Of a DNA stretch of 64,000 bases, positions 1-64,000 are shown one piece after another (within the stretch, counting starts at the first letter, position 1; each line of letters starts with the position of its first letter). Origin of the DNA: Acidimicrobiia bacterium (GTDB lineage Bacteria > Actinomycetota > Acidimicrobiia > Spongiisociales > ZC4RG35). The notes below the pieces were generated by a model. The model was not told where the DNA came from. It did not search any database and saw only the letters and a program-made list of their open reading frames with translations. Location of the stretch: the NCBI GenBank assembly GCA_035462175.1, contig DATHUP010000049.1, positions 52,614 through 116,613 of the forward strand. Reading direction: 5' to 3'. The position numbers and the translations under genes are program-made.

Positions 1-2
1 AC

Positions 3-878
3 GCCGCCCTGATCGCCGTCGCCGTGGTCGCCATATTCGGCGCGGTCGGGGCCTTCGCCGTCGCCTACCGCAGGTCGCAGACCACCGAGAGGCCTGACCC
101 ATTGGCCGGCGTTTCCGAGGAGACCCGCGCCGCCGACCGGGGGACGCGGGCGGCGGCGATCCCTGCTCCGGTCGAGGTGAGCGATGAGGTCGAGCAGGTC
201 GAGGAGACCGCCGAGCCCGAGCCGGAACCGGTCGACGAGGAGCCCGAGGCCGTGGTGGGGATCGTGGAGGCGCAGCGCATCGTGGAGGTGTCGCCCGAGG
301 AGGGCGGTGTCAGCCGGCGTCAGTTCTTCAACCGGGCGATCACGGCCACCTTCGGCACGTTCCTGGCTGCGCAGGGTCTCTACTACCTGGCTTTCTTCTG
401 GCCCAAGCTGACCGGCGGGTTCGGCGCCGACATCGACGCCGGGTCGATCTCCGATCTCCGCACCCAGGTGTTCACCCCGGCGGGCGGGATCCTGCCGGTG
501 TTCATCCCCGAGGCGCGGGCTTACCTGGTCCCTGCCCCTGGTGAGCTCTCCGAGCAGTTCGAGGGCGCCAGCGTGGCCACCGATGGCCTGATGGCCCTCT
601 ACATGCGTTGTGTCCATCTCGGCTGCCGGGTTCCATGGTGTGCACCCTCCCAGGGTTTCGAATGTCCGTGTCACGGGTCGAGGTACAACGCCGTCGGCGA
701 GTACTTCGGTGGGCCGGCGCCGCGCAACCTCGACCGGTTCGTGGTGGAGAACCGTGGAGGCAACCTCGTGATCCGAACCGGAAGCATCATCGAGACACCA
801 CGCGCCCCGGAACTGAGCATCCAGTACCCACAGGGCCCGAGCTGCATCAGCGCCGTGGCTGCGAGCCCCGAGGCATGA
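3..878 (+). CDS. qcrA: Rieske 2Fe-2S iron-sulfur subunit (cytochrome bc-type complex); 5' end lies outside the window
   Basis: CVHLGC...CPCHGS Rieske boxes; N-terminal TM helix; reading frame is open back to the window edge (the GTG at 24 is only the first start within the window). Confidence 0.75.
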   Translation, partial: AALIAVAVVAIFGAVGAFAVAYRRSQTTERPDPLAGVSEETRAADRGTRAAAIPAPVEVSDEVEQVEETAEPEPEPVDEEPEAVVGIVEAQRIVEVSPEEGGVSRRQFFNRAITATFGTFLAAQGLYYLAFFWPKLTGGFGADIDAGSISDLRTQVFTPAGGILPVFIPEARAYLVPAPGELSEQFEGASVATDGLMALYMRCVHLGCRVPWCAPSQGFECPCHGSRYNAVGEYFGGPAPRNLDRFVVENRGGNLVIRTGSIIETPRAPELSIQYPQGPSCISAVAASPEA

Positions 879-2770
879 CCGCCAACATCATCACGGTCAT
901 CGCCGTGGTCGCCGGGATCGCTTGGCTCGGCGTGTTGTTCATCTCCGCCATCCGCGGCCGCGGCGGCGAGGAGGTCGCCCCCAACCTCCGGCCCGGGATC
1001 GACGACGAGAAGATCGAGACCCGCCGGCTGGAGGGAGGTCAGAAAGCGGCCATCGCCTTCTCCGCCTTCCTTGCCGTGTCGCTTCCCCTCTACTTCCTCG
1101 GTGAGCCGGCCCGGCAAGATGGGTTCGTGGACGAGTTCTCCACCGCCTCGGTCACCCGTGGCCAGCACATCGTCGAGGAGTTCGCCTGCTTTTCCTGTCA
1201 TGGCCCGGAAGGCTCCGGTGGCACCACCAACTATGTGGAGAAGAGGTCGGGGGTGACGGTGTCCTGGGCCGCCCCCTCACTCGACGACGTCTTCTACAGG
1301 TACGACGAGGACGAGGTCAACTACTGGGTCACCTACGGCCGGGGGAACACCCCCATGCCACCGTGGGGAATTCCCGGCGGGGGGCCGCTCAACGCAGACC
1401 AGGTGACCGACGTCGTCAGCTATCTGAGGACCATTCAGGTGCCCCAGGAGGAGAACCTGGCCGATGTCGAACCGGGGATCAGCGGTGCCTTGGATGCGCT
1501 GACCAACGCCGACGCCACGGTCGAGGCCGCCATCCTGGCCCAGCGCCAGGTGTTGGCCCAGATCGAGGCGGCAGAGGGAGACGCCGCGATCGTCATCCCT
1601 CTGGCCGAAAGAGCGCGAACCGTGTTCGATGGCGCAGGTGACGGCCTGGACAGCGACGCCGACGGCCTCTCCGATGCCGCCGAGACCGAGCTGAGCGACA
1701 TCTCCCAACAGGCGTTGGAGGCCTTCCGGATCATGGAGACGGTGACCCTCGACCCGGAGACGCCCGACGCCGAGGCAGCCGAGTCGGCCATAGCCACGCT
1801 CGAGGCTGCAGCCGAGACCGACCCCATCGTGCTCTCCAATCTGACCGCCATCGAGGCCGCTGTCGAAGGGGGCTCAGTCGACCCCGAGGTGGGGCTCAGC
1901 CCCGCTGCCCTGGCGACTCTCGGTGAGATCCGGGACGAAGCCGAGGCAGCTGGTGTCGAGGTGCCCGAATCGGTCGAGAATTCCGACGACGCCGAAGCAC
2001 TCGTCGCCGCCCTCGAGGCGGCGGCATCCGAGTCGGCGGCAGCGGCGACAGAGGCGATCACCGCGGGGTCCGATCCCGATGGGGATGGGCTGTCGACGGA
2101 AGCGGAGACGACGATCACGACCCAGATCGAGGCGGCGATCGGCGCCACCATCCCCAACGAGGTGAGTGCGATCGCGCTGGACCCGACCAACCCCGCCTCG
2201 GTTGGAGGCGAGCCCGACGCCACCACCGCGAACCGCTTCGTGGGCAACCTGGAATCCCTGGCCACGACACTCGGAGTCACGGTCAGCAACGAGGATGCCC
2301 TCCGCGAAAACGAGAGCGCCGGTTTGGCATTCCTCGAGGAGGCCCTGGAAGCTCAGCTATACACGGTCGACTTCGAGGGCGTCGCCGGGGCGATGGGCTC
2401 GTCGGCGGAGGAGGCGGAGCGCGCCGTCGGTCTGTTCAACTCGAACTGCGCCCGCTGCCACACCGCGGGTTACAGCGCCGGCCCCGCTTTCACCCAGGAG
2501 GTGGGCTCGGGTGGCTTCGGCCCCGCGCTGTGGGACGGGCGGCCAACAGTTCAGTTCGGAGAGGCTGATGAGAATCCCGAGGAGGACCTGCTGATCCAGT
2601 TTCTGGTCGCCGGATCCGATTCCGAAGCGCCATACGGTCTCAACGGGTTCGGGTCGGGCCGGATGCCCGGATTCGGTCCCAGCCTCAGCCTCGAGGACAT
2701 CGAATTGCTCGCCCGGTATCTGAGAAGTGGCAACCTGGACGGGAAGGAGGGTGTCGATGTTCTTCCGTGA
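875..2770 (+). CDS. membrane-anchored diheme cytochrome c with a long acidic low-complexity linker
   Basis: Two CXXCH motifs (CFSCH, CARCH); two N-terminal TM helices; ATGA overlap with the upstream stop; ~330 aa Ala/Glu/Asp/Thr-rich linker with DxDxDG-like repeats. Confidence 0.65.
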   Translation: MTANIITVIAVVAGIAWLGVLFISAIRGRGGEEVAPNLRPGIDDEKIETRRLEGGQKAAIAFSAFLAVSLPLYFLGEPARQDGFVDEFSTASVTRGQHIVEEFACFSCHGPEGSGGTTNYVEKRSGVTVSWAAPSLDDVFYRYDEDEVNYWVTYGRGNTPMPPWGIPGGGPLNADQVTDVVSYLRTIQVPQEENLADVEPGISGALDALTNADATVEAAILAQRQVLAQIEAAEGDAAIVIPLAERARTVFDGAGDGLDSDADGLSDAAETELSDISQQALEAFRIMETVTLDPETPDAEAAESAIATLEAAAETDPIVLSNLTAIEAAVEGGSVDPEVGLSPAALATLGEIRDEAEAAGVEVPESVENSDDAEALVAALEAAASESAAAATEAITAGSDPDGDGLSTEAETTITTQIEAAIGATIPNEVSAIALDPTNPASVGGEPDATTANRFVGNLESLATTLGVTVSNEDALRENESAGLAFLEEALEAQLYTVDFEGVAGAMGSSAEEAERAVGLFNSNCARCHTAGYSAGPAFTQEVGSGGFGPALWDGRPTVQFGEADENPEEDLLIQFLVAGSDSEAPYGLNGFGSGRMPGFGPSLSLEDIELLARYLRSGNLDGKEGVDVLP

Positions 2771-3122
2771 GTTCTTCCGGTCGCTGCTGTCGGCCAATCT
2801 CTTCGTCACCGGGATACTCCTCACCCTGGCCTCGGTGGCCTTGTTCTACGGGTCGATCTACCTGTTCAACTTCACGAACCTGGGCAAGCGGCTCGGGTTC
2901 CTGGTGACCGGCTCGGCCGTGTTCGGCTGGCTCACCATCACCTCGATGTTGTTTGTGGTCTACGCCCCCCGAGGCCCCAAGCCCGACGACATCGAAGGGC
3001 TCAATGCCTTCGAGGTCAGGATCATCCCGATCACCTATCTACTCGTCTCCCTGGTGCTGTTCCTGGCGTTCCTGGTAGCCCTGCAGCAGTACGAGGAAGT
3101 GCAAGAGAAGTCGTCGGCCTAA
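2757..3122 (+). CDS. small integral membrane protein (3 predicted TM helices), possibly an accessory subunit
   Basis: ATG (MFFREFF...) overlapping the end of the cytochrome c gene; hydrophobic segments; ORF track 2727..3122. Confidence 0.4.
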   Translation: MFFREFFRSLLSANLFVTGILLTLASVALFYGSIYLFNFTNLGKRLGFLVTGSAVFGWLTITSMLFVVYAPRGPKPDDIEGLNAFEVRIIPITYLLVSLVLFLAFLVALQQYEEVQEKSSA

Positions 3123-3138
3123 TGCTCGATCCGACTAC

Positions 3139-3172
3139 CGACTACCGACCACTGAACTACTACGGCAGCCGC
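3139..3172. terminator. putative bidirectional stem-loop terminator between convergent genes
   Basis: actacggcagccgcc-taaa-ggcggcttccgtagt forms a ~14-bp GC-rich stem with one mismatch, between the + strand gene ending at 3122 and rex ending at 3173. Confidence 0.4.
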
Positions 3173-3790
3173 CTAAAGGCGGCTTCCGTAGTAACTCAGC
3201 ACCTGTAGCTCCATCGACAAGTCGACCTGTCTGACTGAGACGGTGTCGGGGACGTTGACCCTTACCGGGGCGAAGTTGAGGATGGAGTGGATGCCGTGCT
3301 CTACCAGCCGCTCCGCCACCTGTTGCGCGGCGACCGCGGGCACGGCGAGGATGGCTATCTCGAATACGTTGGAGCCACAGTCGCCGTCGATGTCGTCGAG
3401 ATGCTGGATGACGACGCTGCCCACCTTGGTACCGATCTTTCGAACGTCGGTGTCGTACAGGGCGACGACATCGAACCCGCGGCGGCCCAGTCCCGCGTAA
3501 TTGGCCAGGGCGCGACCCAGGTTTCCCGTCCCGACGATGGCCACCCGCTTTCTCTCGGCGATGCCCAACTCCTGACGGATCCGCGCCTTCAGCTCACCGA
3601 CCGAGTATCCGATGCCGCGGACTCCGTGGAAGTCGAGGTGGGAGAGGTCGCGCCGCACATTGGCGGCATTGGCCCCTGCCGCCGCGGCAAGCTCCTCGGA
3701 GCTGACCACGTCCCGGATCGCCTCGAGGTCCTCCAGCAACCGAAGGTAGCGGGGGAGCCGGACCACGGTGGCCTTTGGGATTCCGTTCAC
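3173..3790 (-). CDS. rex: redox-sensing transcriptional repressor Rex
   Basis: N-terminal winged helix (VVRLPRYLRLL) plus Rossmann GTGNLGRAL NADH-binding motif; GTG start. Confidence 0.85.
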   Translation of the reverse strand: MNGIPKATVVRLPRYLRLLEDLEAIRDVVSSEELAAAAGANAANVRRDLSHLDFHGVRGIGYSVGELKARIRQELGIAERKRVAIVGTGNLGRALANYAGLGRRGFDVVALYDTDVRKIGTKVGSVVIQHLDDIDGDCGSNVFEIAILAVPAVAAQQVAERLVEHGIHSILNFAPVRVNVPDTVSVRQVDLSMELQVLSYYGSRL

Positions 3791-3863
3791 AAGCGCACCT
3801 TAAAACCCGCGGGGCGTCTTTGGAATCCCGGCTACGGGGTCCCTGTATCTAACCTCACGAACG

Positions 3864-5102
3864 ATGCCATCTCCCTCGGTCCTGGTCGTTGGTGGGGGTC
3901 CGGCCGGCTCGGCCGCGGCCTACTGGCTGGCGCGAGACGGGCACGACGTGACGATCGTCGAGAAGAAGGAATATCCCAGGGACAAGACCTGTGGTGACGG
4001 TCTGACGCCCCGGGCCGTGCTCCAGCTCCAGGACATGGGTTTCGACTTCGACGTCGCGGAGTTCCACCTGATCACAGGTCTCCGCTCCTACGCCGGAGAC
4101 GATCTCATGCTCGAGTTGCCCTGGCCCGAGCACTCCCGCTTCCCCAGCTGGGGTGGTGTGATCCGGCGACGAGATCTCGATGCCCAGGTGGCGACACTCG
4201 CCGAGAAGCAGGGAGTCAGGATCATGGAGAAGACCCTGGCGACACCGACCATCGAGGAGGGAGTGCTCACCGGGGTCACCCTCGCTCACGACGGGGGCGA
4301 AGAGATCGTCACCCCGGATGTGACCGTCATCGCCGACGGCTCGATGAACCGGTTCGGGCGGGAGCTGGGGAGCGAGCGACGAAGGGATTACCCGATGGGC
4401 CTCGCCGCTCGCGGCTACTACTCGTCGTCCCGATCGACCGACCCGTTCCTGGAGAGCCAGCTGGACATGAGGGACTCGTCGGGGGCAACAATGCCCGGCT
4501 ACGGCTGGGTGTTCCCCCTAGGAGACGGAACAGTGAACGTCGGGGTCGGCCTTCTCTCCACGTTCAAACGATGGAAGCACGTGAACACGACCAGGATGCT
4601 GGCCGACTATGTCGCCACCGCCCCCGAGTACTGGGGGTTGGGCGAGGGATCCAAGCTCACCGACCCCGAAGGCGGAAAGCTGACCATGTCCTTTTCCAAG
4701 GGCCCTCTGGTCGGCGCCAACTGGATCACCATCGGTGACGCCGCAGGAGCGATCAACCCGTGGAACGGAGAGGGCATCTCCTATGCGTACGAGACCGGGC
4801 GCATCGCCGCCGATCATGTCGGTCGGGCATTGGGGACTGCAGATTTGGGGCTGTTGCGCCGATATCCACAACATCTGGAAGACGAATACGGGCTCTACTA
4901 CAAGACGGCCCGGATATTCGTGAAGTTGATCGGTCACCCGTCCGTGATGAGGACTCTGGCCCACACCGGGATGCGGAACCGCTCATTGATGGAATGGACC
5001 TTGAAGGTCATGGCCAACCTGCTCGACGAAGACGACAGACACATGGGAGAGCGGGTGTACGGCGCCCTGGCTGCGGTGGTCCGCGCCCTGCCGACGTCGT
5101 GA
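3864..5102 (+). CDS. geranylgeranyl reductase family FAD-dependent oxidoreductase (menaquinone/isoprenoid saturase-like)
   Basis: VVGGGPAGSAAA FAD-binding fingerprint; GDGLTPR; overall GGR-family architecture. Confidence 0.75.
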   Translation: MPSPSVLVVGGGPAGSAAAYWLARDGHDVTIVEKKEYPRDKTCGDGLTPRAVLQLQDMGFDFDVAEFHLITGLRSYAGDDLMLELPWPEHSRFPSWGGVIRRRDLDAQVATLAEKQGVRIMEKTLATPTIEEGVLTGVTLAHDGGEEIVTPDVTVIADGSMNRFGRELGSERRRDYPMGLAARGYYSSSRSTDPFLESQLDMRDSSGATMPGYGWVFPLGDGTVNVGVGLLSTFKRWKHVNTTRMLADYVATAPEYWGLGEGSKLTDPEGGKLTMSFSKGPLVGANWITIGDAAGAINPWNGEGISYAYETGRIAADHVGRALGTADLGLLRRYPQHLEDEYGLYYKTARIFVKLIGHPSVMRTLAHTGMRNRSLMEWTLKVMANLLDEDDRHMGERVYGALAAVVRALPTS

Positions 5103-5767
5103 GACCCGAGCTCGTCGTCTTCGATGTCAACGAGACCCTCCTCGACCTGTCGCCCCTGAGGATCGACTTCGAGGATGTTTTCGGAACCGCTGAGCCGTTG
5201 GGTGAGTGGTTCGCCCGGCTGCTGCATGGATCGCTGGTGTCCAACCACCTCGGGGACTACCGCGCTTTCGGCGTGATCGGGGTCGAGGCGCTGCTCCAGG
5301 TGGCGGAGCGACACGGTGTCGATCTCGACGAAGCCACCGCCACCGAAGTGGTCACCCGCCTCGCCATCCTGCCCGTCCATCTCGACGTGATTCCCGCCCT
5401 GGAGCGTCTCCTCGACGCCGGCTTCCGCACCGCCGCCCTGACCAACAGCAGCACGAAGGCCGCAAACGTCCAGATCGAGAATGCAGGGCTGCACACTTTC
5501 ATCCAACGCGTGGTGTCCGTAGAGGAGGTCGGCCGCTTCAAACCAGATCCTTCCACGTATCGACATGCGGCCCAGGTCATGGACGTCCAGATCGCCAGTT
5601 CCATGCTCGTCTCCGCGCACGACTGGGATGTCGCCGGGGCACTCCAGGCCGGAGCCGGGGCCGCGTTCATACGACGTCCCAGGCTGATGTGGAGCCTCCC
5701 AAGACCGATGCCGGACGTGACCGGGACCGACCTCACGGGAATCGCCGACCAGCTGATCGCCGGGTAG
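5099..5767 (+). CDS. HAD-superfamily hydrolase (haloacid dehalogenase type II-like)
   Basis: VFDVNETLLDL motif I; GTG start overlapping the upstream stop (GTGA); remainder of ORF 4760..5767. Confidence 0.55.
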   Translation: MRPELVVFDVNETLLDLSPLRIDFEDVFGTAEPLGEWFARLLHGSLVSNHLGDYRAFGVIGVEALLQVAERHGVDLDEATATEVVTRLAILPVHLDVIPALERLLDAGFRTAALTNSSTKAANVQIENAGLHTFIQRVVSVEEVGRFKPDPSTYRHAAQVMDVQIASSMLVSAHDWDVAGALQAGAGAAFIRRPRLMWSLPRPMPDVTGTDLTGIADQLIAG

Positions 5768-5799
5768 CTTCCGCCGACGGGGTGCTCTTCTCAGCGGCC

Positions 5800-6816
5800 C
5801 TAGAGGTGAGGGGCGACCTCCTCGGCCAGCTGTTGCATCAACTCCGCCTGTGCCTCGTACTCCAGGGTGGCGAAGTAGCTGCGGGCCACGAACTCGACCT
5901 CGATCCCGGCGCGCTCCCGCACCTGGAGCAGCGTGGACACGATCTCGTCGCTGGGGCCGGCGATGGTGAATCTCCGGTGCAGGCTCTTTCGATTCTCCTC
6001 GGTGAGATCGGGCGCGGGTGCTGGGGGGCCGGGTCTGGTGGCCGACGCCTCCATGTCGGAGTACTTCCATGTCATGTGCCAGACGTCATCGGCGTAACGC
6101 ATCCAGGCGACGTGGGCGTCCTCACCGGGAATGATCACCGAGTAGTGGACAACCCGCAGCTCGGCCGGGTCCCGACCGATGCGGTCACACTCATCCGTGA
6201 GCCAGCCGACCTGCTCGAGAAACTTGTCGGGCGAGACGTTGGAGAAGATGCCGTCGGCGAGCCGGGCGGCGCGGCGGATCGCCGGTTCGGCCCCGCCCCC
6301 GATCAGGATCGGGATGGATGAGGAAGGTGCGGGTCGCACCGCCAGCGCGGGCAGGTCGTACACCTTCCCCTGATGGCGGAACGGCTCGCCGGTCCAAGAC
6401 TTGCGGAGGATGGTGAGCGTCTCCTCCATGGCCTGGCCGCGTCGGCCCATCTCCGCGGCCAGACCGTCGAACTCGATGGGGATCCATCCCAGGCCCAGGC
6501 CAAGCGTGAACCGACCTCCGCTGAGGAGGCTGACAGTGGCGGCGTCCTCGGCAAGACGGAGTGGGTGGTGGAGCGGGGCGAGGATCACCCCGGTGCCGAT
6601 CTCGATGGTCGTGGTGGCGGCGGCGATGGCGCCGCTGACCACGGCGAGGGAGGGCATGTAGCCGTCGTCCACGAAGTGGTGCTCGGTGGTCCACACCGAG
6701 GAGAGCCCGAGTCTCTCCGCCTCCACGGCGAGGCGGATCGTCTCTTCGTAGGCGCGGGTCCAGTCGGTCTCGCCGGGACGGAGCTGGGCGCTGAGCAGAC
6801 CGAAGCCGAGGCTCAT
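5800..6816 (-). CDS. LLM-class F420-dependent oxidoreductase (luciferase-like monooxygenase family)
   Basis: TIM-barrel LLM motifs (SVWTTEHHF, GRFTLGLGLG). Confidence 0.7.
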   Translation of the reverse strand: MSLGFGLLSAQLRPGETDWTRAYEETIRLAVEAERLGLSSVWTTEHHFVDDGYMPSLAVVSGAIAAATTTIEIGTGVILAPLHHPLRLAEDAATVSLLSGGRFTLGLGLGWIPIEFDGLAAEMGRRGQAMEETLTILRKSWTGEPFRHQGKVYDLPALAVRPAPSSSIPILIGGGAEPAIRRAARLADGIFSNVSPDKFLEQVGWLTDECDRIGRDPAELRVVHYSVIIPGEDAHVAWMRYADDVWHMTWKYSDMEASATRPGPPAPAPDLTEENRKSLHRRFTIAGPSDEIVSTLLQVRERAGIEVEFVARSYFATLEYEAQAELMQQLAEEVAPHL

Positions 6817-6846
6817 GGGAAGCGGGTGTTGGTCATGGTGGGGAGA

Positions 6847-7890
6847 CTAAGGGAAGCGCCGGTGAGGTGGGTCAGGCCCCGATTCGGTTTCTCGGTGGAT
6901 TCTGGGGTGGTGGTAGCGGCAGAGGAGGCGCAGGTTGGAGGCTTCTGTGGGTCCGTTGTCGGCCCAGTGTTGGATGTGGTGGATGTCGCACCAGCGGGGG
7001 TTGCGGTCGCATCCGGGCCAGGTGCAGTGCCGGTCTCTGGCGATGACCGCCCGGCGGAGGGGGGTGGGGATGATCCTGGTGCGTCGGCCTACGTCGATGA
7101 TCTCCGAGTCCGGTCCGAGGATGATGCGGCTCGACGAGCAGTCACAGGTGACGGTGCGAAGCTCGGTGATGGTGAGCAGCCGGCCGCTTTCGGTTTCGTG
7201 GAGACCACCGGCGAGACCCTGTAGTGCGGGGAGGTCGCAGACTAGGTTGACGTGGGGTTTCTCCCCGCCCGTCCTCGCCCGGGGCAGGGATCAATGCGTT
7301 CAGTGCGGTGATCAGGGCTTCGCCGGCGAGACGGGTCATCCACCCGTCGACCCACCATCCCACCCAGGGTCGGTGAGGCGGAGATTCCCCTCATCTCTTC
7401 CTCCTCCAACTCGGTGAGCTGGGTGCCGGGCCCGTCCACCATCTGACGCCAGTACCCGAGGGCGCGACGGGTGTCTGTGACGGTCAGGTCTTCAACGATG
7501 GCGGCAAGCTTCGATTCGGCTTCAGAGAACTGGTCGGGCACTGTCACCGCCTGGTCGAGGAGAAGTGCCACCTGGTCGGTGGAGAGCCGGCCCGAAGTCC
7601 AGGCGACCAGCGTGGTTCGGGCTGCAGTCCGCACCCGTGACCTGGCGACGGCTCGGTGCGCCCGACCCGCCGCCATCCGACACCGGTCCTTGAGAAATGC
7701 GGTGACCGACGAGTAGCCATGACGGTCCGGACCGCCCCGCCGGTCGAAGACGGCGATACGACGGAGGCGTTCGTATTCGACCAGCCCCGAGATCAGCTCC
7801 AACTCGACCGGATCATCGGCCACCTGGTCGATTTGCAGCCGGTCGACCTCTTCGGCCTCCCACTCTTCCAATGCTGATCTGTGCTTCGAG
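6847..7890 (-). pseudogene. DUF222/HNH endonuclease (REP13E12-like), frameshifted copy
   Basis: Minus-strand translation gives an HNH C-terminus (WCDIHHIQHWADNGPTEASNLRLLCRYHH, stop near 6847) and a middle region (GYSSVTAFLKDRCRMAAGRAHR...). Both are homologous to the intact copy at 38604..39749 but lie in at least three different frames (shifts near 7270 and 7330). The 5' end abuts the IS30 element. Confidence 0.6.
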
Positions 7891-8930
7891 TCAAGGGGTG
7901 GTTGCAACGATGAGTTCGTCGAGCACTTCGGCGGGTGTCCTGTATGCGTGGGTCTTGCGGGGTCGCTGGTTGAGTTCGTCGGCGACGAGGTCGAGGTCGT
8001 TTTCGGTGAGTGGCGAGTAGTTGGCTCCTCGCGGGAAGTATTGGCGTAGGAGTCGGTTGGTGTTCTCGACGGTGCCCCGCTGCCAGGGGGAGTGTGGATC
8101 GCAGAAGTAGACGTCGATTCCGGTATCGACGGTGAACTGGGCGTGTTCTCCCATCTCGGACCCTTGATCCCAGGTGAGCGTTCTGGTGAGTGCTTGGGGA
8201 AGACTTCCGATCTTTCTGGCGATGGCATCTCGGACTGTTTCGGCACGACGGTTGTCGGGGAGGTGGAGCAGCATCACGAATCGGCTGGTCCGTTCGACGA
8301 GGACCCCTATCTGGGAGGCACCGTCTCGAGTTCCGATGATCAGGTCGCCTTCCCAGTGGCCGGGCACAGCCCGGTCGTCGACTTCGGCGGGTCGTTCCGA
8401 GATCATCACCATGTCTTTGAGCTTTCCCCGGCCTAGAACCCGGTAGCCACGGGGACGACGACGAGCCCGACCCGTGCGCAGAGCATGGCGCAACTCTCGG
8501 TCCAAACCGCCGCGACCCTGCAGATACAGCGACTTGTAGATGGTCTCGTGAGACACCCTCCAGTTTGGATCATCCGGATGTTCCAAGCGGAGCCTGCCCG
8601 CGATCTGCTGTGGCGACCAGCAGCGCCGAAGCCGGTGAGTCACCTCCGCGGCCAGCTCTGAGTTGGCCACCAGCTTCAACGGTTTCGGCCTCCGCGCCCG
8701 CTCTCCCGCAATCCGATGCGCCTTCCACGCCCCATACCGCTCCCGGCCACCATTACGAGCCACCTCCCGGCATATGGTCGAAGCCGGCCGACCCAACAGT
8801 CTCGCCGCCTCGCTCAACGACCGGTCGAACCGGATAGCCCTCTCGATCACATACCGCTCATCCCTCGACAACCGAGCACCAGCCACTCACTCCTCCAATC
8901 GCCGTTGCAACGATTGTTAGAACTTTTCGA
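7880..8930 (-). mobile_element. IS30-family insertion sequence (boundaries approximate)
   Basis: Contains a complete IS30 transposase; palindromic GTTGCAACGA motifs near both ends (~7901 and ~8905); sits next to a degenerate HNH gene. Confidence 0.7.
7891..8886 (-). CDS. IS30 family transposase (DDE)
   Basis: N-terminal HTH; HWEGDLI...DQGSEM...NTNRLLRQYFPRG catalytic DDE region typical of IS30. Confidence 0.85.
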   Translation of the reverse strand: MAGARLSRDERYVIERAIRFDRSLSEAARLLGRPASTICREVARNGGRERYGAWKAHRIAGERARRPKPLKLVANSELAAEVTHRLRRCWSPQQIAGRLRLEHPDDPNWRVSHETIYKSLYLQGRGGLDRELRHALRTGRARRRPRGYRVLGRGKLKDMVMISERPAEVDDRAVPGHWEGDLIIGTRDGASQIGVLVERTSRFVMLLHLPDNRRAETVRDAIARKIGSLPQALTRTLTWDQGSEMGEHAQFTVDTGIDVYFCDPHSPWQRGTVENTNRLLRQYFPRGANYSPLTENDLDLVADELNQRPRKTHAYRTPAEVLDELIVATTP

Positions 8931-9084
8931 GAGAGCTCAAACCCACCTTCGAACATCTGTTCGATACGCTACAGGGAGGCCGAGACAGATTCCAGGGGGC
9001 CGTCTGTTGTCTTCTTGTGAATCCTCGCGATGAGTTCTCGACCCGCTCGAGGTCTAGAGCGCAACCACGAAAGGAGGGTTCCTG

Positions 9085-9675
9085 ATGAGAAAGCTCGTCG
9101 TTGCCGAAGGTCTCACCTTGGACGGGGTGATGCAGGCCCCGGGCGATCCGGACGAGGACCGGAGCGGAGGCTTCGACCATGGAGGCTGGCAGATGCCCTA
9201 TTTCGACGAGGTCGCCGGCGAGGCGGTGGGCAAGTCGATGGCCGAGACCGGTGCGTTTCTCTTCGGCCGGCGCACCTATGAGATCATGGCCGCCCACTGG
9301 CCCAACGTGCCCGAGGGAGACATGTTCGCCGACGTCCTCAACGGCATGCCCAAGTACGTGGCCTCGACGACGCTCCAGGAGCCGCTGTCATGGGCGAACT
9401 CGAATCTCCTCGGGCAAGATGTCCCCACCTCCATCAAGGAGCTCAAAGAGGAGGACGGAGGGACCATCGTCGTCCTGGGCAGCGGCAATCTGGTTCAGAC
9501 GCTGATCGAGCACGACCTGGTCGACGAGTACGCCTTGATGATCCATCCGCTGGTCCTGGGTACGGGAAAGAAGCTGTTCGAAGATGGCCTCGACAAGCTG
9601 TCGCTGCGCCTGTTGGACTCGATGACGACCACCACGGGCGTGGTCTTCGCCAGCTACGCACCCGAGGGGCGCTGA
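9085..9675 (+). CDS. dihydrofolate reductase family protein (RibD C-terminal domain-like)
   Basis: Strong RBS aaaggaggg; YwjB/RibD_C-like sequence (VMQAPGDP..., VVLGSGNLVQTL). Confidence 0.75.
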   Translation: MRKLVVAEGLTLDGVMQAPGDPDEDRSGGFDHGGWQMPYFDEVAGEAVGKSMAETGAFLFGRRTYEIMAAHWPNVPEGDMFADVLNGMPKYVASTTLQEPLSWANSNLLGQDVPTSIKELKEEDGGTIVVLGSGNLVQTLIEHDLVDEYALMIHPLVLGTGKKLFEDGLDKLSLRLLDSMTTTTGVVFASYAPEGR

Positions 9676-9682
9676 GAGCGGC

Positions 9683-10792
9683 TCATTCCAGACAGGTGGT
9701 CGGCCAGCCGGGTGGAAGGTCGACCCTGTCCAAGTAGGCGCACGACCGGGCAAAGACATGAGCCATGCCGGCGCGCACCCGGACGATCAGGTCGCCGTCT
9801 TCGACGGTGACCAGGAACAGCCGATCGGTGGGGAGCGGTTCGACCGTGTCGCGCAGCTCTTCGTCGCTTATGTCACCTGCCCGGATCTCGATGCCTTCCG
9901 AGGTGAGCGGAGCCCAATCGGCCCCGGGGGCTTCCTCGGGCAGGATGTCCGCAGAGCCCAACGGTGCGCGGCTCATCGACCCGGGCTCGAATCGATCGAC
10001 TTCTCGCCCAACGGAGTCATAGGCGACATATACGATCTCGGCCGGCACGTCATCCAGCCTGATGGAGGAGACTCCACCCACCGGGGTCTGCCACCCAAGG
10101 GGGACTCCGTCGAACTGGTATGCCACCACCGAGACCGCAGGGGAGAGACCGAGCCACTCGGCGACTATCACATCCGGCTGGCCGCTCGTCTGCAAGAAGC
10201 TGAACCCGGGCAACCCACCCTCATGGTCCATGTCACCCCCACTGCAGCAACTGAGCGACGTCCCGAGGGTGTCACCGGAGAAATTGCCGGAGATGACCTC
10301 GGAGATCCGATCCCATATCGACGGGGCAGGGGCGGAGTAGATGTAGAAGGGCTCGCCGTCCAACTCGCCGAGGTACACGGCTCGTATCACCCGCTCGTCG
10401 AGATCACCTGCCGCAGGCTCCCCCGGGCCGAACGACAGGTCGTCGCCCAGGGTCGACGTGTCGAAGAGGGGCTCCGGCCCAGGAAGGCCGATCCAGACGT
10501 CCGGATCGGTCGACACCGGCTCGTCGTCCACCACCGGCACCGCCAGGTCGGCGATCTCGACGGTGTCGATCGAGAATGTGTCGGCCGGGTCGATGCGACC
10601 CGGGTCGACGAAACCGACTACGAGCATCAGCCCGGAGAACAGCCCGACCCCGGCCGACGCCCAGCCGGCCCGACGTGTCCGTTGCCGCCTGCGACCCCGT
10701 TCCCGGATCTGCTCGACCGGCATCGGTGTGGCATGGGGCACCGCGGCGGCGGCCGTCTCGAGATCTGTTCTGATCCTCTCGTCAAGAGTCAT
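9683..10792 (-). CDS. putative anti-sigma factor, single-pass membrane protein
   Basis: Overlaps (ATGA) the end of the ECF sigma gene; N-terminal cytoplasmic segment, Arg-rich stop-transfer plus TM (GLFSGLMLVVGF), extracytoplasmic domain. Confidence 0.45.
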   Translation of the reverse strand: MTLDERIRTDLETAAAAVPHATPMPVEQIRERGRRRQRTRRAGWASAGVGLFSGLMLVVGFVDPGRIDPADTFSIDTVEIADLAVPVVDDEPVSTDPDVWIGLPGPEPLFDTSTLGDDLSFGPGEPAAGDLDERVIRAVYLGELDGEPFYIYSAPAPSIWDRISEVISGNFSGDTLGTSLSCCSGGDMDHEGGLPGFSFLQTSGQPDVIVAEWLGLSPAVSVVAYQFDGVPLGWQTPVGGVSSIRLDDVPAEIVYVAYDSVGREVDRFEPGSMSRAPLGSADILPEEAPGADWAPLTSEGIEIRAGDISDEELRDTVEPLPTDRLFLVTVEDGDLIVRVRAGMAHVFARSCAYLDRVDLPPGWPTTCLE

Positions 10793-11316
10793 GCCAAATG
10801 CTCCTTCAGTCGTCCCAGGCCCCGGCTGAGGCGGCTCTTCACGGTCCCGACCGGAATCCCCAGGGCATTGGCGGTGTCCACTTCAGACATGTCGAGGAGG
10901 CAGCGGGCTATGACCACGTCTCTCTGCCGGCGGGGGAGGGCGCGGACTGCGGCAACGAGGCCCGGTTCCGGCTCGGGCTGATAGGTCACCACCGGTCTCC
11001 CCCACTCCCGAACGCTGAGTGCTTGTCGACGGAGGCGGGAGGTGGCCCAGTTCATGGCCACCCGGAACACCCACCCTTCCGGGTTCGACATCTTGGCCAC
11101 CGCTTGCCACCGCTCGTAGGCACGAACCATCGCCTCGTCGACGGCCTCCTTGGCCAGGTCGCTGTTCTTGACACCCACCGCCACCGCCCGATAGATGCGC
11201 TGCCATCGATCGCGGTAGAACACCTCGAACGAGTCGACGACATATGTCTCAGCCGGGGTGATCTGGTCCTCGATCATCTTGCCCGGTAGACGCTCAGCCC
11301 GGAAGCCACGTTCCAT
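10789..11316 (-). CDS. ECF (sigma-70 family) RNA polymerase sigma factor
   Basis: Region 2 (FYRDRWQRIYRAV) and region 4 HTH (EVDTANALGIPVGTVKSRL); true start may be the internal M (MIEDQ...). Confidence 0.75.
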   Translation of the reverse strand: MERGFRAERLPGKMIEDQITPAETYVVDSFEVFYRDRWQRIYRAVAVGVKNSDLAKEAVDEAMVRAYERWQAVAKMSNPEGWVFRVAMNWATSRLRRQALSVREWGRPVVTYQPEPEPGLVAAVRALPRRQRDVVIARCLLDMSEVDTANALGIPVGTVKSRLSRGLGRLKEHLA

Positions 11317-11363
11317 CTTCCGTTGATTTACCGCACGAGAGGGCCCGTTCTAAGCTCCAGACG

Positions 11364-11774
11364 GTGACTCTGGCCGACTATCTCCCGATCGGCATCATGT
11401 TCCTGCTGGCTGCCGGCTTCGTGGCGGTGTCCCTGATCGCGTCCCGATTGGTCCGTCCCGATCGGCCCACCGAGGCCAAGCTCGATCCTTACGAGAGCGG
11501 GATCGTTCCCGAGACCGAGCCGTCGCAACGCTTCCCGGTCAAGTTCTACCTGGTGGCGATGCTCTTCGTGATCTTCGACGTCGAGATCATCTTCCTCTTC
11601 GCCTGGGCCTCGATCTACGACCGGCTCGGCTGGTACGGAGTGGCGGCCATCCTCATCTTCACATTCTTCGTGGCCGAGACCCTGGCCTATGTCTGGAAAC
11701 GCGGCGCGCTGGATTGGAACGTGCACCGCCGCTCTCGCTACATCGCCGCCGACGCATCGGACGAAGCAGCCTGA
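11364..11774 (+). CDS. nuoA: NADH-quinone oxidoreductase subunit A (cluster 1)
   Basis: Three TM helices; conserved YESGI / FDVEIIF motifs. Confidence 0.85.
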
Positions 11775-12241
11775 TGGCAACCACGGCCCCGGGGAACCTG
11801 CTCATGACCACCGTCGACAAGGCGGCACGGTGGGCCCGGACCCGGTCGATGTTCCCCGCCTCGTTCGGTCTGGCCTGCTGCGCCATCGAGATGATGGCGA
11901 CCGGAGCCGCCCACTACGACCTGGGCCGGTTCGGGATGGAAGTGTTCCGGGCTTCGCCCCGGCAGTCGGACCTCATGGTGGTGGCAGGACGGGTGAGTCA
12001 GAAGATGGCCCCGGTCCTCCGCCAGGTCTACGACCAGATGCCAGACCCGAAGTGGGTGATCTCGATGGGCGCCTGTGCCTCCACCGGGGGGATGTTCAAC
12101 AACTACGCCCTGGTCCAAGGGGTGGACCAGGTGGTGCCGGTGGACATCTACGTGCCCGGCTGTCCGCCCGGGCCGCAGAGCCTGATGCACGGGATCCTCA
12201 CCCTCCACGACAAGATCATGAAAGGCGAGATCTCCAATTGA
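11774..12241 (+). CDS. nuoB: NADH-quinone oxidoreductase subunit B
   Basis: [10 protein letters not shown] ... GACASTGG ... PGCPP Fe-S cluster N2 motifs; start overlaps the nuoA stop (TGATG). Confidence 0.85.
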
Positions 12242-12783
12242 GCGACGAGCACGGCAGCCCAGAGGCCGAGACGGTGGGCGAGGCCACGGTCCTCGAGCGG
12301 CTCCTGCCCGGGCAATCGGTGTTGCGGGGCCTCTTCGAGCGCTTCGAGGACGTCACCTGGGAGCTCTCCATAGACCAGGACGTGGCCCGGATCCCCAACG
12401 GGCGCTGGTTCGAGTTCGGCACGGCGGCGAAGGAAGCGGGCTTCGAGGTCTGCGTCGACGTAACCGCCGTGGATTGGATGCGGCAACGACCGGAGCGGTT
12501 CGAAGTGGTGGCCAACCTGCTCTCCATGCAGCATCGGCTCCGGCTCCGGATGATCACCACGGCACCGCGTCAGGAGCCGGCGGTCGCCTCCCTGGTTCCG
12601 ATCTGGCCCGGGGCCAACTTCCCCGAGCGCGAGGCCTACGACATGTTCGGCATCGTGTTCGAGGGCCATCCCGACTTGACCCGGATCCTGATGCCCGACG
12701 AATGGGAGGGTCACCCTCTGCGCAAGGACTTCGGCGTCGGTTCGGTACCGGTCCAGTTCAAGGAAAGCCACAAGGTGAATTGA
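12238..12783 (+). CDS. nuoC: NADH-quinone oxidoreductase subunit C
   Basis: 30-kDa subunit motifs ([22 protein letters not shown]); probable TTG start overlapping the nuoB stop. Confidence 0.7.
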
Positions 12784-12784
12784 G

Positions 12785-14134
12785 ATGACCGACGACACCG
12801 AGACCACTCAGACCCTCGACGTCTGGGTGGCTGGGACCGAAGAGCCCGAGCTCGCCGCTACTGACGAGGGTGCCCAGGAGATCTCGACCGACGAGTCCGA
12901 GACCCGTCTCGACGAGCAGTTCGGCAGGGTGGTCGAGGACGACTACGTCTTCGACGACGACGCCGACCCCGAGGAGCGGATGATCCTCAACATGGGCCCG
13001 CAGCATCCGTCGACGCACGGCGTGCTCCGCCTCCAGATCGAGTTGGAGGGTGAGATCATCCGCCGCACCAAGCCGATCATCGGATACCTCCACACCGGGA
13101 TGGAGAAGACCGGCGAGCAGCTCACGTTCGCCCAGGGCGGGACCAACGTCACCCGCATGGACTACCTGTCCCCGTTCCACAACGAGCTGGCGTACTCGCT
13201 GGCGGTGGAGCGGCTGCTCGGGATCGAGGTCCCGCACCGGGCCGCCGCCATCCGGGTGCTCATGACCGAGTTGAACCGCTGCTCGTCGCATTTGGTGGCG
13301 CTGGCCACCAACGGGATGGACATCGGTGCGGTCTCGATGATGATCTACGGGTTTCGGGAGCGGGAGCAGATCCTGGCCTTCTTCGAGAAGACCACCGGCC
13401 TCCGCATGAATCACAACTACATCCGGCCCGGCGGTGTCGCCGCCGATCTCCCTCCGGGCTGGAAGGACGACGTCGCCGCCATCATCGAGGAGCTGCCGAA
13501 GCGGATCCAGCAGTACGACGACCTTCTCGAGAACAACCCGATCTGGGTGGGTCGGACCAGGGGAGTGGGTGTGATCTCCGCCGAAGAGGCGATCTCCTAT
13601 GGCATCACCGGGCCGACCCTGCGCTCGACCGGTGTCGACTGGGACCTGCGAAAGGCGTTCCCCTACAGCGGGATCGAGCAGTACGAGTTCGACGTGCCGC
13701 TAGGAGAGCATGGCGATGTCTACGACCGCTACCGGATCAGGGTGGTGGAGATCGAGCAATCGCTGCGCATCGTCGAGCAGGTGATGGACACCATGCCGAA
13801 GGGCGACTTCCGGGTCGACGACCGCAAGGTGACCCCCCCGCCCCGGGGGCGGATCGACGAGTCGATGGAGGCGCTGATCCATCATTTCAAGCTGTTCACC
13901 GAGGGCTACAAGGTGCCGCCGGGAGAAACCTATGTCGCCGTGGAGTCGCCGCGGGGCGAGCTGGGCTGTTATCTCGCCTCCGACGGAGGCGCCATTCCAT
14001 ATCGGATGCACATCAGGGCTCCGTCGTTCTCCAACCTGCAGGCTCTCCCCATCACCATGGCCGACTCCCTCATGGCCGACACCGTCGCCACCATCGCCTC
14101 CCTCGACCCGGTGATGGGCGACGTCGACCGGTAA
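12785..14134 (+). CDS. nuoD: NADH-quinone oxidoreductase subunit D (with ~55-aa acidic N-terminal extension)
   Basis: 49-kDa subunit motifs (LNMGPQHPSTHGVLRL, RAPSFSNL). Confidence 0.9.
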   Translation: MTDDTETTQTLDVWVAGTEEPELAATDEGAQEISTDESETRLDEQFGRVVEDDYVFDDDADPEERMILNMGPQHPSTHGVLRLQIELEGEIIRRTKPIIGYLHTGMEKTGEQLTFAQGGTNVTRMDYLSPFHNELAYSLAVERLLGIEVPHRAAAIRVLMTELNRCSSHLVALATNGMDIGAVSMMIYGFREREQILAFFEKTTGLRMNHNYIRPGGVAADLPPGWKDDVAAIIEELPKRIQQYDDLLENNPIWVGRTRGVGVISAEEAISYGITGPTLRSTGVDWDLRKAFPYSGIEQYEFDVPLGEHGDVYDRYRIRVVEIEQSLRIVEQVMDTMPKGDFRVDDRKVTPPPRGRIDESMEALIHHFKLFTEGYKVPPGETYVAVESPRGELGCYLASDGGAIPYRMHIRAPSFSNLQALPITMADSLMADTVATIASLDPVMGDVDR

Positions 14135-14143
14135 AGAACCGCG

Positions 14144-14190
14144 TTCCTAATGCAGGGCGTCACGTATACGTGACGCGGTGCATAAAGAAT
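14144..14190. repeat. copy A of a ~47-bp nested palindromic element (TTCCTAATGCA-N3-CGTCACG-N4-CGTGACG-N3-TGCAT[TA]A[GA]GAA)
   Basis: Outer 11-bp and inner 7-8-bp inverted repeats; reverse complement of copy C (about 90% identity); lies between the nuoD stop and the stop of the minus-strand cassette. Confidence 0.75.
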
Positions 14191-15176
14191 CAACCGAACG
14201 GCGGCGTAGTTGTGGTCGGCACCGGATTGTCGTCGACCGGCGTCTCGTCCTCTTCGATCGTTGGAAACCCCGATGACGGAGGAGGTACCTCGGTCAGTCG
14301 GCCGTACTCGTCGTAGCGGGAGAGCTGGAGCGGATAGAGATTGGGGATGATCCGCCCGAACCTGTCTCGGTCAAAGGACACGGTGCCACTGTCGTATTGG
14401 ATCACACCGGCGCCCGGGTCGAACTCGACCTCCTCGTAGACATATGGCGGGAGGGATAGAAGTGGACGGCCGGCCTGATCGAACAGCAGCACGTCGACTG
14501 GATTCCCATCGAGGTCGTAGGCGTAGATGTTCTCCACCGGTGTGCCATCGGCGGTGACCAGACGGTCGAACCAGAATTCGACCGAAGGCTCCACGTAGTG
14601 GCTGGGGGTGTTCACCAACGTCGCCATCAGTCCGAGGCCTGCAGCAAGGGAGAACACGAACGAACCTGCCGTCGGAAGATGGATCCCGGGTCGGGTCAGG
14701 TCGCGCCACTTGTCGAGCCAGATGGAGAGCCACGTGGCGCCGGCGACCAGGGCCAGGCCAGTCAGGGAGCTGGAACCAAACCGGGGGATGGGAAAGTGGG
14801 TGAACGGGTCTTGGTAGTAGAGCAAAGCCCATGCGGTCACCAGCATCCACCCACGAATCCATATCCAGAACGGCCTGATCGAGGGCCAGTGGATGATCTC
14901 GCTCAACCGGATCGCCCATGCGTCGGCGCGTGCCCGCGCTGTCACCAGCAACCCGGGCGCGGGATGATCAATGTCCAGCCCCGCACTCTGCCGGAACTCG
15001 GCCACGAACGATTCCGGTGACCCGAGGATGGTCTCGACCTCCTCGTCCCCGAGCTCGGCGAGATGTGCTTCCAGATCCTGCACCACCTCCTCGCGATCCT
15101 CGGCGGCGAGGTCGGCGAGACCCTCGGCGACCCGCGCGAGATAGGCGGCTTTCGACGGTGACAACGTGATGCTCAT
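14190..15176 (-). CDS. PadR-associated membrane protein with N-terminal HAAS/DUF1700-like helical domain
   Basis: N-terminus (AAYLARVAEGLADLAAEDREEVVQDLEAHLAELGDEE...SPESFVAEF) matches the DUF1700/HAAS pattern found downstream of PadR regulators; about 4 TM helices; overlaps the padR stop. Confidence 0.5.
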   Translation of the reverse strand: MSITLSPSKAAYLARVAEGLADLAAEDREEVVQDLEAHLAELGDEEVETILGSPESFVAEFRQSAGLDIDHPAPGLLVTARARADAWAIRLSEIIHWPSIRPFWIWIRGWMLVTAWALLYYQDPFTHFPIPRFGSSSLTGLALVAGATWLSIWLDKWRDLTRPGIHLPTAGSFVFSLAAGLGLMATLVNTPSHYVEPSVEFWFDRLVTADGTPVENIYAYDLDGNPVDVLLFDQAGRPLLSLPPYVYEEVEFDPGAGVIQYDSGTVSFDRDRFGRIIPNLYPLQLSRYDEYGRLTEVPPPSSGFPTIEEDETPVDDNPVPTTTTPPFG

Positions 15177-15499
15177 TCCTCTTCTCCCTCGAGCAGTTGG
15201 TTCATGACCCCGGCGAAGTCGTGCCAGGTCTTCTTGGAGCGGTCCAACAGGTCGGTGCCGGCTCGGTTCAGCCCGTAGTACTTCCGCGCCGGGCCTTCCT
15301 CGGACGGAACCACCTCGGAGGTGAGGTATCCACCCCCGAAGAGGCGACGCAAGGTCCCGTAGACCGAAGCGTCTCCGACCTCGTCGAAGCCACTGACCCG
15401 AAGTTGTCGCACCAAGTCGTAGCCATAGGTGCGGCCCCGACTCAGAACGGCGAGCACCGCCGTGTCGAGCACCCCCTTGAGCAGCTGGGTCGAGTCCAT
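15173..15499 (-). CDS. PadR-family transcriptional regulator
   Basis: Winged HTH (LLKGVLDTAVLAVLSRGRTYGYDLVRQL...YGTLRRL) and PadR C-terminal helix; probable start at the MDSTQLLKG methionine (the ORF track extends to 15601). Confidence 0.75.
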   Translation of the reverse strand: MDSTQLLKGVLDTAVLAVLSRGRTYGYDLVRQLRVSGFDEVGDASVYGTLRRLFGGGYLTSEVVPSEEGPARKYYGLNRAGTDLLDRSKKTWHDFAGVMNQLLEGEEE

Positions 15500-15565
15500 T
15501 CGCACTCCAATCGTCGCTAGTGCGACTTGCACACTACCACGCAATACGGAGTAGTGATCGGTCAA

Positions 15566-15611
15566 TTCCGAATGCAGCCCGTCACGGATACGCGACGCCA
15601 TGCATTAGGAA
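15566..15611. promoter_or_regulatory. copy B of the nested palindromic element; candidate PadR autoregulatory operator
   Basis: TTCCGAATGCA-gcc-CGTCACG-gata-CGCGACG-cca-TGCATTAGGAA, about 65 nt upstream of the probable padR start and just downstream of the amidohydrolase stop. Confidence 0.5.
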
Positions 15612-15615
15612 TCGT

Positions 15616-17079
15616 CTACGGCCAGCCCTGGTGGTGGAGCCTGAACTCACGCACCTCCTCGCTCGTCGACGGTCCCCAGGTCATGGTGGGGACGAGGTGC
15701 TCGACCCGGGCCGCCTCGAGCTCGTCGACGGTGAATCCCACCGGCTCGGTGATGGGGTCGATCTGGTAGAGGCTGGCCGCGTTCCAGCCCAGGATCTTCG
15801 CTTTCATCCCCCGCGTGAGCTCGGGGTATCCATGGCGCTCGCGCAGGTCCGCCGGGATTTGGAAGGCGCGCAGGGCGTCGATCTGACCCTGGGGCGACCC
15901 GTAGAAGATGGAGTCGGTGCCCCAGAGCAGGTTGTCCTCCCCGACCGCCACCAACAGTTTGCCCAGGGCATGTGCCGCCTCGTCGGGACGACGGAGTAGG
16001 TGCCACCACGTCGACCCGATCTCGGCATACACGTTCTGCCCAGGGCCGACCCCGGCTCGTCGCAGCGAGTCGACCAGCCGGTTCACCCCGAGATGGGCGG
16101 TGTCCTCGGTGAAGGGACCCTCCCTCTGCGCCACCTCGAACCCGGAGTGGTAGACGACGAACCGTACATCGGGATGGTTTTTCGCCGCGGGGCCGACGTC
16201 CTCGGGCGACCCAAACCGGGTCTGGTCGGAGAGCCCCTTGTGCACGAACAGGATGGGCGCCCCGGATCCCGCCACTGCATCGAGGAACCGGTCTCCCACC
16301 GCGGGGAGGTCGGGGTCGTGGTCGTCGAGCCACCAGTGGATCCCCGAGGGGAAGTGGGTGAAGGTCTTCCAGCCGGAGATGGTGTTCTCGGCGACGGTCC
16401 GCTGCATCTCTTCCACCACCGATTCGATCGGGGCGGTCTGAGGAAGCGCAAGTGCGTTGACCAATACCCGTTCGTCGCCAGACAGCCCCTGCACCATCTG
16501 CCGGGTCTCCTCCATCACCTCGGGCGAGAGAGGGCTGCCTTCTGGGTGGATCGGCAGTCCGGAGAGGGCGACCATCGTGGTATCCGATCTGATGAAGATC
16601 TCCTCGAGGAAGTGGTTCATCGAGAAACACGCCCGGGGATCGTCCTCGTCCTCGCAGCGTGCCTGGGGGAAGTTCCGACCCCAGAACCAGTCGCCCCGGG
16701 TCGAGGGGTCCAGGTCGTATTCGAGGAGATGGCCCTGGACGTCGAAGACGAACTGAGTCGGGCCCAAGACGGCGCGGGCAGCGTCGGTGTCATGGCGGGA
16801 GGCCGGGTCGAACGGGTACCAGAGCCCGGGTTGGAGGCCGAGGGCGGAGGCCATGACGGAATCGATGGCAGCAAGTGAGACGGCGACGGCGGAGGCCGAG
16901 CGGAGGAACTCGCGTCGGCTCAGACCGGTGCGTCGGATGGCCTCGTCGATGCCGGCGCGGGCGGTCTTCTCCATCTCGCGGCGGACCGGTGTTATCTGCT
17001 CCGGCTCGTATTCGCCATTCGAGCACTGCCCGAAGGCGATGGGAAGGCCCGGGTCCTCGTCGCGCCACGATCGGGACAT
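15616..17079 (-). CDS. amidohydrolase-family (TIM-barrel metal-dependent hydrolase) protein with TAT signal
   Basis: Twin-arginine motif (SRREFLRSASAVAVSLAA) followed by amidohydrolase_2-like motifs (FVHKGL, VVYHSGFE, WGTDS). Confidence 0.65.
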   Translation of the reverse strand: MSRSWRDEDPGLPIAFGQCSNGEYEPEQITPVRREMEKTARAGIDEAIRRTGLSRREFLRSASAVAVSLAAIDSVMASALGLQPGLWYPFDPASRHDTDAARAVLGPTQFVFDVQGHLLEYDLDPSTRGDWFWGRNFPQARCEDEDDPRACFSMNHFLEEIFIRSDTTMVALSGLPIHPEGSPLSPEVMEETRQMVQGLSGDERVLVNALALPQTAPIESVVEEMQRTVAENTISGWKTFTHFPSGIHWWLDDHDPDLPAVGDRFLDAVAGSGAPILFVHKGLSDQTRFGSPEDVGPAAKNHPDVRFVVYHSGFEVAQREGPFTEDTAHLGVNRLVDSLRRAGVGPGQNVYAEIGSTWWHLLRRPDEAAHALGKLLVAVGEDNLLWGTDSIFYGSPQGQIDALRAFQIPADLRERHGYPELTRGMKAKILGWNAASLYQIDPITEPVGFTVDELEAARVEHLVPTMTWGPSTSEEVREFRLHHQGWP

Positions 17080-17119
17080 CGATGTTGATTCTGCCCCACA
17101 ACCGTGAGGTATGGGTCCG

Positions 17120-17166
17120 ATTCTTTATGCAGTCCGTCACGCATACGTGACGCCCTGCATTAGGAA
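17120..17166. promoter_or_regulatory. copy C of the nested palindromic element; candidate operator in the divergent amidohydrolase / nuoE control region
   Basis: gATTCTTTATGCA-gtc-CGTCACG-cata-CGTGACG-ccc-TGCATTAGGAA; 41-87 nt upstream of the amidohydrolase start and 60 nt upstream of the nuoE start. Confidence 0.5.
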
Positions 17167-17225
17167 CGCGGTGTGACCCCCCGGGTTTCGCTCGGGATAG
17201 GGGTGCTACCTAATCTCCGGCCTCG

Positions 17226-17849
17226 ATGAGTCAATGGTCGGAGGCCACTCAGGAGCGCGCCCGGCAGATCATGGCGCGTTATCCGCAGAAGCGGTCGGCG
17301 GTCATGCCGTTGCTCTATCTGGCCATGGCCGAGGAGGGCCATCTCAGCGACGAGGGGATGGAGGAAGTCGGCCGCTGGGTCGGCATCACCCCGGCCCAGG
17401 TGCAGGCAGTGGCCACCTTCTACACGATGTACAAGCGGAGACCGACCGGGAGGTACCTGATCTCGTGTTGCACCTCGATATCCTGCATGCTGCTTGGTGC
17501 TGACGACGTTCTTCACGGGGTCGAGGACGAGTCGGGCGTGCCCCACGGCGAGACCGATCCCGACGGGCTCTTCTCGGTGGAGCACGTCGAGTGCATCGGC
17601 GCCTGCGGGGGAGCGCCTGCGGTCCAGGTCAACTACGAGCTGATCGAGGGAGTGACCCCCGAGAAGGCCAGGGAGCTGGTGAGGTGGCTCGGCAAAGCCC
17701 GCCCCGAAGTGGTCAACGGCGACGAGATGCAGGAGCTGTTCGGCGGGGTTCGCAGCTTCGATTGGGCGATCAGGGAGGAAGACGGGGCGGTTGGCCCCTA
17801 TCCGGCCTTCCAGCCGCTGGGCACGGTGGGAAGCGAGGGCGGCGCTTGA
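17226..17849 (+). CDS. nuoE: NADH-quinone oxidoreductase subunit E
   Basis: 24-kDa subunit, 2Fe-2S motifs (CCTSISC...CIGAC). Confidence 0.9.
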   Translation: MSQWSEATQERARQIMARYPQKRSAVMPLLYLAMAEEGHLSDEGMEEVGRWVGITPAQVQAVATFYTMYKRRPTGRYLISCCTSISCMLLGADDVLHGVEDESGVPHGETDPDGLFSVEHVECIGACGGAPAVQVNYELIEGVTPEKARELVRWLGKARPEVVNGDEMQELFGGVRSFDWAIREEDGAVGPYPAFQPLGTVGSEGGA

Positions 17850-19159
17850 CGACGCCACTCGTTGTCACCAAGCGGATGACCGAGTTCCCCGCCGACTCGC
17901 ACAGCATCGACCGTTACGAGGCAACCGGCGGCTACGAGCAGGCCCGCCGCGCCCTGGGGATGACCCGGGACGAGCTGGTGGAGGAGATCAAGGCCTCGGG
18001 TCTTCTCGGGCGGGGCGGAGCCGCCTTCCCCGCCGGCCTCAAGTGGAGCTTTCTCGCCCCGGCCCGGCCCTCGTTCCTCGTGGTCAACGCCGACGAGTCG
18101 GAGCCGGGCACGTTCAAGGACCGCCAGTTGCTGGAACGAGACCCGCATCAGATGTTGGAGGGGGTGATGATCACCGCCATCGCCAACGAGGCGCACCACG
18201 CTTTCGTCTACATCCGTGGCGAGTACCCGAAGCCGGCTCGCCGGGTCCAGGCCGCAGTCGACGAGGCGTATGCCCGGGGGTATCTGGGAGGGGGGATCTT
18301 CGGCTCGGATTACGACCTGGATGTGATCGTCCACCTCGGAGCCGGCGCCTACATCTGCGGTGAGGAGACCGCCCTGATCAACAGTCTCGAAGGTCTCCGC
18401 GGCGAGCCGCGTCTCAAGCCGCCCTACTTCCCCGCGGCGAAGGGCCTCTACATGCAGCCCACCATCGTCAACAACGTCGAGACGGTGTCCAACCTGCCTC
18501 ACATCCTGGCGATGGGCGCCGAGGCCTACACCCAACTCGGTCACCCGGACGACACCGGGACCTTCCTCATCTCGGTCTCGGGTCATGTCAAGAAGCCGGG
18601 CAACTACGAGCTTCCCCACGGGATCACCTGGCGTCAGCTCATCTTCGACATTGCCGGGGGCATCGCCGGAGACCGGGAGTTGAAAGCGATCATCCCCGGC
18701 GGCGCCTCCGCGCCCTGGTTCGTCCCCGAGATCCACCTCGACGACCGGATCACCAAAGACGTCTGCGCCGAGGCGGGCTCGATGCTCGGGTCGGGTGCCG
18801 TAATCGTGATGGACGAGAACACCTGCATGGTGCGCGCTGCCGAGCGTCTGGTGCGTTTCTTCGCCCACGAGTCGTGCGGCCAATGCACCCCGTGCCGTGA
18901 GGGAACCACATGGATGGAGATGATCCTGCGCCGAATCGAGGAAGGTCAGGGGCGGGCCATCGATCTCGACCTCCTTCTCGACGTCTCCGACAACATCAGC
19001 GTCGGTCTCAACTGGCCCCCGAAGATGACCACCATCTGCCCCCTCGGCCCGTCGGCGGTGTCTCCGATCCTCGCCCTCCGCGACTACTTCCGCGACGAGG
19101 TCCAGGCCCACGTGGAATTGGGCGGATGTCCATTAGAACTGGCGAAGGCTGCAGTATGA
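17846..19159 (+). CDS. nuoF: NADH-quinone oxidoreductase subunit F (start uncertain: TTG 17846 or ATG 17876)
   Basis: 51-kDa subunit; NAD/FMN site GRGGAAFP, Fe-S site ESCGQCTPCREG. Confidence 0.85.
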   Translation: MTTPLVVTKRMTEFPADSHSIDRYEATGGYEQARRALGMTRDELVEEIKASGLLGRGGAAFPAGLKWSFLAPARPSFLVVNADESEPGTFKDRQLLERDPHQMLEGVMITAIANEAHHAFVYIRGEYPKPARRVQAAVDEAYARGYLGGGIFGSDYDLDVIVHLGAGAYICGEETALINSLEGLRGEPRLKPPYFPAAKGLYMQPTIVNNVETVSNLPHILAMGAEAYTQLGHPDDTGTFLISVSGHVKKPGNYELPHGITWRQLIFDIAGGIAGDRELKAIIPGGASAPWFVPEIHLDDRITKDVCAEAGSMLGSGAVIVMDENTCMVRAAERLVRFFAHESCGQCTPCREGTTWMEMILRRIEEGQGRAIDLDLLLDVSDNISVGLNWPPKMTTICPLGPSAVSPILALRDYFRDEVQAHVELGGCPLELAKAAV

Positions 19160-19315
19160 GCCTGACGCGAACCACTTCTGGGGGGACCACTACTTCTGGG
19201 GGGCGACCCCCAGACCCCCGCTCGCTCCGAGCCGTAAGTGCCAAGACATCACGGCGGCCAACCTCAGTGGTCGCGCCGGGCTGTGATCGCGAATGAGGCT
19301 CAAACCGTGAGCGAG

Positions 19316-21742
19316 ATGGGCCAAACGGTCAGCATCACCATCGACGGGGTGGAGCATCGGGTGGCGGCCGGGTCGCTGCTGATCAGGGCGGCCCAGGACA
19401 CCGGGACCTACATCCCCCGTTTCTGCTGGCACGAGCGGATGAAGCCGGTGGGGATGTGCCGGATGTGCCTGGTGGAGGTGGAGGGGCCGCGGGGGCCGAT
19501 GCTGGTCACGGCATGTACCAACGAGGTCGTCGACGGGATGGTGGTCGACACCGGGAACGCCACGGTGAGGAAGGCCCAGGAGGGGGTACTCGAGTTCCTC
19601 CTCGCCAACCACCCCCTCGACTGCCCTGTGTGCGACAAGGGAGGGGAATGCCCGCTTCAGGACCAGGCGTTCTCGCACGGGCCGGGAGAGAGCAGGTTCG
19701 TCGAGATCAAGCGCAACTACGAGAAGCCGATCGCGATCTCGAGCCTGGTCCTCCTCGACCGGGAGCGATGCATTCTCTGCGCTCGCTGCACCCGGTTCTC
19801 CGAAGAGATCAGTGGCGACCCGCTCATCGAGTTCAAGGCGAGGGCCAACATCACCGAGGTCAACACCTTTCCGGACCACCCCTTCGCCTCCTACTTCTCG
19901 GGCAACACCATCCAGATCTGCCCGGTCGGTGCCCTCACCTCGGTTCAGTACAGATTTCGCGCCCGGCCCTGGGACCTGCAGATGGTGGAGAGCTCCGGTC
20001 TCCACGACACCGCCCACCCGCGGGTGTCGGTCCATGCCAGCCAGAACCAGATCCTCCGGCTGGTGGGAGTGGACAACGACGCAACCAACCATGGCTGGCT
20101 CTCCGACAAGGAGCGGTTCGGCTTCGAGTACCTCGGCTCCGAGGAGCGTCTCACCGCACCGCTGGTTCGGAAAGACGGCCGACTGATCGAGGTGGATTGG
20201 GCCGAAGCCCTGGAGCTGGTGGCGGAGAGGATCGGGCGGATCAGGGACGAACACGGGGGTGAGTCGTTTGCAGTGATCGGCGGCGCTCACGGCACCAACG
20301 AGGACGCCTACGCCCTTGCCAAGTTCGCCCGTGTGGTGCTCGGGACCAACAACGTCGACGCCCGGCTCGATGACACGCTCGCATCGCATTTCCTGGCGGC
20401 CACGGTCGATCGAGCCCGGATCGCCGACATCGACACCGCCGACACCATCCTCGTCTGGGGGCCAGACCTGAAAGAAGAGCATCCCACCCTCTACCTGCGG
20501 GTGCGGATGGCGGCGCAAGAGCTCGGCGTCCGGCTGGTCGTGGTCCATCCCCGGGCCACCGGTCTCGACGACCGCGCCACCATCAAGGTCGAGTACCGCC
20601 CCGGGGCGGGCTTCGCCCTCCTCGACGAGATCGCCGAGGGCCGTCACCCCGAGCTGAGTGAGGCCCTCAGCGCAGAGCGGGTCGTGGTCTTCGCCGGGCA
20701 GGCCTCGTTCGCCGATGGTCCCCGGTTGGCCGAGGCGGTGGCGGCATACGTGCGGAGCAAGGCAGGCTCCACCCGCATCCTCCCCCTGGCTCGGAGGGGC
20801 AACCTCTTTGGCGCCCTGGACATGGGCCTCGCCCCCGACCTGCTTCCCGGGCGGGTGGGCGACGACGAGGCGGGCCGGGCGGCCCTCGCCGAAGCGTGGG
20901 GCGAGATCCCGGCGGCCCGGGGCCAGGACACCAAGGGGATGCTCGGAGGGCTGGCTTCGGGGGAGATCAGGTTCCTCCTCCTGGTCGGCTCCGACCCTGT
21001 CCGCGACCTGCCCGACCCGAGACCGGCACTCCCCGCCCTCGAGGGTGCGGAGTCCGTGGTCTCGATCGACCTGTTCCTCAACGACTCCAACCGGGAGGCC
21101 GACGTCATCTTCCCCGCAGCCGGCTTCACGGAAAAGGAGGGGACCGTGACGAACCTCGAGGGGCGGGTGCAGAAGGTGAACATGCTCGCCCCCGGCCCGG
21201 GTCAGACACGACCCGACTGGGCGATCCTGGCCGATCTGGCCGACAGGGCGGGTCGCTCGATCGGTCTTTCCTCCGCGGACACCATCGCCAAGGAGATCTC
21301 CGATCTGGCACCTGTCTACGCCGGGATCACCTGGGACCACCTGGAGTGGGAGGCCAGGGACGGGGCGGTCGTTCCGCTCTCCGGTGTCTCACCGCTCACT
21401 CACATCCCGGTCTCCCTGAAAGGCGACATCGCCCCGTCGGCGGAGTTGACGCTGCATGTGGGGCGGACCCTGTACGACGACGGGGTGATGATGAGGCACA
21501 GCCCCAATCTCCATCCTCTCGCCCCCGGGCCCCTGGCTCATCTCAACCCCGAAGATGCCAAGCGGGCAGGGGCGCTCCATGGTCACACGGTGAGAGTGGT
21601 GACCAAACACGGTGAGGGCGAGTTCTCCGCCGTGCTCGACGAGGGGACCCCGCCCGGCGTGGTCTACGTCCCTTTCAACCAGCCGGGCGCAGCTCCGCTG
21701 GGCACCGACGCCGTGGTCCGGGTAACGACGGTGGGCCGGTGA
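19316..21742 (+). CDS. nuoG: NADH-quinone oxidoreductase subunit G
   Basis: 75-kDa subunit: N-terminal 2Fe-2S/4Fe-4S Cys clusters (CRMCLVEV, CPVCDKGGECPLQD), molybdopterin-like domain; ATG 19316 (GTG 19307 is also in frame). Confidence 0.85.
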   Translation: MGQTVSITIDGVEHRVAAGSLLIRAAQDTGTYIPRFCWHERMKPVGMCRMCLVEVEGPRGPMLVTACTNEVVDGMVVDTGNATVRKAQEGVLEFLLANHPLDCPVCDKGGECPLQDQAFSHGPGESRFVEIKRNYEKPIAISSLVLLDRERCILCARCTRFSEEISGDPLIEFKARANITEVNTFPDHPFASYFSGNTIQICPVGALTSVQYRFRARPWDLQMVESSGLHDTAHPRVSVHASQNQILRLVGVDNDATNHGWLSDKERFGFEYLGSEERLTAPLVRKDGRLIEVDWAEALELVAERIGRIRDEHGGESFAVIGGAHGTNEDAYALAKFARVVLGTNNVDARLDDTLASHFLAATVDRARIADIDTADTILVWGPDLKEEHPTLYLRVRMAAQELGVRLVVVHPRATGLDDRATIKVEYRPGAGFALLDEIAEGRHPELSEALSAERVVVFAGQASFADGPRLAEAVAAYVRSKAGSTRILPLARRGNLFGALDMGLAPDLLPGRVGDDEAGRAALAEAWGEIPAARGQDTKGMLGGLASGEIRFLLLVGSDPVRDLPDPRPALPALEGAESVVSIDLFLNDSNREADVIFPAAGFTEKEGTVTNLEGRVQKVNMLAPGPGQTRPDWAILADLADRAGRSIGLSSADTIAKEISDLAPVYAGITWDHLEWEARDGAVVPLSGVSPLTHIPVSLKGDIAPSAELTLHVGRTLYDDGVMMRHSPNLHPLAPGPLAHLNPEDAKRAGALHGHTVRVVTKHGEGEFSAVLDEGTPPGVVYVPFNQPGAAPLGTDAVVRVTTVGR

Positions 21743-22842
21743 GCGGGGCCCAGTTCTGGATCGTGGTGCTGCGGGTGGTGCTCACGTTCGGCCTGCTGCT
21801 CCTGGTCACACTGCTCAACGTGTGGGCGGAGCGGAAGATCCTGGCCGATATGCAGAGCAGGATCGGGCCGAAACGGGCCGGCCCGTTCGGGATTCTCCAG
21901 ACCGTGGCCGACGGGCTCAAGCTGTTCTTCAAGGAGGCCGTCACCCCGCGCAAGGTCGAGTTGGGCATGTACCTCCTCGCCCCGTTCCTGGCCGTGGTCC
22001 CGGCCTTCCTCATCTTCATGATGGTGCCCTGGGGCAGGCCATTCATGATCGGGGACAACGAGGTCGCGCTGCAGGGAGCCGATCTCAACATCGGCCTGCT
22101 CTTCATCCTGGCCATGTCGTCGCTGGCGGTGTACTCGGTGGTCCTTGCCGGGTGGTCCTCCGGCTCCAAGTACCCCCTCCTCGGCGGGGTGAGGGCGACG
22201 GCCCAGGCGATCTCCTACGAGGCGGCGATGGGCTTGGCCATGGTGGCCGTGGTCATGTTCACCGCCACCCAAGGCGACGGAGGCACGCTCTCCCTGGCCG
22301 AAATCGTCAATCGTCAGGCCGGCACCTGGGGCGATGTGATCCCGGCACTGGAGCCGATCCTCCGCTTCGTCCCGAGATGGAACCTGTTCCCCCAAATCGT
22401 GGCCTTCGTCATCTTCTTCGTGGCCATCGTCGCCGAGACCAACCGCGCCCCGTTCGACCTGGTCGAGGCGGAGCAGGAGATCGTCGGCTTCCACACCGAG
22501 TACTCGGGGATGAGGTTCGCCATGTTCTTCCTCGCCGAATACGTCAACATCTTCTCTATGTGCGCCATCGCCGCCACCCTCTTCCTCGGTGGCTGGAACG
22601 GGCCAACCTTCGAAGGGTCGGTCCCCGGGTTCGTCTCCGCCCTCCTCCCAACGGTGTGGTTCCTGGCCAAGACCTACTTCCTGGTCTTCATCTTCTTCTG
22701 GATCAGAGCCACGCTTCCCCGGCTCCGCTACGACCAGCTGATGCAGGTGGGCTGGAAACGACTCATCCCGGCCGCTCTGGGCTGGCTCGTCGTTTCGGCA
22801 ACTGTCATATCGTTCCGTCAATTCGGTCCACCCTGGAGCTGA
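21739..22842 (+). CDS. nuoH: NADH-quinone oxidoreductase subunit H
   Basis: ND1-like polytopic protein; GTGA overlap with nuoG. Confidence 0.9.
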   Translation: MSGAQFWIVVLRVVLTFGLLLLVTLLNVWAERKILADMQSRIGPKRAGPFGILQTVADGLKLFFKEAVTPRKVELGMYLLAPFLAVVPAFLIFMMVPWGRPFMIGDNEVALQGADLNIGLLFILAMSSLAVYSVVLAGWSSGSKYPLLGGVRATAQAISYEAAMGLAMVAVVMFTATQGDGGTLSLAEIVNRQAGTWGDVIPALEPILRFVPRWNLFPQIVAFVIFFVAIVAETNRAPFDLVEAEQEIVGFHTEYSGMRFAMFFLAEYVNIFSMCAIAATLFLGGWNGPTFEGSVPGFVSALLPTVWFLAKTYFLVFIFFWIRATLPRLRYDQLMQVGWKRLIPAALGWLVVSATVISFRQFGPPWS

Positions 22843-22845
22843 GCA

Positions 22846-23501
22846 TGGGTCTCATAGCAGAGCTGATCAGAGGTCTCCGGGTGACTGGTGGGACGATGCT
22901 CCGCACCATCGCGGGCTCTGGGTTGGTCACCACCGAGTACCCAAAGGAGATGCGGGTCAAGCCGCAGCGCTTCCACGGGCGTCATGTGCTCAACCGCTAC
23001 CCCGACGGCATGGAGAAGTGCATCGGCTGCGAGCTCTGTGCCGGGGCGTGCCCCGCCGACTGCATCTACGTGCGGGGGATGGACAACGACCCGGAGGCCC
23101 CGACCTCGCCGGGAGAGAGATTCGGCTACGTGTACGAGATCAACATGCTCCGTTGCATCTTCTGCGGTCTGTGTGTCGAGGCATGCCCCACCGAGGCGAT
23201 CACCATGACCCATCTCTTCGAGTTCTCCACCACCAACCGCGAGGACGCGGTCTACACCAAAGAGACGCTGCTCATGGAGCGGGACGGGACCGTGCCTCAC
23301 ATGTTCCCCGACGACGAGTTGGCCGATCTCGGCGAGCTCGACACCGCCGACGGGTGGATGCGGGCCACGGCCTCCTCGGGGGTCGCCGCCTACGAGGGGA
23401 CCCTGATGTGGCAGGGCACCCCCGGGCCGGCCGACTGGGCTCCCGAGCCCACCCAGGAGGAGCGAGACCGCAGGAGTGGTGAGGACGAGACCGATGGTTG
23501 A
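22846..23501 (+). CDS. nuoI: NADH-quinone oxidoreductase subunit I (with ~60-aa C-terminal extension)
   Basis: Two 4Fe-4S ferredoxin motifs (CIGCELCAGACP, CIFCGLCVEACP). Confidence 0.85.
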
Positions 23502-24018
23502 GGGCGTCCTCTTCGTCATAGCCGGGCTCGCCGCCCTGGCCGGGGCGGTGACCGTCGTGGTGGCGAGGAACCCGGTCTACTCGGCCGTGGGCCTGCTCGG
23601 CACCTTGTTCTCGGTGGCCGTGCTCTACGTGCTCCAGCTGGCCCACCTCGTGGCCGCGGTCCAGGTGATCGTCTACGCCGGAGCGGTGATGACCTTGTTC
23701 CTCTTCGTGATCATGCTCATCGGCGTGGACAAAGAGGAGACCCGGTCGGAGTCACTCCCGCTGCAGCGGATATGGGTCGGGATGTTGGCCGTGGGGATGA
23801 TCCTCTTCGCCGCCGGCGTCACCCTGTTCGGGGACTTCGAGTGGGTGCCGGCCGCCTCGGCGAGGTTCATCGAGAGCAACACCAACGGCACGATCCAGGC
23901 CATCGCCGAGCCCCTGTTCACCGATTGGGTGCTTGCCTTCGAAGCCACGGCGCTGCTCTTGACCATCGCCGCGGCGGCCGCCGTGGTGCTGGCCCAGTTC
24001 AAGAGAAAGCGATCCTGA
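23494..24018 (+). CDS. nuoJ: NADH-quinone oxidoreductase subunit J
   Basis: ND6-like; overlaps the nuoI end. Confidence 0.8.
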
Positions 24019-24320
24019 TGGTCCCGGTCGACTGGTACATGGGGCTGGCTGCTGCGCTGTTCCTCATCGGCGCCCTCGGCATGTTGCTCAGACGCAACGC
24101 ACTGGTCATGTTCATGTGCATCGAGCTGATGCTCAACGCAGTCAACCTGACCCTCATCTCGGCGGGCCGGGTCATGAACGACATCAACGGGCAGGTGGCG
24201 GTGTTCTTCATCCTGGTGGTTGCCGCCGCCGAGGTGGTGGTCGGCCTGGCCATCATCGTGGCCATCTTCCGCCGGCGCTCTACGGCCTCGGTAGACGAGT
24301 TGAGCGAGATGAGAGGCTGA
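24018..24320 (+). CDS. nuoK: NADH-quinone oxidoreductase subunit K
   Basis: ND4L-like, 100 aa, ATGA-type overlap with nuoJ. Confidence 0.85.
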
Positions 24321-24340
24321 TGATGCTTCGCATCATCAGC

Positions 24341-24413
24341 CGCTACGAGCGACGAGCCACGAGCCATGAGCCAGAAGCTCGTTGCTCGTTGCTCGTTGCT
24401 CGTTGCTCATTGC
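24341..24413. repeat. intercistronic heptamer-periodic hairpin repeat, copy R1 (GAGCNAC arm / GCTCGTT arm)
   Basis: Left arm cgctacgagcgacgagccacgagccatgagc, loop cagaa, right arm (gctcgtt)x4 gctcattgc; preceded by small hairpin tgatgc-ttc-gcatca; lies between nuoK and nuoL. Confidence 0.8.
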
Positions 24414-24426
24414 TGGAGGTCACAAC

Positions 24427-26310
24427 GTGACCGACTATCTCTGGCTGGTCATTGCCCTTCCGCTGGCCGGGTCTCTGTTCTTGCACTTTTTCGGGCGGTA
24501 TGTGCGCGAGCCGCTGAGTGGGTGGCTGGCCTCGGTGGCGATCGGGGGTGCGTTCGTCATCGCTGCTGTGGCGGCTTGGCCCTTCCTCGAGGGAGGTGAG
24601 GCGGCGAGCACGATCGCGCTCTGGGAGTGGATGCCCGCGATCGGGGCGTCATTCGAGCTGTTGTGGGACCCGCTGGCCGCACTGATGACCCTGGTCGTGA
24701 CCGGGGTGGGCACCCTGATCCACGTCTTCGCCATCGGCTACATGCACGGTGACGAGAGGTTCCATCGTTTCTTCACCTACCTCAACCTGTTCGCCGCCTC
24801 CATGCTCACCCTGGTCCTCGCCGGGAACTACGCCATGTTGTTCCTCGGCTGGGAGCTGGTCGGGCTCTGCTCCTACCTGCTCATCGGGTTCTGGTTCACC
24901 CGGCCCACCGCCTCCGCTGCGGCCAAGAAGGCCTTCGTCGTCAACCGGATCGGCGACTTCGGGTTCATGATCGGCTTGATGCTGGTCTTCGCCACCTTCG
25001 GCACGCTCTCCTTCGGCGACGTGTTCGAGAGAGCCGGCGCCGAGATGAGCAGCGGGCTGGCCACGGCCATCGGCCTGCTCTTCCTGCTCGGGGCGGCGGG
25101 CAAGTCGGCTCAGATCCCTCTCTACGTGTGGCTGCCCGACGCCATGGAGGGTCCCACCCCGGTGTCGGCCCTGATCCATGCCGCCACCATGGTCACCGCC
25201 GGCGTCTACGTGATCGCCCGCTCCGCCCCCATCTACGAGTTGACCCCGTTCGCCTCGACGGTGGTGGCCAGCGTCGGGGCCCTCACCGCGATTTGGGCCG
25301 CCTCGATCGCCCTGGCCCAGCGCGACATCAAGCGCGTCCTCGCCTACTCGACCATCTCCCAACTCGGGTTCATGTTCCTCGCAGTGGGCACCGCCGCCTA
25401 TGTGGCCGGAGTCTTCCACCTCATGACCCACGCCTTTTTCAAGGCCCTCCTCTTCCTCGGTGCCGGATCGGTGATCCATGCCATGAGCGACGAGCAGGAC
25501 ATGCACAAGATGGGTGGGTTGCGGCGCAGGATGCCGATCACCGCGGCCACGATGGGGATCGCCTCCCTGGCCCTGGCCGGGATCCCTCCCCTGGCCGGTT
25601 TCTGGTCCAAGGACGAGATCCTCGCCGCGGGTTTCGCCCGGGGCGGCTGGTACTACTTCCTCTGGGTCATCGGGCTGGTCACAGCCCTGCTCACCGCCTT
25701 CTACATCACGAGGTTGTGGGCCCTGGTCTTTCTCGGAGAGCCGCGCTGGGCCGAGGGCGCCCAACCGCACGAATCGCCAAGGGTGATGACACTCCCCCTC
25801 ATCGCATTGGCCGCACTCTCCGTGGTGGGTGGGTTGGTCAACACGCCGTTCCGCCTCACCCTGGAGCACTTCCTCGAGCCAAGCTTCGAGTTGGTCCATC
25901 TGCAGCACGCCCCTGACGACTGGGCGCTCCTGGGGATCTTGGCCGGTCTCTCCACCCTGGCCGCACTCGGCGGCGCCGCGGCTGGGTACCTGGCCTACAA
26001 CCGGCCGCCGGAGAGATGGAGACGGTTCGAGGATTCCTTCCAACCGCTCTGGGGGGCATGGGAGCAGGCGTACGGGGTCGACGATCTCTACGGGAGAGCC
26101 CTGGTCGCGCCCGGCCGGCGACTGGCCGAGATCGGTGCCTTCGACTTCGACGCCAGAGTGGTCGATGGGGCGGTCAACGGTGTGGGCCGCCTGGTCCGGG
26201 ACGTCGGCGAATGGGCCCGCCCCCTCCAGACCGGTTTCGTCCGAAACTACGGAGTGTTGTTCCTCGCAGGTGCCCTCGTGGTCATCACCTGGCTGGTGGC
26301 GGGCGGATGA
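24427..26310 (+). CDS. nuoL: NADH-quinone oxidoreductase subunit L
   Basis: ND5-like antiporter subunit; GTG start preceded by GGAGG (the ORF-track start at 24382 reads through the repeat and is rejected). Confidence 0.85.
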   Translation: MTDYLWLVIALPLAGSLFLHFFGRYVREPLSGWLASVAIGGAFVIAAVAAWPFLEGGEAASTIALWEWMPAIGASFELLWDPLAALMTLVVTGVGTLIHVFAIGYMHGDERFHRFFTYLNLFAASMLTLVLAGNYAMLFLGWELVGLCSYLLIGFWFTRPTASAAAKKAFVVNRIGDFGFMIGLMLVFATFGTLSFGDVFERAGAEMSSGLATAIGLLFLLGAAGKSAQIPLYVWLPDAMEGPTPVSALIHAATMVTAGVYVIARSAPIYELTPFASTVVASVGALTAIWAASIALAQRDIKRVLAYSTISQLGFMFLAVGTAAYVAGVFHLMTHAFFKALLFLGAGSVIHAMSDEQDMHKMGGLRRRMPITAATMGIASLALAGIPPLAGFWSKDEILAAGFARGGWYYFLWVIGLVTALLTAFYITRLWALVFLGEPRWAEGAQPHESPRVMTLPLIALAALSVVGGLVNTPFRLTLEHFLEPSFELVHLQHAPDDWALLGILAGLSTLAALGGAAAGYLAYNRPPERWRRFEDSFQPLWGAWEQAYGVDDLYGRALVAPGRRLAEIGAFDFDARVVDGAVNGVGRLVRDVGEWARPLQTGFVRNYGVLFLAGALVVITWLVAGG

Positions 26311-26321
26311 GCAAGCTCATC

Positions 26322-26392
26322 CGCCGTTCTACGTTTTACGTGTTACGTCCTACGTACGACGTAGGGCGTAGGACGTATGACGGGGCGACCGG
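26322..26392. repeat. intercistronic heptamer-periodic hairpin, TACG-type variant
   Basis: ttctacg ttttacg tgttacg tcctacg / tacgacg tagggcg taggacg tatgacg; arms complementary (tcctacg vs cgtagga); between nuoL and nuoM. Confidence 0.7.
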
Positions 26393-26401
26393 AGGTCGCC
26401 C

Positions 26402-27931
26402 ATGTTGACCGCCCTCGTGCTGGTGCCTGCGGTCAGCGCCTTGATCGTGGCGTTGGTGCCTTCGCGGAGGAGGGAGGTCCATCTCCCGCTCGGGATCGCC
26501 CTGTCGGTGATGCCGCTCGCCCTCGCCGGCTATCTGTTCTGGGTATTCGAGCCGGCGGCAGGGTTCCAATATGTCGACCGGGTGGCCTGGTACGAGCCAT
26601 GGGGGATCGACTGGTTCCTCGGTGTCGACGGGATCTCCCTGCCGATGGTCGCCCTTACCACCCTCTTCGTTCCCATCGCCCTCGCCGCCTCGACCTCGAT
26701 CACCACCCGGACCAAGGAGTTCGTGGTCTTCACGTTGTTGCTCGAGGCCGGTCTGATTGGGGCCTTCCTCGCCCTCGACCTGTTCCTCTTCTTCGTCTTC
26801 TTCGAGGCGATGCTGATCCCGATGTACTTCATCATCGGAATCTGGGGCTCGGAGCGTCGGGTCTACGCCGCGGTCAAGTTCTTCATCTACACCGCTTTCG
26901 GCTCCGCCCTGCTGCTGGCCGCGATCATCGGTCTCGCCCTGATCCATGCCACCGAGGAAGGTTTTGCCTCCTTCGCCCTGACCGACCTGGTCGGGCTCGA
27001 CCTCTCCGTCGGCGCGGAACGATGGCTCTTCGCCGCCTTCGCCATCGCCTTTGCCATCAAGGTCCCGCTCTTCCCGTTCCACACCTGGCTCCCCGATGCC
27101 CATGTCGAGGCGCCGACGGCCGGCTCGGTCCTGCTCGCCGCAGTCCTCCTGAAGCTGGGCACCTACGGCCTGCTTCGCTTCAACCTGGCGCTCTTCCCGG
27201 AGACCTCGGTCGACGCGGTTCCGATCATGGCCGCCCTCGCGGTGATCGGGATCATCTACGGGGCGGTGGTCGCCATCGTCCAGCCTGATCTCAAGAAGCT
27301 CGTCGCCTACTCCTCGGTCAGCCATCTCGGCTTCATCGTGCTCGGCACCTTCGCCCTGACCTCGGGGGGTTTACAGGGCGCGGTGATCCAGAACGTGAAC
27401 CACGGGCTGACCACCGGTGCCCTCTTCCTCCTGGTCGGGATGATCTACGACCGGAGACACACCAAGAAGATCGCCGACTTCGGAGGTCTGCAGAAGACAG
27501 TCCCCATGCTCGCCGGGTTCTTCCTCTTCATGGCTTTCGCCTCGATCGGGCTCCCCGGCCTGAATGGGTTCGTCGGGGAGTTCCTGGTCCTCATCGGGAG
27601 CTTCCCCACCCTCCCCGTCCCGACCGTCCTCGCCGCCTCCGGGGTGGTGCTCGCCGCCATCTACCTGCTCTGGGCCTACGAACGGGTCTTCACCGGTGTC
27701 CCCGACAACGAGGAGAACAAGGTCCTGTCCGACCTCTCACCCCGTGAGATCGCGGTCCTCGCACCCTTGGCCGTGTTGGTGCTCGTGATCGGGCTCTATC
27801 CCAACCTGCTCCTCGACAAGATCACGCCTTCGACCGAGGCCGTGCTCGACCACATCGAGGCGCAGACCGACTTCGTCGTTCCCGAACCGGGACGGATCGA
27901 CGAGGTCGTGATGATCGGAGGCGAAGGATGA
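26402..27931 (+). CDS. nuoM: NADH-quinone oxidoreductase subunit M
   Basis: ND4-like antiporter subunit. Confidence 0.9.
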   Translation: MLTALVLVPAVSALIVALVPSRRREVHLPLGIALSVMPLALAGYLFWVFEPAAGFQYVDRVAWYEPWGIDWFLGVDGISLPMVALTTLFVPIALAASTSITTRTKEFVVFTLLLEAGLIGAFLALDLFLFFVFFEAMLIPMYFIIGIWGSERRVYAAVKFFIYTAFGSALLLAAIIGLALIHATEEGFASFALTDLVGLDLSVGAERWLFAAFAIAFAIKVPLFPFHTWLPDAHVEAPTAGSVLLAAVLLKLGTYGLLRFNLALFPETSVDAVPIMAALAVIGIIYGAVVAIVQPDLKKLVAYSSVSHLGFIVLGTFALTSGGLQGAVIQNVNHGLTTGALFLLVGMIYDRRHTKKIADFGGLQKTVPMLAGFFLFMAFASIGLPGLNGFVGEFLVLIGSFPTLPVPTVLAASGVVLAAIYLLWAYERVFTGVPDNEENKVLSDLSPREIAVLAPLAVLVLVIGLYPNLLLDKITPSTEAVLDHIEAQTDFVVPEPGRIDEVVMIGGEG

Positions 27932-29388
27932 TCGCCACGCCCGAGATCTCCTGGATCGCCATCGCCCCCGACCTGGCCCTCGCCGTCGGTGCTGCCCTGG
28001 TGCTGCTGGTCGACGTGCAATGGAAGCCGCGGCCCGTGGTGCTGGGATGGGTTGTCGGGGCCACCCTGGCCGTGGTGGCCGGTTTGACCATCCTGCAATG
28101 GCTGATCGGGACCGACGCCGTGGCCGCGGGGGACAGCGCGAGCCTGATCGCGTTCTCCGGGATGATCACGATGGACGGGTTCACCGTCTTCGCCCGTCTC
28201 GCATTGATCGCTGCGACGGCACTGGGTGTGACCGGCGGCTGGCGCTTCGTGGTCGGGATGGGCCGTCGCGGGGCGGAGGCCCTGGCCCTCGTCTTGCTGG
28301 CGACGGCCGGCTTCTCACTGATGGTCGCCTCCAACAACCTGGTCATGATGTTCCTCGGTCTGGAAGTCGGCTCGATCTCCCTCTACGTGCTCGCCGGGCT
28401 TGCCCGGGAGAGAAGGGAATCTGAGGAGGCGGCGATCAAGTACTTCCTGCTCGGGTCCTTTGCCTCCGCCCTGTTCGTGTACGGGGTGGCCCTGATCTAC
28501 GCCGGCACCCGGCAATTCCAGATCCTCGAGATCCGGCACTACCTGGACAACTTCATCGTGACCAACCCGGCGGTTATCTACGTCGGGCTCGGGCTCGTGA
28601 TCGCCGGTCTCGGGTTCAAGGTGTCGGCCGCCCCCTTCCACGCCTGGGCCCCCGACGTCTATCAGGGGGCGCCGGCCGGACTGGTCGGATACCTGGCCGC
28701 GGTGGCGAAGATCGCCGGATTCGCCGCCATAGCCCGGGTCCTGCTCACCGCTCTCCCCGAACTGGACGCCGCCTGGATGCCGGTTGTGGCCGGGATCTCG
28801 GTCGTGTCCATGACTCTCGGCTCGTTGCTCGCCCTCGTCCAAGGGGACGTCCGCCGGCTACTCGCCTACTCCGGAGTGGCCCACGCCGGGTTCATCATGA
28901 CCGGCGTCGTCGGCGGGTCGACGGAGGCGATCCTGTTCTATCTGGCCATCTACTCCATCCAGCTGCTCGGCGCCTTCGCCGTGGTGTCGGTGGTGAGCGG
29001 CCCCGACGGGGCCGGGTCGGCTCTGGATCGGTATCGCGGGCTGGGTCGGCGAAGCCCTCTCCTCGCCTCGTCCTTCGCCGTCCTCCTCCTGGGGATGGGG
29101 GGTCTGCCCCTGACCTCGGGGTTCGTGGCCAAGTTCGGCGTGTTCACCGAGGCGTGGGCCCGGGGATACGAATGGCTGGTCATTGTGGCCGTGGTGGCAT
29201 CGGTGGTCGCCTTTGCCTTCTATATCCGGGTCATCGTCGTGATGTACATGGACGACGCCGGGGACGAGGAGTCGTTGAGGGTCGGGCCCGAGGGTTGGGT
29301 GTTGGCGGTGGCTGTCGGAACGACGATTCTCTGGGGCATCTTCCCGTCGTCGCTTCTCGATCTGGCAGCTGATGCGCTTCCGCTATAG
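27928..29388 (+). CDS. nuoN: NADH-quinone oxidoreductase subunit N
   Basis: ND2-like antiporter subunit; ATGA overlap with nuoM. Confidence 0.9.
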   Translation: MIATPEISWIAIAPDLALAVGAALVLLVDVQWKPRPVVLGWVVGATLAVVAGLTILQWLIGTDAVAAGDSASLIAFSGMITMDGFTVFARLALIAATALGVTGGWRFVVGMGRRGAEALALVLLATAGFSLMVASNNLVMMFLGLEVGSISLYVLAGLARERRESEEAAIKYFLLGSFASALFVYGVALIYAGTRQFQILEIRHYLDNFIVTNPAVIYVGLGLVIAGLGFKVSAAPFHAWAPDVYQGAPAGLVGYLAAVAKIAGFAAIARVLLTALPELDAAWMPVVAGISVVSMTLGSLLALVQGDVRRLLAYSGVAHAGFIMTGVVGGSTEAILFYLAIYSIQLLGAFAVVSVVSGPDGAGSALDRYRGLGRRSPLLASSFAVLLLGMGGLPLTSGFVAKFGVFTEAWARGYEWLVIVAVVASVVAFAFYIRVIVVMYMDDAGDEESLRVGPEGWVLAVAVGTTILWGIFPSSLLDLAADALPL

Positions 29389-30535
29389 GGCTCTACCGGG
29401 CACCGGCCTCGTCGTCGTCTTCCTTCTCGCCTCGGCCGGGCCCGCCCTCGCCGCGGAGACGGCGTCGTCTGAGATCGTCGTCATCAGAGAGAACGACACG
29501 GTCGCGGAGGACCTCTACGCCTCCGGAGTTCGCATCATTGTCGAGGGAGTGGTGGACGGTGATCTGGTCGCCTTCGCCGCCGAGGACGTAGTCATCACCG
29601 GAGAGGTGACCGGGAGTGTGCTGGCGGTCGCACCGACGGTCACGATCGACGGCGACGTCGGGGGGTCGGCCCGCGTGTCTGCTGGGAATCTCTCGGTGCC
29701 CGGGTCCGTGGGTGTGGATCTGGTGGCCGCCGCGCTCTCCGTCGAGCTCGACCAGGGCTCGGTGATCGAAGGTGACGTTCTGGTCTGGGCGTTGGAGATG
29801 ACATCGGAAGGTACCATCGGAGCCGACCTGGAGGGATCCCAGCGCAGCCTCTATTTGGCTGGCATCGTGGAGGGCGACGTCGAAGTCAGTGTCAATCGTC
29901 TCGTCGTTACGGGCCCGCTCCAGGTGACAGGGGACATGGGTTATCGCTCGCCCTCCGAGGGGGATGGGTTGGATCAGGCCGACGTGGGAGGGGTGGTTGC
30001 GCGTAAGAGCCCGCTGCCTCCCAACATCCGGGTCCGCGCTCTCGGTCTCTTGGCCCGCTTCTTGGTGGTTGTCGCCCTCACCGCGACGGCGCTGCTGGTG
30101 GGGTGGGGATGGCCGAAACGGACCAGGCTGGCGGCTGAGCGGGCTCGGGCCCAGACGTGGCGTGCCTTCGGATATGGCGCCGTCGTGGTGCTCTCGCCGC
30201 TCCTCCTTGCTGCTGTGGCAGCCGTTGTCGCCGGTCTCGCCCCCGCCGCCGCCAGCCTGCCGCTCGTGGCCATCTTCGGGCCGCTGGTCATTGCCACCGC
30301 GGGTGTGGTCCTCGTGCTCAGCCTCGTGGCAGGCGTGCCCGCAGTCCTCGCCGCCGGCCGCGCCCTTCCCAGTGATCTCGGCATGTTCGGCGCGATCGTC
30401 GCCGGGTCGATCCTGGCCGGCGTGGTCTGGCTCATCCCGATCGTGGGCTGGATCGTCCCACTGTTGGTCCTGCCCACCGGGGTGGGGGCTTGGCTGCTCA
30501 GCTTCCGAGAGAGTCAGGAAACGCAGACAGGCTGA
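29372..30535 (+). CDS. bactofilin-like (polymer-forming cytoskeletal, DUF583-type beta-helix) protein with C-terminal polytopic membrane domain
   Basis: Signal/TM at N-terminus; repetitive G-D/S-V-x-G-x-V beta-strand repeats (VIEGDV, VEGDVEVSV, VTGPLQVTGD); 4 C-terminal TM helices; overlaps the nuoN end by 17 nt. Confidence 0.4.
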   Translation: MRFRYRALPGTGLVVVFLLASAGPALAAETASSEIVVIRENDTVAEDLYASGVRIIVEGVVDGDLVAFAAEDVVITGEVTGSVLAVAPTVTIDGDVGGSARVSAGNLSVPGSVGVDLVAAALSVELDQGSVIEGDVLVWALEMTSEGTIGADLEGSQRSLYLAGIVEGDVEVSVNRLVVTGPLQVTGDMGYRSPSEGDGLDQADVGGVVARKSPLPPNIRVRALGLLARFLVVVALTATALLVGWGWPKRTRLAAERARAQTWRAFGYGAVVVLSPLLLAAVAAVVAGLAPAAASLPLVAIFGPLVIATAGVVLVLSLVAGVPAVLAAGRALPSDLGMFGAIVAGSILAGVVWLIPIVGWIVPLLVLPTGVGAWLLSFRESQETQTG

Positions 30536-30542
30536 TCCACGA

Positions 30543-32927
30543 TCAGATACCCGGGTTGACGCCCAGGTGGGCGACCTCGACCGTCCCCTCGAACCGCTTG
30601 ACCGGTGGCCGGGAACGGTCGGCGATCACTGTGAACACCCCGGCGTGGACCAGGTCCTGTGACGAGGCGCCGACCATGACCTCGATCTCCCCGGGCTCGA
30701 CCACGTAGCTCAGGTGGCGATCGTAGAAGCCGAGCTGGCCCACCGGCAGCCGGAAGGTGACTCGCTTCGAGGCTCCGGCCTCCACCTCGACCCGGACGAA
30801 GCCCTTCAGCTCCAGCACCGGCCGGGTCACGCTGGCCTGCGGGTCGCGCACATAGAGCTGGACCACTTCGTCGCCATCCCGCTGACCGGTGTTGACCACC
30901 TCGATCGCGACGCTCACCTCGTCGTTCCAGGTCACGAGGTCGGGGGTCACCGACGGCGAGCTGAGCTCGAAGGTGGTGTAGCTCAGACCGTGGCCGAACG
31001 GGTACAGCGGGGCCACCGGGCCGTCGACGTAGTCGCCCTTCCAATAGGATCTCCCACCGGACACCTTGTGCCCGTAGTAGACCGGGATCTGGCCGACGGT
31101 GCGAGGGTGGGTGATGGGGAGCTTGCCCCCCGGGTTCACCTCTCCGGTCAACACGTCGACGATCGCAGCGGCACCCTCCTGACCGGGGAGCCAGGCGGCG
31201 ACCACCGCCGCGCAACTCTCATGGGCCCAAACGCTGCCGGTGGGTCGCCCGGCAACCAGAACCAGCACCACTGGGGTACCCGTCTTGACCACTTCCGCCA
31301 GCAGTGCCTCCTGCACCCCGGGAAGATCCAGCGAGTGCCGGTCCCTGCTCTCACCGCTGGTGCAGTCTTCGGTCAGGCCGGACTTGTCGCCGAGAACGAG
31401 GACCGCCACATCGGAGTCGGCGGCCAGGGCCACGGCCTCGGCGAAACCTTCGGTCGAGTCCTCGCTGATCCCACACCCCATGGCGAGGCGCACTTTGTCC
31501 CCAAAGCGGCCCTCCAGCGCATCGAAGACGGTGGGGAAGCGAATCGTCGGCCCACCGAGGTCGGCCTCGTCGGGAAGGGGAATCGAGAACACGTTGCCGT
31601 GGTCCCGCATCTCGAGGAGCGACTCGACATGGGCCGGATAGGTGTAGTCGCCGAAGAGGTTGCGGGCCTCATGTGCGTTGGGGCCGATGACGGCGATCGA
31701 CTCCAGCTTCGGTGACAACGGCAGGATCCCATCGTTGCGCAGCAGAACGATGCTCTTCCGGGCCAGTCGCCCCGCCAGCTCCAGCTGGAAGGGAGTGCTC
31801 ATCACCGATAGGGCCACGTCGGGATCGATGAAAGGATGTTCGAAGAGCCCGAGCTCGAGCTTGGCGCGGAGGACCCGGCTCACCGCGTCGTCCAGCGTGG
31901 CCTCGGTCAACCTGCCCGATTCCAGTGCCTGAAGCAGCGGCTGTCCGTAACAGTCGGTCGAGGGGAGCTCCACGTCGAGACCGGCTTCGAGTGCGATCGA
32001 GGCCGCCTCGGGGGCGTCCTCGGCCAGATGGTGGTAGTCGCTGAGCTGGCGCACCGCGAAGTAGTCGGAGACCACGCAACCCTGGAACTCCCACGACCGG
32101 CGCAGGATCTCGGTGAGCAGCTCCCGGTCGGCGGCTCCGGGGACGCCGTCGATCTCGTGGTAGCCGTTCATGACGGATCGAAGCCCGGCGAGCTTGACCG
32201 CTGCCTCGAAGGGGTGGAGATAGACCTCGCGCAACTCGCGCGGCGGGATGTGGGCAGGTGCCCAGTTGAGCCCACCTTCGGAGGCCCCGTATCCGACGAA
32301 GTGCTTCCCGGTGGCTACAACACCGTTGGTCGGCGAGTTTCCCTGCAGACCCCGGACCATGGCCAAGCCCATCTGGGCCACGAGATGGGGGTCCTCGCCG
32401 AATGTCTCCTCGGTCCGTCCCCACCTCGGGTCGCGGCAGACGTCGAGGACCGGGGACAGCCCCTGATGGGCGCCCACCGCTCTCATCTGGACCCGGACAA
32501 CGTCGGCCATCGCCTCGGCCAGCCCCGGGTCCCATGTGCTGGCCACACCGATGGCCTGGGGAAACACGGTGGACTGGCTGGCCATCAGACCGGAACAGAC
32601 TTCCTCGTGGACGATGGCGGGGATCCCGAGCCGGGTTCCCTCCAGGAGGAACCGCTGGATCTCGTTGGCGAGGCGGGCCGCCTCTGCCGCCCCGAGGCTG
32701 CTGGCACCGGAGATTCTGGTCACCTGGCCGAGTCCCCGTCGGAGCAAGGGCGCCGCCTTCGACTCGGACAGACGGTCGCCCTCGGTCAGCTGGAACACCC
32801 AGACGCTGCCCAGTTGGGCCACCTTCTCCTCGCGTGTCATCCGGCGCAACAGGTCTGCGGCGCGCTCGTCCGCCCCCCGAGACGGGTCGCGATACGGCGG
32901 CGCCTGCTCCAGCGGGACGGTGCTCAT
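30543..32927 (-). CDS. glycoside hydrolase family 3 beta-glucosidase (BglX-like, with FnIII-like C-terminal domain)
   Basis: GH3 N- and C-terminal domain motifs (GFVVSDY..., KHFVGYGASEGG). Confidence 0.85.
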   Translation of the reverse strand: MSTVPLEQAPPYRDPSRGADERAADLLRRMTREEKVAQLGSVWVFQLTEGDRLSESKAAPLLRRGLGQVTRISGASSLGAAEAARLANEIQRFLLEGTRLGIPAIVHEEVCSGLMASQSTVFPQAIGVASTWDPGLAEAMADVVRVQMRAVGAHQGLSPVLDVCRDPRWGRTEETFGEDPHLVAQMGLAMVRGLQGNSPTNGVVATGKHFVGYGASEGGLNWAPAHIPPRELREVYLHPFEAAVKLAGLRSVMNGYHEIDGVPGAADRELLTEILRRSWEFQGCVVSDYFAVRQLSDYHHLAEDAPEAASIALEAGLDVELPSTDCYGQPLLQALESGRLTEATLDDAVSRVLRAKLELGLFEHPFIDPDVALSVMSTPFQLELAGRLARKSIVLLRNDGILPLSPKLESIAVIGPNAHEARNLFGDYTYPAHVESLLEMRDHGNVFSIPLPDEADLGGPTIRFPTVFDALEGRFGDKVRLAMGCGISEDSTEGFAEAVALAADSDVAVLVLGDKSGLTEDCTSGESRDRHSLDLPGVQEALLAEVVKTGTPVVLVLVAGRPTGSVWAHESCAAVVAAWLPGQEGAAAIVDVLTGEVNPGGKLPITHPRTVGQIPVYYGHKVSGGRSYWKGDYVDGPVAPLYPFGHGLSYTTFELSSPSVTPDLVTWNDEVSVAIEVVNTGQRDGDEVVQLYVRDPQASVTRPVLELKGFVRVEVEAGASKRVTFRLPVGQLGFYDRHLSYVVEPGEIEVMVGASSQDLVHAGVFTVIADRSRPPVKRFEGTVEVAHLGVNPGI

Positions 32928-32970
32928 CGGCCCCGTCCCCGAAACCGGCCGGTTCTGTCGATCATCTCTC

Positions 32971-33840
32971 TCACCCCTTCAGGGCACCCTTGGGGAGGAT
33001 GCCGCGCACGATCTGACGTTCGGCAATGACGTAGAAGAGGATGGCGGGGAGCATGGCCAGGGTGGTGTAGGCGAGCACGAGGGCGGTGTCGGTCGAGTAC
33101 TGGGCCGATATGTTGTTGACCCCGATGGGGAGGGTCCACTGCTCGGCGCGGATCAGGACGTGGAGGGGGAGGAGGAAGGCGTTCCAGCTGGTCACGATGG
33201 CGAGCACCGCCACCGTGCTCATGACCGGCCGCGACAGGGGAAGCATCACCGACCAGTAGAAGCGGAGCGGGCCGCAGCCGTCAAGGGAGGCGGCGTCTTC
33301 GAGATCTCTGGGGATGCCCTGGAAGAAGGGACGGATGATGACGATGGACAGGGGAAGGGCGAAGGCGGCCTGGGGCAGTGCCACCCCGAGCGGGTTGTCG
33401 AGGAGCCCGGTCTGGCGGAGCACGATGAAGAGGGGGAGGATGGCCACGGCCACCGGGAAGAGAAGCCCGAGAGTGAACAGGGCGTATACCGCGTTGCGAC
33501 CCCGGAACTTGAACCGGGCGATGACGAAGGCGGCCAGAGAGGAGGCTGGGAGGACCAGGAGGATGGTGACGAGGGCGATGAAGGCGCTGTTCCCCATCTG
33601 CTTCCAGAATGAGGCGGAGCCCAGGGTCTCCAGGTAGTTGCTGGTGACCCAAGGGTCGGGGAGGCTCACCGGGTCGACCACGAGCTGGCCGGTGGTGCTG
33701 AAGCCGCCGAGCACGGCGAAGGCGAGGGGGACGATGATCACCGCCAGCACCCCGAGCGCGACGATATAGAGCAGTCCCCGGCCCACGGTCCGTCGCAGGC
33801 GGTGATTCGGTGCTGTCCTCGGGTGGGTCACATCAAGCAC
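32971..33840 (-). CDS. carbohydrate ABC transporter permease
   Basis: 6-TM MalG-like permease with EAA loop (DAASLDGCGPLRFYW). Confidence 0.8.
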   Translation of the reverse strand: MLDVTHPRTAPNHRLRRTVGRGLLYIVALGVLAVIIVPLAFAVLGGFSTTGQLVVDPVSLPDPWVTSNYLETLGSASFWKQMGNSAFIALVTILLVLPASSLAAFVIARFKFRGRNAVYALFTLGLLFPVAVAILPLFIVLRQTGLLDNPLGVALPQAAFALPLSIVIIRPFFQGIPRDLEDAASLDGCGPLRFYWSVMLPLSRPVMSTVAVLAIVTSWNAFLLPLHVLIRAEQWTLPIGVNNISAQYSTDTALVLAYTTLAMLPAILFYVIAERQIVRGILPKGALKG

Positions 33841-34810
33841 CGGTCAGGGCTCCTTCGAGGTCTCGTCGCAGGACGAACCGCTGGTAGAGCAGGGCGACGA
33901 TCAGTGAGAGGACGAAGACGATCACCGACACGGCACTGGCATAGCCGAACTGGCCGCGCCGGAAGGCCGAGTCGACCAGGTAGGTGGCCATGGTCGAGGA
34001 GGCGTTGATCGGGCCGCCACGTGTGGTCACCCAGACCAGGTCGAAGAGCTGTAGGGAGCCGATGATGGAGAGGAAGACCGAGACCCGGATGGTCGGGCCG
34101 AGCAACGGGAGCGTGATGTAGCGGAATGTGTCCCACCAATTGGCCCCGTCGATGGCCGCCGCCTCGTCGAGCTCGCCGGGGATGGTCTGCAGCCCGGCCA
34201 TGAGCAGGATCATGTGGAAGCCGAAGTATTTCCAGGAGATGACGAAGAACAAGCTGTAGAGCACCACCTCGGGGTCCCCCAGCCATTCCCGGACCACGCT
34301 TTCCCCTCCCGCCGACGCCAGAGTGGTGTCGAGAAAGCCTCCCGGCCGCAGCATCTGGCGCCAGACCACCCCGGTCACCACCTCGGAGAGGATGTAGGGA
34401 GCGAAATAGAGGGTACGGAGCAGGGCTCGTCCCTTCAGCTGCTGGTTGAGCATTACGGCAAGGGCGAGGGCGAAAGGGAGTTGGAGGGCCAGGGAAAGGA
34501 CCACGATGATCGCGTTGTGGCTCAGCGCCTCGAGGAACTCCGGCTCGGTGAAGGCGTCGATGAAGTTCTGGAGGCCTACCCACTGGTTCAGGGGCTCCAG
34601 GCCGTTCCAGTCGTAGCCGCTGTAACGGATGCTCTGAGCGATGGGATAGAGGACGAAGAGGCAGTAGAGCGCCAGGGCTGGGATGAGGAAGAGGATGACG
34701 ACCGGCCACGGTGTCCGGTGCAGGGATCGCCTGGGACGCGCCGAACCCGTGCCCGTTGTCTCTTTCTCTTGAACTGTGGTCATGACCAGTTGGGCCGGGG
34801 AGGGCCGCAC
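33833..34810 (-). CDS. carbohydrate ABC transporter permease
   Basis: MalF-like permease with EAA loop (EAAAIDGANWWDTFRYITLP). Confidence 0.8.
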   Translation of the reverse strand: MRPSPAQLVMTTVQEKETTGTGSARPRRSLHRTPWPVVILFLIPALALYCLFVLYPIAQSIRYSGYDWNGLEPLNQWVGLQNFIDAFTEPEFLEALSHNAIIVVLSLALQLPFALALAVMLNQQLKGRALLRTLYFAPYILSEVVTGVVWRQMLRPGGFLDTTLASAGGESVVREWLGDPEVVLYSLFFVISWKYFGFHMILLMAGLQTIPGELDEAAAIDGANWWDTFRYITLPLLGPTIRVSVFLSIIGSLQLFDLVWVTTRGGPINASSTMATYLVDSAFRRGQFGYASAVSVIVFVLSLIVALLYQRFVLRRDLEGALTGA

Positions 34811-34851
34811 ACCGGCGGCCCTCCGGCTCGACCGATTTCAGTCGAATCTCA

Positions 34852-36210
34852 TCAGCCCTGCGCTGCTTCGGTGATAGTTTCGGCTATCTCCTCCGAGGTG
34901 GCGGTCCCGGCAAACAGGGTCTGCACCGCGTCATTGATCGCGGCGCCGAGCTCCGGGTCGAAGAACTGGTCCAGGTAGAGCTGGACGAAAGTCGCTGCGG
35001 CGCGGCCCTGAAGTACCTCCACCATGTTGGGATCGGTGACCGAGTCCTCGGAGCCGACCGTGATCGGGAGGATGGTCCCGACTTCACCCACCCGGTTCGC
35101 CTGTTCGATGGCCGTCAGGTACTCGAGGAACTGGACCGCTTCGGGTGGTGCGTCACGTCCCACGGCGAAGCCGTCGCCGCCTCCCAGAGCGTCGGTGATC
35201 GCACCGGCGCCTCCTTCGACCTCGGGGAAGGGGAACCAACCGAGATCCTCCCCCAGACCCTCACCGTCGGGCGAGGCGTTGACGAACGCATTGGGGGCCC
35301 ATTGCCCCATGAGGTCCATCGCGGCCTGGCCGCTGCCCATGAACCCGGCCTCGCCGTCGGCCCCGTCCCACGGGGTGGCCAGGAAGCCAGGCTGGAACGG
35401 CTCCATATCGATCAGCCGTTGCAGCTGGTTCCCCGCCTCTATGAACGGCTCGGCGGAGAAGTCGCGGTCTTCGGCCAGCTGGTTCATTGCCTCCTCGCCC
35501 CCGATGCGGATCATCAGGTAGGTGTAGTAGAAGTGGGCGGGCCATTTGTCACCGGCTCCCACGGCAATGGGGGTGATCCCGGCGTCCTTGAGTGTTTGCA
35601 CGTCCTCGAGGTACTCCTCCCAGGTGGCGGGTGGAGCGTCGATCCCGGCCTCGGCGAAGAGCGCCTTGTTGTACCAGGCGCCGACCATGCCCAGGTTGTA
35701 AGGGATCCCGTATTGGACCCCGTCCACCTGATACAGGCCCACCGCGCCCGGGTTCAGGTTCTCGATGAAGCCGGCCGAGGCCTCGGTTATATCCTGCACC
35801 AGCCCGGCTTCGACTTGCTCACGAAGACCGCCGCCTCCCCATGACTGGAACAAGTCGGGTGGATCCCCCGCCTGGAGCCGGGTCTGAAGCGCCGCCTTCA
35901 ACGCCTCGTTCTCCATAGCGGTGATCTCGATGGTCACATGGGGGTTGGCCGCCGTGAACTGGTCGGCCATCTCCTGCCACACGCCGAGCATCGGATCGAC
36001 GTTCTGCAGATGCCACCACTCGAGGGAGACCGGCTCCATCTCATCGGTGGGGGCACCTGTCGTCGTGGTCTCATCGGCGGCCGCGGTTGTCTCCGAGGTG
36101 TCGGGCGCCGCGGTGGTGGTGGCCTCGCCGCCCTCACCCCCTCCACAGGCGGCGACGAGCATGGCCAGGACGGCCAGCAGCGTCAGTAGGCGTGTCGGGT
36201 TTTTCTTCAT
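34852..36210 (-). CDS. ABC transporter sugar-binding lipoprotein (extracellular solute-binding protein family 1)
   Basis: Lipobox LVAACGGG; SBP_bac_1-like fold; strong RBS GGAGGAG. Confidence 0.8.
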   Translation of the reverse strand: MKKNPTRLLTLLAVLAMLVAACGGGEGGEATTTAAPDTSETTAAADETTTTGAPTDEMEPVSLEWWHLQNVDPMLGVWQEMADQFTAANPHVTIEITAMENEALKAALQTRLQAGDPPDLFQSWGGGGLREQVEAGLVQDITEASAGFIENLNPGAVGLYQVDGVQYGIPYNLGMVGAWYNKALFAEAGIDAPPATWEEYLEDVQTLKDAGITPIAVGAGDKWPAHFYYTYLMIRIGGEEAMNQLAEDRDFSAEPFIEAGNQLQRLIDMEPFQPGFLATPWDGADGEAGFMGSGQAAMDLMGQWAPNAFVNASPDGEGLGEDLGWFPFPEVEGGAGAITDALGGGDGFAVGRDAPPEAVQFLEYLTAIEQANRVGEVGTILPITVGSEDSVTDPNMVEVLQGRAAATFVQLYLDQFFDPELGAAINDAVQTLFAGTATSEEIAETITEAAQG

Positions 36211-36252
36211 TTGGCTCCTCCTCTTTCTCGCCCCTGCGCTGGGGCGATGATG

Positions 36253-36268
36253 TTGGAATCGTTTTCAA
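36253..36268. promoter_or_regulatory. candidate LacI-family operator upstream of the ABC importer operon
   Basis: TTGGAATCGTTTTCAA pseudo-palindrome about 45 nt upstream of the SBP start; shares the A[AT]CGTT[GT]TC core with the site at 37337. Confidence 0.3.
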
Positions 36269-36307
36269 CGGCACATGGTTGTCTCGTCTCTTCCTCCTCC
36301 GGTTGTT

Positions 36308-37321
36308 TCAGGTGGCCAGGGCCCGGCATGACTGCCGGACCACCAGCTCGGTGGGCAAGGTCAAGTGAACCGGCTCGCGGGCGGGCTCGTCGATCAGCTC
36401 GATGAGCAGCCGGGCCGCCTCCGAGCCCATCTCTTGTATCGATTGGTCGATCGTGGTCAGGGGCGGGGTGGAGAGGGCCGATTCGGGGATGTTGTCGAAA
36501 CCGATCACGGAGACGTCCCTCGGCACCTCGAGCCCCAACTCGCTCGCCACCTTCATGGTCCCGATGGCGGAGACGTCGTTGGCGGCGAAGACGGCGGTCG
36601 GTCGCCGATCGAGGAGGAGCAGCTCCCGGGCAGGCGTCTCGGCCGTCTCCTCGGTGTAACCGCCGACCCGGACGAGTTCGGGATCGAATGCGATGCCGGC
36701 TTGATCCAACGCCTTGCGGTATCCCAACTCGCGGAGACGGGCGGACTCCAGATCGGGCCGACCGGCGAGGAATCCGATGTGGCGATGCCCCAATGAGATG
36801 AGGTATTCGGTGGCAGCGACTGCCCCTTCGAGGTTCTGGGAGTCGACGGTGGGGAGGCTGGAGGATCCGGCGTGGGGATCGACCGCTACCACCGGGGCGC
36901 CTCTGGGAACGTCGACCACGGTGGGTGTGACCAGGATGGTTCCGTCTGTGAGCGTGCCGTTGAGACGGGATAGGTAGCGGCGCTCCCACCCGACCTGATC
37001 CTCGACGTGACCGCCCCCGGAGTAGATGATGAGCTCGTACCCGGTGCCGCGGATGGCTCGGGCCGCTCCTTTCAGCAACTCGGCGCTGAACGGCTCGAGA
37101 TCGGCGACGACGATCCCGATCACATTTGTGCGGCGGCTGCGCAGACTCCTCGCCACCAGGCTCGACTCGTAGCCGAGATCCTCGATCACTGCCCTGACCC
37201 GGGAGAAGGTGTCGGGTGCCACCCCGTAGCGGCCATTCACCACCCTGGAGACAGTGGCGATGGAGACCCCGGCTTCGGCGGCTACGTCACCGATGGTGAC
37301 TCTCTCAGTCGATCGTCGCAT
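36308..37321 (-). CDS. LacI-family transcriptional regulator
   Basis: N-terminal HTH (VTIGDVAAEAGVSIATVSRVVNG) plus periplasmic-binding-protein-like sugar-binding domain. Confidence 0.85.
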   Translation of the reverse strand: MRRSTERVTIGDVAAEAGVSIATVSRVVNGRYGVAPDTFSRVRAVIEDLGYESSLVARSLRSRRTNVIGIVVADLEPFSAELLKGAARAIRGTGYELIIYSGGGHVEDQVGWERRYLSRLNGTLTDGTILVTPTVVDVPRGAPVVAVDPHAGSSSLPTVDSQNLEGAVAATEYLISLGHRHIGFLAGRPDLESARLRELGYRKALDQAGIAFDPELVRVGGYTEETAETPARELLLLDRRPTAVFAANDVSAIGTMKVASELGLEVPRDVSVIGFDNIPESALSTPPLTTIDQSIQEMGSEAARLLIELIDEPAREPVHLTLPTELVVRQSCRALAT

Positions 37322-37336
37322 CTTCGTCCCGAGCGC

Positions 37337-37350
37337 CGATAACGTTGTCG
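37337..37350. promoter_or_regulatory. candidate LacI operator (CGATAACGTTGTCG) overlapping the lacI 5' region
   Basis: 14-bp palindrome with one mismatched pair centred on AACGTT; half-site repeated immediately downstream (cgataacgttt). Confidence 0.35.
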
Positions 37351-37524
37351 ATAACGTTTACAAACCTACACCGTGGAGTGAGGACGGCGCAAGCCAAAGC
37401 GAGGTATTTCTGCTCAATCTCGTCTCGGCCGGGTCTGGCCGGCGTGACGCGTTTGCGTCTCCGCCGCTGGAATGAGAGGTCGAGTACCACCTTTGGCGCG
37501 GAGGCCAAATACTGTTGGCATCAG

Positions 37525-38529
<1,005 letters not shown>

Positions 38530-38603
38530 GCGCCTTCACAGCGCGCTTTCCGTCCAGAACTGGCCGAGCGGCCGACATGATCATTTGAGGGGGAGCTACG
38601 CCC

Positions 38604-39749
38604 CTAGGTACTTCGTCGTCGGGCCGACCCGGCCAGGGGTCTGATCTCCAGGTCCTCGAGACAGAGCTGCCCGAGGTGCACCTGGCCGTGGTGGTAGCGG
38701 CAGAGGAGACAGAGATTGTCGATCACGGTCTCGCCTCCATCGAGCCAGGGGACGATGTGGTGGACATCGCACCAGCTGGCCGAGCGTCCGCAGCCGGGAG
38801 CGACGCAGTGACGATCACGGGCGATCACGCCCCGACGTAGCCCGGCCGGGATCACCCTGGTCTTGCGGCCGACGTCGAGCACTTCGGAGGCGGGGCCGAA
38901 GACGATCCTCGACACCGAGGCGTCGCAGGCGAGCTGACTCACCGCGAACGGGTCGAGGACAAAGCCGCCGTCGGTCTCGTGGAGACCTCCCGGGCGATCA
39001 TGCAGGCCGTCGAGGTCGACATGGATGTTCAGGTGGGGGCGCTCCCCACCAACGAGCGCCGTCTCGGAACCTTCGAGGTAGCTGCGAGCGAGATCCCCGA
39101 GGGCATCGGCGCGTCGCTGGGTCGTGGTCCGCTTGTCGTTGTCAGCCGGAGGCGGCATGAGAGTGTCGACAGCCGCGAGCAAGCCCTCTCCTTCCAGCTG
39201 CGGCAGTAGGAACTCGCCGGCGACCATTCCGTTGTGCCTCCTCGTCAGGTCGAAGCGTCGACGCTGTAGCTGGTCTTCGAGATCGAGCCGCACGCCGGGG
39301 AGGTCTACGTCGCTTCGCCAGTAGTCGAGGACCCGCCTGGTCTCGTCGACACCATCGCCGACGAGCTCGAGAAGGACACTCTCCGCTTCGGGGTACTTGT
39401 CCGGAAGGCGCTCGGATGCCTTGAACATGAGCTCGGCCTCGTCACCCGAGATCTGACGATGTCTCCATGCCGAGAATGTGGCCGCATGCTTCGTCGCGGC
39501 CCGGGCGATCCTCACGTACCGATGCGCCCGGCCGCCGGCCATCCGCATCCGGTGCTTGAGATAGGCGACCATCGACGGGTACCCCATGACATTGTGGTCT
39601 GACGCCGCTTCGGCAGCAGCGAGGGTCTCGGTCCATTCGACATCGAGGGCATGACGCGCTGCTTCGAGCAGCATCAGATGCTCGTCACGTTCGTCCAGCG
39701 AGGCGGCGGACGGGTCTTCGAGTCGGGGGATGATGATCGGCATCATCCT
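38604..39749 (-). CDS. DUF222 / HNH endonuclease (REP13E12-like), intact copy
   Basis: HNH motif HHIVPWLDGGETVIDNLCLLCRYHH; DUF222 N-region; probable start at the MMPIIIPR methionines (the ORF track extends to 40031 through antisense of a methyltransferase remnant). Confidence 0.65.
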   Translation of the reverse strand, partial: RMMPIIIPRLEDPSAASLDERDEHLMLLEAARHALDVEWTETLAAAEAASDHNVMGYPSMVAYLKHRMRMAGGRAHRYVRIARAATKHAATFSAWRHRQISGDEAELMFKASERLPDKYPEAESVLLELVGDGVDETRRVLDYWRSDVDLPGVRLDLEDQLQRRRFDLTRRHNGMVAGEFLLPQLEGEGLLAAVDTLMPPPADNDKRTTTQRRADALGDLARSYLEGSETALVGGERPHLNIHVDLDGLHDRPGGLHETDGGFVLDPFAVSQLACDASVSRIVFGPASEVLDVGRKTRVIPAGLRRGVIARDRHCVAPGCGRSASWCDVHHIVPWLDGGETVIDNLCLLCRYHHGQVHLGQLCLEDLEIRPLAGSARRRST

Positions 39750-39859
39750 CTGCGAGGTCCTTCCCCTTCCCATGCCCACAACGTACAAGGAGGGTCTGAC
39801 AGATATCACCGGCTGGAAGAAAATCGCAAGCAGTCGCAATCCGATCGTCCCTACATCCC

Positions 39860-40202
39860 CGCCGGTGCCGCCGAGCATCTCGATCCTGGTGGCCGTTTCG
39901 TCATCGAGGTGGGTGTCCCCGACCTGCGCCGCCTGCCTCCGGGTCAAACCAGCATCGTCTTCCGCTCCGACGACACCGGCTGGAACATCGACGACTACGA
40001 CGTGGCCAACCAAGGGCTGATCTCGCATCACCTCGACCTGGTCGACGGAGACATCAGACGATTCTCGGTGCCATTTCGCTTACGTGTGGCCGGGCGAGCT
40101 GGACCTGATGGCTGAGATGGCCGGGATGAAGTTCGTCTCGCGTCATGCCGGCTGGGCCCGGGAACCGTTCACCGGCGACAGCCGAGAGCACGTCTCGGTC
40201 TA
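39860..40202 (+). pseudogene. 3' fragment of a class I SAM-dependent methyltransferase, frameshifted
   Basis: ...AAEHLDPGGRFVIEVGVPDLRR...DDYDVANQGLISHHLDLVDG...RFSVPFR then +1 frame YVWPGELDLMAEMAGMKFVSRHAGWAREPF; no N-terminal part present. Confidence 0.35.
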
Positions 40203-40237
40203 GGAGAAGCTCTGACCGAGCCGCCGCTGAGATGAAG

Positions 40238-40945
40238 CTAGTTCGGGGGCTGACCGGCCACTGCTCCGACTCCGGCCCGATCATCCGACACTCGTTTTCC
40301 CGACGCCACCCGGTAGCCGGCCCAGATCAGCGTGACCGCGGCCAGCAGGGACAAGGCGAATGCGCTGGACTCGCCGAGGGCCAAGCCGGTGCCGCCGGAC
40401 GCCGCGGCCAATGTCCCGCCCACGATGAGGAGGTTGCCCCACACGATGCTCCTGTTCTTCTTCCAGAAACGGAGCGCCGACACCAGGGCGAGGGCGATCA
40501 AGATCGTGGAGCCGGTGGCGCCGCCGATGATGGCGAACAACCTGGGCCCGAACCCCGAGGCGAAGATGTCGTGGGGCACGCCGGTATCGGGCAGCGGGTT
40601 GGCGAAGGCTACGGTCGCGGTCAGGGTGGCCGAGATGGCGGTCAACGCCCCCAGGGCAATCGCCATGGCGTGGCCGGAGCGCTTCCCGACGACCAGGAAC
40701 ATCGAGCCGAGCGCGAGGAAGGGGATGTTGAGGATCGCCCCGAACAGATAGAAGGTCCGGTAGAGCGGCCCGGACCAGCCGATGGTCAGGCCGAGGTAAA
40801 AGGCCATCGTGGCCACGGCGAACATGCTCATCCCGGTGCCGAAGGCAGCGATGTGCGGTCGGGGGCGTCTCCGGTAGTCGAGCCAGAGGTCGATGGAGAA
40901 GCCGAGGGCGGCAAGTGCGGCGAGCAGGGCTAGGGCCGAGTCCAT
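40238..40945 (-). CDS. hypothetical polytopic membrane protein
   Basis: About 6 hydrophobic helices; no recognisable motif. Confidence 0.4.
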   Translation of the reverse strand: MDSALALLAALAALGFSIDLWLDYRRRPRPHIAAFGTGMSMFAVATMAFYLGLTIGWSGPLYRTFYLFGAILNIPFLALGSMFLVVGKRSGHAMAIALGALTAISATLTATVAFANPLPDTGVPHDIFASGFGPRLFAIIGGATGSTILIALALVSALRFWKKNRSIVWGNLLIVGGTLAAASGGTGLALGESSAFALSLLAAVTLIWAGYRVASGKRVSDDRAGVGAVAGQPPN

Positions 40946-41000
40946 AGGGTGGCGAGGCTAGGGGCCGGTGGCGAGGGCGGGCCCGTTTGGTGGGGCATCC

Positions 41001-42026
41001 TCACGTCGCCTTGGTGAAGATGCGGGCGTCACTGGCTCTCACCCGTGCCGTCTGCCCGACCCGGTATACCGGCTGAGGGCCGATCCGGGCACGGACCCTG
41101 GTGCCGCCGTGCAGTGCCAGGGTCACCAATTGGTCGTGACCGAAGAACTCGGATCCGGCCACGACTGCGTTGGGGGTCTCGCCGAGGGAGATCTGGACGT
41201 TCTCGGGCCGGATGATCACCGACACCGGGCCGAGCAGGGTGGTCTCGAATCGACCGATCGGTGTGTCGACCAGACCGTCGCGCGCCTCCGAGTCGAGGAT
41301 GTCGGCGTCACCAAGGAACTCGGCGATCCACGGATCGGCGGGATTCGAGTAGAGGTGGGCCGGTGTGTCCGCCTGGAGGACCCTGCCCTCCCTCATCACC
41401 GCGACGATGTCGGAAGTGGCCAGAGCCTCCTCCTGGTCGTGGGTGACGAACACAGCCGTGGTGCGAGCCTCGGTCAAGATCGCGCGCAACTCGCGACGGA
41501 CCCGATCGCGCAGACCTGCGTCGAGGTTGCTGAACGGCTCGTCGAGGAGGATGACCTCGGGACCCGGTGCCAACGCCCGGGCCAGGGCAACCCTCTGTTG
41601 CTGACCACCGGAGAGCTCGTTCGGCATCCGGCTCTCCAGCCCGGTCAGCCCTACCAGTTCCAGCACCTCTCCGACGCGGGTTTGGCGATCCTCCTTGGGA
41701 AGACCGTAGGCGACGTTTCCGGCCACGGTCATGTGGGGGAACAATGCGTAGTCCTGGAATACCATCCCCACCCTCCGCCGCTCTGGTGGAACGAAGACAT
41801 CGGGGCCGAGCACTGCTCGCCCGTGGATCTCGACGGTGCCGTGGGCGGTCTCGAAACCGGCGATCACCCGTAGCGCTGTGGTCTTGCCGCAGCCCGACGG
41901 CCCGAGGAGGGTGACAACACCCCCCTCCCACACGTCGAGACTGAAGCGGTCGAGGGCCACTGCGTCGCCGAACGTCCTGCTCAGTTCCCGGGCACGGATT
42001 GCCAGCCGATCAGTCGCAGAGCTCAC
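41001..42026 (-). CDS. ABC transporter ATP-binding protein with C-terminal TOBE domain (ModC/PotA/FbpC-like)
   Basis: Walker A GPSGCGKTT, signature LSGGQQQRVALARAL, Walker B ILLDEP; TOBE-like C-terminus. Confidence 0.8.
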   Translation of the reverse strand: MSSATDRLAIRARELSRTFGDAVALDRFSLDVWEGGVVTLLGPSGCGKTTALRVIAGFETAHGTVEIHGRAVLGPDVFVPPERRRVGMVFQDYALFPHMTVAGNVAYGLPKEDRQTRVGEVLELVGLTGLESRMPNELSGGQQQRVALARALAPGPEVILLDEPFSNLDAGLRDRVRRELRAILTEARTTAVFVTHDQEEALATSDIVAVMREGRVLQADTPAHLYSNPADPWIAEFLGDADILDSEARDGLVDTPIGRFETTLLGPVSVIIRPENVQISLGETPNAVVAGSEFFGHDQLVTLALHGGTRVRARIGPQPVYRVGQTARVRASDARIFTKAT

Positions 42027-42044
42027 ATCACATCATCCCGAAGG

Positions 42045-42626
42045 GTGGCAGGTATCCCAAAGACAGGCCAACCCCCGGGTCAGAATGAGTGGATGGACCC
42101 GGTCACGGTGCAGTTCTACAAGAGCCCCCGAGGTATGCATTGGGGGTTCGCCGGGTATCTCATCGGAGAGGACGAGCACGGGCACTGGGTGGGTCTCCCC
42201 CGGGGCAGCGATCGGTGGAAGGGAGAGACCGCCTGGAGGCCGACCCAGGAGGATGCGGTCCAATGCTTCCCCCACGACGGATGGTGGGTCCTCCACTACA
42301 ACGGGCCGGTGCGACCCGTTTCGCATTTCGTCGACATCACCACACAGCCGACCCTGAGTCACGGACGTTTCGAGATGATCGATCTCGATCTCGACGTGGT
42401 GGTGCTGGCAGACGGGACGGTGGAGATCGAGGACGAGGACGAGTTCGAGGTCAACCAGGTGAGCTTGGGCTACAGCCAGGAGACGATCCGGAAGGCCGAG
42501 GCGGAGACCGAGCGGGTGGCCGAGCTGCTGCGCCGGCGCGAGGAGCCCTTCTTCGAGGTTGCGGAGCAGTGGCTGCACATGGTCAGCTCCGGCTCTTTTC
42601 CTCACCCTGGCGCTGAACGAAGCTGA
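42045..42626 (+). CDS. DUF402-domain protein (possible start at the MDPVTV methionine near 42093)
   Basis: DUF402-like core (WGFAGYLIGEDEHGHWVGLP...HFVDITTQP). Confidence 0.45.
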   Translation: MAGIPKTGQPPGQNEWMDPVTVQFYKSPRGMHWGFAGYLIGEDEHGHWVGLPRGSDRWKGETAWRPTQEDAVQCFPHDGWWVLHYNGPVRPVSHFVDITTQPTLSHGRFEMIDLDLDVVVLADGTVEIEDEDEFEVNQVSLGYSQETIRKAEAETERVAELLRRREEPFFEVAEQWLHMVSSGSFPHPGAERS

Positions 42627-43044
42627 AACGCCCGTCCGCCTCGAGCACGGCGAACTCGACCTGGCTCAGGTCACCGATGCCCTCCATGCGGGCGGCTTCC
42701 TTCAGCTCCTCGAGCGTCACGCGTTCCTGTTCGAGCCGGGACATGATCGGCTCGCCGGAGTGGATGACGATCACCGGCTCGCTGGCGAAGATCCGGTTGG
42801 CGGTCCGGGATCGCCGCCCCCACATATCGGCGACCAGAGTCCAGAGCACGAACACGGATACGGCGATCATCGCCCCTGTCATCGACATGTCCTCCTGGGT
42901 CACGCCTTGCTGCACGAAGTCGCCTAGGACCACGATCAGGAGCAGGTCGAGCGGAGTCAGCTCGGCGAGCGACCGCTTCCCGGTGCCGCGGACCACGATC
43001 CAGAGGAACCAATAGATGACGGTGGCGCGCAGGAACAGCTCCAT
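42583..43044 (-). CDS. DUF421 (YetF-like) membrane protein
   Basis: Two N-terminal TM helices plus C-terminal YetF-like domain. Confidence 0.55.
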   Translation of the reverse strand: MELFLRATVIYWFLWIVVRGTGKRSLAELTPLDLLLIVVLGDFVQQGVTQEDMSMTGAMIAVSVFVLWTLVADMWGRRSRTANRIFASEPVIVIHSGEPIMSRLEQERVTLEELKEAARMEGIGDLSQVEFAVLEADGRFSFVQRQGEEKSRS

Positions 43045-43053
43045 CAGTCCTCC

Positions 43054-43647
43054 TCAGGGCAGGACCCATGTGGTGAATTCGACCGATGCCTTCCTGTCGT
43101 CGGCGATCTCCAGTGCAGCCGAGCCCGACCGGGCCCATTGGACCGCAGGCTCCAGGCGGACGTCGAGCTCGATGTGAAGACTCCTCCGGCCCGGTGGCAC
43201 CTCGAACTCCCACCAGGTCCATTGTCCGGTGCTGTAGGTGCTCGACGGAGTTGGACTGAGCCCGTTGAGGTCGAGCATGGCCAGATAGGACGTGGTCAGC
43301 CCGACGGCGACCATCCCGGGCAAGGTGGATCCGTCGACAGTCGACACTTCCGCGCTCCAGGGTGTCGCCAGGCCGGGACGGCTGACCTCGGTGTGTTTGA
43401 CCTGCAGCACGTATCCATCGCCGGAAGACTCCACCACGCCGGTTCGAACTCCGAGCAGCCCGACCGCGGCGGCCAGAACGATCGCCGCGACCAGGGCGAT
43501 GGACGCGGTGTGGAAACGTCGCTCCCAGCGGTTCCAATGCTCGGGTGGCTCGTCGGGAATCGTCGAGCTGTTCAGGGCGGGGGAGCCCGGATCGGGCGCT
43601 CCATCCATGGCCCGGAGATTTACCCCCGGGATTTGGTTTCCTAACAA
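43054..43647 (-). CDS. hypothetical membrane-anchored protein
   Basis: Single TM (IALVAAIVLAAAVGLLGV), extracytoplasmic domain; no motif recognised. Confidence 0.35.
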   Translation of the reverse strand: MLGNQIPGVNLRAMDGAPDPGSPALNSSTIPDEPPEHWNRWERRFHTASIALVAAIVLAAAVGLLGVRTGVVESSGDGYVLQVKHTEVSRPGLATPWSAEVSTVDGSTLPGMVAVGLTTSYLAMLDLNGLSPTPSSTYSTGQWTWWEFEVPPGRRSLHIELDVRLEPAVQWARSGSAALEIADDRKASVEFTTWVLP

Positions 43648-43706
43648 CAGGAACCCTCATCGTCTCCGGTTTGGGGATGGCGGCGAGGGGGAATCGTTGC
43701 CCGTTC

Positions 43707-44738
43707 ATGACCATCGAAGACTCGATGTCGCTCGCTGCGCACGCCGGTCTGCACTATGTCGCCGAGGAGACCCCTGGTCTGCGGCGGATCCGGCGGGGAC
43801 GGGGGTTCTCCTACGTCGGCCCCGATGGCGGGACGGTCAACGGCGAGGTCCGGAAGCGGATCGAATTGCTAGTGATACCGCCGGCCTGGGAAGGGGTTTG
43901 GATCTCACCCGATTCGTCGGGGCACATCCTGGCCACCGGCTACGACAGTGCCGGGAGGAAGCAGTACATCTATCACCCGCTCTGGGAGCAGGTCAGGGAC
44001 GAGGCGAAGTTCGAGCGGATGGGCGAGTTCGGGCGCCGCCTGGCCAGGTTGCGTCGCCGGATGGACTCCGATCTGAGACGACCCGGGCTGTCCCGGGAGA
44101 AAGTGACGGCTCTTGCCGTCTCGGTCCTGGATCGGACGCTCATCCGGGTGGGCAACCGGAAGTACGCCGACGAGAACGAGGCCTACGGGCTGACCACACT
44201 CACCTGTGACCATGTCGAGGTGGACGGCTTCCACGTCCATCTCGAGTTCGCCGGCAAGGGTGGCGCCGATCACCAGTTGGTGTTCCGCGACCGCCGGCTC
44301 GCTTCGTTGATTGCCCGCTGCCAGGAGCTGTCCGGACAGACCCTCTTCGGGTATGAGACGGGCCAGGGTGTGAGCCCGATCACGTCGACCGACGTCAACG
44401 GCTACCTGTCCGAGGTGATGTCGGGCCCGTTCACAGCCAAGGACTTCCGGACCTGGGGGGCGAGCACGGCCGTGGCCGAGGACCTGGCCACCGGCCCCGA
44501 CAACGAAGACGCCGAGGTCCGGTTGTTGCGGGCAATCGACGCGACGGCCGAGAAATTGGGCAACACACGGGAGGTCTGCCGCAGCTCCTATCTGCATCCA
44601 ATCATCCCCGAGGCTTTTCGGGCCGGGTCGCTGCAGAAGACATGGGCCCGATCCCGTCGCGGCCTGTGGCTGGGGCGGGCCGAATCGGCGGTGAACCGGC
44701 TGGTAGCGGAACGAGTCGGGTCGAACGGTTCTGTTTGA
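43707..44738 (+). CDS. DNA topoisomerase IB (poxvirus/eukaryote-type Topo I)
   Basis: TopIB catalytic region (FRTWGAS...RSSYLHP with active-site Tyr region), N-terminal DNA-binding domain; ORF track starts 43545. Confidence 0.75.
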   Translation: MTIEDSMSLAAHAGLHYVAEETPGLRRIRRGRGFSYVGPDGGTVNGEVRKRIELLVIPPAWEGVWISPDSSGHILATGYDSAGRKQYIYHPLWEQVRDEAKFERMGEFGRRLARLRRRMDSDLRRPGLSREKVTALAVSVLDRTLIRVGNRKYADENEAYGLTTLTCDHVEVDGFHVHLEFAGKGGADHQLVFRDRRLASLIARCQELSGQTLFGYETGQGVSPITSTDVNGYLSEVMSGPFTAKDFRTWGASTAVAEDLATGPDNEDAEVRLLRAIDATAEKLGNTREVCRSSYLHPIIPEAFRAGSLQKTWARSRRGLWLGRAESAVNRLVAERVGSNGSV

Positions 44739-44788
44739 GCGGGCGCGGCTGCGGGTATCGAAAGGCAGCACGAATCAGGAGGCGCAAG

Positions 44789-45247
44789 ATGGTGGGAAAC
44801 CCCGCAGCCACGATTCTCGAAGAGCTCGTGGAGACGCTCGAAGACGGGCGTGAAGGATTCAGGAAAGCAGCCGAGAAGCTGGAAGAGGATGGGTACCCGG
44901 ACCTCGCCCAGAGGATGACCCGGTACTCGGACCAACGCGCCCGCCTCTCCGCCGAGTTGCGCGAGATCGCTCTCACCCAGGGCGTGGAGCTCGAAGACGA
45001 GGGGACCGTGGCCGCGGCCCTGCATCGCGGTTGGATGGCGATCGCGGACGCCGCCACCGGTGACGACCCACACGCCGTCTTGGCCGTGGCCGAGAGTGGA
45101 GAGGACCACGCTGTCGCCGAATTCGAGAAGGCGCTCCAGAACGACGACCTACCCGCCGACTGGCGACCAGTGATCGCAGCCCAGGCCGACGCGGTCAAGA
45201 CCGCCCACGACGAGGTGCGGGCTCTGCGGGACCAGGTCGGAGGCTAA
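44789..45247 (+). CDS. DUF2383 (PA2169-family ferritin-like four-helix bundle) protein
   Basis: RBS aggagg; EELVETLEDGREGFRKAAEKLEE...RARLSAELRE pattern. Confidence 0.55.
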   Translation: MVGNPAATILEELVETLEDGREGFRKAAEKLEEDGYPDLAQRMTRYSDQRARLSAELREIALTQGVELEDEGTVAAALHRGWMAIADAATGDDPHAVLAVAESGEDHAVAEFEKALQNDDLPADWRPVIAAQADAVKTAHDEVRALRDQVGG

Positions 45248-45304
45248 GACGCAGCCTGGCGGACGGCGATAGGTGATCCCGGTCACCATCCGCCACCGTG
45301 ACAG

Positions 45305-45351
45305 ACGGGGAGGGAGCCCAGGGATGATCGATTCACACGCTCCCTCCCCGT
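45305..45351. terminator. GC-rich stem-loop (acggggagggagc / gctccctccccgt, 13-bp stem)
   Basis: Perfect inverted repeat downstream of the 44789..45247 gene; no U-tract (common in high-GC actinobacteria). Confidence 0.35.
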
Positions 45352-45391
45352 CCGTCGTTCCGCCGAGGCGGTTCGGAGGTAAAACCACACC

Positions 45392-46351
45392 ATGGTCCAA
45401 TACGGGTTGACACTGTCGAGTGAGGAGCACCCTCCGTCCAAACTGGTGGAGATGGCCGTCGCCGCTGAGGAAGCCGGGTTCGACTTCGTGTCGGTCTCCG
45501 ATCATTTTCACCCCTGGATTGGCGAGCAGGGGCACAGCCCCTTTGTATGGTCAGTCCTCGGAGCCATCTCCCAGGTCACCCACCGGTTGAAGGTGGGGGT
45601 CGGTGTCACCTGCCCCACGGTCCGTATCCACCCGGCGATCAACGCCCACGCCGCCGCCACGGCGGCCTGTCTGCTCGAAGGCAGGTTCACCTGGGGTGTG
45701 GGCACCGGTGAGGCCCTCAATGAGCATGTGCTCGGCGATCGCTGGCCGCCGGCCGAAGTCAGGCTCGAGATGCTGGAGGAGGCGATCGAGATCATCAGGG
45801 CCTTGTGGACGGGTGAGAGTGTCACCCATCGCGGCCGTCACTACACGGTGGAGGACGCCCGCATCTTCGATCTGCCCGACCAGCTTCCTCCCATCGTCGT
45901 CTCGGCCTTCGGGGACCAGGCGGTGGCCCTCGCCGCCCAGGTCGGGGACGGGTTGTGGATCACGGGGCTCGAGGCCGACATCATCGACAATTATCGGGCC
46001 CAAGGTGGAAAAGGGCCGATATGGAGTCAGCTGTCACTCAGCTGGGATCCGGATCGTTCCACCGCCGTCGACCGGGCTTTCCGCGTCTGGCCGAATACCG
46101 GCCTCGCCGGCCAATTGGCCCAGGACCTGCGCACCGTTGCCCACATGGAGCAGGCGGTGCAGATGATCCATCGCGAGGACATCGAACAGGCCCTGCCCTG
46201 CGGGCCCGATCCCGGCCCGATCATCGAATCCATCGAAGAGGCCTCGAGCCTCGGGGTGGACCACATATACCTGCATCAGATCGGAGACCCAATGGACGGG
46301 TTCATCGAGTTCTGGCGCGAAGAGATACGACCGGCCCTGGAAGAGTCTTGA
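45392..46351 (+). CDS. F420-dependent glucose-6-phosphate dehydrogenase family / LLM-class F420-dependent oxidoreductase
   Basis: LLM TIM-barrel with the F420-G6PD family pattern (FDFVSVSDHFHPW, GVGTGEALNEH). Confidence 0.7.
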   Translation: MVQYGLTLSSEEHPPSKLVEMAVAAEEAGFDFVSVSDHFHPWIGEQGHSPFVWSVLGAISQVTHRLKVGVGVTCPTVRIHPAINAHAAATAACLLEGRFTWGVGTGEALNEHVLGDRWPPAEVRLEMLEEAIEIIRALWTGESVTHRGRHYTVEDARIFDLPDQLPPIVVSAFGDQAVALAAQVGDGLWITGLEADIIDNYRAQGGKGPIWSQLSLSWDPDRSTAVDRAFRVWPNTGLAGQLAQDLRTVAHMEQAVQMIHREDIEQALPCGPDPGPIIESIEEASSLGVDHIYLHQIGDPMDGFIEFWREEIRPALEES

Positions 46352-46566
46352 GCCCCCAAGTCGTGCTCGTGCTCGCCGTGACCCTGGCAGTCGGGATCTC
46401 CGTCGTCTTGCTCCTCAAAGCATCCGGGGCTGGACGGCGGGACACTTCGGAGCCCTTGGCCGAGCCGGGCTCGGAGGGGATGCATGTCGCCGACGATGGC
46501 GAGATCGCGCCCGGGCCGCCGGGGCGAACGGCCGATTAGCCGGTCCCGGGGTTGCGGCCGAAAGGT

Positions 46567-47016
46567 TCAGATCCCTTGGCCAACTCTCATATCGTCGGAG
46601 ACCACGCGAACGCCGTCGACCGATTCCACCAGTCTGATCAACTCTCCGGCCTGATCCGGGTCTGCCGGCCCTCGCACAATCACGTTGCCGTCACGGACGT
46701 CTATCACGAGGTCCCTCTTCGGCCCGTCCCAGCGACCGACCGCTTCGCTCTTGATCTTCTGGAGGAGGGTCTCGTCGTCGACCTCGACGGGCTCCTGGAA
46801 TGGCTCGGTGAGCTTGTGGGCCACCCCGCGGGCGACACCCTGTTGGTAGCGCGCCTTCGCCATCATCTTGTCACGGGCGGTCCGCAGGGCGGCGTTGGAC
46901 TGGTCGGCGAGCTTGGCCCGTCGGGTCCGACCGCGATCCGGATCGAAGAGATAGACGCCTGCTGCGCCGACGGTGGCACCGATGCCAGCCGAGCGCCAGA
47001 ACTTTCCCATGCTCAT
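46567..47016 (-). CDS. YtxH-like plus BON-domain stress protein
   Basis: N-terminal GIGATVGAAGVYLFDPDRGRTRR (YtxH/DUF948 motif); C-terminal BON (VIDVRDGNVIVRG...ESVDGVRVVSD). Confidence 0.6.
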   Translation of the reverse strand: MSMGKFWRSAGIGATVGAAGVYLFDPDRGRTRRAKLADQSNAALRTARDKMMAKARYQQGVARGVAHKLTEPFQEPVEVDDETLLQKIKSEAVGRWDGPKRDLVIDVRDGNVIVRGPADPDQAGELIRLVESVDGVRVVSDDMRVGQGI

Positions 47017-47096
47017 AGCTGTGCCTCCACACTTGGCCTGTCGGCGTCCCTTACCCTCCCCACCACGTGGGAAAACCCGCCGGGGGTCACCTCCGC

Positions 47097-48731
47097 ATGA
47101 TCAGTCCGCGTCAAGCCCTCGGTGCTGCGCTTTGGAGGCTCTCCGACCTGGTCCGGGCCGATGAGAGAGGTCGCTCCTTTCGGGCCAAGGCCTACCGGAA
47201 GGCGGTTTGGTCGCTGGACGACCTCCCCCCGGACCTGGCCGGGCCTGTCGAGGCCATGCTCGCCGTCCCCGGCATCGGGCCCGGGGTCCTCAGGCTCGTC
47301 GACGAGTTCCGGTCCAGCGGCGAGATCTCACTTCTGGAAGCGCTCAGGGAGCAGTATCCGCGCGACGTGGCCAGGCTGCGGAAGCTGCCCCGGATGACTC
47401 CCGCCCTGCTCAGGTCTCTCAAAGGGGAGCTCGGTGTGGACCAGACCGCCGACCTGATCGCAGCGGTAGAGAGCGGTGCAGTCGAGACCCTCAAGGGCGT
47501 GGGCCCGACCACGGCGGATCGATGGGCTCGCGCCCTCGAGCTGGCACCCTCGGCGAAGGCGATTCCCGCCTTCGAAGCGGCGGGGCTCGCCGGGAGTCTC
47601 GATCACCACCTGACCCACCACCATGGCGGGAGAACCTGGGTTGCAGGCGCGGTGCGCCGACTCGACGAATGGGTGGAGACAATCGACCTGGTCTCGGAGA
47701 TGGACGATCCGATCCGGGTTGGCCGGTTCCTCGAGGAGACCGCGGTGGCCCGCTTCCTCGGCCAAACCGGAGCAGGGACATCGACGCTCGAGTCTCACGA
47801 CGGTGTCGGGCTCCGGGTCCATTTGGCCCCAGCGGGTGAAGGAGGAGCCCGGCTCATCGAAGCGACTGGGCCACCGGACCACGTCGCCACATTGGTCCCC
47901 GGGATCGACGACGCCACCCTGTCCGAAGCCGAGATCTATGCCCGCCGGGGTCGGGTGTGGATCCCGGCCCCTGCACGCGGTCTCCCGGAGAATCAGGCAA
48001 TCGGTGTGGTCCGCTCGACGGAGATCCGCGGCGACCTCCACATTCACACCGAACGATCACCAGACGGCCGGATGAGCCTCGGCGAGGTTCTCACCACCGC
48101 GGTGGACCTCGGCTACGAGTATGTCTTGATCACAGATCACACCTCGGGCCTCCGCTTCGGGGGACTCGACGAGCAGGAGCTCGTCATGCAACGGGCCGAG
48201 ATCGACGCGGTCCGGGGCCGCTTCCCCGATCTCTTGGTGCTCCACGGGGCTGAGTTGAACATCGACCGCGACGGCGGGCTCGACATCGGCGACGAAGGTG
48301 TGGCGCTCCTCGACCTAGCAGTGGCCGGGCTTCACTCCCACTTCGATCTGGGGCGGGAGGAACAGACGGCCCGTGTGCTCACTGCCATGCGTCATCCGGT
48401 TGTGCGGATCCTGGCGCACCCCACCGGCCGACGGATCGGGATCCGCCCCGCAGTCGACCTCGACGTCGAGGCGGTGATCGCCGCTGCGGTGGACCACGGC
48501 GTGGCGTTGGAGGTCAACGGCCATCGCGACCGGCTCGATCTGTCCGCCGATCTCGCCAAAGCGGCTCTGTCGGGCGGGGCGATGCTGGCGGCGAACTCGG
48601 ACGCCCACAGAATGGGAGAGTTGGGCAACGTTGCCAACTCGGTGGGCACCCTGCAGAGAGCCGGTGTTGCCCCGGCATCCGTCGTCAACACGCTGCCCCT
48701 CCCGCGTTTCCAGGACTGGATCTCGGGATGA
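47097..48731 (+). CDS. PolX-family DNA polymerase/PHP-domain phosphoesterase
   Basis: N-terminal Pol-beta-like 8-kDa/HhH region (SFRAKAYRKA, GVGP), C-terminal PHP (DLHIHTERSPDG...ITDH...HGAE...AHP); ORF track starts 47067. Confidence 0.75.
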   Translation: MISPRQALGAALWRLSDLVRADERGRSFRAKAYRKAVWSLDDLPPDLAGPVEAMLAVPGIGPGVLRLVDEFRSSGEISLLEALREQYPRDVARLRKLPRMTPALLRSLKGELGVDQTADLIAAVESGAVETLKGVGPTTADRWARALELAPSAKAIPAFEAAGLAGSLDHHLTHHHGGRTWVAGAVRRLDEWVETIDLVSEMDDPIRVGRFLEETAVARFLGQTGAGTSTLESHDGVGLRVHLAPAGEGGARLIEATGPPDHVATLVPGIDDATLSEAEIYARRGRVWIPAPARGLPENQAIGVVRSTEIRGDLHIHTERSPDGRMSLGEVLTTAVDLGYEYVLITDHTSGLRFGGLDEQELVMQRAEIDAVRGRFPDLLVLHGAELNIDRDGGLDIGDEGVALLDLAVAGLHSHFDLGREEQTARVLTAMRHPVVRILAHPTGRRIGIRPAVDLDVEAVIAAAVDHGVALEVNGHRDRLDLSADLAKAALSGGAMLAANSDAHRMGELGNVANSVGTLQRAGVAPASVVNTLPLPRFQDWISG

Positions 48732-48783
48732 TGCAGAGGGCCGAGTCGAAGCAGCCGGCTGACACGGCTGGCCTACTGAACCG

Positions 48784-49455
48784 TCAGCTGCGGAGACGGG
48801 TCGGCTGGAGGTGCTTACCTCTCGGGAGCAGCGATGTGCTGGTGTCGTCGTGGTCGAGCCACGATCCGAGCACCTCGAGCGGAGAGAGGCCAGCACCGTG
48901 TTGCCACATCACCCGCTGAGCGGGGGCGCGGGCTCCGGGGCGGGTCCGCGCTCTGAAGGTCATCGGGTCGTGGCGCCCCATCACCGTCTCGGCGAGTCTC
49001 GCCTTGTCCGGCTCGAGCGCGTCGACCTCGACGGTCAGACCTCTCTCCGGGTAGGCCAGTAGATCCTCTTCACGGGGGGGGTGGGCGGTGGTGGCGATCG
49101 CGCTTCCGATCCATCCCGTCAGCGCACCGACAACGACACCGAGCAGGCCGTACAGCACCCAGTGCCTCCCCTCAAGCCAGACGAGAGATCCGAACGTGGT
49201 CACCAGCCCCAGCACGAGGGCGCCGGTGGCAGCCGTGCTCATCGAGTGCTCGAGGACTCTGCCACCGGGACCCGGTCCGGACCCCGTCAAGGAGCCGAGC
49301 GGGACGATCACGGTGGGGCGAAGCCCGGCTTGCTCTAGGGCCTCGACCACAGCCCGCGCCGCGGATGAGTCGGAGTATGCGGCACTGACCGTGCTCAGCT
49401 CGTCGTGAGCGATCCCTTGGGCCGAATTCGCAGGTAAAGAGACGTTCATGGACAT
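48784..49455 (-). CDS. hypothetical membrane protein, YflT/general-stress-17M-like N-terminal domain
   Basis: N-terminal domain AVVEALEQAGLRPTVIV...; central TM helices. Confidence 0.35.
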   Translation of the reverse strand: MSMNVSLPANSAQGIAHDELSTVSAAYSDSSAARAVVEALEQAGLRPTVIVPLGSLTGSGPGPGGRVLEHSMSTAATGALVLGLVTTFGSLVWLEGRHWVLYGLLGVVVGALTGWIGSAIATTAHPPREEDLLAYPERGLTVEVDALEPDKARLAETVMGRHDPMTFRARTRPGARAPAQRVMWQHGAGLSPLEVLGSWLDHDDTSTSLLPRGKHLQPTRLRS

Positions 49456-49511
49456 GAAATCCTCCTGGACCGACTCATTTACCCCCTGATCGGCCGCCCG
49501 AAACGCCTATG

Positions 49512-49937
49512 TCAACTCTCGTCGTTCAGCACGGTCATCGAGGTCTTCGGGGAATCCCGGCGCGCTCTGGCCGCGAGCGGGATCCCGTCGTCTTGTGGGA
49601 AGGTGCCGCGCAGGGTGACGGTGCCCTGGTCGATGTCGATGTCCACTGTCGCCATCGGGAGCTCCCAGCTGTCCGCCGCAGTCGGTGGCACCCTTCGGAA
49701 TGACCAGCCCCGGAGGCCCTTGCCGGAGCGGAGTACGGCGATCACTCGGGGGGTACGGCCGGTCCTGGCGACGGCGCGGCGCTCGACCTCCGTGACGGCC
49801 GCGTCGAAGGCGGCGCCGGTGGCCCGGCCCATCCGTGCGGCCAGGGCGCGACGACGCGATTTGCCGTTGGCGGGGTCGAGGAGATACGCGAGGGAGGCTC
49901 CGATGACTGCGCCCTCGAGCAGATCGAGACGGCTCAT
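49512..49937 (-). CDS. YtxH-like plus BON-domain stress protein (paralog of 46567..47016)
   Basis: GAVIGASLAYLLDPANGKSRRR; BON-like TVDIDIDQGTVTLRG. Confidence 0.6.
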   Translation of the reverse strand: MSRLDLLEGAVIGASLAYLLDPANGKSRRRALAARMGRATGAAFDAAVTEVERRAVARTGRTPRVIAVLRSGKGLRGWSFRRVPPTAADSWELPMATVDIDIDQGTVTLRGTFPQDDGIPLAARARRDSPKTSMTVLNDES

Positions 49938-50092
49938 GAGTCGAAGACGGGCGCCCGTACTCGGTTGGTCTCACACGTCGCGTGCTCGCATCCGCAGAAT
50001 TGGCCTGACATCGCTCCCAACTCGCATACCTCGCTGCAGTACTCGCCCGGTTCCGGCACGTGACAGGTGCAGGGCTGGTGTGCACACTCCAT
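49934..50092 (-). CDS. 52-aa cysteine-rich small protein (8 Cys, 3 His); candidate metallothionein/metal-binding peptide
   Basis: MECAHQPCTCHVPEPGEYCSEVCELGAMSGQFCGCEHATCETNRVRAPVFDS; its TGA overlaps the ATG of the downstream BON gene (ATGA); below the ORF-track size cutoff as a separate gene. Confidence 0.45.
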   Translation of the reverse strand: MECAHQPCTCHVPEPGEYCSEVCELGAMSGQFCGCEHATCETNRVRAPVFDS

Positions 50093-50154
50093 GGCAACTC
50101 CTGGTCCGGTGAGACCGTCATACCCCGGCGCGATGCCTCCGAAACCCTGCCCGG

Positions 50155-50919
50155 TCATGGCTGCCAGATCTCGCCGGCGTCGAGATCGGGGAAGGGGGCG
50201 GGCTCGATGCTGGACAGAGGGGTGACGGTGACGAAGTTCTTGGCGCAGAGCGCGGTGTCGCTGGCCGGGTCGGTACCCGCCGAGGACGAACCGACCACGA
50301 ACTGAAGCCTCCGGTCTTCGACGTCGGCATTGGCGACCCGGAAGTAGCCGAAGTCGTCGAGATCTGCCCAATGGATCCCGTTGATCTCGGAAAGCGGGAC
50401 GCCGGGGACGTTGATGTTGAGCACATAAGGCCCGCGGCTGCGATCGATGATCCACCGCGCGGCGGAGACCCCCACCTCGACGGCAGTCTCCCACCTCCAC
50501 GGATCCGACTGGGCGAGACTGATGGCGATCCCGCGGCTGCGAAAGGTCCGCGCGGTCAGGGCGGCCCCAACGGTTCCGGAGTGAATGATCGAGTGACCGG
50601 TGTTCATCCCGGCGTTGACTCCGGAGACCACCAGGTCCGGGAACCGGCCGAATGCACCCAGGGCGGCTGCCATCACCGCAAGCCCGGGAGGCCCGGCGAT
50701 GGTGAAGGCCGTCATGTCGTCCATGTCGACCTCGGTGAGCTCGACGCCGGTGACCGGGTCGAATCCACCAATCCCCGTGCCACTGCCTGACATGTCGCTG
50801 CTGGGGGCGGCGACGACGACGTCGTAGTCTTCGGCCAGCCTGATGGCCAACATGCGGAGGCCGGGCGAGTCGATCCCGTCGTCGTTGGTGACTATTACGC
50901 GGCGCTGCTCGGTCGTCAC
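50155..50919 (-). CDS. surE: 5'/3'-nucleotidase SurE
   Basis: VIVTNDDGIDSPG N-terminal motif and full-length SurE similarity. Confidence 0.85.
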   Translation of the reverse strand: MTTEQRRVIVTNDDGIDSPGLRMLAIRLAEDYDVVVAAPSSDMSGSGTGIGGFDPVTGVELTEVDMDDMTAFTIAGPPGLAVMAAALGAFGRFPDLVVSGVNAGMNTGHSIIHSGTVGAALTARTFRSRGIAISLAQSDPWRWETAVEVGVSAARWIIDRSRGPYVLNINVPGVPLSEINGIHWADLDDFGYFRVANADVEDRRLQFVVGSSSAGTDPASDTALCAKNFVTVTPLSSIEPAPFPDLDAGEIWQP

Positions 50920-51860
50920 GGTGCCGTGGAGAGGATCTCGATCTCGACCCGCTCCGCCAGCTTCGGTATCAGGTCGTGGGATGCGCTGCCCAACCCGTGG
51001 CGAGTGACGTTGGCCGCACCGGCGCCGGAAGCCAGCCGGAGCAGCTCTTCGGGTCCGAGACGCCTGCTGACTCCGGCAGCAAGCCCGGCCGTCATCGAGT
51101 CACCGGCACCGCGGAAGTCGGCAGGCTCGAGCGCGGGCCCGGTCACCCGGAAGGTGGTGTCGCCGAGACGTGCGAGCGAGGGCTGCCGGCCCCGCGAGAT
51201 GACGACACTCCGGGCCCCCTGCTCGATCAGCTGATGCAGCGCATCGAGTGCCGCCGGCTCCTCGCGGCTCTCTAGGGCACCGTCCTCGATCAGGTCGTCG
51301 TCGCTCACCTTGAGCAGGTCTATGGGGCCACCATCGAGGTAGGCCTGCAGCTCCCGGCCGTGGAGGTCGCCCACCACCCGGACATCGGCTGAGGCAAGAT
51401 CGTGGCCGAGGCGCCGGTAGGTGTCGACCGGCACGATCTCGGTTCTCTGGCCGGTGATGACGACCACCTTGGAGCTCAGCGCATGGTCCAGGATCTTCCC
51501 GTAGGCGTCGTCCAGCTCATGGCGGGCCAGCCCGTAGGACGGTGCCTCGGCGATCGGGTTGCGGTCACCGGTTCGTCGATCCTGGATGATCGCCGGGGAG
51601 CTCTCCTGGACCTCCACCGGGCTCAGGTCGATGCCCCACTGCCGAACCAACCCGCGCAACACAGCACCCGACTCCCCTCCGATCGGACCGCAGAGCAACG
51701 GTTTCTCGCCGAGATGGCGGAGCATCCGGGCCACCCAGAACCCCTGACCCCCGGGGTGGATGTGGATATCGTCGGGCCCGTCTTCCCTCCCTTTCTCGAT
51801 GGTCACAGTCAACGCCAGGTGAGGGGCGAATACGGCCACCGTGTGCTGGGCTTGGGCCAT
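50916..51860 (-). CDS. PfkB-family carbohydrate/nucleoside kinase (1-phosphofructokinase/ribokinase-like)
   Basis: PfkB C-terminal signature region DFRGAGDSMTAGLA; GG dipeptide (GGQG) N-terminal motif. Confidence 0.7.
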   Translation of the reverse strand: MAQAQHTVAVFAPHLALTVTIEKGREDGPDDIHIHPGGQGFWVARMLRHLGEKPLLCGPIGGESGAVLRGLVRQWGIDLSPVEVQESSPAIIQDRRTGDRNPIAEAPSYGLARHELDDAYGKILDHALSSKVVVITGQRTEIVPVDTYRRLGHDLASADVRVVGDLHGRELQAYLDGGPIDLLKVSDDDLIEDGALESREEPAALDALHQLIEQGARSVVISRGRQPSLARLGDTTFRVTGPALEPADFRGAGDSMTAGLAAGVSRRLGPEELLRLASGAGAANVTRHGLGSASHDLIPKLAERVEIEILSTAP

Positions 51861-51863
51861 CGA

Positions 51864-52247
51864 TCAGCCTTCCCCGGATCCTTCGGATCCGACGCGGTTG
51901 AAGCTCCACTCCCCGAGCCGCCACATGTCGTGAGCGTCGTGTTCCTCGAGGACGGTAGCCACCCGCGCTGCCTCATCTGATGTCACATCGACCGACACCA
52001 CCGACGCTCCCTCGTCCAAGGCGGCCTCCATGCGGTCCAGAATCCGGGTCTCGTCGCCGAAGACGATGGCCAGCTTGCTGACCAAGCCGGATACACCCTC
52101 CTCCTCCCGATCGGGGGCGAGTGCTGCCTTCCCCGCCTCTCCGTGGAAGAGTTCGGCCGGGAATTGCTCGGCAGCCAGAGCCGCCACTGCGTCACGCCCC
52201 TTGCCGTGATCATCGATGATGGCTACGACCGTGTCGGTGCGATCCAT
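51864..52247 (-). CDS. hypothetical protein, YflT-like stress domain
   Basis: VVAIIDDHGKGRDAVAALAAEQFPAE pattern resembling general stress protein 17M family. Confidence 0.35.
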   Translation of the reverse strand: MDRTDTVVAIIDDHGKGRDAVAALAAEQFPAELFHGEAGKAALAPDREEEGVSGLVSKLAIVFGDETRILDRMEAALDEGASVVSVDVTSDEAARVATVLEEHDAHDMWRLGEWSFNRVGSEGSGEG

Positions 52248-52283
52248 GCGCCGTCTAGGCCAGCCTGGCCGGGTCGGCCACGA

Positions 52284-52457
52284 TCATGCGTCGGGTATGA
52301 ACGAGAGCAGCACCACCACCGCGGCGATCGCCAGCAAGATGAGGGCCAGAGAGAGCCAGACGGCTTTGGCGTTGTTTCGCCTGCCGTGGGGTGTTCCAGT
52401 GGGGAGCTCGCGCTCAGCCATCGGCCGGTCCGTGGGTGAGAGTCCTCCGGGGATCAT
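52284..52457 (-). CDS. putative 57-aa single-TM small protein
   Basis: GGAGG RBS 6 nt before the ATG; MIPGGLSPTDRPMAERELPTGTPHGRRNNAKAVWLSLALILLAIAAVVVLLSFIPDA; under the ORF-track cutoff. Confidence 0.25.
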   Translation of the reverse strand: MIPGGLSPTDRPMAERELPTGTPHGRRNNAKAVWLSLALILLAIAAVVVLLSFIPDA

Positions 52458-52546
52458 CGTCTACCTCCTGTTGTAGACCGCGCCCTATCGAGGGCTCTCT
52501 TGATTACCCACGAGAGCTCGTCGTCAAACCCGCGGCTCGCACCTGT

Positions 52547-53629
52547 TCAGCCGACCAGCAATGGGATTTCCAGCTCCTCCTTGGCCTGGCCGCCGTGATA
52601 GCTGCGGAGACGCTTGTCGAAGCCCGGCGGGAGGAGAATCTTGCCTGGGGGTGCGAGGAGGAGAACCTCGCCTACTCGGGCCCTCGCGGCCGGGATCGGG
52701 CCAGGTCCGAGCAGGGCCAATGGATCGGCGGGGAGGGCGCCGGTGATTCGGGCGAGCTCGTCGATAATGGCCTGGGATCCCCAGACATGGACGCCTCTCG
52801 GGTCGCCCGCATAGCGGAGATCGTCGAAGGGTTTGCCCCGGATCAAGATCTTGTCTCCCTCCGCGTAGTCGATGAGACCGTGATCCGCGGTTCCCAGCAA
52901 TGTCACGTCGGGTGGGAGCCGGGACGCCACAGCTTCCCAAAGATTGGCGGCAAGGCGCATCGCCTCGCCGAACTCCTCGGATCCGACCCCGTGAACGTGC
53001 CCGGCGAAGTCGACCGGCCAGAAATAGGTGAAGACCAAGCGATTCGGCTCCGAGGCGAGCTGAACGGTCGCCTCCACCAGGTCTTGGTCGTCCCATGCGC
53101 CCTCGAAGCGAGCGCCCCGATAGAGCAGTCGGGAGAGCGGGCTGCCGGCGAACGTCGCAGGCTGGACGGTGATCGGCTCCACCCCGCCTCGACGGAGACG
53201 CTCCCAGAGATTGGGGCGAGGGAGGAACGATTCATAGTCGTATGCCACCGGTCGACCGGAGAGATCGACCCACTTCAAGGTGTTCACCACCTGCCCCGTC
53301 TCCTCGAGCCAGGTGAGATGGGCAACCAGACCGTGACGCGAGGGGGGGAGGGCGGTGGCGATCGTGGCGAGCGAGACGCTGGTTGTGGTCGGGAACGGGG
53401 CGTGCAGCGTCGCCTGATGCGTTTTAGCGAGTGGCCCGGCCTCCGCGTGCCCGAGTTGGGCCACGCCGAGACCGTCGAACAAGATGAGCACGTAGGTCCT
53501 GCCCTCGGAGACGAGGTCACCGACACCGGGATCGAGACCGGGGGAGGGAGAGCTCCCGATCAGGCGGGATTCGATCTCCGCGACCAGATTGACCAGACCG
53601 CGCGAGTCGTACGAAGGGGCGTCGACCAT
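52547..53629 (-). CDS. alkaline-phosphatase-superfamily (nucleotide pyrophosphatase/phosphodiesterase type I-like) protein
   Basis: Metal-ligand motifs of the AP superfamily (LFDGLG, GTADHG). Confidence 0.65.
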   Translation of the reverse strand: MVDAPSYDSRGLVNLVAEIESRLIGSSPSPGLDPGVGDLVSEGRTYVLILFDGLGVAQLGHAEAGPLAKTHQATLHAPFPTTTSVSLATIATALPPSRHGLVAHLTWLEETGQVVNTLKWVDLSGRPVAYDYESFLPRPNLWERLRRGGVEPITVQPATFAGSPLSRLLYRGARFEGAWDDQDLVEATVQLASEPNRLVFTYFWPVDFAGHVHGVGSEEFGEAMRLAANLWEAVASRLPPDVTLLGTADHGLIDYAEGDKILIRGKPFDDLRYAGDPRGVHVWGSQAIIDELARITGALPADPLALLGPGPIPAARARVGEVLLLAPPGKILLPPGFDKRLRSYHGGQAKEELEIPLLVG

Positions 53630-53687
53630 CGCCGCAGGCTAGGACCAGTCCCGGGGTTTTTCCCGATAGGACTTGGAGATTCCAAAC

Positions 53688-53716
53688 TTCGACCAGAAAC
53701 GACCTCTGCGTATACT
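53688..53716 (+). promoter_or_regulatory. putative sigma-A-type promoter for nuo cluster 2
   Basis: TTCGAC-17 nt-TATACT about 35 nt upstream of the nuoA2 ATG. Confidence 0.35.
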
Positions 53717-53750
53717 CGCCCGCGGTGCTGTCCTTTCCACCCGAAACGGT

Positions 53751-54116
53751 ATGACCCCATACTTCGAGAGTTACCTGACAGTCGGCGCATTCGCCGTTCT
53801 CGGGGCAGTCCTGGTGATGATGATGCTCGGCCTGGCCACGGTGCTGCGACCGACCAACCCCACGGCCACCAAGATGCTCACCTACGAGTGCGGGGTTGAC
53901 CCTGTCGGATCGGGGTGGAGCCAGAGCTACGTTCGCTACTACGTCTACGGGCTGCTATTTGTCATCTTCGACGTGGAGGCGGTCTTCATCTTTCCCTGGG
54001 CGATAGTGCTCGACCAGTTGGGCACGTTTGGCCTGGTGGAGATGTTCGTGTTCATCGCCATCCTCCTCCTTGGGCTGGTCTACGCGGTCCGCAAAGGAGT
54101 CCTGCGGTGGGAGTAG
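53751..54116 (+). CDS. nuoA: Nuo-like complex subunit A (cluster 2)
   Basis: YECGVDP / [12 protein letters not shown] motifs; 121 aa. Confidence 0.85.
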
Positions 54117-54604
54117 TCCAGAAGTTCGGGGCCCCGAAGCCGGTGACTTGGCTTCTCAACTGGTCCCGGAAGTACTCCCTCTGGCTGTTCCAGTTCGGTC
54201 TGGCCTGCTGTGCCATCGAGCTGATGGCAGCGTCTGGCCCCCGGTTCGACTTCATGCGCTTCGGGATCATCCCTCTTCCCGCCTCGCCCCGTCAGGCCGA
54301 TCTGATGGTCGTCGCCGGGACGGTCACCGACAAGATGGCTCCGGCCATTCGTCGTCTCTACGACCAGATGCCCGATCCCAAGTACGTCATCTCGATGGGG
54401 TCGTGCGCCAACTGCGGCGGCCCATATTGGGATTCCTACTCGGTGACCAAGGGAGTCGACCAGGTGATCCCGGTGGACGTGTACGTCCCGGGCTGTCCGC
54501 CTCGGCCCGAGGCATTGATGGACGGGATCGTGCTCCTCCAGAAGAAGATCCAGGGCGAAGACATCAAAGAGAAATGGAACCGGCGTGACCTCGAGCCCGT
54601 CTGA
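54107..54604 (+). CDS. nuoB: Nuo-like complex subunit B (cluster 2)
   Basis: [12 protein letters not shown]...GSCANCGG...PGCPPRP; GTG start with AAAGGAG RBS. Confidence 0.85.
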
Positions 54605-55229
54605 GACCGAGACGGCCGCCGTCCACCCGCTCCAGGAGTACGCCGATCGGGTTGCTGCCGCGGTAGGGGGCGATGGGACGGTGACCTTCGACACGGTCAA
54701 GATCAGGGTTCCCCTCGAGCGATGGGTCGATGCCCTGACCACGGCACGCGACGAGCTCGATCTCGTCTTCTTCTCTTGGCTCTCTGCAGTCGACTGGTCC
54801 TCCGAGGTCGAGGTGGGCGACCCTTTTCCCGAGCCGGTCGAAGATCGTCTCGAGCTCCTCGCCACCGTGGCCGATGTCAGCGAGGGGCGACGGGTGATCT
54901 TCTCCACCGATCTGGACAAGGAAACGCCTTCTGCACCCACCCTGATCGACGTGTACGCCGGGGCCAACTGGCACGAACGGGAAGCCCACGAGATGTTCGG
55001 GATCCATTTCGATGGTCATCCCAACCTGATCCACCTCTACTTGCCCGACCAGTTCCTGGGCAACCCGCTGCGAAAGAGCTATCCCCTTCTCAGCCGTGAG
55101 GTCAAGCCCTGGCCCGGCACGGTCGACGTCGAGGCGATGCCGGGCAGTGACGAAGGAACAGAGGACGAAGGAGCAGAGGGAGACGGGGCCGAGGCGGACG
55201 GGCCCTCCGAGGAGAACCCGGAGGCATGA
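54585..55229 (+). CDS. nuoC: Nuo-like complex subunit C (cluster 2), acidic C-terminal tail
   Basis: [18 protein letters not shown] motif. Confidence 0.85.
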
Positions 55230-55230
55230 C

Positions 55231-56421
55231 ATGGTGCTAGACCAGGATCTGGTCCGCCACCTCTCCGAGTCTTCGGTGTCGGTGGAGCTCGACACCGAGG
55301 ACATGACCCTCAACATCGGGCCCCAGCACCCGTCGACTCACGGCGTTCTCCGACTCAAGGCACGGGTGGACGGCGAACGCGCCTTCGACGTGCAACCGGT
55401 CATCGGCTACATGCATCGCGGCTACGAGAAGCTGTCGGAGGCGAGGACCTACCCCCAGATCACCACCCTCGTCAACCGCATCGACTGGGTGTCGGGTTAC
55501 GCCAACGAGATCCCCTTCATCGTCGCCGCCGAGAAGCTGCTCGGCGTCGAGGTGCCGGAGCGAGCCCAATACATCCGGCTCATCCTCACCGAAATGGCCC
55601 GGATCTCCTCCCACCTGGTCTTCATGGCGTCCTACCCGCTGGAGCTGGGGGCGGCCACCCCGCTCTTCTTCGCCCTGAGGGAGCGGGAGCGTGTGCTCGA
55701 CCTGCTCGAGGGTGTGACCGGTGGCAGGTTCCACCCGAACTTCAACCGGATCGGCGGGGTCAAGCCGGCGTACGGGTCGGGCTCGGCGACCCGGAAGGTG
55801 ATCCAAGACCTCCCTGCCGGGTTCCTCGCCGAGACCAGGGATGCGATGGACAAGGTGGTGGAGGCGGTGGACGAGCTGAATCAGCTGGTTGCCGACAACG
55901 AGATCATCGTGGCCCGGACCAAGGGGGTCGGGGTCCTGCCCCCCGAGGTGGCTGCCGCATACGGGGTCTCCGGGCCCAACCTCCGTGCCTCCGGAGTCGG
56001 GTTCGATCTGCGCAAGGTGGAGGACTACCTCCCCTACCACCTGTTCGACTTCGAGATCCCGACCGGGGAGAACGGCGACTGCTGGGATCGATGGCATGTC
56101 CGCCTCCTCGAGATTCGCCAGTCGGTGCGCATCGTCCAGCAGGCGATCGACGGCATCCCCTCCGGCCCGCTCCAGGCCAAGGTGCCCAAGGTGATCAAGG
56201 TGCCTCAGGGAGAGACCTATGTCCGGGCGGAGAACCCGAAGGGGGAGATGGGCTACTACCTGGTCTCCAACGGCAACCAGGGCCCCTACCGGCTGAAGAT
56301 CCGCTCCGCCAGCTTCTCCAACATCTCGATCCTTCCCTGGATCCTGGAGGGTGTCCTGGTCCCCGACATCATCGCCATCATGGGAAGTCTGGACTTCGTG
56401 TTGGGGGACGTGGACCGATGA
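55231..56421 (+). CDS. nuoD: Nuo-like complex subunit D (cluster 2)
   Basis: NIGPQHPSTHGVLRL...RSASFSN motifs; no N-terminal acidic extension, unlike cluster 1 NuoD. Confidence 0.9.
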   Translation: MVLDQDLVRHLSESSVSVELDTEDMTLNIGPQHPSTHGVLRLKARVDGERAFDVQPVIGYMHRGYEKLSEARTYPQITTLVNRIDWVSGYANEIPFIVAAEKLLGVEVPERAQYIRLILTEMARISSHLVFMASYPLELGAATPLFFALRERERVLDLLEGVTGGRFHPNFNRIGGVKPAYGSGSATRKVIQDLPAGFLAETRDAMDKVVEAVDELNQLVADNEIIVARTKGVGVLPPEVAAAYGVSGPNLRASGVGFDLRKVEDYLPYHLFDFEIPTGENGDCWDRWHVRLLEIRQSVRIVQQAIDGIPSGPLQAKVPKVIKVPQGETYVRAENPKGEMGYYLVSNGNQGPYRLKIRSASFSNISILPWILEGVLVPDIIAIMGSLDFVLGDVDR

Positions 56422-56439
56422 GTGCTCGCTTCGCTGATT

Positions 56440-56518
56440 TGGCTACGAGCTACGAGCCACGAGCAACGGGCCAGAGCGCGATTCTGGCTCGTCGCTCGTT
56501 GCCCGTTGCTCATCGCGT
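56440..56518. repeat. intercistronic heptamer-periodic hairpin repeat, copy R2
   Basis: gctacgagctacgagccacgagcaacgg / GCCAGAGCGCGattCTGGC apex / gctcgtcgctcgttgcccgttgctcatcgc; between nuoD2 and nuoH2. Confidence 0.8.
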
Positions 56519-56533
56519 CAGGAAGGACACCCA

Positions 56534-57538
56534 GTGTCCTTCCTGACCGAGCTGTTCTCCAACTTCTGGGTCTCTCTTGCCGGGAAGCTGCTCATCGTCG
56601 CTCTCATGATCCCGCTCGTGGGCATGGTCATCGGGTTCGCCGAGATGAAGCTCTCGGCCAAGATGCAGGCACGGGTCGGCCCCTACTTCGCCGGGGGACG
56701 CTGGGGCTGGGCACAGCTCATCGCCGACGGGGTCAAGTTCTTCCAGAAAGAGGATCTGATCCCCACCGAGGCGGATCGCCCGGTGTTCAAGCTGGCGCCT
56801 GTGCTGGTGCTGGTGAGCACGGTCGCCCTTCTGGTGGTGATCCCCTTTGGCCCGGACCTGATCTTCCGCGATCTCTCGGTCGGCATCTTCTACGCCCTCG
56901 CTATCTCCTCGCTGAGCACTGTCGGGATCCTGATGGCCGGCTGGTCGTCGGGCAACAAGTACTCGCTGATGGGTGGGCTCAGGGCCGCCGGACAGCTGAT
57001 CGCCTACGAGCTGCCCCTGGTGCTGGCCGTCGTGGGCGCGGTCATGCTGGCCGGGACCATGAGCATGTCCGGGATCGTCGAGGCCCAGATCGAGGCCGGG
57101 TACCCCTTTGTGGTACTCCAGTTCCTCGGCTTCGGGATCTTCCTGATCGCCGCCCTCGCCGAGCTGAGTCGGATCCCCTTCGACATGCCCATCGCCGAGT
57201 CGGAGCTGGTGATGGGATATCTGACCGAGTACTCGGGATTCCGTTTCCTGTTCTTCTTCCTGGCCGAGTTCGCCAATATGTTCACCCTGTCGGCGATCGC
57301 CGTGACCCTTTTCCTCGGCGGCTACTGGCTTCCCGGGATCCCCGAGGACGTCCTCGCCTATGCCGGTCCGGTGATCCTCATCGCCAAGACCTTCCTCCTC
57401 GTCTTTGTCATGATCTGGTTCCGCTGGACCTTCCCCCGGTTCCGAGAAGACCAGTTGCAGAGCATGGCCTGGAAGTGGTTGATCCCGATCGCCCTGGCCA
57501 ACATCCTCCTCACCGGAGCCTTCAAGGTGTACCTATGA
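56534..57538 (+). CDS. nuoH: Nuo-like complex subunit H (cluster 2)
   Basis: ND1-like; GTG start embedded in the palindrome gtcaggaaggacac-cca-gtgtccttcctgac. Confidence 0.9.
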   Translation: MSFLTELFSNFWVSLAGKLLIVALMIPLVGMVIGFAEMKLSAKMQARVGPYFAGGRWGWAQLIADGVKFFQKEDLIPTEADRPVFKLAPVLVLVSTVALLVVIPFGPDLIFRDLSVGIFYALAISSLSTVGILMAGWSSGNKYSLMGGLRAAGQLIAYELPLVLAVVGAVMLAGTMSMSGIVEAQIEAGYPFVVLQFLGFGIFLIAALAELSRIPFDMPIAESELVMGYLTEYSGFRFLFFFLAEFANMFTLSAIAVTLFLGGYWLPGIPEDVLAYAGPVILIAKTFLLVFVMIWFRWTFPRFREDQLQSMAWKWLIPIALANILLTGAFKVYL

Positions 57539-58035
57539 CCAGCGCCACCGACCGACGTGTGCTTCCCGGCGTGGGGATGCTCAAGGGCCTCTGGGTGACC
57601 ATCTACACCATGTTCCGCACCATCTTCCGTCCCGGGAAGTACCTCGCCACGATCAACTACCCGGTGGTCAAGGAGACCCCGGTGCCCCGGGCGCGGGGCG
57701 TCATCGCCCTGGACCAGGAGGCGTGCACGGTGTGCATGCTCTGTGCCCGCCAGTGCCCCGACTGGTGCATCTACATCGAAGGGCACAAAGAGGAGAAGGA
57801 GCCGGACAAGCCCGGGGGCAGGGTCAAGGTGCGGAACACGCTCGACCGTTTCGACATCGACTACGCGCTCTGCATGTACTGCGGGATCTGTGTCGAGGTG
57901 TGCCCGTTCGACGCCCTGTTCTGGTCACCGGAGTACGAGTACTCCGAGACGCAGATGGGCGACATGTTGCACGACATGGACCGTCTCCAGGACTGGCTCG
58001 CCACCGTCCCCGACAATCCGGAGCTGGAGAAATGA
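57535..58035 (+). CDS. nuoI: Nuo-like complex subunit I (cluster 2)
   Basis: Two 4Fe-4S motifs (CTVCMLCARQCP, CMYCGICVEVCP). Confidence 0.85.
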   Translation: MTSATDRRVLPGVGMLKGLWVTIYTMFRTIFRPGKYLATINYPVVKETPVPRARGVIALDQEACTVCMLCARQCPDWCIYIEGHKEEKEPDKPGGRVKVRNTLDRFDIDYALCMYCGICVEVCPFDALFWSPEYEYSETQMGDMLHDMDRLQDWLATVPDNPELEK

Positions 58036-58039
58036 GAGC

Positions 58040-58113
58040 TCGGCTTCGCCTCGCCGCTGCGAGCTACGAGCTTCGAGCTACGAGTTGCTCTGGCTCGTTG
58101 CTCGTTGCTCGTT
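58040..58113. repeat. intercistronic heptamer-periodic hairpin repeat, copy R3
   Basis: gagctacgagcttcgagctacgag / ttgctctg / gctcgttgctcgttgctcgttgctcatggc; between nuoI2 and nuoJ2. Confidence 0.8.
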
Positions 58114-58129
58114 GCTCATGGCGCCCGGA

Positions 58130-58690
58130 GGGTGGATCGTGAGTTTCGGCGACTGGGTGTCCGAGCCGGTCAACTGGGTGTTTCTCGTCGTCGGGGCCCT
58201 GGTGCTGGTTTCCGCGTTCCGGGTGGTCACCGCTAAGAACGTGGTGCACGCCGCCCTGTTCCTGGTTGCCGCTCTGGCCGGGACCGCAGTGCTCTTCCTC
58301 ATGCTCTCCGCCGAGTTCGTTGCCTGGGTCCTGGTGTTGGTCTACATCGGCGCGGTGATCGTCCTGTTCCTGTTCGGGATAATGATCACCCGGGCCCCCA
58401 CCGGTCGTGACGTGGGCCTCGACGTGGAGAAGCGACTGTGGGCCGGGATCCTGTCCCTAGCCACCTTCGTGCTCCTCTCCTGGGCCTCGATCGACGCTTT
58501 CGGATCGACCCGGATCGAAGAGGTGGGAGAGGCCACCTCGACCGAGGTCCTCGGGCTGGCCCTGTTGGGTCGATTCGTCATCCCGTTCGAGGTGGTCTCC
58601 TTTGTTCTCCTCGCGGCCCTGATCGGGGGGATAACCATCGCCCGCCGCGATCTCACTCCCCTCGAGGAAGAGCAGAGGAGCTCGGTATGA
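58130..58690 (+). CDS. nuoJ: Nuo-like complex subunit J (cluster 2)
   Basis: ND6-like; GTG start 7 nt after GGAGGG (the alternative ATG at 58109 lies inside the repeat and has no RBS). Confidence 0.75.
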   Translation, partial: GWIVSFGDWVSEPVNWVFLVVGALVLVSAFRVVTAKNVVHAALFLVAALAGTAVLFLMLSAEFVAWVLVLVYIGAVIVLFLFGIMITRAPTGRDVGLDVEKRLWAGILSLATFVLLSWASIDAFGSTRIEEVGEATSTEVLGLALLGRFVIPFEVVSFVLLAALIGGITIARRDLTPLEEEQRSSV

Positions 58691-58770
58691 GAGCCATGAG
58701 CCACGAGCTACGAGCGACGAGCCGGAGCGCGTTGCTGGCTCATTGCCCGTCGCTCGTTGCACGTCGCGCA
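58691..58770. repeat. intercistronic heptamer-periodic hairpin repeat, copy R4
   Basis: gagccatgagccacgagctacgagcgacgagc / GCCGGAGCGCGttgCTGGC apex / tcattgcccgtcgctcgttgcacgtcgc; between nuoJ2 and nuoK2. Confidence 0.8.
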
Positions 58771-58790
58771 TCGTTCGCCGGAGGTGAACG

Positions 58791-59096
58791 ATGCTTCTGA
58801 ATCAGTTTCTGATTCTCGCGGCGGCAATGTTCTCGCTTGGGATCTACGGGCTGTTGGTCCGGCGCAACATCGTGCTCATCCTGCTCTCGGTCGAGTTGAT
58901 GCTGGCCGCGGTGAACATCAACCTCATCGCCTTCGAAGCGGTGCTGCGCAGCCCTGATGCGATCGGCCAGGTGTTCGCCATATTCGTGATCACCGTTGCC
59001 GCCGCCGAGGTGGGCATCGGTCTCGCCATCGTCCTGATGATCTTCCGCAACCGGAAGTCGGCCAACGTCGACGAGCTCCACCTGATGAGATGGTGA
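58791..59096 (+). CDS. nuoK: Nuo-like complex subunit K (cluster 2)
   Basis: ND4L-like, 101 aa; start codon inside the hairpin gcatcgttc-gccggaggt-gaacgatgc. Confidence 0.85.
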   Translation: MLLNQFLILAAAMFSLGIYGLLVRRNIVLILLSVELMLAAVNINLIAFEAVLRSPDAIGQVFAIFVITVAAAEVGIGLAIVLMIFRNRKSANVDELHLMRW

Positions 59097-59109
59097 GAGC
59101 GTCGCTCCG

Positions 59110-59195
59110 CTCCGCAGCTACGAGCTATGAGCTTCGAGCTCTGAGCCAGAGCGCGTCTTCGGCTCGTTGCTCGTTGCTCGTTGCCCGTTGCCCGG
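59110..59195. repeat. intercistronic heptamer-periodic hairpin repeat, copy R5
   Basis: gcagctacgagctatgagcttcgagctctgagcc / AGAGCGCG apex / ggctcgttgctcgttgctcgttgcccgttgccc; between nuoK2 and nuoL2. Confidence 0.8.
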
Positions 59196-59205
59196 AGGTC
59201 ACGAA

Positions 59206-61233
59206 GTGACCTCCGTCCTTGCCACCGAGGCGGAGCAGGCGGTCGAAGCCGGCATCACCGGCGGCTTCTTCGTGGACACAGCCGGAATCATGCTGGTACT
59301 GCCCTTCGTCGCCTTCCTCCTCATCATCGCCTTCGGGAAGCGGATGAGGAACCAGGGGGCGGAGCTGGCCATCGGGGCTCTCACCGTCAACACGGTGTGG
59401 GCCACCGTCCTCTTCGTGATGAACATGACCGACGGGGTGCTCGCCACCACCACCTTCGAGATCGGCCGGATCGGGAGCAATCTCGTCTTCGAGCTGGGGT
59501 GGGTGGTCGACGGGCTCTCCATCATGATGTACTTCCTGGTCAGCCTGGTGGGCCTGATCGTGTTCATCTACGCGGTGGGCTACATGCACGGCGACGTCAG
59601 GGTCCCCTGGTTCTTCGCCGCCTTCTCCCTGTTCGCCGGTTCGATGCTGGTCCTGGTGGGGGCCCCCAACTTGATCCAGCTCATCATCGGCTGGGAAGGG
59701 GTCGGTCTCGCCTCTTACCTGCTCATTGCCTTCTACTGGGAGGACATGGCCAATGTGAACGCGGGCAACAAGGCTTTCATGGTCAACCGCACCGCCGACA
59801 TCGGGCTCATGCTCGGGGCGATCATCGTGGCGGTGGCGGTGGGCACCTTCGACTTCGCCGCCATCAACGAGGCCGCCGTCGCCGGGCTCGGCGCGCTCTC
59901 CACTGTCGCCGTAGTGGGTGGGGCACTTCTCTTCGTCGGGGCGATGGGCAAGAGTGCCCAGTTCCCCTTCCATATCTGGCTTCCCGATGCCATGGCCGGC
60001 CCGACCCCGGTCTCTGCTCTGATGCACGCAGCGACGATGGTCACCGCCGGGGTGTACCTCATGGGCCGGATGTTCCCTCTCTTCCAGAACATGGCCACCG
60101 AGCTCAGGCCCTGGATGGTGGTCATCGGCGCCGTCACGCTGTTCGCCCTGGGCTTGCTCGCCCTGGTCGCCGACGACATCAAGAAGGTGCTGGCCTATTC
60201 GACCGTGTCCCAGCTCGGCTACATGATGACCGCGGTCGCCGCCGGCGGCTACACCGCCGGGCTGTTCCACCTGTTCACCCACGCCTTCTTCAAGGCCTTG
60301 CTCTTCCTGGGTGCGGGATCGGTGATACATGCCGTCCACTCCAACAACATGAGCGATATGGGCGGTCTGAGGAAGTTCATGCCCCGCACCTACTGGACCT
60401 TTGTGATCGGGGCCTTGTCCCTGGCCGGGATCTTTCCCCTGGCCGGGTTCTGGTCCAAGGACGAGATACTGGCCACCCTCGGCTTCGAGGGGTACACCGC
60501 GATCATGTGGATCGCGGTCGCCGGCGCATTCGTCACCGCCTTCTACATGACCCGTGCCGTCGCTCTCACCTTCCATGGGGAATACAAGGGGCACGGGCAT
60601 CCCCATGAGTCACCGAGAGTCATGACCGGCCCACTGATCGCCTTGGCCATCCCCTCGGTCCTCTTCGGGCTGTTGAACATTCCCGGTGTCGGGTTCCCGG
60701 TCATCGGCAACTTCACCGAGTGGCTGGCGGTGCGAGCGGTCCCGATGGGGGACCATCACGCCGAGGGGATCGACTTCCTCCTCGCCGGAGCCGGGCTGCT
60801 CGCCGCCCTGGGCGGCATCGCCCTGGGCTGGCTGGTCTGGGGCAAGGACCGGGATACCCAGGCGGAGCGGGACCGCTTCCAGATTCCTGCTCTCTACCCG
60901 CTGCTCCGCAACAAGTATTTCGTGGACGACCTCGCCGACGGTGTCGTGGCGGGGACCATGGGGCCGCTCGCCCGTTTCACCAATTGGGTCAACGACTACA
61001 TCATCGACGGGATCGTCAACGGGGTCGGGTTGCTCACCAGAGGTTTGGGCTCGTTCGTCTACGGGGTGGTTGACCAGAAGGGTGTCGATGGTGTGGTCCA
61101 CGGTTTGTCGGCGGGAGCCGACGGCGCCGGGTCGGCTCTGCGTAGGTGGCAGACCGGCCGGGTGCAGCAGTATGCGGCATCGGTGGTCGGGGGCGCCCTG
61201 ATCCTGATAGTCCTGTTCGTGTTCGTGAGATAG
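59206..61233 (+). CDS. nuoL: Nuo-like complex subunit L (cluster 2)
   Basis: ND5-like; GTG start inside the perfect palindrome ggaggtcac-gaa-gtgacctcc (the ORF-track start at 59167 reads through the repeat). Confidence 0.85.
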   Translation: MTSVLATEAEQAVEAGITGGFFVDTAGIMLVLPFVAFLLIIAFGKRMRNQGAELAIGALTVNTVWATVLFVMNMTDGVLATTTFEIGRIGSNLVFELGWVVDGLSIMMYFLVSLVGLIVFIYAVGYMHGDVRVPWFFAAFSLFAGSMLVLVGAPNLIQLIIGWEGVGLASYLLIAFYWEDMANVNAGNKAFMVNRTADIGLMLGAIIVAVAVGTFDFAAINEAAVAGLGALSTVAVVGGALLFVGAMGKSAQFPFHIWLPDAMAGPTPVSALMHAATMVTAGVYLMGRMFPLFQNMATELRPWMVVIGAVTLFALGLLALVADDIKKVLAYSTVSQLGYMMTAVAAGGYTAGLFHLFTHAFFKALLFLGAGSVIHAVHSNNMSDMGGLRKFMPRTYWTFVIGALSLAGIFPLAGFWSKDEILATLGFEGYTAIMWIAVAGAFVTAFYMTRAVALTFHGEYKGHGHPHESPRVMTGPLIALAIPSVLFGLLNIPGVGFPVIGNFTEWLAVRAVPMGDHHAEGIDFLLAGAGLLAALGGIALGWLVWGKDRDTQAERDRFQIPALYPLLRNKYFVDDLADGVVAGTMGPLARFTNWVNDYIIDGIVNGVGLLTRGLGSFVYGVVDQKGVDGVVHGLSAGADGAGSALRRWQTGRVQQYAASVVGGALILIVLFVFVR

Positions 61234-61248
61234 GAGAGGCAGAGAGCG

Positions 61249-62871
61249 ATGGAATTGTTCGAAACGTGGGCCCTGACCCTGATCGTCTTCCTGCCTCTGG
61301 CCGGTGCCCTCCTCCTCGGGTTGGTCCCCAAGGAGAACGAGGGGGCGCTGAAGGCGTTGTCCCTCCTCGTCACCGGCGCCGCCTTCATCCTCTCCGTGGT
61401 CGCCATCGGTCTGTTCGACTTCTCCGGCGCCCCCTACAACACCTATCAGTTCGAGGTCAACGAGAGCTGGATCGGGGCGATCAACGCCAACTACCACATT
61501 GGCATCGACGGGATCAGCCTTCCCATGCTCGTCCTGTCCACCTTCGTCATGGTGCTCTCGGTGATCTACAGCTGGAATCACTGGGAGGAGCCGAGGAACC
61601 CCAAGGTCTTCCTCATCCTCATGCTGATCCTGGCCACCGGGCTCAACGGCACCTTCGTCGCCCTCGACCTGGTCCTGTTCTTCATCTTCTTCGAGGTGGT
61701 CCTGGTCCCGATGTACTTCATGATCGGGATCTGGGGCGACCGGTCGCCACGCAGGCTGCCCGGGTTCGGCAGGGAGGTGCAGACCCGTCTCTACGCCGCC
61801 ATCAAGTTCTTCCTGTTCACCCTGTTCGGGTCGGCGTTCATGCTCCTCGGCTTCCTGGCCCTCTACTTCGCCTCGGGCGACGCCAGCGAGACCGGATTGC
61901 GCACCTTCGACATCGTCGAGCTCACCGTCCTCGGATCGGAAGGTGCTTTCACCGGCACCTTTGCCTTCCTCGTGTTCGGGGCGATGTTCCTCGGGTTTGC
62001 GGTCAAGGTGCCGATGTGGCCTCTCCACACCTGGCTGCCCGACGCCCACACCGCCGCCCCCACGGTCGGCTCGGTCTTGCTGGCCGCCATCATGCTGAAA
62101 CTCGGCTCATACGGGTTCATCCGCATCTCGCTGCCGATTCTCCCCGATGAGGCGCGCAACTGGGCTCCTGCCATCGCCATCCTCGCCGTGATCGGGATCA
62201 TCTACGGCTCGCTGGCCTGTCTCGCCCAGACCGACATGAAACGGCTCATCGCCTTCTCCTCGGTCGGTCACATGGGATTCGTGATGCTGGGGATCGCGAC
62301 CCTGACCGACGTCGGGATCAACGCGGCCGTCATCGGGATGGTGGCCCACGGTTTGATCACGGGTCTCCTCTTCTTCCTGGCCGGCTCGATGTCACATCGT
62401 TATCACACGAGGGAGATGTCCCGCCTCGGGGGCAACATGAGGTTGATGCCGGTGATGGGGGGCATCCTCGCCTTCACCGCGATGGCATCCCTCGGTCTGC
62501 CCGGCCTGGCCGGGTTCTGGGGCGAGTTCATGTCGCTGGTGGGCGCCTACAACCCCCTCGACGGGCTCTCCCTGGGTGTGTTCCGCACCTCTATGGTCCT
62601 CGGGGCGGTCGGGACCGTACTCACCGCCGGGTACATGCTCTACATGCTGCAGCAGGTCAACCTGGGTGAGCCGGGCGAAGAGTGGCAGGGTCGTGAGTTC
62701 CACGACGTGGACCGCTTCGAGATGACCGCCTGGGTCCCACTAATCGTCCTGATCGTGGTGGTCGGGTTCTACCCCAAGATCATCTTCAACGCCACCACCG
62801 ACAGCGTGGTGTCCCTGGTGGAGATGGTGTTCAAGCCGGAGACCGTCGCCTCGCTGGGCTCGGGAGGATGA
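61249..62871 (+). CDS. nuoM: Nuo-like complex subunit M (cluster 2)
   Basis: ND4-like antiporter subunit, 540 aa. Confidence 0.9.
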   Translation: MELFETWALTLIVFLPLAGALLLGLVPKENEGALKALSLLVTGAAFILSVVAIGLFDFSGAPYNTYQFEVNESWIGAINANYHIGIDGISLPMLVLSTFVMVLSVIYSWNHWEEPRNPKVFLILMLILATGLNGTFVALDLVLFFIFFEVVLVPMYFMIGIWGDRSPRRLPGFGREVQTRLYAAIKFFLFTLFGSAFMLLGFLALYFASGDASETGLRTFDIVELTVLGSEGAFTGTFAFLVFGAMFLGFAVKVPMWPLHTWLPDAHTAAPTVGSVLLAAIMLKLGSYGFIRISLPILPDEARNWAPAIAILAVIGIIYGSLACLAQTDMKRLIAFSSVGHMGFVMLGIATLTDVGINAAVIGMVAHGLITGLLFFLAGSMSHRYHTREMSRLGGNMRLMPVMGGILAFTAMASLGLPGLAGFWGEFMSLVGAYNPLDGLSLGVFRTSMVLGAVGTVLTAGYMLYMLQQVNLGEPGEEWQGREFHDVDRFEMTAWVPLIVLIVVVGFYPKIIFNATTDSVVSLVEMVFKPETVASLGSGG

Positions 62872-62877
62872 TGGCTG

Positions 62878-62958
62878 GCAAGCGAGCTACGAGCTACGAG
62901 CTTCGAGCTACGAGTCGGAACGGTCTGGCCCGTTGCCCATTGCTCGTTGCTCGTCGCC
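62878..62958. repeat. intercistronic heptamer-periodic hairpin repeat, copy R6
   Basis: gcgagctacgagctacgagcttcgagctacgag / tcggaacggtct / ggcccgttgcccattgctcgttgctcgtcgcctcg; between nuoM2 and nuoN2. Confidence 0.8.
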
Positions 62959-63001
62959 TCGAGGGTTGCCGACGGGCAAAGTCGGCCGGCAAGGAAAAAC
63001 A

Positions 63002-64000
63002 GTGACCTTCGAGATCGACTATCTGGCCCTGGCGCCCGAATTCGTGGTGGTGGGGACGATGCTCGGAGTGTTCACTCTCGACCTCGTCCTTCCCCGCGCC
63101 CGGAAGTACTGGACCGCCACCATGGCCGTGGCCGGCACCACCCTCGCCGCCGTCCCCCTGGTCCTCCTCGCATCCGAGGGGACGACCAGGTCGATGTTCG
63201 ACGGTTCGTACGTTGTGGACGAGTTCGCAGTCATCCTCAAAGGCGTCTTCCTCGTCTCGGCATACATCGTCCTTCTCATGTCCCACCATTACATCGAGTC
63301 GGATCGCTACTACCAGGGCGAGTACTACTTCCTCCTCCTGGCGTCGGTGCTCGGCTCCCTGGTCATGGCATCTGCTCGAGACCTGATCATCCTGTTCATC
63401 GGTCTCGAGCTCACCACCGGGCCCCTCTACATGCTGGCAGGATGGAGAAAGGGCGACGCCAAGTCCAACGAGGCCTCGATGAAGTACTTCATCCTCGGGG
63501 TCCTATCGACGGCGATTCTGCTCTACGGGATGTCGATGCTGTACGGATTGACGGGGGAGGTCACCTTCGCCGGTCTCGCCGAGGCGACCACGGGCATGGC
63601 CGACGAGCCCGCCATCATCGTGGCCGTGTTCGGGCTCATCGTCGGGTTCGGGTTCAAGATCTCGGCGGTGCCCTTCCACTTCTGGGCGCCGGACACCTAT
63701 GAAGGGGCGCCCACGCCGGTGACCGCCTATCTCTCGGTCAACTCGAAGGCAGCCGGATTCGTCGCCTTCCTCCTCATCATGTACCAGGCCCTTCCCGGGC
63801 TCTCCGAGATCTGGGCTCCGGCGCTGTGGCTGCTGGCTGTCTTGTCCATGACGGTGGGCAACCTGGCCGCCCTGCGTCAGAGCAACATCGTCCGTCTACT
63901 TGCCTACTCGTCGATCGCACAGGCAGGTTTCATGCTGGTCCCCTTCGCCGCGGCGGCCGTGGCGGGAGCCGACCTGGCCGAGGCGTTCTCGGCGACCGTG
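63002..64000 (+). CDS. nuoN: Nuo-like complex subunit N (cluster 2), 3' end outside the window
   Basis: ND2-like (GLELTTGPLYML, KISAVPFHFWAPDTYEGAPTPV); GTG start after a short hairpin gccgac-gggcaaa-gtcggc; the ORF-track entry 62947..63702 is a wrong-frame read through the repeat. Confidence 0.8.
   Translation, partial: MTFEIDYLALAPEFVVVGTMLGVFTLDLVLPRARKYWTATMAVAGTTLAAVPLVLLASEGTTRSMFDGSYVVDEFAVILKGVFLVSAYIVLLMSHHYIESDRYYQGEYYFLLLASVLGSLVMASARDLIILFIGLELTTGPLYMLAGWRKGDAKSNEASMKYFILGVLSTAILLYGMSMLYGLTGEVTFAGLAEATTGMADEPAIIVAVFGLIVGFGFKISAVPFHFWAPDTYEGAPTPVTAYLSVNSKAAGFVAFLLIMYQALPGLSEIWAPALWLLAVLSMTVGNLAALRQSNIVRLLAYSSIAQAGFMLVPFAAAAVAGADLAEAFSATV

Follow-up and report, generated by a model that had tools for sequence, protein, structure and literature searches.

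The 64-kb stretch of Acidimicrobiia DNA analyzed here (the window) contains a complete set of nuo genes; all 14 of 14 are present, in order and on the plus strand, with nuoA-D at 11364-14134 and nuoE-N at 17226-29388. In most bacteria the 14 genes nuoA-N form one contiguous operon; the window has the same genes in the same order, but antisense genes spanning 3 kb break the operon after nuoD. These are an amidohydrolase gene, padR, and a gene for a HAAS-domain protein, all placed by Pfam on the minus strand inside the nuoD-nuoE gap. The gene assignments bear out an earlier interpretation made from the DNA letters (the sequence-only reading), in which this trio splits nuo between nuoD and nuoE. 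The same reading took nuoD and nuoE to be normally contiguous, and the two genes do abut or overlap in most of 80 species representatives. Orthologues of nuoD in 80 genomes showed 61-90% identity, the nuo gene content of relatives L001 and L208 agreed with that of the window, and the N-terminal codons of nuoE (MSQW, MSHW, or MDHW) were kept in most relatives compared. The trio segment did not deviate in GC content. The features of the junction are listed by position.

12785-14134, plus strand: nuoD (Pfam Complex1_49kDa, E=2e-116), last gene of the nuoA-D block
14138-14195, no strand: element A, REP-like palindrome in the gap between nuoD and the HAAS gene
14190-15176, minus strand: gene for a HAAS-domain membrane protein of 328 aa (Pfam PF22564, E=2.3e-8, residues 11-60)
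15173-15499, minus strand: padR, encoding a PadR-like winged-helix regulator of 108 aa (Pfam PF03551, E=2e-15)
15532-15556, minus strand: imperfect 25-bp palindrome CACTACTCCGTATTGCGTGGTAGTG, candidate PadR operator and padR-HAAS promoter
15560-15617, no strand: element B, REP-like palindrome in the gap between the amidohydrolase gene and padR
15616-17079, minus strand: gene for an Amidohydro_2-family protein of 487 aa (Pfam PF04909, E=6e-15)
17115-17172, no strand: element C, REP-like palindrome in the gap between the divergent amidohydrolase and nuoE starts
17184-17225, plus strand: nuoE-upstream motif GGTTTCGC-N19-CCTAATCTCCGGC-N4-ATG, recognized by conservation
17226-17849, plus strand: nuoE (Pfam 2Fe-2S_thioredx, E=1e-47), first gene of the nuoE-N block
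17846-19159, plus strand: nuoF

The amidohydrolase had 1945 homologues, and the annotated ones among the matches listed were from Acidimicrobiia or Actinomycetota MAGs. Searches of NCBIfam and of PDB sequences gave no match and no closer name for this protein. A twin-arginine motif, SRREFLRS, was invariant at residues 54-60 in an alignment of 8 homologues and is preceded by a conserved N-terminal segment of 50 aa. The protein had been described as TAT-secreted; the invariant motif favors that description, but the motif comes only after the N-terminal segment, and Tat export is best regarded as plausible.

The padR product matched PF03551 with 57 bits against a cut-off of 27, as expected of a standalone PadR-like winged-helix protein. 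Orthologues and the gene call of the source agree on 15499 as the start of padR, and an upstream ATG at 15601, which falls inside element B, was rejected on these grounds. The start of the HAAS gene overlaps the padR stop codon, with 4 nt (15173-15176) shared between the two genes. In its translation, residues 52-54 form a GSP (GxP) motif, and hydrophobic segments follow beyond residue 100. The gene adjoining padR therefore encodes an N-terminal HAAS domain with a GxP motif, fused to hydrophobic stretches, and the proposal that the two form a sensor/regulator pair agrees with the signaling dyad recognized by Ravi et al. (mSystems 2024, PMC11237479). Control of PadR activity by HAAS in response to a signal is, in that work, a prediction only (PMC11237479). 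As in the HAAS-PadR-like wHTH dyads described there, padR in the window is followed by a membrane-protein gene with an N-terminal HAAS domain, the stop and start overlapping. Unlike those dyads, the one in the window has no PspC, Toastrack, or LiaI-LiaF-TM partner, and its setting is the nuo operon, with an Amidohydro_2 gene as neighbor.

Three copies of a palindrome (A, B, and C) fill the three intergenic gaps from nuoD to nuoE, and no further copy occurs within the 64 kb; 100 shuffles gave 0 matches. The copies and their placement, A and C inverted and B upstream of padR, were as previously described. However, the unit is not a 47-bp palindrome; the full element is approximately 58 nt and asymmetric, one arm being conserved and the other variable. 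Over 54 nt, elements A and C show 93% complementarity. Both are near the family consensus, and copies from unrelated loci (L130 and L107) are equally near them, so A and C were rejected as a uniquely related pair. The conserved arm of A begins 3 nt past the nuoD stop and its variable arm abuts the HAAS stop, while the conserved arm of B begins right at the amidohydrolase stop, upstream of the candidate padR operator. The divergent context of C is rare for the family (5 of 98 classified copies among the matches listed). Under uniform placement, the occurrence of three copies in three adjacent gaps of about 60 had a roughly estimated p of ~0.002, indicating that some local factor favors the region.

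As RNA, the three elements are predicted to form stable hairpins of -22 to -28 kcal/mol, with values of -22 to -24.5 kcal/mol for A on either strand and -26.9 kcal/mol for B on minus-strand RNA. A terminator scan of 13900-17400 found 0 terminator-like sites, the hairpins having no U-tract or T run, and the elements are therefore not canonical intrinsic terminators. An Rfam 15 covariance-model scan of 13000-18500 at E<=1 gave 0 matches. No target duplication was visible at A or C. Nor does the arrangement resemble a transposon; the repeats are dispersed, there is no recombinase among the three genes, and relatives carry the genes without the repeats. The integron attC site, for which the consensus used in comparison is GTTRRRY, was rejected from a reading of the sequence. 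The outer GTTCCTA does not fit that consensus, the element has a conserved center, its copies are dispersed and not arrayed, and there is no integrase.

We scanned JGI metagenomes for the element, which returned at least 120 stretches, and at least 123 distinct copies with differing flanks were recognized in these metagenomes. In the family consensus, the conserved arm, (ACCGCG)TTCCTAATGCAGGGCGTCACG, is joined by a 4-nt loop to a variable arm that is complementary to it in part. Gene context was scored by a flank-based coding test. Among the matches listed, 98 copies had both flanks classified, and all 98 were intergenic (54 convergent, 39 tandem, and 5 divergent); 93 of the 98 adjoin the 3' end of a gene. 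In 26 of 63 copies, the stop codon on the side of the conserved arm had its last base at alignment column 0 or 1; in 49 of 63 that base was no more than 5 nt from there. Extra copies occurred at about 1 per 20 kb in the element-bearing metagenome contigs, in line with 3 per 64 kb in the window; any per-genome copy number is an extrapolation from these contigs at that density. The family was essentially absent from the nuo loci of related species, which amounted to approximately 1 Mb. A single copy was found (L015), after the nuoD stop and beside a gene that differs from the neighbor in the window, and a possible decayed copy was noted by eye in L012. Two copies were present approximately 70 nt apart in L088 and L089, and the genes between paired copies were ordinary-looking by eye, with none transposase-like. 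Covariation across the 123 copies listed scored 0.093 compared to 0.088 in shuffles, and 80 of 500 shuffles reached 0.093; structural selection on the hairpin is for this reason not claimed.

These palindromes are a dispersed REP-like extragenic repeat and not the ends of a mobile cassette. REP and REPIN elements are mobilized by RAYT transposases in Pseudomonas and Enterobacteria (PMC3116915, PMC3337134). Like them, the window family is short, extragenic, palindromic, multi-copy, and lineage-restricted, is sometimes found in adjacent pairs (L088 and L089) and at gene 3' ends, and has orthologous copies that persist between related species. With at least 123 copies and 98 of 98 classified copies intergenic, it fits the description of a short, imperfect extragenic palindrome that is repeated many times. 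A REP doublet consists of two inverted palindromic REPs, whereas the unit here is one asymmetric hairpin of ~58 nt with a conserved and a variable arm, neither of them palindromic. The family also differs in being sparser than classical REPs, at an estimated ~1 per 20 kb from contigs, in the unusual precision with which the conserved arm lies 0-1 nt past the stop, and in that no RAYT or Y1 transposase was seen by eye among the genes between paired copies. The GTAG-type head that is typical of REPs is lacking. Liang, Rudd, and Deutscher are said to have described, in Mol Cell in 2015, E. coli REPs near termination codons that lower expression of the upstream gene, reportedly by way of ribosome stalling and trans-translation. 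The window repeat is likewise a hairpin within a few nucleotides of a stop codon. In contrast to the E. coli REPs, stop adjacency is the rule in the window family and not the property of a subset, and a similar effect on expression is a candidate for it.

The sequence-only reading had PadR binding to A, B, and C. The cis-element that is conserved along with padR is a different one, the imperfect 25-bp palindrome (CACTAC...GTAGTG), which overlaps a -10-like hexamer, TAGTGT. It occurs once in the 64 kb, upstream of padR only, with 0 occurrences expected by chance. Save for two C/T positions, its 21-nt core is shared unchanged by the window, L115, L133, L142, L207, and L001, and its flanks vary. 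In L001, in which PadR is 92.6% identical to that of the window, the 25-bp palindrome is kept and elements of the A, B, or C type are absent. Co-conservation with padR thus holds for the 25-bp palindrome and not for A, B, or C. The PadR operator is likely to be this palindrome and not A, B, or C, the operator and promoter assignments having been made from conservation and hexamer resemblance only. A second, unrelated padR-HAAS-like locus (L100, L116, L141, L145, and L175) has the element approximately 90 nt upstream of padR; this may be a coincidence, yet it leaves a small opening for a link to PadR.

In the nuoE-upstream motif, a TAATCT (TANNNT) hexamer precedes the ATG by 9 nt; a Shine-Dalgarno sequence is absent. 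Of the 19 relatives with any gap between nuoD and nuoE, 15 keep the motif, the cassette-free L008, L009, and L011 among them. A simple sigma-70 scan did not call it; the sole match of the promoter scan was inside the HAAS coding region and was disregarded. We regard the motif as a candidate internal promoter that would give a very short or absent leader. A separate nuoE promoter, as proposed before, is plausible. Its proposed response to PadR is a different matter, since the motif is conserved with or without the cassette or padR, and any nuoE-N promoter would predate the cassette and need not involve PadR.

The junction was also compared among relatives. L001 and L010 have the same trio with 0 copies of the element; their outer boundaries carry another G/C-rich inverted repeat of 61 nt that is 98% complementary. 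The position of element A is also occupied in L115, L133, L142, L200, and L207. Element B is absent from the orthologous spacer of L001, in which 66 nt separate the genes. Element C is present in L115 and absent from L207, which has A and B and a spacer ~58 nt shorter at the position of C. L005, L013, and L017 have only the amidohydrolase gene at the junction, and in L042 this gene is accompanied by an ArsR-type gene in place of padR-HAAS. Nothing occupies the junction in L008, L009, and L011. Unrelated genes occupy the junction in four others (L044, L046, L047, and L050), and L053 has an unannotated insert of similar size (~1.3 kb). An insertion in L142 starts with the element and has the nuoD 3' end exactly duplicated over 37 nt at its flanks. 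On the NuoD tree the states of the junction are mosaic, within one clade, which indicates that nuoD|nuoE is an insertion hot spot and that the trio need not have come as a unit. The amidohydrolase gene is separable from the padR-HAAS dyad. A synteny check had been suggested, asking whether the trio in relatives is flanked by the same elements; it went against the idea of a trio delimited by them, given the L001 trio without elements, L207 without C, and more than 100 copies in unrelated intergenic contexts. Insertion as a unit is contradicted by the amidohydrolase-only relatives and by L042.

Taken together, these data make it probable, inferred steps included, that the trio is a lineage-specific occupant of nuoD|nuoE and that the palindromes are copies of a dispersed REP-like repeat. 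The minus-strand trio would be a long-standing resident of a junction that serves as a landing pad for accessory genes in one Acidimicrobiia clade. The repeat family would have colonized intergenic DNA of the lineage, nearly always at gene 3' ends and as a rule from 0-1 nt past a stop codon. By orientation, A would be the 3'-end hairpin of nuoD, B that of the amidohydrolase gene, and C an atypical promoter-side copy. The hairpins are probably 3'-end stabilizers, terminators, or insulators between the convergent and the tandem transcription units. Autoregulation of padR-HAAS by PadR is most likely, by way of the 25-bp palindrome overlapping the padR -10 region, and the conserved promoter-like motif ahead of nuoE probably drives transcription of nuoE-N. 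That this motif predates the cassette would explain the tolerance of insertions at the junction. From the earlier interpretation as a whole, the location of the trio, the dyad, and a plausible nuoE promoter are retained, but the cassette ends, the insertion as a unit, and the binding of PadR to the palindromes are not.

Other explanations were weighed against this one. The trio could be a self-contained module, inserted as a unit bounded by A and C, with PadR acting on A, B, and C to control the amidohydrolase gene and nuoE-N. Elements at all three boundaries, the 93% complementarity of A and C, the location of C between the divergent starts, the predicted signaling dyad, and the element upstream of a second padR paralogue would all fit. 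However, over 100 copies lie in unrelated contexts, mostly directly after stops and with no padR near; L001 has a closely similar PadR and keeps the 25-bp palindrome without the element; C is missing from L207; the amidohydrolase gene stands alone in several species; and the nuoE motif is kept without any cassette. We consider such a module the least probable of the readings. Hardly more credible is that the inverted A and C are recombination substrates, for a 3-kb inversion switch or for repeat-mediated gain and loss of the cassette. The different repeat families at the same outer boundaries in the window (54 nt, 93%) and L001 (61 nt, 98%), the highly variable junction content, and the element-initial L142 insertion with its exact 37-nt duplication would agree with recombination, but the amidohydrolase gene or trio was antisense to nuo in every relative examined, with no inverted form seen. 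In addition, no recombinase gene is within or adjoining the cassette, the arms, at 54-61 nt, are short for an inversion that depends on RecA, and such repeats are missing from L005 and L013, where the amidohydrolase gene is alone.

The palindromes could instead be immobile, independently selected sites, either bidirectional terminator or attenuator hairpins or targets of a global DNA- or RNA-binding protein. The conserved arm and the inner stem hardly vary where coding DNA is only ~80% identical between genomes, placement at gene 3' ends is strong, and orthologous A and B persist across several species. Nevertheless, orthologous sites are polymorphic for presence (B in L001, C in L207), the ~1 Mb of related nuo loci contained the one L015 copy plus the possible decayed L012 copy, a near-identical family of ~58 nt is not expected from convergent selection, and covariation was within the range of shuffles; independent selection is improbable. 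Less doubtful, though still unlikely, is that the element is an undescribed mobile or templated Acidimicrobiia element that targets the 3' side of stop codons and maybe recruits genes, nuoD|nuoE being a repeat-rich landing pad beside a conserved internal nuoE promoter. A gene-recruiting role is suggested because the L142 insertion begins with the element and is bounded by the nuoD duplication. The stop codons targeted would be TGA, TAG, or TAA, with the conserved arm 0-1 nt after.

The comparison is evidence of a physical split in the complex I operon of this clade, located at nuoD|nuoE and occupied by varied accessory genes. The split and the promoter-like motif before nuoE make separate control of the NADH-oxidizing module and the membrane arm testable, and the 25-bp palindrome gives one HAAS-PadR dyad a concrete operator candidate. 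Inverted palindromes around a block of genes look like cassette ends or operators; in this case they are copies of a genome-wide repeat, and reading such repeats as cassette ends would mislead the annotation of "mobile modules" in MAGs. The stop-codon-abutting palindromic repeat family itself is new, in an uncultured Acidimicrobiia lineage.

The minus-strand trio between nuoD and nuoE, and the three palindromes in its intergenic gaps, were confirmed as real by ORF analysis, Pfam, and a repeat search. ORF lists placed nuoA-D and nuoE-N on the plus strand of the window, and Pfam confirmed the identities of nuoC, D, E, and F.

Features of the nuoD-nuoE junction in the window
12785-14134, + strand: nuoD (Pfam)
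14138-14195: element A, gap between nuoD and the HAAS gene
14190-15176, - strand: HAAS-domain membrane protein (PF22564)
start at 15499, - strand: PadR regulator, 108 aa (PF03551)
15560-15617: element B, gap between padR and the amidohydrolase gene
15616-17079, - strand: Amidohydro_2 protein, 487 aa (Pfam)
17115-17172: element C, gap between the amidohydrolase gene and nuoE
17226-17849, + strand: nuoE (Pfam)

An ATG at 15601, inside element B, was rejected as the padR start; orthologous genes and the gene call of the source assembly both give 15499. The GC content of the cassette was unremarkable. The window belongs to a 118.9-kb contig in an ENA metagenome assembly of soil type, and the annotated homologues among the matches listed were from Acidimicrobiia/Actinomycetota MAGs. 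The padR-HAAS pair has the sequence properties by which Ravi et al. defined the HAAS-PadR dyad (PMC11237479). Searches of PDB and NCBIfam with the amidohydrolase sequence returned no match; direct reading of the sequence found CAGAAT kept 8 nt upstream of its start. At its N-terminus (residues 1-60), an invariant LPIxF..SNGEY segment precedes an invariant SRREFLRS twin-arginine motif (residues 54-60), an n-region unusually long and conserved for a Tat signal.

NuoD was used to retrieve 80 species representatives from GTDB, and the junction was surveyed in these. Normal contiguity of nuoD and nuoE, as the sequence-only reading had stated, held true, with the 2 genes abutting or overlapping in most species. 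In the clade nearest the window, junction states were mosaic on a NuoD neighbor-joining tree: the trio (the window and L001; L-numbers are related loci or metagenome contigs), the amidohydrolase alone (L005, L013, and L017), an ArsR-type gene with the amidohydrolase (L042), or nothing (L008, L009, and L011, which share 88-90% NuoD identity with the window). Pfam identified unrelated genes at the same junction in slightly more distant species: an APH-aminotransferase fusion (L044), an ABC ATPase, luciferase-like monooxygenase, and SDR (L046), an amine oxidase (L047), and a VTT/DedA protein (L050). The junction of L053 holds an insert of similar size, approximately 1.3 kb. L142 carries SnoaL/NTF2-like genes besides the trio. 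Farther amidohydrolase homologues (66-76% identity) are located elsewhere in the genome with no nuo or padR nearby. These data fit a history in which junction genes were gained step by step or lost in part, and do not fit the proposed insertion of the trio as a single block with A and C as its limits. In L142, 37 nt of the nuoD 3' end, stop codon and TCGGTT included, are duplicated exactly and in direct orientation (928-964 and 1573-1609), on either side of an insert of approximately 645 nt with an element copy at its beginning and an NTF2-like gene within. This duplication looks like the footprint of gene entry into the junction.

No nuoE was found within approximately 7 kb downstream of nuoD in L048, L054, and L057, nor before the contig end in L049 and L051, short contigs that end sooner than that; the nuo operon may be split into 2 distant loci in these 5.

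The trio and the palindromes come apart in relatives. All 3 elements are present in L115 (93.6% DNA identity to the window), A and/or B in L133, L142, and L200, and A and B without C in L207 (approximately 80% identity), where the amidohydrolase-nuoE spacer is approximately 58 nt shorter. L001, L002, and L010 have the same trio in the same place (amidohydrolase 84% and PadR 92.6% identical to the window) without elements of this type; its 2 outer boundaries there carry a different G/C-rich inverted repeat (L001 5860-5974 and 8872-9083, with the sequences GGTACTCCCCCCAA... and CTCACTTCGTTCGCT...). One such pair in L001 is 61 nt with 98% complementarity, and sub-repeat number is unequal between L001 and L002, assemblies of nearly the same population. 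In L015, an element of the window's family directly follows the nuoD stop codon and precedes a different gene, and a decayed copy was read by eye after nuoD in L012. Trios without elements and elements without the trio argue that the palindromes are secondary colonizers of non-coding space and not cassette termini; delimitation by A and C was also contradicted by the dispersal of the palindrome. In L024 (~3430-3560), L022 (~1905-1985), and L031 (~8340-8490), the nuoD-nuoE gap holds palindromic or tandem repeats unrelated to this family. The REP-like families that settle in the gap seem to be particular to each lineage.

Elements A, B, and C are the sole copies within the 64-kb window, and shuffled sequence yielded 0. 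JGI metagenome contigs were scanned with a relaxed palindromic pattern of 19 specified bases, which matched at least 120 stretches; with six unrelated AT-rich matches excluded, the set held at least 123 distinct copies, nearly all with different flanking sequence. Additional copies occur approximately once per 20 kb on element-bearing contigs, in agreement with 3 per 64 kb in the window. The consensus is ACCGCGTTCCTAATGCAGGGCGTCACG-TATA-CGTGACGCCCTGCATTAGGAACGCGGT and is asymmetric: one arm, TTCCTAATGCAGGGCGTCACG, is near-invariant, and in the other, three inner positions and the outer portion (TAGGAA, AAAGAA, TNGGTT, or AACGTT) are variable. A and C differ at 7 of 58 columns, and copies at the unrelated loci L130 and L107 are equally near to them; the likeness of A and C reflects the closeness of each to the consensus of the family. 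Every copy folds on either strand as a three-tier hairpin (-22 to -28 kcal/mol), and compensatory covariation at the variable positions was not above that of shuffles. Two inverted copies approximately 70 nt apart follow a single gene in L088 (1009-1138) and L089 (787-915), resembling REPIN-like doublets or BIME-like clusters.

Coding direction of the flanks was assigned from third-position GC. Among the matches listed, 98 copies had both flanks classified; convergent genes flank 54 of these, tandem genes 39, and divergent genes just 5, and none is inside a gene. Of 63 copies compared at the side of the conserved arm, 26 have the final base of the neighboring stop codon in alignment column 0 or 1, and 49 have it within 5 bases of that point. 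These stops were TGA (37), TAG (16), and TAA (10); with all three used, they appear to belong to the genes and not to the element. Placement 0-1 nt after the stop is the most unusual feature of the family and recalls those E. coli REPs near stop codons that are reported to influence translation.

The palindrome was rejected as a canonical terminator, its hairpins having no U-tract, as an attC site, as a transposon end, since relatives separate genes from repeats, and as a known Rfam family, an Rfam search of the junction region giving no match. Its extragenic location, palindromic form, repetition, and restriction to a lineage are shared with REP/REPIN elements (PMC3116915). We did not classify it as a RAYT-mobilized REPIN because no transposase was found by eye among genes between paired copies, each unit consists of one asymmetric hairpin, and the copy number per genome is an extrapolation from contig density.

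Upstream of padR, a 25-bp imperfect palindrome, CACTACTCCGTAYTGCGTGGTAGTG, occurs once in the window and overlaps a TAGTGT hexamer fitting TANNNT. Two C/T positions aside, its 21-nt core is the same in the window, L115, L133, L142, L207, and L001, and its surroundings vary. This conservation makes it the leading candidate for the operator of PadR; in that role it would imply padR-HAAS autoregulation. A second PadR-HAAS-like paralogue locus was seen in L100, L116, L141 (e.g., 1474-1917), L145, and L175, with a PadR of approximately 37% identity followed by a membrane protein of approximately 260 aa, by eye HAAS-like with an NfeD-like end. There, the element lies approximately 90 nt upstream of padR, abutting the preceding gene's stop codon, and a conserved palindrome unlike it, GGTACYTAGGAGTACC, adjoins the padR start.

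Taken together, the sequence-only reading was correct in observation but largely wrong in interpretation. The trio amounts to an accessory-gene insertion of an ordinary sort at a complex I operon hot spot, and the palindrome is a new but conventional-looking REP-like family decorating the junction. Three observations are not accounted for: the clustering of the window copies in adjacent gaps, the same two boundaries carrying inverted repeats of different families in two lineages, and the element-led insert of L142 flanked by the exact nuoD duplication.

Before nuoE, a motif of approximately 42 nt (17184-17225), GGTTTCRC-N19-CCTAWTCTCCGGC-N4-ATG, holds TAATCT 9 nt ahead of the ATG and no Shine-Dalgarno sequence. 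It is kept in 15 of 19 relatives having any nuoD-nuoE gap. L008, L009, L011, L012, L024, L026, L028, L067, L001, L005, L013, L115, and L207 have it at the same position. It is not among the promoters called by a simple sigma-70 scan. Upstream of nuoA (~11330-11366), a similar CTAAGCTCC box lies 7 nt ahead of the GTG start. The nuoE motif is a candidate internal promoter that would give a near-leaderless nuoE mRNA with a very short leader. The cassette had been proposed to supply a PadR-responsive nuoE promoter, and the conservation of the motif also in cassette-free relatives, where it takes up nearly all of a 53-69-nt gap (L008, L009, and L011), speaks against this. If the motif is a promoter, nuoE-N would have had a start of its own before any cassette arrived; a PadR-dependent promoter would no longer be needed, and the tolerance of the junction for insertions would be explained.

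Follow-up and report, generated by a model that had tools for sequence, protein, structure and literature searches.

Judged by the features that they share, the closest analogues of the palindromes described here are the REP elements of Enterobacteria and Pseudomonas and the TRIT motif of Mycobacterium. REP sequences, which also occur as BIMEs and REPINs, are short imperfect extragenic palindromes of 20–40 nt in which the hairpin has a GTAG-type tetranucleotide at its 5′ base, and their hairpins are insertion sites for IS1397. A genome with REP sequences has tens to hundreds of them, together with a cognate RAYT (Y1/HUH transposase) gene around which copies of the repeat usually lie. Regulatory MITEs, such as the Correia elements of Neisseria, are another class of small dispersed repeat and are able to act as terminators or promoters. 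The TRIT ("Tuberculosis Rho-independent terminator") motif comprises 147 palindromic copies in M. tuberculosis, mostly bidirectional, that lie within a very narrow range around the stop codon, may overlap the coding sequence at its end, and were reported only in Mycobacterium; as sequence is conserved as well as structure, a trans-acting factor was suspected (Gardner et al., 2011, RNIE; PMC3152330). Since predicted terminators, including TRIT, overlap only 2–4% of the 3′ ends mapped by Term-seq in M. tuberculosis (10.1101/2022.06.01.494293), a role in termination is unproven for this kind of element.

We analyzed three nested palindromes in a window of 64 kb, which is the whole stretch of Acidimicrobiia DNA under study. 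All lie between the two halves of a split nuo operon, as follows:

nuoD (Complex1_49kDa), 12785–14134, plus strand: final gene in the nuoABCD half of this operon.
Copy A, 14138–14189, plus strand: ACCGCG 5′ flank (14138–14143) and 46-nt nested palindrome (14144–14189); profile HMM score 63.2 bits, E = 5e-18.
HAAS gene, 14190–15176, minus strand: membrane protein with an N-terminal HAAS domain, partner of PadR.
padR, 15173–15499, minus strand: PadR-family wHTH regulator of 108 aa.
Inverted-repeat block, 15517–15556, no strand assigned: CTAGTG-N9-CACTAC-N13-GTAGTG, between copy B and padR.
Copy B, 15566–15611, minus strand: palindrome; profile HMM score 48.4 bits.
Amidohydrolase gene, 15616–17079, minus strand: Amidohydro_2 protein with a twin-arginine-like SRREFLRSA motif.
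Copy C, 17121–17172, minus strand: 46-nt palindrome (17121–17166) and CGCGGT flank (17167–17172); profile HMM score 61.8 bits.
Conserved block upstream of nuoE, 17184–17218, plus strand: GGTTTCGCT...TACCTAATCTCC.
nuoE (2Fe-2S thioredoxin-like), 17226–17849, plus strand: first gene of the nuoE-N half.

The three copies were found, to within 1 nt, where an initial annotation had placed them, and their gene context is as it described: copy A between the nuoD stop (14134) and the HAAS-gene stop (14190), copy B upstream of padR, 66 nt from its start (15499), and copy C in the divergent gap between the starts of the amidohydrolase gene (17079) and nuoE (17226). A 34-nt degenerate pattern, allowing ≤3 mismatches, matches only these 3 sites in the 64 kb (0.00 expected from 100 shuffles). 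A profile HMM built from 111 members of the palindrome family also recovers only copies A, B, and C in the window and matches nothing in another 14 kb of the same contig, and all three copies fall within 3 kb of the ~78 kb scanned. In each copy, both strands fold into a hairpin of three tiers (−22 to −27 kcal/mol, z = −3.0 to −4.2). The pair of concentric inverted repeats that had been described is present in the consensus, but each individual copy has one imperfect outer arm (TGCATAAAGAA in A, TTCCGAATGCA in B, and TTCTTTATGCA in C). The palindrome of copy A (14144–14189) reads TTCCTAATGCAGGGCGTCACGTATACGTGACGCGGTGCATAAAGAA, and the inner arm of copy B is CGCGACG. Copies A and C, which had been called reverse complements, are inverted relative to each other and 93% complementary over 54 nt, the ACCGCG flank included.

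How widely is the motif distributed? Its dispersal, the test proposed in the initial annotation, identifies the palindromes as a repeat element, as the degenerate motif is present in more than 101 stretches in public genomes among the matches listed, nearly all of them Acidimicrobiia MAGs. With the strict pattern, again among the matches listed, four MAGs contain at least 20, 16, 16, and 10 loci, respectively. The family unit consists of an imperfect palindrome of 46 nt and a conserved 5′ flank, with the consensus (A)CCGCG-TTCCTAATGCAGGGCGTCACG-yATr-CGTGACGcccTGCAT-variable, and positions beyond the search pattern are also conserved (e.g., TTCCTAA in 86–111 of 112 copies). One arm is near consensus and the other is always imperfect, such that both arms are perfect in none of the 112 copies (8.6 expected, P = 1.3e-4). 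The copies are mostly single, the genes that adjoin them are housekeeping genes, and in 29 pairs of orthologous loci from different MAGs, with flanks that are 69–94% identical, the repeat is kept at the same site. An Rfam search gave no match at the gathering score and none at E ≤ 1, and searches for tRNA and tmRNA found none. With no match in Rfam and no paper found on such repeats in Acidimicrobiia, both this family and a sister family described below are apparently undescribed.

PadR proteins bind palindromes, and copy B is located upstream of padR and copy C upstream of the amidohydrolase/nuoE pair. The palindromes had been proposed to form an operator set. On this reading, the PadR of the cassette would control padR-HAAS, amidohydrolase, and/or nuoE. 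This reading is already largely refuted by the distribution of the motif, and we give it almost no credence. The motif occurs at >100 unrelated loci, mostly at the 3′ ends of housekeeping genes, and no PadR homologue was found at any of these ~100 loci; conversely, it is wholly absent from relatives L115, L118, and L119, in which padR-HAAS-amidohydrolase is present, and relative L114 lacks copy C. The span of 46 nt, with 40+ informative positions, also far exceeds the binding site of a wHTH dimer. Moreover, L114, L115, L118, and L119 all have, upstream of padR, another conserved inverted repeat, CACTAC-N13-GTAGTG. The block at 15517–15556 that contains it is retained in relatives without copy B and would be a better candidate for the PadR operator and promoter than the palindromes.

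The position of the repeats relative to genes is narrowly defined. Gene positions in the public loci were assigned with our own codon-bias gene caller, validated only on the window from 9 to 23 kb, and by these assignments none of 112 copies lies within a gene. Convergent, tandem, and divergent contexts contain 44, 48, and 12 copies, respectively, compared with 67, 166, and 86 in the background (chi-square p = 3.8e-11 for convergent enrichment), and the median distance from a copy is 9 nt to a flanking stop versus 62 nt to a flanking start. Of 96 consensus arms, which carry the CCGCG flank, 72 face a stop, 61 of these 72 within 20 nt; in tandem contexts, the consensus arm faces the stop in 25 cases versus 4 in which it does not (p = 1e-4). 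This arm is usually 3–12 nt from the stop or itself supplies the stop codon, with spacing modes at −7, where the TAA of the element is the stop (14 cases), and at +5/+6. We also considered whether this TAA serves as an in-frame back-up stop, but ~14 of 47 copies with spacings of 0–17 nt are in frame, which is the chance level.

We therefore think it probable that the palindromes are dispersed extragenic repeats, specific to Acidimicrobiia lineages, that act as bidirectional gene-end hairpins. For the family as a whole, the most likely role would be that of a bidirectional 3′-end hairpin that terminates, stabilizes, or insulates transcripts. The hairpin may mark, stabilize, or terminate transcript 3′ ends and may insulate neighboring transcription units. 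In copy A, the consensus arm is 9 nt from the nuoD stop and faces it, the variable arm TGCATAAAGAA directly abuts the HAAS-gene stop (0 nt), and the context is convergent, the class most enriched in the family; this copy could stop nuoABCD transcription that would otherwise run antisense into the opposite-strand cassette. The consensus arm of copy B lies 4 nt past the amidohydrolase stop (15616–15618, minus strand) and its variable arm is directed at the padR promoter region, a tandem context with the typical orientation, and this copy may separate amidohydrolase from padR-HAAS.

Some observations weigh against a gene-end role. The consensus arm of copy C faces a start codon rather than a stop, which places this copy in the minority class (24 of 96). 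No U-tract or T-run follows the hairpin in the family consensus, and a scan for canonical terminators or promoters found nothing at the three copies. The bidirectional terminator earlier suggested for copy A would fit the stop-codon and convergent position seen throughout the family, but the U-tract expected of such a terminator is missing. The clustering of all three copies within 3 kb is also not predicted if the repeats are purely gene-end punctuation.

The resemblance to TRIT, with which the family was compared by description, extends to a sequence-conserved, mostly bidirectional palindromic hairpin, many scattered copies within the same phylum (Actinomycetota), a narrow position at the stop codon (the −7 and +5/+6 modes, with 61 of 72 within 20 nt) that may overlap the coding sequence, and the absence of canonical U-tract logic. 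However, both the sequence and the class (Acidimicrobiia) are different, at least two Acidimicrobiia families with shared termini replace each other at the same site, and one arm is systematically imperfect. Like intrinsic terminators, the repeats are GC-rich hairpins just downstream of stop codons and are symmetric between convergent genes, but they lack a U-tract and consist of one conserved sequence at many genes instead of idiosyncratic hairpins. With REP, BIME, and REPIN elements, they share the form of short imperfect extragenic palindromes at many loci (at least 10–20 in each of four MAGs), proximity to stop codons and location between convergent genes, the lack of a target-site duplication, long-term vertical persistence at orthologous sites, and a hairpin loop that is a target for other small elements. 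They differ from REP sequences in that the unit is 46 nt rather than 20–40 nt, the conserved flank is CCGCG with no GTAG 5′ tetranucleotide, most copies are single instead of being clustered as in BIMEs, and no RAYT gene was found in 1.3 Mb of loci.

The amidohydrolase gene is found between nuoD and nuoE in many relatives. Among relatives, the insert at this junction is made up of the amidohydrolase alone, of padR-HAAS alone, or of both, and an empty site was found in L125/L126, in which the nuoD stop is followed by 52 nt and nuoE. The block at 17184–17218 is kept in relatives with and without insertions and is likely to be the nuoE promoter or leader. The nuoD|nuoE junction is an insertion hot spot within an otherwise conserved complex I operon. 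In most relatives, a second repeat family is present at the position of copy C. The two families occupy the same sites at nuoD|nuoE and have common termini (CCGCG-T[T/A]CCT.A ... A[A/G]AGAA), the apical stem of the second family shows compensatory changes, and insertions of a third small repeat occur in the apical loops of each family.

Could the cassette itself have been mobile? The initial annotation raised the possibility that copies A and C form the terminal inverted repeats of a mobilized cassette. In this view, a composite, MITE-like unit would have brought amidohydrolase-padR-HAAS into the nuo operon. The empty site, the inverted arrangement of A and C with their conserved termini outward, and the clustering of all copies on the contig at the cassette are as expected for such a unit, and an insert with only the amidohydrolase gene, seen in L108 and L122, is similarly flanked by inverted second-family copies whose termini point outward. 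Nevertheless, we consider this explanation very unlikely. Since the similarity between A and C, including the ACCGCG flank and TAAAGAA arm, equals the family consensus, these copies are not specific terminal repeats, and the family rule, by which the consensus arm points toward a stop, in this case that of nuoD, already accounts for the orientation of copy A. Single copies of the family also occur on their own, at the ends of hundreds of unrelated genes. No target-site duplication is visible at the outer borders of A and C or detectable at the family level (longest flank match 3.46 vs a permuted null of 3.48 ± 0.08). No transposase was found in or near the cassette, and its composition shows no foreign signature. 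Identities in relatives are in a similar range for the amidohydrolase (81–95%) and nuoE (83–98%), as in vertical inheritance, and the modules vary piecewise, not as one unit.

Although the repeats resemble MITEs such as the Correia elements in being small, dispersed, and intergenic with palindromic ends, they have no target-site duplication, no parent IS was seen, and there are no solo terminal repeats flanking a transposase. The one solo arm among 177 arm matches belongs to a copy split by a nested 62-nt insertion and is not an IS end. In addition, the Acidimicrobiia repeat is much shorter than a MITE, and its copies are old and orthologous rather than polymorphic. The part of the cassette idea that survives concerns the variable nuoD|nuoE region, where modules are delimited by the repeats.

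Being repeated sequences, the copies would also offer recombination sites through which modules are reshuffled at this hot spot. In L109, the order is HAAS-padR, one hybrid-looking copy, and nuoE, which looks like a B × C deletion of the amidohydrolase gene; copies B and C are direct repeats, and their recombination would be expected to give this product. In several lineages, modules end or begin at repeats, and the insertion of a third small repeat within the apical loops of the two families is a typical feature of selfish-repeat landscapes. From these observations, one could propose that the palindromes lack a dedicated cellular function and are selfish or neutral sequences that matter mainly as homology for the deletions and insertions that shape the variable nuoD|nuoE region. 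This proposal is unlikely, as orthologous copies still match the consensus between species when their flanks are down to 69–82% identity, and as stop-codon position and orientation are tightly constrained. Furthermore, in a comparison of the window with its 95%-identical relative L104, the sole divergent tract (14240–14975) is a hypervariable part of the HAAS gene and is not bounded by copy A or copy B.

If the conserved sequence is read by a protein, is it read as double-stranded DNA? An array of binding sites for a global DNA-binding or nucleoid-associated protein would be consistent with conservation of sequence and not just pairing. Sense-strand mismatches also lack the G·U bias that would point to RNA (39 vs 51, not significant), so that nothing shows selection on RNA rather than DNA. 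Such an array is nonetheless highly improbable, as the post-stop position, orientation bias, and obligatory arm asymmetry are unexpected for a symmetric double-stranded site, and the inner TCAC-N6-GTGA is the reverse of the CRP/Rex-type arrangement. Inspection revealed no supporting feature for a CRP/Rex-like site or for a mini-ORF (ATG...TGA) inside the hairpin. An attC site was also rejected, since the ends (TTCCTAA/TTAGGAA) do not fit the R″/L″-L′/R′ boxes (RYYYAAC/GTTRRRY) and the neighbors are nuo genes, with no integrase.

Returning to gene-end hairpins as the preferred explanation, the strong conservation of sequence and not merely structure suggests that a sequence-specific trans-acting factor may recognize the repeat. 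A broader version, in which Acidimicrobiia possess a stop-anchored hairpin system of several families with shared termini that is read by a dedicated trans-acting factor, is possible but doubtful. One candidate would be an undiscovered Y1/RAYT-like single-strand enzyme that inserts repeats beside CCGCG and swaps the families in register. Another would be a factor that binds the hairpin and links the end of translation to the formation of transcript 3′ ends in a lineage short of canonical terminators. The shared termini, CCGCG flank, lack of target duplication, and asymmetry fit a REP/RAYT-like single-strand mode by which the repeats could spread or be replaced. Since no such enzyme was found, this step is the most speculative: across 1.3 Mb of loci, tblastn with E. 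coli RayT gave no match better than E = 0.4 and a regular-expression search for RAYT motifs returned nothing, both weak negatives.

Our findings argue against annotating the palindromes as PadR operators or transposon ends. Pinning to the stop codon, a property of TRIT, thus extends beyond Mycobacterium to a second class of Actinomycetota, which raises the question of whether there is a common gene-end mechanism where canonical terminators are scarce. If the repeats are indeed read by a trans-acting factor, they would provide a non-mycobacterial counterpart with which the TRIT question could be tested by comparison. For the Acidimicrobiia, which are abundant but uncultured bacteria of soil, sediment, and water, the repeats are useful as markers of gene 3′ ends and of lineage, and they flag a gene-insertion hot spot inside the conserved complex I operon.

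The window carries three copies of a 46-nt nested palindrome, located by sequence inspection, among genes that lie as follows.

12785-14134, plus strand, nuoD
14144-14189, copy A
14190-15176, minus strand, HAAS-domain membrane protein gene
15173-15499, minus strand, PadR gene
15566-15611, copy B
15616-17079, minus strand, Amidohydro_2 protein gene (amidohydrolase)
17121-17166, copy C
17226-17849, plus strand, nuoE

Because of this order, nuoD(+)/HAAS-PadR-Amidohydro_2(-)/nuoE(+), nuoABCD is split from nuoE-N by a three-gene minus-strand cassette, in which HAAS-PadR is a described two-component-like signaling dyad (PMC11237479). Both the palindromes and their gene setting are as the initial annotation had placed them, the palindromes to within 1 nt. 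A 34-nt degenerate pattern, with at most three mismatches allowed, matches only A, B and C in the 64-kb window (0 expected from shuffles). On the 118,935-bp metagenome contig that the window is part of (ENA ERZ27272640 k141_368896), all three fall inside 3 kb, with no copy in the other ~75 kb readable. Copies A and C are inverted, with 93% complementarity across 54 nt, ACCGCG flank included, and in each copy one outer arm deviates from TTCCTAATGCA/TGCATTAGGAA. Folding predicts a three-tier hairpin on either strand (-22 to -27 kcal/mol, z = -3.0 to -4.2). Other strong local palindromes, at 3152-3199, 43765-43812 and 56517-56547, fall outside this family and the second family described below.

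The three copies belong to a dispersed repeat family, here called family 1. GTDB was scanned, one genome per species, for TGCANNNCGTCACNNNNNNGNGACGNNNTGCA. For this pattern we estimate ~4 chance matches across 596 Gb if composition is uniform, and the scan gave more than 101 stretches; among the matches listed, nearly all are Acidimicrobiia MAGs, four of which hold at least 20, 16, 16 and 10 loci. The 112 copies extracted for the family statistics are homologous rather than chance matches, since positions left free in the search pattern are conserved too. The outer seven bases, TTCCTAA, are present in 86-111 of the 112 and an upstream (A)CCGCG flank in 60-68%. In oriented form the consensus reads (A)CCGCG-TTCCTAATGCAGGGCGTCACG-yATr-CGTGACGcccTGCAT; the tail after it varies and comes in discrete subtypes (TAAAGAA, TTCGGTT, TAACGTT, TTGAGAA and TTAGGTT). 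Perfect agreement with the 20-nt consensus is seen for one arm in 62 of the 112 copies and for both arms in none (8.6 expected under independence, P = 1.3e-4). Mismatches recur at the same positions, in the basal stem, in a 3x3 internal loop and at the pair that closes the loop. Five matches come from MAGs labeled Acidobacteriota (L027, L033, L047, L049 and L065, numbered as public loci compared with the window), and L033 is a full member on a 500-kb contig; these could reflect horizontal transfer, mislabeling or a shared core. Family 1 has no matching Rfam family, and a full-text literature search found no paper on repeats of this kind in Acidimicrobiia.

Family 1 is a stop-codon-anchored, oriented, asymmetric and sequence-conserved hairpin repeat that favors convergent gene ends. 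Using a codon-bias gene caller written for this analysis, which reproduces the deposited calls across 9-23 kb of the window, we found none of the 112 copies inside a gene. Gene contexts are 44 convergent, 48 tandem and 12 divergent, versus 67, 166 and 86 among background gaps able to hold a copy (chi-square p = 3.8e-11). The flanking stop codon lies at a median of 9 nt and the flanking start at 62 nt. The consensus arm, the better-conserved arm beside the CCGCG flank, points towards the stop codon in 72 of 96 orientable cases (61 of these 72 within 20 nt), and in tandem contexts it is stop-proximal in 25 cases versus 4 (p = 1e-4). Stop distances have two modes: in 14 cases the TAA within TTCCTAATGCA is itself the stop codon, and the second mode places the stop 5-6 nt upstream, abutting the CCGCG flank. 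Copy A is of the convergent type typical of the family, with 9 nt between its consensus arm and the nuoD stop, and with its variable arm touching the HAAS stop; copy B is of the equally typical tandem type, its consensus arm 4 nt past the amidohydrolase stop. Copy C falls in the divergent class, which is rare, and its consensus arm faces a start codon. By inspection of translated sequences, neighbors are ordinary housekeeping genes, with alanine racemase-, GlmS-, GlmM-, ribosomal protein S9/L13- and aldehyde dehydrogenase-like products among them.

Could A, B and C be a set of PadR operators, as first proposed? The genome-wide search returned many dispersed copies, not a few near PadR genes, and none of ~100 family-1 loci encodes a relative of the window's PadR. 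Moreover, an inverted-repeat block upstream of padR, CTAGTG-N9-CACTAC-N13-GTAGTG at 15517-15556, is kept in all padR-bearing loci compared, independently of copy B, which where present sits between this block and the amidohydrolase stop; the whole cassette is present in L115, L118 and L119, where the profile HMM detects no family-1 copy. For these reasons we reject the operator reading. The 15517-15556 block is the better candidate, likely serving as operator and promoter.

Comparison of eighty metagenome loci with nuoE relatives (74-98% identity; L104-L183) shows the nuoD|nuoE junction (window 14134-17226), within the 14-subunit complex I operon, to be a hot spot for insertions in related Acidimicrobiia. 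In many lineages the two genes are contiguous or 50-230 nt apart, and the empty site that the initial annotation had advised seeking in relatives is present in L125/L126 (nuoD stop, 52 nt, nuoE). Others carry the amidohydrolase only (L108, L110, L113, L122), HAAS-PadR-amidohydrolase (the window, L104, L114, L115, L118, L119), HAAS-PadR without amidohydrolase (L109) or unrelated genes. A family-1 profile HMM matches only some of these loci:

L104, copies A, B and C
L105, copy C
L107, a degenerate copy A
L109, one copy
L114, copies A and B, without C
L131/L138, copy A

The L109 copy is flanked by padR-promoter sequence at one end and by sequence from upstream of nuoE at the other, as expected either of direct-repeat recombination between B and C or of a lineage that never acquired the amidohydrolase. 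Between the window and L104, a 95%-identical relative, the sole strongly divergent tract is 14240-14975 inside the HAAS gene (35-65% identical); its surroundings, including padR and the HAAS N-terminal domain, are 90-98% identical, and the repeats do not border it. The tract has the look of a hypervariable region of the HAAS-PadR dyad, either sensor or transmembrane, and could have diverged by recombination or diversifying selection. Just upstream of nuoE, a block GGTTTCGCT...TACCTAATCTCC (17184-17218) is kept with or without an insert after nuoD and may act within the nuo operon as an internal promoter or a leader.

In the amidohydrolase, a twin-arginine-like SRREFLRSA motif ~50 residues from the N terminus suggests export, unusual for an Amidohydro_2 enzyme. 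The contig also carries a second complex I-like operon, of the 11-subunit type (window ~53751-64000; nuoA, B, C, D, H, I, J, K, L, M and N, without nuoE/F/G), a Rex-like gene (Put_DNA-bind_N + CoA_binding; 3173-3790, minus strand, ~7.6 kb upstream of nuoA) and, upstream, cytochrome bc and cbb3-type oxidase genes (L185).

The alternative that A and C are ends of a mobilized cassette is mostly rejected. Their resemblance is not that of specific terminal repeats, since the flank and TAAAGAA arm are plain family consensus; what is left is the weaker idea of repeats that mark the boundaries of modules and may recombine them. The target-site duplication suggested as a check is missing at family level, flank matches equaling a permuted null, and we found no solo arms flanking a transposase. 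No RAYT/IS200-like gene occurs in the 1.3 Mb examined, a weak negative as the MAGs were covered only in part. In 29 pairs of loci, each pair drawn from different MAG species and sharing 69-94% identity in the flanks, the repeat occupies the same orthologous site, so that many copies must be old, although the sample is biased in that both members had to match the search pattern. Together, these comparisons argue against recent or conventional transposition.

Some form of turnover does appear to be supported, by presence/absence and family swaps at the nuo junction and by insertions of a third repeat into hairpin loops. At the copy C site, most amidohydrolase-bearing relatives have family 2, CCGC(G)-T(T/G)ACCTGAGGTACGTAGCGCCATATATGGCGCTACGGGGACAGAGAA, also written CCGC-TTACCTGAGGTACGTAGCGCCATATATGGCGCTACGGGGACAGAGAA, so this site is held by different families in register. 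Family 2 also follows the nuoD stop in L108, L122 and L134, and is found at unrelated loci in the same MAGs as family 1.

L106, 1171-1220, family 2
L108, 4363-4425 and 5915-5960, family 2
L122, 4362-4425, family 2
L134, 1612-1665, family 2
L015, L024, L052, L063 and L096, further family-2 loci

Compensatory changes are seen in the family-2 apical stem, where four pairs, or eight cells, differ on both sides, a level that 0 of 500 shuffles attained. Both families have the 5′ end CCGCKTWCCTRA, and the 3′ end AYARAGAA is common to family 2 and the TAAAGAA subtype of family 1. Still different small repeats follow the nuoD stop in further lineages. The more distant relatives L132, L135, L143, L149, L150 and L156 have tandem or repeated GACCGATGAGATCGGTTTGAAGAACGATG... 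units right after that stop, another lineage-specific gene-end repeat. The third repeat, small, rich in C and G runs and with UUCG/GAAG-loop mini-hairpins, TCTCCCCC...GGGGGGAGTACCCCGAAGGGG, is inserted exactly in the apical loop of a family-1 copy (L038) and of family-2 copies (L118, L010), and elsewhere also occurs alone.

L038, 2208-2269, third repeat
L118, ~3110-3215, third repeat
L010, ~7545, third repeat
L083, 6146, third repeat
L162, 2350, third repeat
L170, 4441 and 4596, third repeat

More speculatively, a REP/RAYT-like single-strand mechanism would fit the conserved CCGCG flank, the missing duplications, the obligatory asymmetry and the termini that families 1 and 2 have in common.

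What might family 1 do? We infer a bidirectional gene-end hairpin that would form or protect transcript 3′ ends and insulate neighboring units. In the window, copy A would prevent transcription of nuoABCD from extending antisense into the cassette, copy B would set the amidohydrolase apart from padR-HAAS, which is under its own regulation, and nuoE-N would start from the 17184-17218 block, present even without an insertion. Against termination, there is neither a U-tract after the family-1 hairpin nor a G.U bias on the sense strand, and Term-seq in M. tuberculosis showed little overlap of mapped 3′ ends with predicted terminators, including TRIT (10.1101/2022.06.01.494293). Since sequence and not just pairing is kept in old orthologous copies, a sequence-specific partner is likely, as the TRIT authors likewise inferred for their repeat (PMC3152330).

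TRIT, reported only in Mycobacterium as 147 palindromic copies, mostly bidirectional and very narrowly spread around the stop codon (PMC3152330), is the closest analogue; family 1 would work alike, but differs in sequence and host class. Like REP/REPIN, family 1 is extragenic, imperfectly palindromic, multicopy, near stops, free of duplications and persistent; unlike them, it has no GTAG foot, no usual clustering and so far no RAYT. Without duplications it does not qualify as a MITE, and without a U-tract it is no canonical terminator; the defining features of an attC site and of a PadR operator are lacking as well. Family 1 represents undescribed REP/TRIT-like gene-end palindromic repeats, and its stop-codon anchoring outside Mycobacterium, in-register family replacement and loop-targeted nested insertions are worth pursuing.

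Follow-up and report, generated by a model that had tools for sequence, protein, structure and literature searches.

The heptamer-hairpin repeat between nuoK and nuoL of nuo cluster 1 is probably a recombinogenic, slippage-prone palindromic insert which, judged by its sequence, would be tolerated only where a ribosome relay keeps the flanking genes translationally coupled. It was analyzed within a 64,000-nucleotide stretch of DNA, referred to here as the window, and is one copy of a modular intercistronic insert of Acidimicrobiia. It has three modules. A 5' module (consensus TGAG-GCTCG-CTTCGC) begins on the stop codon of the upstream gene; a long imperfect hairpin follows, each arm of which is a tandem array of 7-nt units complementary to those of the other; and a 3' module supplies or reshapes the downstream Shine-Dalgarno (SD) sequence and start codon and folds both into a small hairpin. 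The insert is MIRU-like in its logic and new in its architecture.

The repeat that the sequence-only reading had placed between nuoK and nuoL was read directly at 24318-24432, and sequence and folds confirmed the small hairpin that it had noted 5' of the repeat as well as the SD-sequestering hairpin 3' of it. Three successive hairpins occupy 24321-24426: a small one, an imperfect one of 27 pairs and one that sequesters SD and start codon. The features of this junction are:

24018 to 24320, plus strand: nuoK of cluster 1, the upstream gene, with stop codon TGA at 24318-24320 (Pfam PF00420, E = 2e-29)
24318 to 24338, plus strand: 5' hairpin TGATGATGC-TTC-GCATCATCA, 9 bp, from RNA folds
24320 to 24430, plus strand: putative relay (bridging) ORF of 36 codons, from the ORF reading of the sequence
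24342 to 24372, plus strand: left arm, GCT followed by ACGAGCG ACGAGCC ACGAGCC ATGAGCC (TRF period 7, 4.1 copies)
24373 to 24376, plus strand: loop AGAA; 5 nt unpaired (CAGAA) in the predicted fold
24377 to 24414, plus strand: right arm, four GCTCGTT, one GCTCATT and GCT (TRF period 7, 5.4 copies, 96% matches)
24415 to 24419, plus strand: Shine-Dalgarno sequence GGAGG of nuoL, read from the sequence, 7 nt before the GTG start
24418 to 24432, plus strand: SD/start-sequestering hairpin GGTCAC-AAC-GTGACC, from the fold, holding the last two SD bases and the nuoL GTG (24427)
24427 to 26310, plus strand: nuoL of cluster 1, the downstream gene, with GTG start (Pfam PF00361 and PF00662)

The 5' hairpin encloses the nuoK stop codon together with the ATG starts of the relay ORF at 24320 and 24323. 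The ORF starts on the nuoK stop (TGATG), and its own stop, TGA, lies on the nuoL start (GTGA). The spacer of 106 nt is 1 mod 3 in length and contains no stop in the relay frame and one in each of the other plus-strand frames. The arms (A[C/T]GAGCN x4 against GCTCGTT x4 plus GCTCATT) pair in 6-bp blocks with one mismatch per 7 nt, giving 27 pairs over 24342-24406. At 24345-24414 TRF found head-to-tail 7-nt units in 4.1 and 5.4 copies, where three suffice for a heptanucleotide repeat. The RNA fold of the element has -79.9 kcal/mol (z = -9.9 against shuffles). Searches with GCTCGTTGCTCGTT at up to two mismatches gave 26 matches (0.36 expected), and the hairpin pattern GAGCNNNGAGC..GCTCNNNGCTC gave 11 (0 expected). 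The identical NuoK protein was called on the source contig (ENA ERZ27272640 k141_368896), as was the nuoL gene.

Seven copies had been claimed for the window. Six of them carry the ACGAGCN/GCTCGTT unit; the seventh shares the architecture, but its unit differs (CGTNNTA / ACGTAGG). The claim that the element is common to both paralogous nuo operons was borne out as well, since it lies at K-L of cluster 1 and at D-H, I-J, J-K, K-L and M-N of cluster 2; Pfam searches identified nuoJ, nuoK, nuoL and nuoM of cluster 1 and nuoD, H, I, J, K and L of cluster 2. Besides the copy at 24321-24426, the following inserts were found:

26307 to 26408, plus strand: sister element at L-M of cluster 1; spacer 26311-26401, 91 nt, heptamer CGTNNTA / ACGTAGG; relay ORF of 33 codons, from ATGA to ATGTTGA
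56418 to 56546, plus strand: copy at nuoD-nuoH of cluster 2; spacer 56422-56533, 112 nt; relay ORF of 42 codons with its stop 13 nt into nuoH, SD and start under a 14-bp hairpin
58032 to 58142, plus strand: copy at nuoI-nuoJ of cluster 2; spacer 58036-58138, 103 nt; relay ORF of 36 codons, from ATGA to GTGA
58687 to 58800, plus strand: copy at nuoJ-nuoK of cluster 2; spacer 58691-58790, 100 nt; relay ORF of 37 codons
59093 to 59209, plus strand: copy at nuoK-nuoL of cluster 2; spacer 59097-59205, 109 nt; relay ORF of 38 codons, from GTGA to GTGA
62868 to 63005, plus strand: copy at nuoM-nuoN of cluster 2; spacer 62872-63001, 130 nt; relay ORF of 45 codons, from ATGA to GTGA
19156 to 19296, plus strand: non-heptamer spacer at nuoF-nuoG of cluster 1, 147 nt; ATGA-start ORF of 46 codons with its stop 10 nt before the nuoG GTG

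All seven heptamer copies sit between consecutive plus-strand nuo genes, a placement shared by the copies in the relatives L133, L134, L137, L128 and L049. Their central hairpins comprise 22-27 pairs, and with six copies of one type in 64 kb they are REP/BIME-like palindromes. Since an independent assembly (Logan SRR9691058, L132) is 2106/2109 identical over three of the elements, they are not an assembly artefact.

The evidence for a relay comes from the reading frame. Every window insert holds an ORF of 33-45 codons that opens on the upstream stop codon (ATGA, GTGA or TGATG) and ends in GTGA in four of the seven elements and 7-13 nt into the downstream gene in three; the ORFs of the related elements in other genomes have this geometry too. 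The window spacers measure 106, 91, 112, 103, 100, 109 and 130 nt, those of the relatives 97, 109, 106, 100 and 103 nt (L133), 115 nt (L134), 67, 106 and 112 nt (L137), 109 nt (L128) and 112, 223 and 169 nt (L049). Despite the varied lengths and units, all 19 elements, from five genomes, are 1 mod 3 in length. Stops within these spacers number 18, 19 and 0 by frame, and the stop-free frame is the one preset by the ATGA/GTGA overlap. For the ACGAGCN/GCTCGTT type alone an open frame is weak evidence, because a 7-nt unit without stop triplets is automatically open in all frames. A shared frame, ATSYELR / ARCSLLV, considered as a conserved heptapeptide, was dropped as uninformative: with a 7-nt period all three frames give the same cyclic heptapeptide.

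Units that do contain a stop triplet show the constraint directly. In the right arm of the cluster 1 L-M element (ACGTAGG GCGTAGG ACGTATG) the in-frame unit reads TAT and the out-of-frame units TAG; in the L-M array of L049, (GTTCTAG GTTCTAT GTTCTAG)n, each third, in-frame, unit is TAT, and at J-K of L128 and L133 the in-frame unit has TAC. At sites homologous to stop-bearing units a stop was present in 0/13 cases in frame and in 41/49 out of frame (Fisher p = 2.4e-8); this p-value, like any over these elements, is optimistic because the 19 are linked by descent or conversion and are not independent trials. If the relay reading is correct, the need for coupling in a stoichiometric membrane complex would impose selection that is able to mould an insert, whether selfish or slippage-made, down to its fine sequence. 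The 21-nt super-period, in which only the in-frame unit has lost its stop, would be the clearest trace of that selection. The non-heptamer K-L inserts of L042 and L044 and the nuoF-nuoG gap of the window hold relay ORFs too; the constraint therefore belongs to the operon and not to the repeat.

These observations bear on a neutral simple-sequence expansion. On that view the spacer has grown by 7-nt slippage within a palindrome, and its frames are open because the sequence is rich in GC and poor in stops. Among the tandem repeats of these genomes heptamer arrays prevail (26 arrays of period 7 in 710 kb, where the remaining periods between 4 and 12 together gave one), as they do in bacteria generally; their units vary by lineage and site, and the inserts are dispensable. 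However, a single 7-nt unit gained or lost shifts the frame, yet all lengths are 1 mod 3, and the 37 stops in the other two frames stand against none in the relay frame. The disarming of stops is phase-specific and the SD hairpin covaries, and we consider a purely neutral origin very unlikely.

The relay that we favor would run in four steps. A ribosome would terminate at the upstream TGA and restart at the overlapping ATG or GTG; it would translate the 33-45 codon relay ORF through the hairpin and melt the SD/start hairpin; it would terminate on the downstream start codon or a few nucleotides inside it (GTGA, ATGA or ATGTTGA); and the same or a newly recruited ribosome would initiate the next nuo gene. 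The relay ORF would thus be translated and mediate coupling, the relay peptide itself being probably meaningless, and an insert would be kept only as long as its form left translation uninterrupted. Within an ORF, a hairpin of about -40 kcal/mol or stronger would slow ribosomes, which counts against a relay.

Comparison of relatives showed the insert to be polymorphic. In L122-L127, whose cluster 2 NuoK is 95-96% identical, D-H, H-I and I-J overlap by 4 nt and J-K by 1 nt, and the K-L gap is 2 nt. L128-L130 have a NuoK identical to that of L125-L127, yet K-L, and only K-L, is filled by an insert. Set against the empty site of a relative, the I-J copy of window cluster 2 proves to be inserted cleanly between ATGAG and GTGAG. 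The insert is dispensable, given that the genes of close relatives overlap directly. The core is equally variable: L133 keeps the 5' and 3' modules of the window at all five junctions with CGGTATT/ACCGANT-type cores at D-H, J-K and K-L, and in four lineages the K-L junction of cluster 2 holds as many self-complementary heptamer pairs, none related to another. The arms remain complementary whichever heptamer is present. The spread of a mobile or recombinogenic element, one of two options offered from the sequence alone, fits these empty junctions in relatives with 95-96% identical NuoK, the lineage with an insert at K-L only and the core heptamers that differ between orthologues. The hairpin core is exchanged or turned over fast, and we infer that 7-nt replication slippage together with recombination or conversion between copies most likely generates the cores.

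The SD/start hairpin is retained by compensatory change. In the cluster 2 J-K copy the hairpin loop holds the SD and its stem the ATG, and this hairpin covaries between genomes: both sides have changed at 4 of 9 pairs, with 97% of cells paired against 12-50% in slid controls (4 sequences). At D-H the window has GGACAC/GTGTCC where L133 has GGTCAC/GTGACC, and at K-L GGTCAC/GTGACC corresponds to GAGATCA/TGATCTC in L137; the covariation was scored on only 4 sequences per junction.

A rival reading is an untranslated, REP/BIME-like structural RNA element. In the polycistronic mRNA its long hairpin would block 3'-5' exonucleases, mark a processing site or restrain independent initiation and would so set the ratios of the membrane subunits, the open frame being a by-product. 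The folds are very stable in six of the seven window elements (z from -9.9 to -2.5; the cluster 2 M-N copy has -1.3, and 20/200 shuffles fold as well), the elements always lie between co-directional genes and immediately 5' of an SD, and arm complementarity is retained with any heptamer. Heptamer hairpins at nuo K-L junctions of distant lineages (L072, L092, L094) have stops in all frames, and the hairpin therefore exists independently of a relay. The gene that follows each of the seven window copies also encodes a membrane subunit (H, J, K, L, M, N), an association that is confounded because all those genes lie in the 3' half of the operon. On the other hand, such an element leaves unexplained the 19/19 lengths of 1 mod 3, the 0 stops against 18 and 19 and the in-frame-only change of TAG to TAT or TAC, and close relatives live without it. 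As the sole explanation we regard it as unlikely; a structural role is compatible with the relay and does not exclude it.

It had further been suggested that selection may act on the element at the K-L junction in particular, where L, M and N, the antiporter-like subunits, could need a translation level of their own. Indeed, no element-bearing lineage seen lacks an insert at K-L (clusters 1 and 2 of the window, L133, L134, L137, L128, L049), L128-L130 have none at any other junction, and heptamer hairpins occur at K-L in the distant lineages L072, L092, L094 and L116. However, all loci were retrieved by way of NuoK, which over-represents K-L, and the same element lies at D-H, I-J, J-K and M-N. 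The proposed alignment of arms and loop showed the two K-L copies to be no more alike than others, the cluster 1 K-L copy being 78% identical to K-L of cluster 2, 82% to D-H and 79% to I-J. The sole K-L-like similarity is the 3' module GGTCAC-NAA-GTGACC, which in L133 is found at D-H and M-N as well as at K-L. Among cluster-1-type relatives most K-L gaps are 0-10 nt, and inserts longer than 40 nt are equally common at J-K (8/70) and K-L (9/59). Since the geometry, as read from the DNA, keeps coupling and does not break it, it points to preserved coupling and not to different translation levels for L, M and N, and a K-L-specific function is highly unlikely.

A 7-nt unit invites a further reading. 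Because 7 is not a multiple of 3, a one-unit change would displace the relay stop from the downstream start, and the element might be a contingency locus in which heptamer gain or loss uncouples the downstream genes; alternatively, it might be a translation-gated transcription attenuator whose hairpin terminates without a U-tract unless a relay ribosome melts it. Orthologous copies do differ in unit number, and GC-rich hairpins do lie inside the operon. Nevertheless, each of the 19 alleles observed keeps the 'on' frame, the near-identical assemblies of the window and L132 show no length difference at the elements, and no T-run follows any hairpin. Within 23400-27000 a scan for terminators and promoters gave no hit at the elements, whose hairpins run into SD and start codon and so differ from intrinsic terminators. 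We judge this switch or attenuator distinctly improbable. A broader proposal, that heptamer-armed hairpin cassettes with relay ORFs form a distinct, undescribed intercistronic class with an exchangeable core whose 7-nt unit provides a frame-sensitive switch or a ribosome-timed pause between membrane subunits, seems quite unlikely. If a switch were true, one unit gained or lost would move the relay stop off the next start and uncouple all downstream membrane-subunit genes, giving a heritable, reversible choice of which of two complex I isoforms is made.

The relay reading finds its closest parallel in the MIRUs, which are 46-101-bp units, often tandem and without marked dyad symmetry. Like them, the elements are short repeats in intercistronic operon gaps of an actinobacterial lineage and are polymorphic between strains; they are intergenic and co-oriented with transcription, and their internal ORF overlaps both neighbors. 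According to the available summary, MIRUs are inserted at start codons and their internal ORF is coupled at a spacing of -4 nt (Supply et al., 1997, as summarised in PMC12548453); because the ORF ends overlap the neighbors at -4 nt, the insertion is there said to barely disturb expression (PMC12548453). The elements described here differ in being a single cassette whose core is a long hairpin of complementary 7-nt arrays followed by an SD/start-sequestering hairpin, in the interchangeable core unit and in their host, Acidimicrobiia. With this architecture of single cassette, 7-nt sub-repeats and strong dyad symmetry, apparent on inspection, they are an analogue of MIRUs and not a member.

REP/BIME-type palindromes stabilise upstream mRNA and can depress translation near a stop codon, and REPs have a conserved GTAG/CTAC foot that is recognised by RAYT transposases. 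The proteobacterial REP, BIME and ERIC elements resemble those described here as imperfect palindromic hairpins present in many copies per genome and often located between co-transcribed genes, but they lack 7-nt internal periodicity, a relay ORF and frame conservation; the right arm GCTCGTT is without GTAG, and no transposase was noticed in the 64 kb of the window or the +/-10 kb loci. Rickettsia palindromic elements (RPE) are palindromic repeats that survive in translated sequence via an open frame, as in-frame peptide insertions, whereas the present element lies between genes and has its own start and stop. Cyanobacterial STRR are heptanucleotide simple repeats. As summarised in PMC4679880, among the long simple repeats of bacteria those of heptanucleotides are the most frequent and have been ascribed to polymerase slippage (Mrazek, 2007), and TAACTGA repeats occur in Beggiatoaceae, Cyanobacteria and Bacteroidetes. 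The likeness lies in tandem 7-nt units that are mostly intergenic, often end a few nucleotides before a start codon, are patchily distributed and have a proposed slippage origin. TAACTGA forms direct arrays, with only one inverted case in 170 sets (PMC4679880), and brings a stop into each of the three frames; in the elements described here the arrays are complementary and pair into a hairpin, and one frame stays open. In classical coupling a hairpin that sequesters SD and start codon is opened by the upstream ribosome (reviewed in PMC12548453). Paired downstream SD and start, an ATGA or GTGA overlap and a presumed dependence of initiation on upstream translation are found here too, but the relay would span about 100 nt via an extra ORF on a repeat, and the two genes are not directly adjacent.

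If the relay reading holds, these inserts would join MIRUs as a second and independent case of a repeat that occupies operon junctions by bringing along its own coupling ORF. Gaps of about 100 nt in Acidimicrobiia operons would then not simply be untranslated spacers, and some downstream start codons and N-termini come from the insert. The elements would also offer a concrete handle on why 7-nt repeats dominate the simple repeats of bacteria and on how they behave when paired in hairpins, and, for synthetic biology, a natural library of relay cassettes that resemble bicistronic designs and have strong internal structure.

Database searches placed the element in no known family. No Rfam family matched the window at gathering thresholds, and a permissive search of 24280-24470 (E up to 10) returned only microRNA precursor hairpin models with at most 28 bits against thresholds of 60-140 bits. 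Our literature search found no earlier description of heptamer-armed hairpins, or of relay ORFs outside MIRUs. A scan of viral contigs gave two matches, one by chance and one a terminator-like heptamer hairpin, and carriage by phages was not indicated. Fold energies of sense and antisense strands are similar, with no consistent winner; the 82 G-U pairs and 15 A-C 1x1 mismatches are counts that are not comparable.

A genome scan for the exact heptamer hairpin yielded 40 loci from many phyla, and a small sample of loci contained at least 10 distinct heptamer families. For the multi-phylum matches, horizontal spread of one element is no likelier than the reappearance by chance of one unit among very many heptamer hairpins. 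Outside the relay geometry, L005 and L024 carry the same heptamer hairpin without a relay ORF, and right arms of the unit GCTCGTA in Natronospira have TAG in every frame. L034 instead shows the geometry of an in-frame N-terminal extension.

Two NADH:quinone oxidoreductase (nuo) clusters, both on the plus strand, were found in the window (GC content 65.6%; source contig ERZ27272640 k141_368896 of the ENA metagenomes), and the closest NuoK relatives carry the label Acidimicrobiia. Cluster 2 (53670-64000) has the gene order A-B-C-D-H-I-J-K-L-M-N and lacks nuoE, F and G; many Acidimicrobiia contigs keep this order together with a phosphodiesterase gene at the flank. Cluster 1 had been taken for a 14-gene operon in the sequence-only reading. 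The nuo cluster is present, but three opposite-strand genes (HAAS-domain, PadR and Amidohydro_2; 14190-17079) interrupt it between nuoD and nuoE, so that it comprises at least two transcription units.

23476-24018, plus strand: nuoJ, cluster 1 (Pfam)
24018-24320, plus strand: nuoK, cluster 1 (Pfam)
24427-26310, plus strand: nuoL, cluster 1 (Pfam)
26402-27931, plus strand: nuoM, cluster 1 (Pfam)
Plus strand: nuoD, H, I, J, K and L of cluster 2 (Pfam)
26311-26401: element in the cluster 1 nuoL-nuoM spacer
19160-19306: cluster 1 nuoF-nuoG gap, 147 nt

The 106-nt nuoK-nuoL spacer of cluster 1 agrees with its earlier description, and four parts were read directly from the sequence:

Part 1: 9-bp hairpin TGATGATGC-TTC-GCATCATCA spanning the nuoK stop codon
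Part 2: left arm ACGAGCG ACGAGCC ACGAGCC ATGAGCC, followed by the loop
Part 3: right arm of four GCTCGTT units plus GCTCATT
Part 4: SD GGAGG and hairpin GGTCAC-AAC-GTGACC enclosing the nuoL GTG start

The central hairpin is predicted to form 27 pairs in blocks of 6 bp, each heptamer contributing one mismatch (fold z-score -9.9). The repeat is far above chance level, with 26 matches of its 14-mer against 0.36 expected and 11 matches of the hairpin pattern against 0 expected. Five further copies with an ACGAGC-type unit were located at the cluster 2 junctions D-H, I-J, J-K, K-L and M-N, confirming that both paralogous clusters share the element. The seventh, between nuoL and nuoM of cluster 1, has the same three-part layout built on another heptamer (CGTNNTA left, ACGTAGG right), and its 5' hairpin GGCGGATGAGC-AA-GCTCATCCGCC takes in the nuoL stop codon. 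Its unit is akin to GTTCTAG arrays at the orthologous junction of a relative (L049). Across three elements a second assembly from a separate run matched at 2106 of 2109 positions, and the elements are therefore real. No Rfam family matched, and a terminator scan did not classify the element hairpins as terminators.

A function specific to the K-L junction had been proposed. However, arms and loop of the cluster 1 K-L copy are 78% identical to the cluster 2 K-L copy versus 82% to D-H and 79% to I-J; the core thus has no same-junction affinity. Both K-L copies have the 3' module GGAGGTCAC-NAA-GTGACC in common (84%), and L133, a locus from a close relative, carries the same module at D-H and M-N as well as K-L; it is a family module that pairs with a GTG-ACC start and not a K-L feature. 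Junction lengths were counted for cluster 1 NuoK in 59-70 relatives from metagenomes, where J-K usually overlaps by 1 or 4 nt and K-L has a gap of about 2 nt; inserts exceeding 40 nt were present at K-L in 9/59 and at J-K in 8/70. A K-L-specific functional role was rejected.

Relatives of cluster 2, many with NuoK at 94-96% identity, include both empty and filled junctions. The operon of L122-L127 is compact, with 4-nt overlaps at D-H, H-I and I-J, a 1-nt overlap at J-K, and TAGGGATG at K-L. L128-L130, whose NuoK is identical to that of L125-L127, hold an insert only at K-L (109 nt; GTTCTAG-like/CCACCNC-like heptamers). In L133 (NuoK 96% identical) the same five junctions are filled as in the window, with the same 5' and 3' modules, but D-H, J-K and K-L have cores of the CGGTATT/ACCGANT and not the ACGAGC type; the K-L core of L134 is of ACGAGC type, and L137 cores are of CCGCNNN/GCGGATC type. 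NuoL starts with MTWVVATEAE where the site is empty, with VTSVLATEAE in the window and with MSRLQILATEAE in L128; since this N-terminus is altered in filled alleles, the insert supplies SD and start codon. At I-J, what distinguishes the filled from the empty allele is a clean insertion flanked by a copy of (A/G)TGAG on either side. Dispensable and polymorphic, the inserts are also modular, their hairpin core being replaced much faster than its flanks. A duplication at I-J may have given rise to the family. The 5' module ATGAG-GCTCG-CTTCGC-TGA... (56419-56445) resembles the nuoJ start at the empty site, ATGAGCTTCGCTGACTGG (L125, 5450-5470), and also has the look of a decayed GCTCGTT array.

Every element is closed by a small predicted hairpin containing SD and/or start codon. 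At J-K a 9-bp stem is kept in four genomes, its loop holding the SD and its 3' strand the ATG; in four pairs both partners are altered, and pairing is retained in 97% of cells versus 12-50% for slid partners. Compensatory differences at D-H (GGACAC/GTGTCC versus GGTCAC/GTGACC) and K-L (GGTCAC/GTGACC versus GAGATCA/TGATCTC in L137) take in the second codon.

In each of the seven window elements the upstream TGA shares bases with an ATG or GTG (ATGA in five, GTGA and TGATG in one each); a start codon likewise lies over the stop in about 43% of other window genes, mostly because of true gene overlaps. The frame so opened, the relay ORF, runs through the whole element in 7/7, and its TGA overlaps the downstream start (GTGA) in four, otherwise lying 7-13 nt inside the next gene. 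The spacers measure 106, 91, 112, 103, 100, 109 and 130 nt, all 1 mod 3, which is exactly what this geometry requires. The rule is kept in relatives although lengths and units vary:

L133: 97, 109, 106, 100, 103
L134: 115
L137: 67, 106, 112
L128: 109
L049: 112, 223, 169

With the relay frame fixed in advance by the start/stop overlap, the spacers of 19 elements have 18 stops when read in the frame of the upstream gene, 19 in the one after it and 0 in that of the relay, the elements being non-independent samples and units lacking a stop triplet being open in whatever frame. L135 and L136, 'contig_' assemblies with split nuoC, nuoD, nuoJ and nuoN calls that are probably assembly frameshift errors, were left out of the frame statistics. 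Shared ATSYELR/ARCSLLV peptides were not counted, because a 7-nt period gives one cyclic heptapeptide in all three frames. The sharpest signal for the putative relay frame comes from stop-triplet arrays. In the L049 L-M array, (GTTCTAG GTTCTAT GTTCTAG)n, each third, in-frame unit has TAT; in L128 and at J-K of L133 the in-frame unit has TAC, and the cluster 1 nuoL-nuoM array reads ACGTAGG GCGTAGG ACGTATG. At sites homologous to stop-bearing units the stop was kept in 0/13 in frame versus 41/49 out of frame (p = 2.4e-8). The perfect partner of left-arm GCTACGA would be TCGTAGC, which is present in Natronospira and gives a TAG in each frame; TCGTTGC stands in its place in the window, and in-frame stop avoidance may lie behind the periodic hairpin mismatch. 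Relay ORFs also occur in non-heptamer inserts, namely at K-L of L042 (139 nt) and L044 (132 nt) and in the nuoF-nuoG gap (fold -74.8 kcal/mol), a further putative relay-type spacer with a 46-codon ORF from ATGA that terminates 10 nt short of the nuoG GTG. The frame constraint therefore seems to be a property of the operon, not of the repeat.

Translation of a relay ORF, itself putative, is the best supported reading of these sequence data. A ribosome terminating at the upstream gene would restart on the overlapping start codon, translate the relay ORF while unwinding the central and then the SD/start hairpin, and end on the next start codon, handing translation on; if the upstream gene were not translated, the downstream ribosome-binding site would remain sequestered. 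The hairpin itself may serve to stabilise the mRNA or to make ribosomes pause ahead of membrane subunits, or it may be no more than a passenger; all seven window copies precede membrane-subunit genes, which also all lie in the operons' 3' half. The proposed relay follows the logic described for MIRUs in PMC12548453. MIRUs are the closest known system in function, REP-like palindromes in structure, and heptanucleotide simple repeats (STRR, TAACTGA) in sequence organisation; a literature search returned no prior description combining heptamer-armed hairpin and relay ORF.

Among tandem arrays of at least about 3.3 units in 710 kb (window plus NuoK-centred loci L042-L137), 26 have period 7 versus one for periods 4-6 and 8-12 together, in agreement with the bacterial dominance of heptanucleotide repeats, ascribed to polymerase slippage, that was reported by Mrazek 2007 as summarised in PMC4679880. 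At least ten unrelated units occur (ACGAGCN, CGGTATN, GTTCTAG, CCGCGAT, TACGTAN, AAACGGG, GTACCCA, CAGACCT, ACTGACT, ATTGCCG, AGTTTTC). When 185,579 species genomes were searched for exact matches to the ACGAGC/GCTCGT hairpin, 40 loci emerged, including Acidimicrobiia, Thermomicrobiales/Chloroflexota, Natronospira (5 loci), Halomonas, Lacipirellulaceae, Trueperaceae, Shewanella (Shewanella benthica), Pseudoalteromonas, Bacteroidota, Paraflavitalea, Acidobacteriota and others; the Thermomicrobiales copies have perfect GCAA[C/T]GA arms. In distant phyla it usually lies between co-directional genes, directly 5' of the SD, and its neighbors are unrelated (lepA/radical-SAM gene, metG/rnfA), so the element is not nuo-specific. 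Natronospira L015 (metG-rnfA, 5670-5840) has relay geometry with a 55-codon ORF from ATGA to ATGA, and in L034 (lepA-radical-SAM gene, 6880-7000, minus strand) the hairpin is in frame with the downstream gene as an N-terminal extension behind a GTGA overlap; these would be two other ways of keeping translation continuous. The L005 and L024 hairpins have neither geometry. Recurrence across phyla could reflect transfer, convergence or, given the many unit families, chance.

Heptamer hairpins were also found at nuoK-nuoL of distant lineages (NuoK 51-60% identity):

L092, 4304-4390
L094, 1709-1795
L116, 3209-3278
L072, 337-440

Their units are AGTTTTC/CTGAAAA or AGGTTTC/CCTGACA; they have stops in all frames and adjoin ATG with no obvious SD. 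Their right-arm unit AAACTGA is one base off TAACTGA, whose repeats PMC4679880 describes as lying ahead of start codons in Beggiatoaceae, Cyanobacteria and Bacteroidetes. In an Actinomycetota MAG (L027, 5017-5466), about 450 nt of CGAGCAA-type heptamers between aminotransferase and molybdopterin oxidoreductase genes leave 169 codons open, with LLVARCS repeated, and an array of six ATCAGCT units lies nearby. The nuo spacers of L050 (NuoK 75% identical; 5280-5480, 8170-8320, 11470-11517) hold partly nested AAACGGG, GTACCCA, CAGACCT and CCCCAGT-like arrays, CCCCAGT being the cyanobacterial STRR1 unit.
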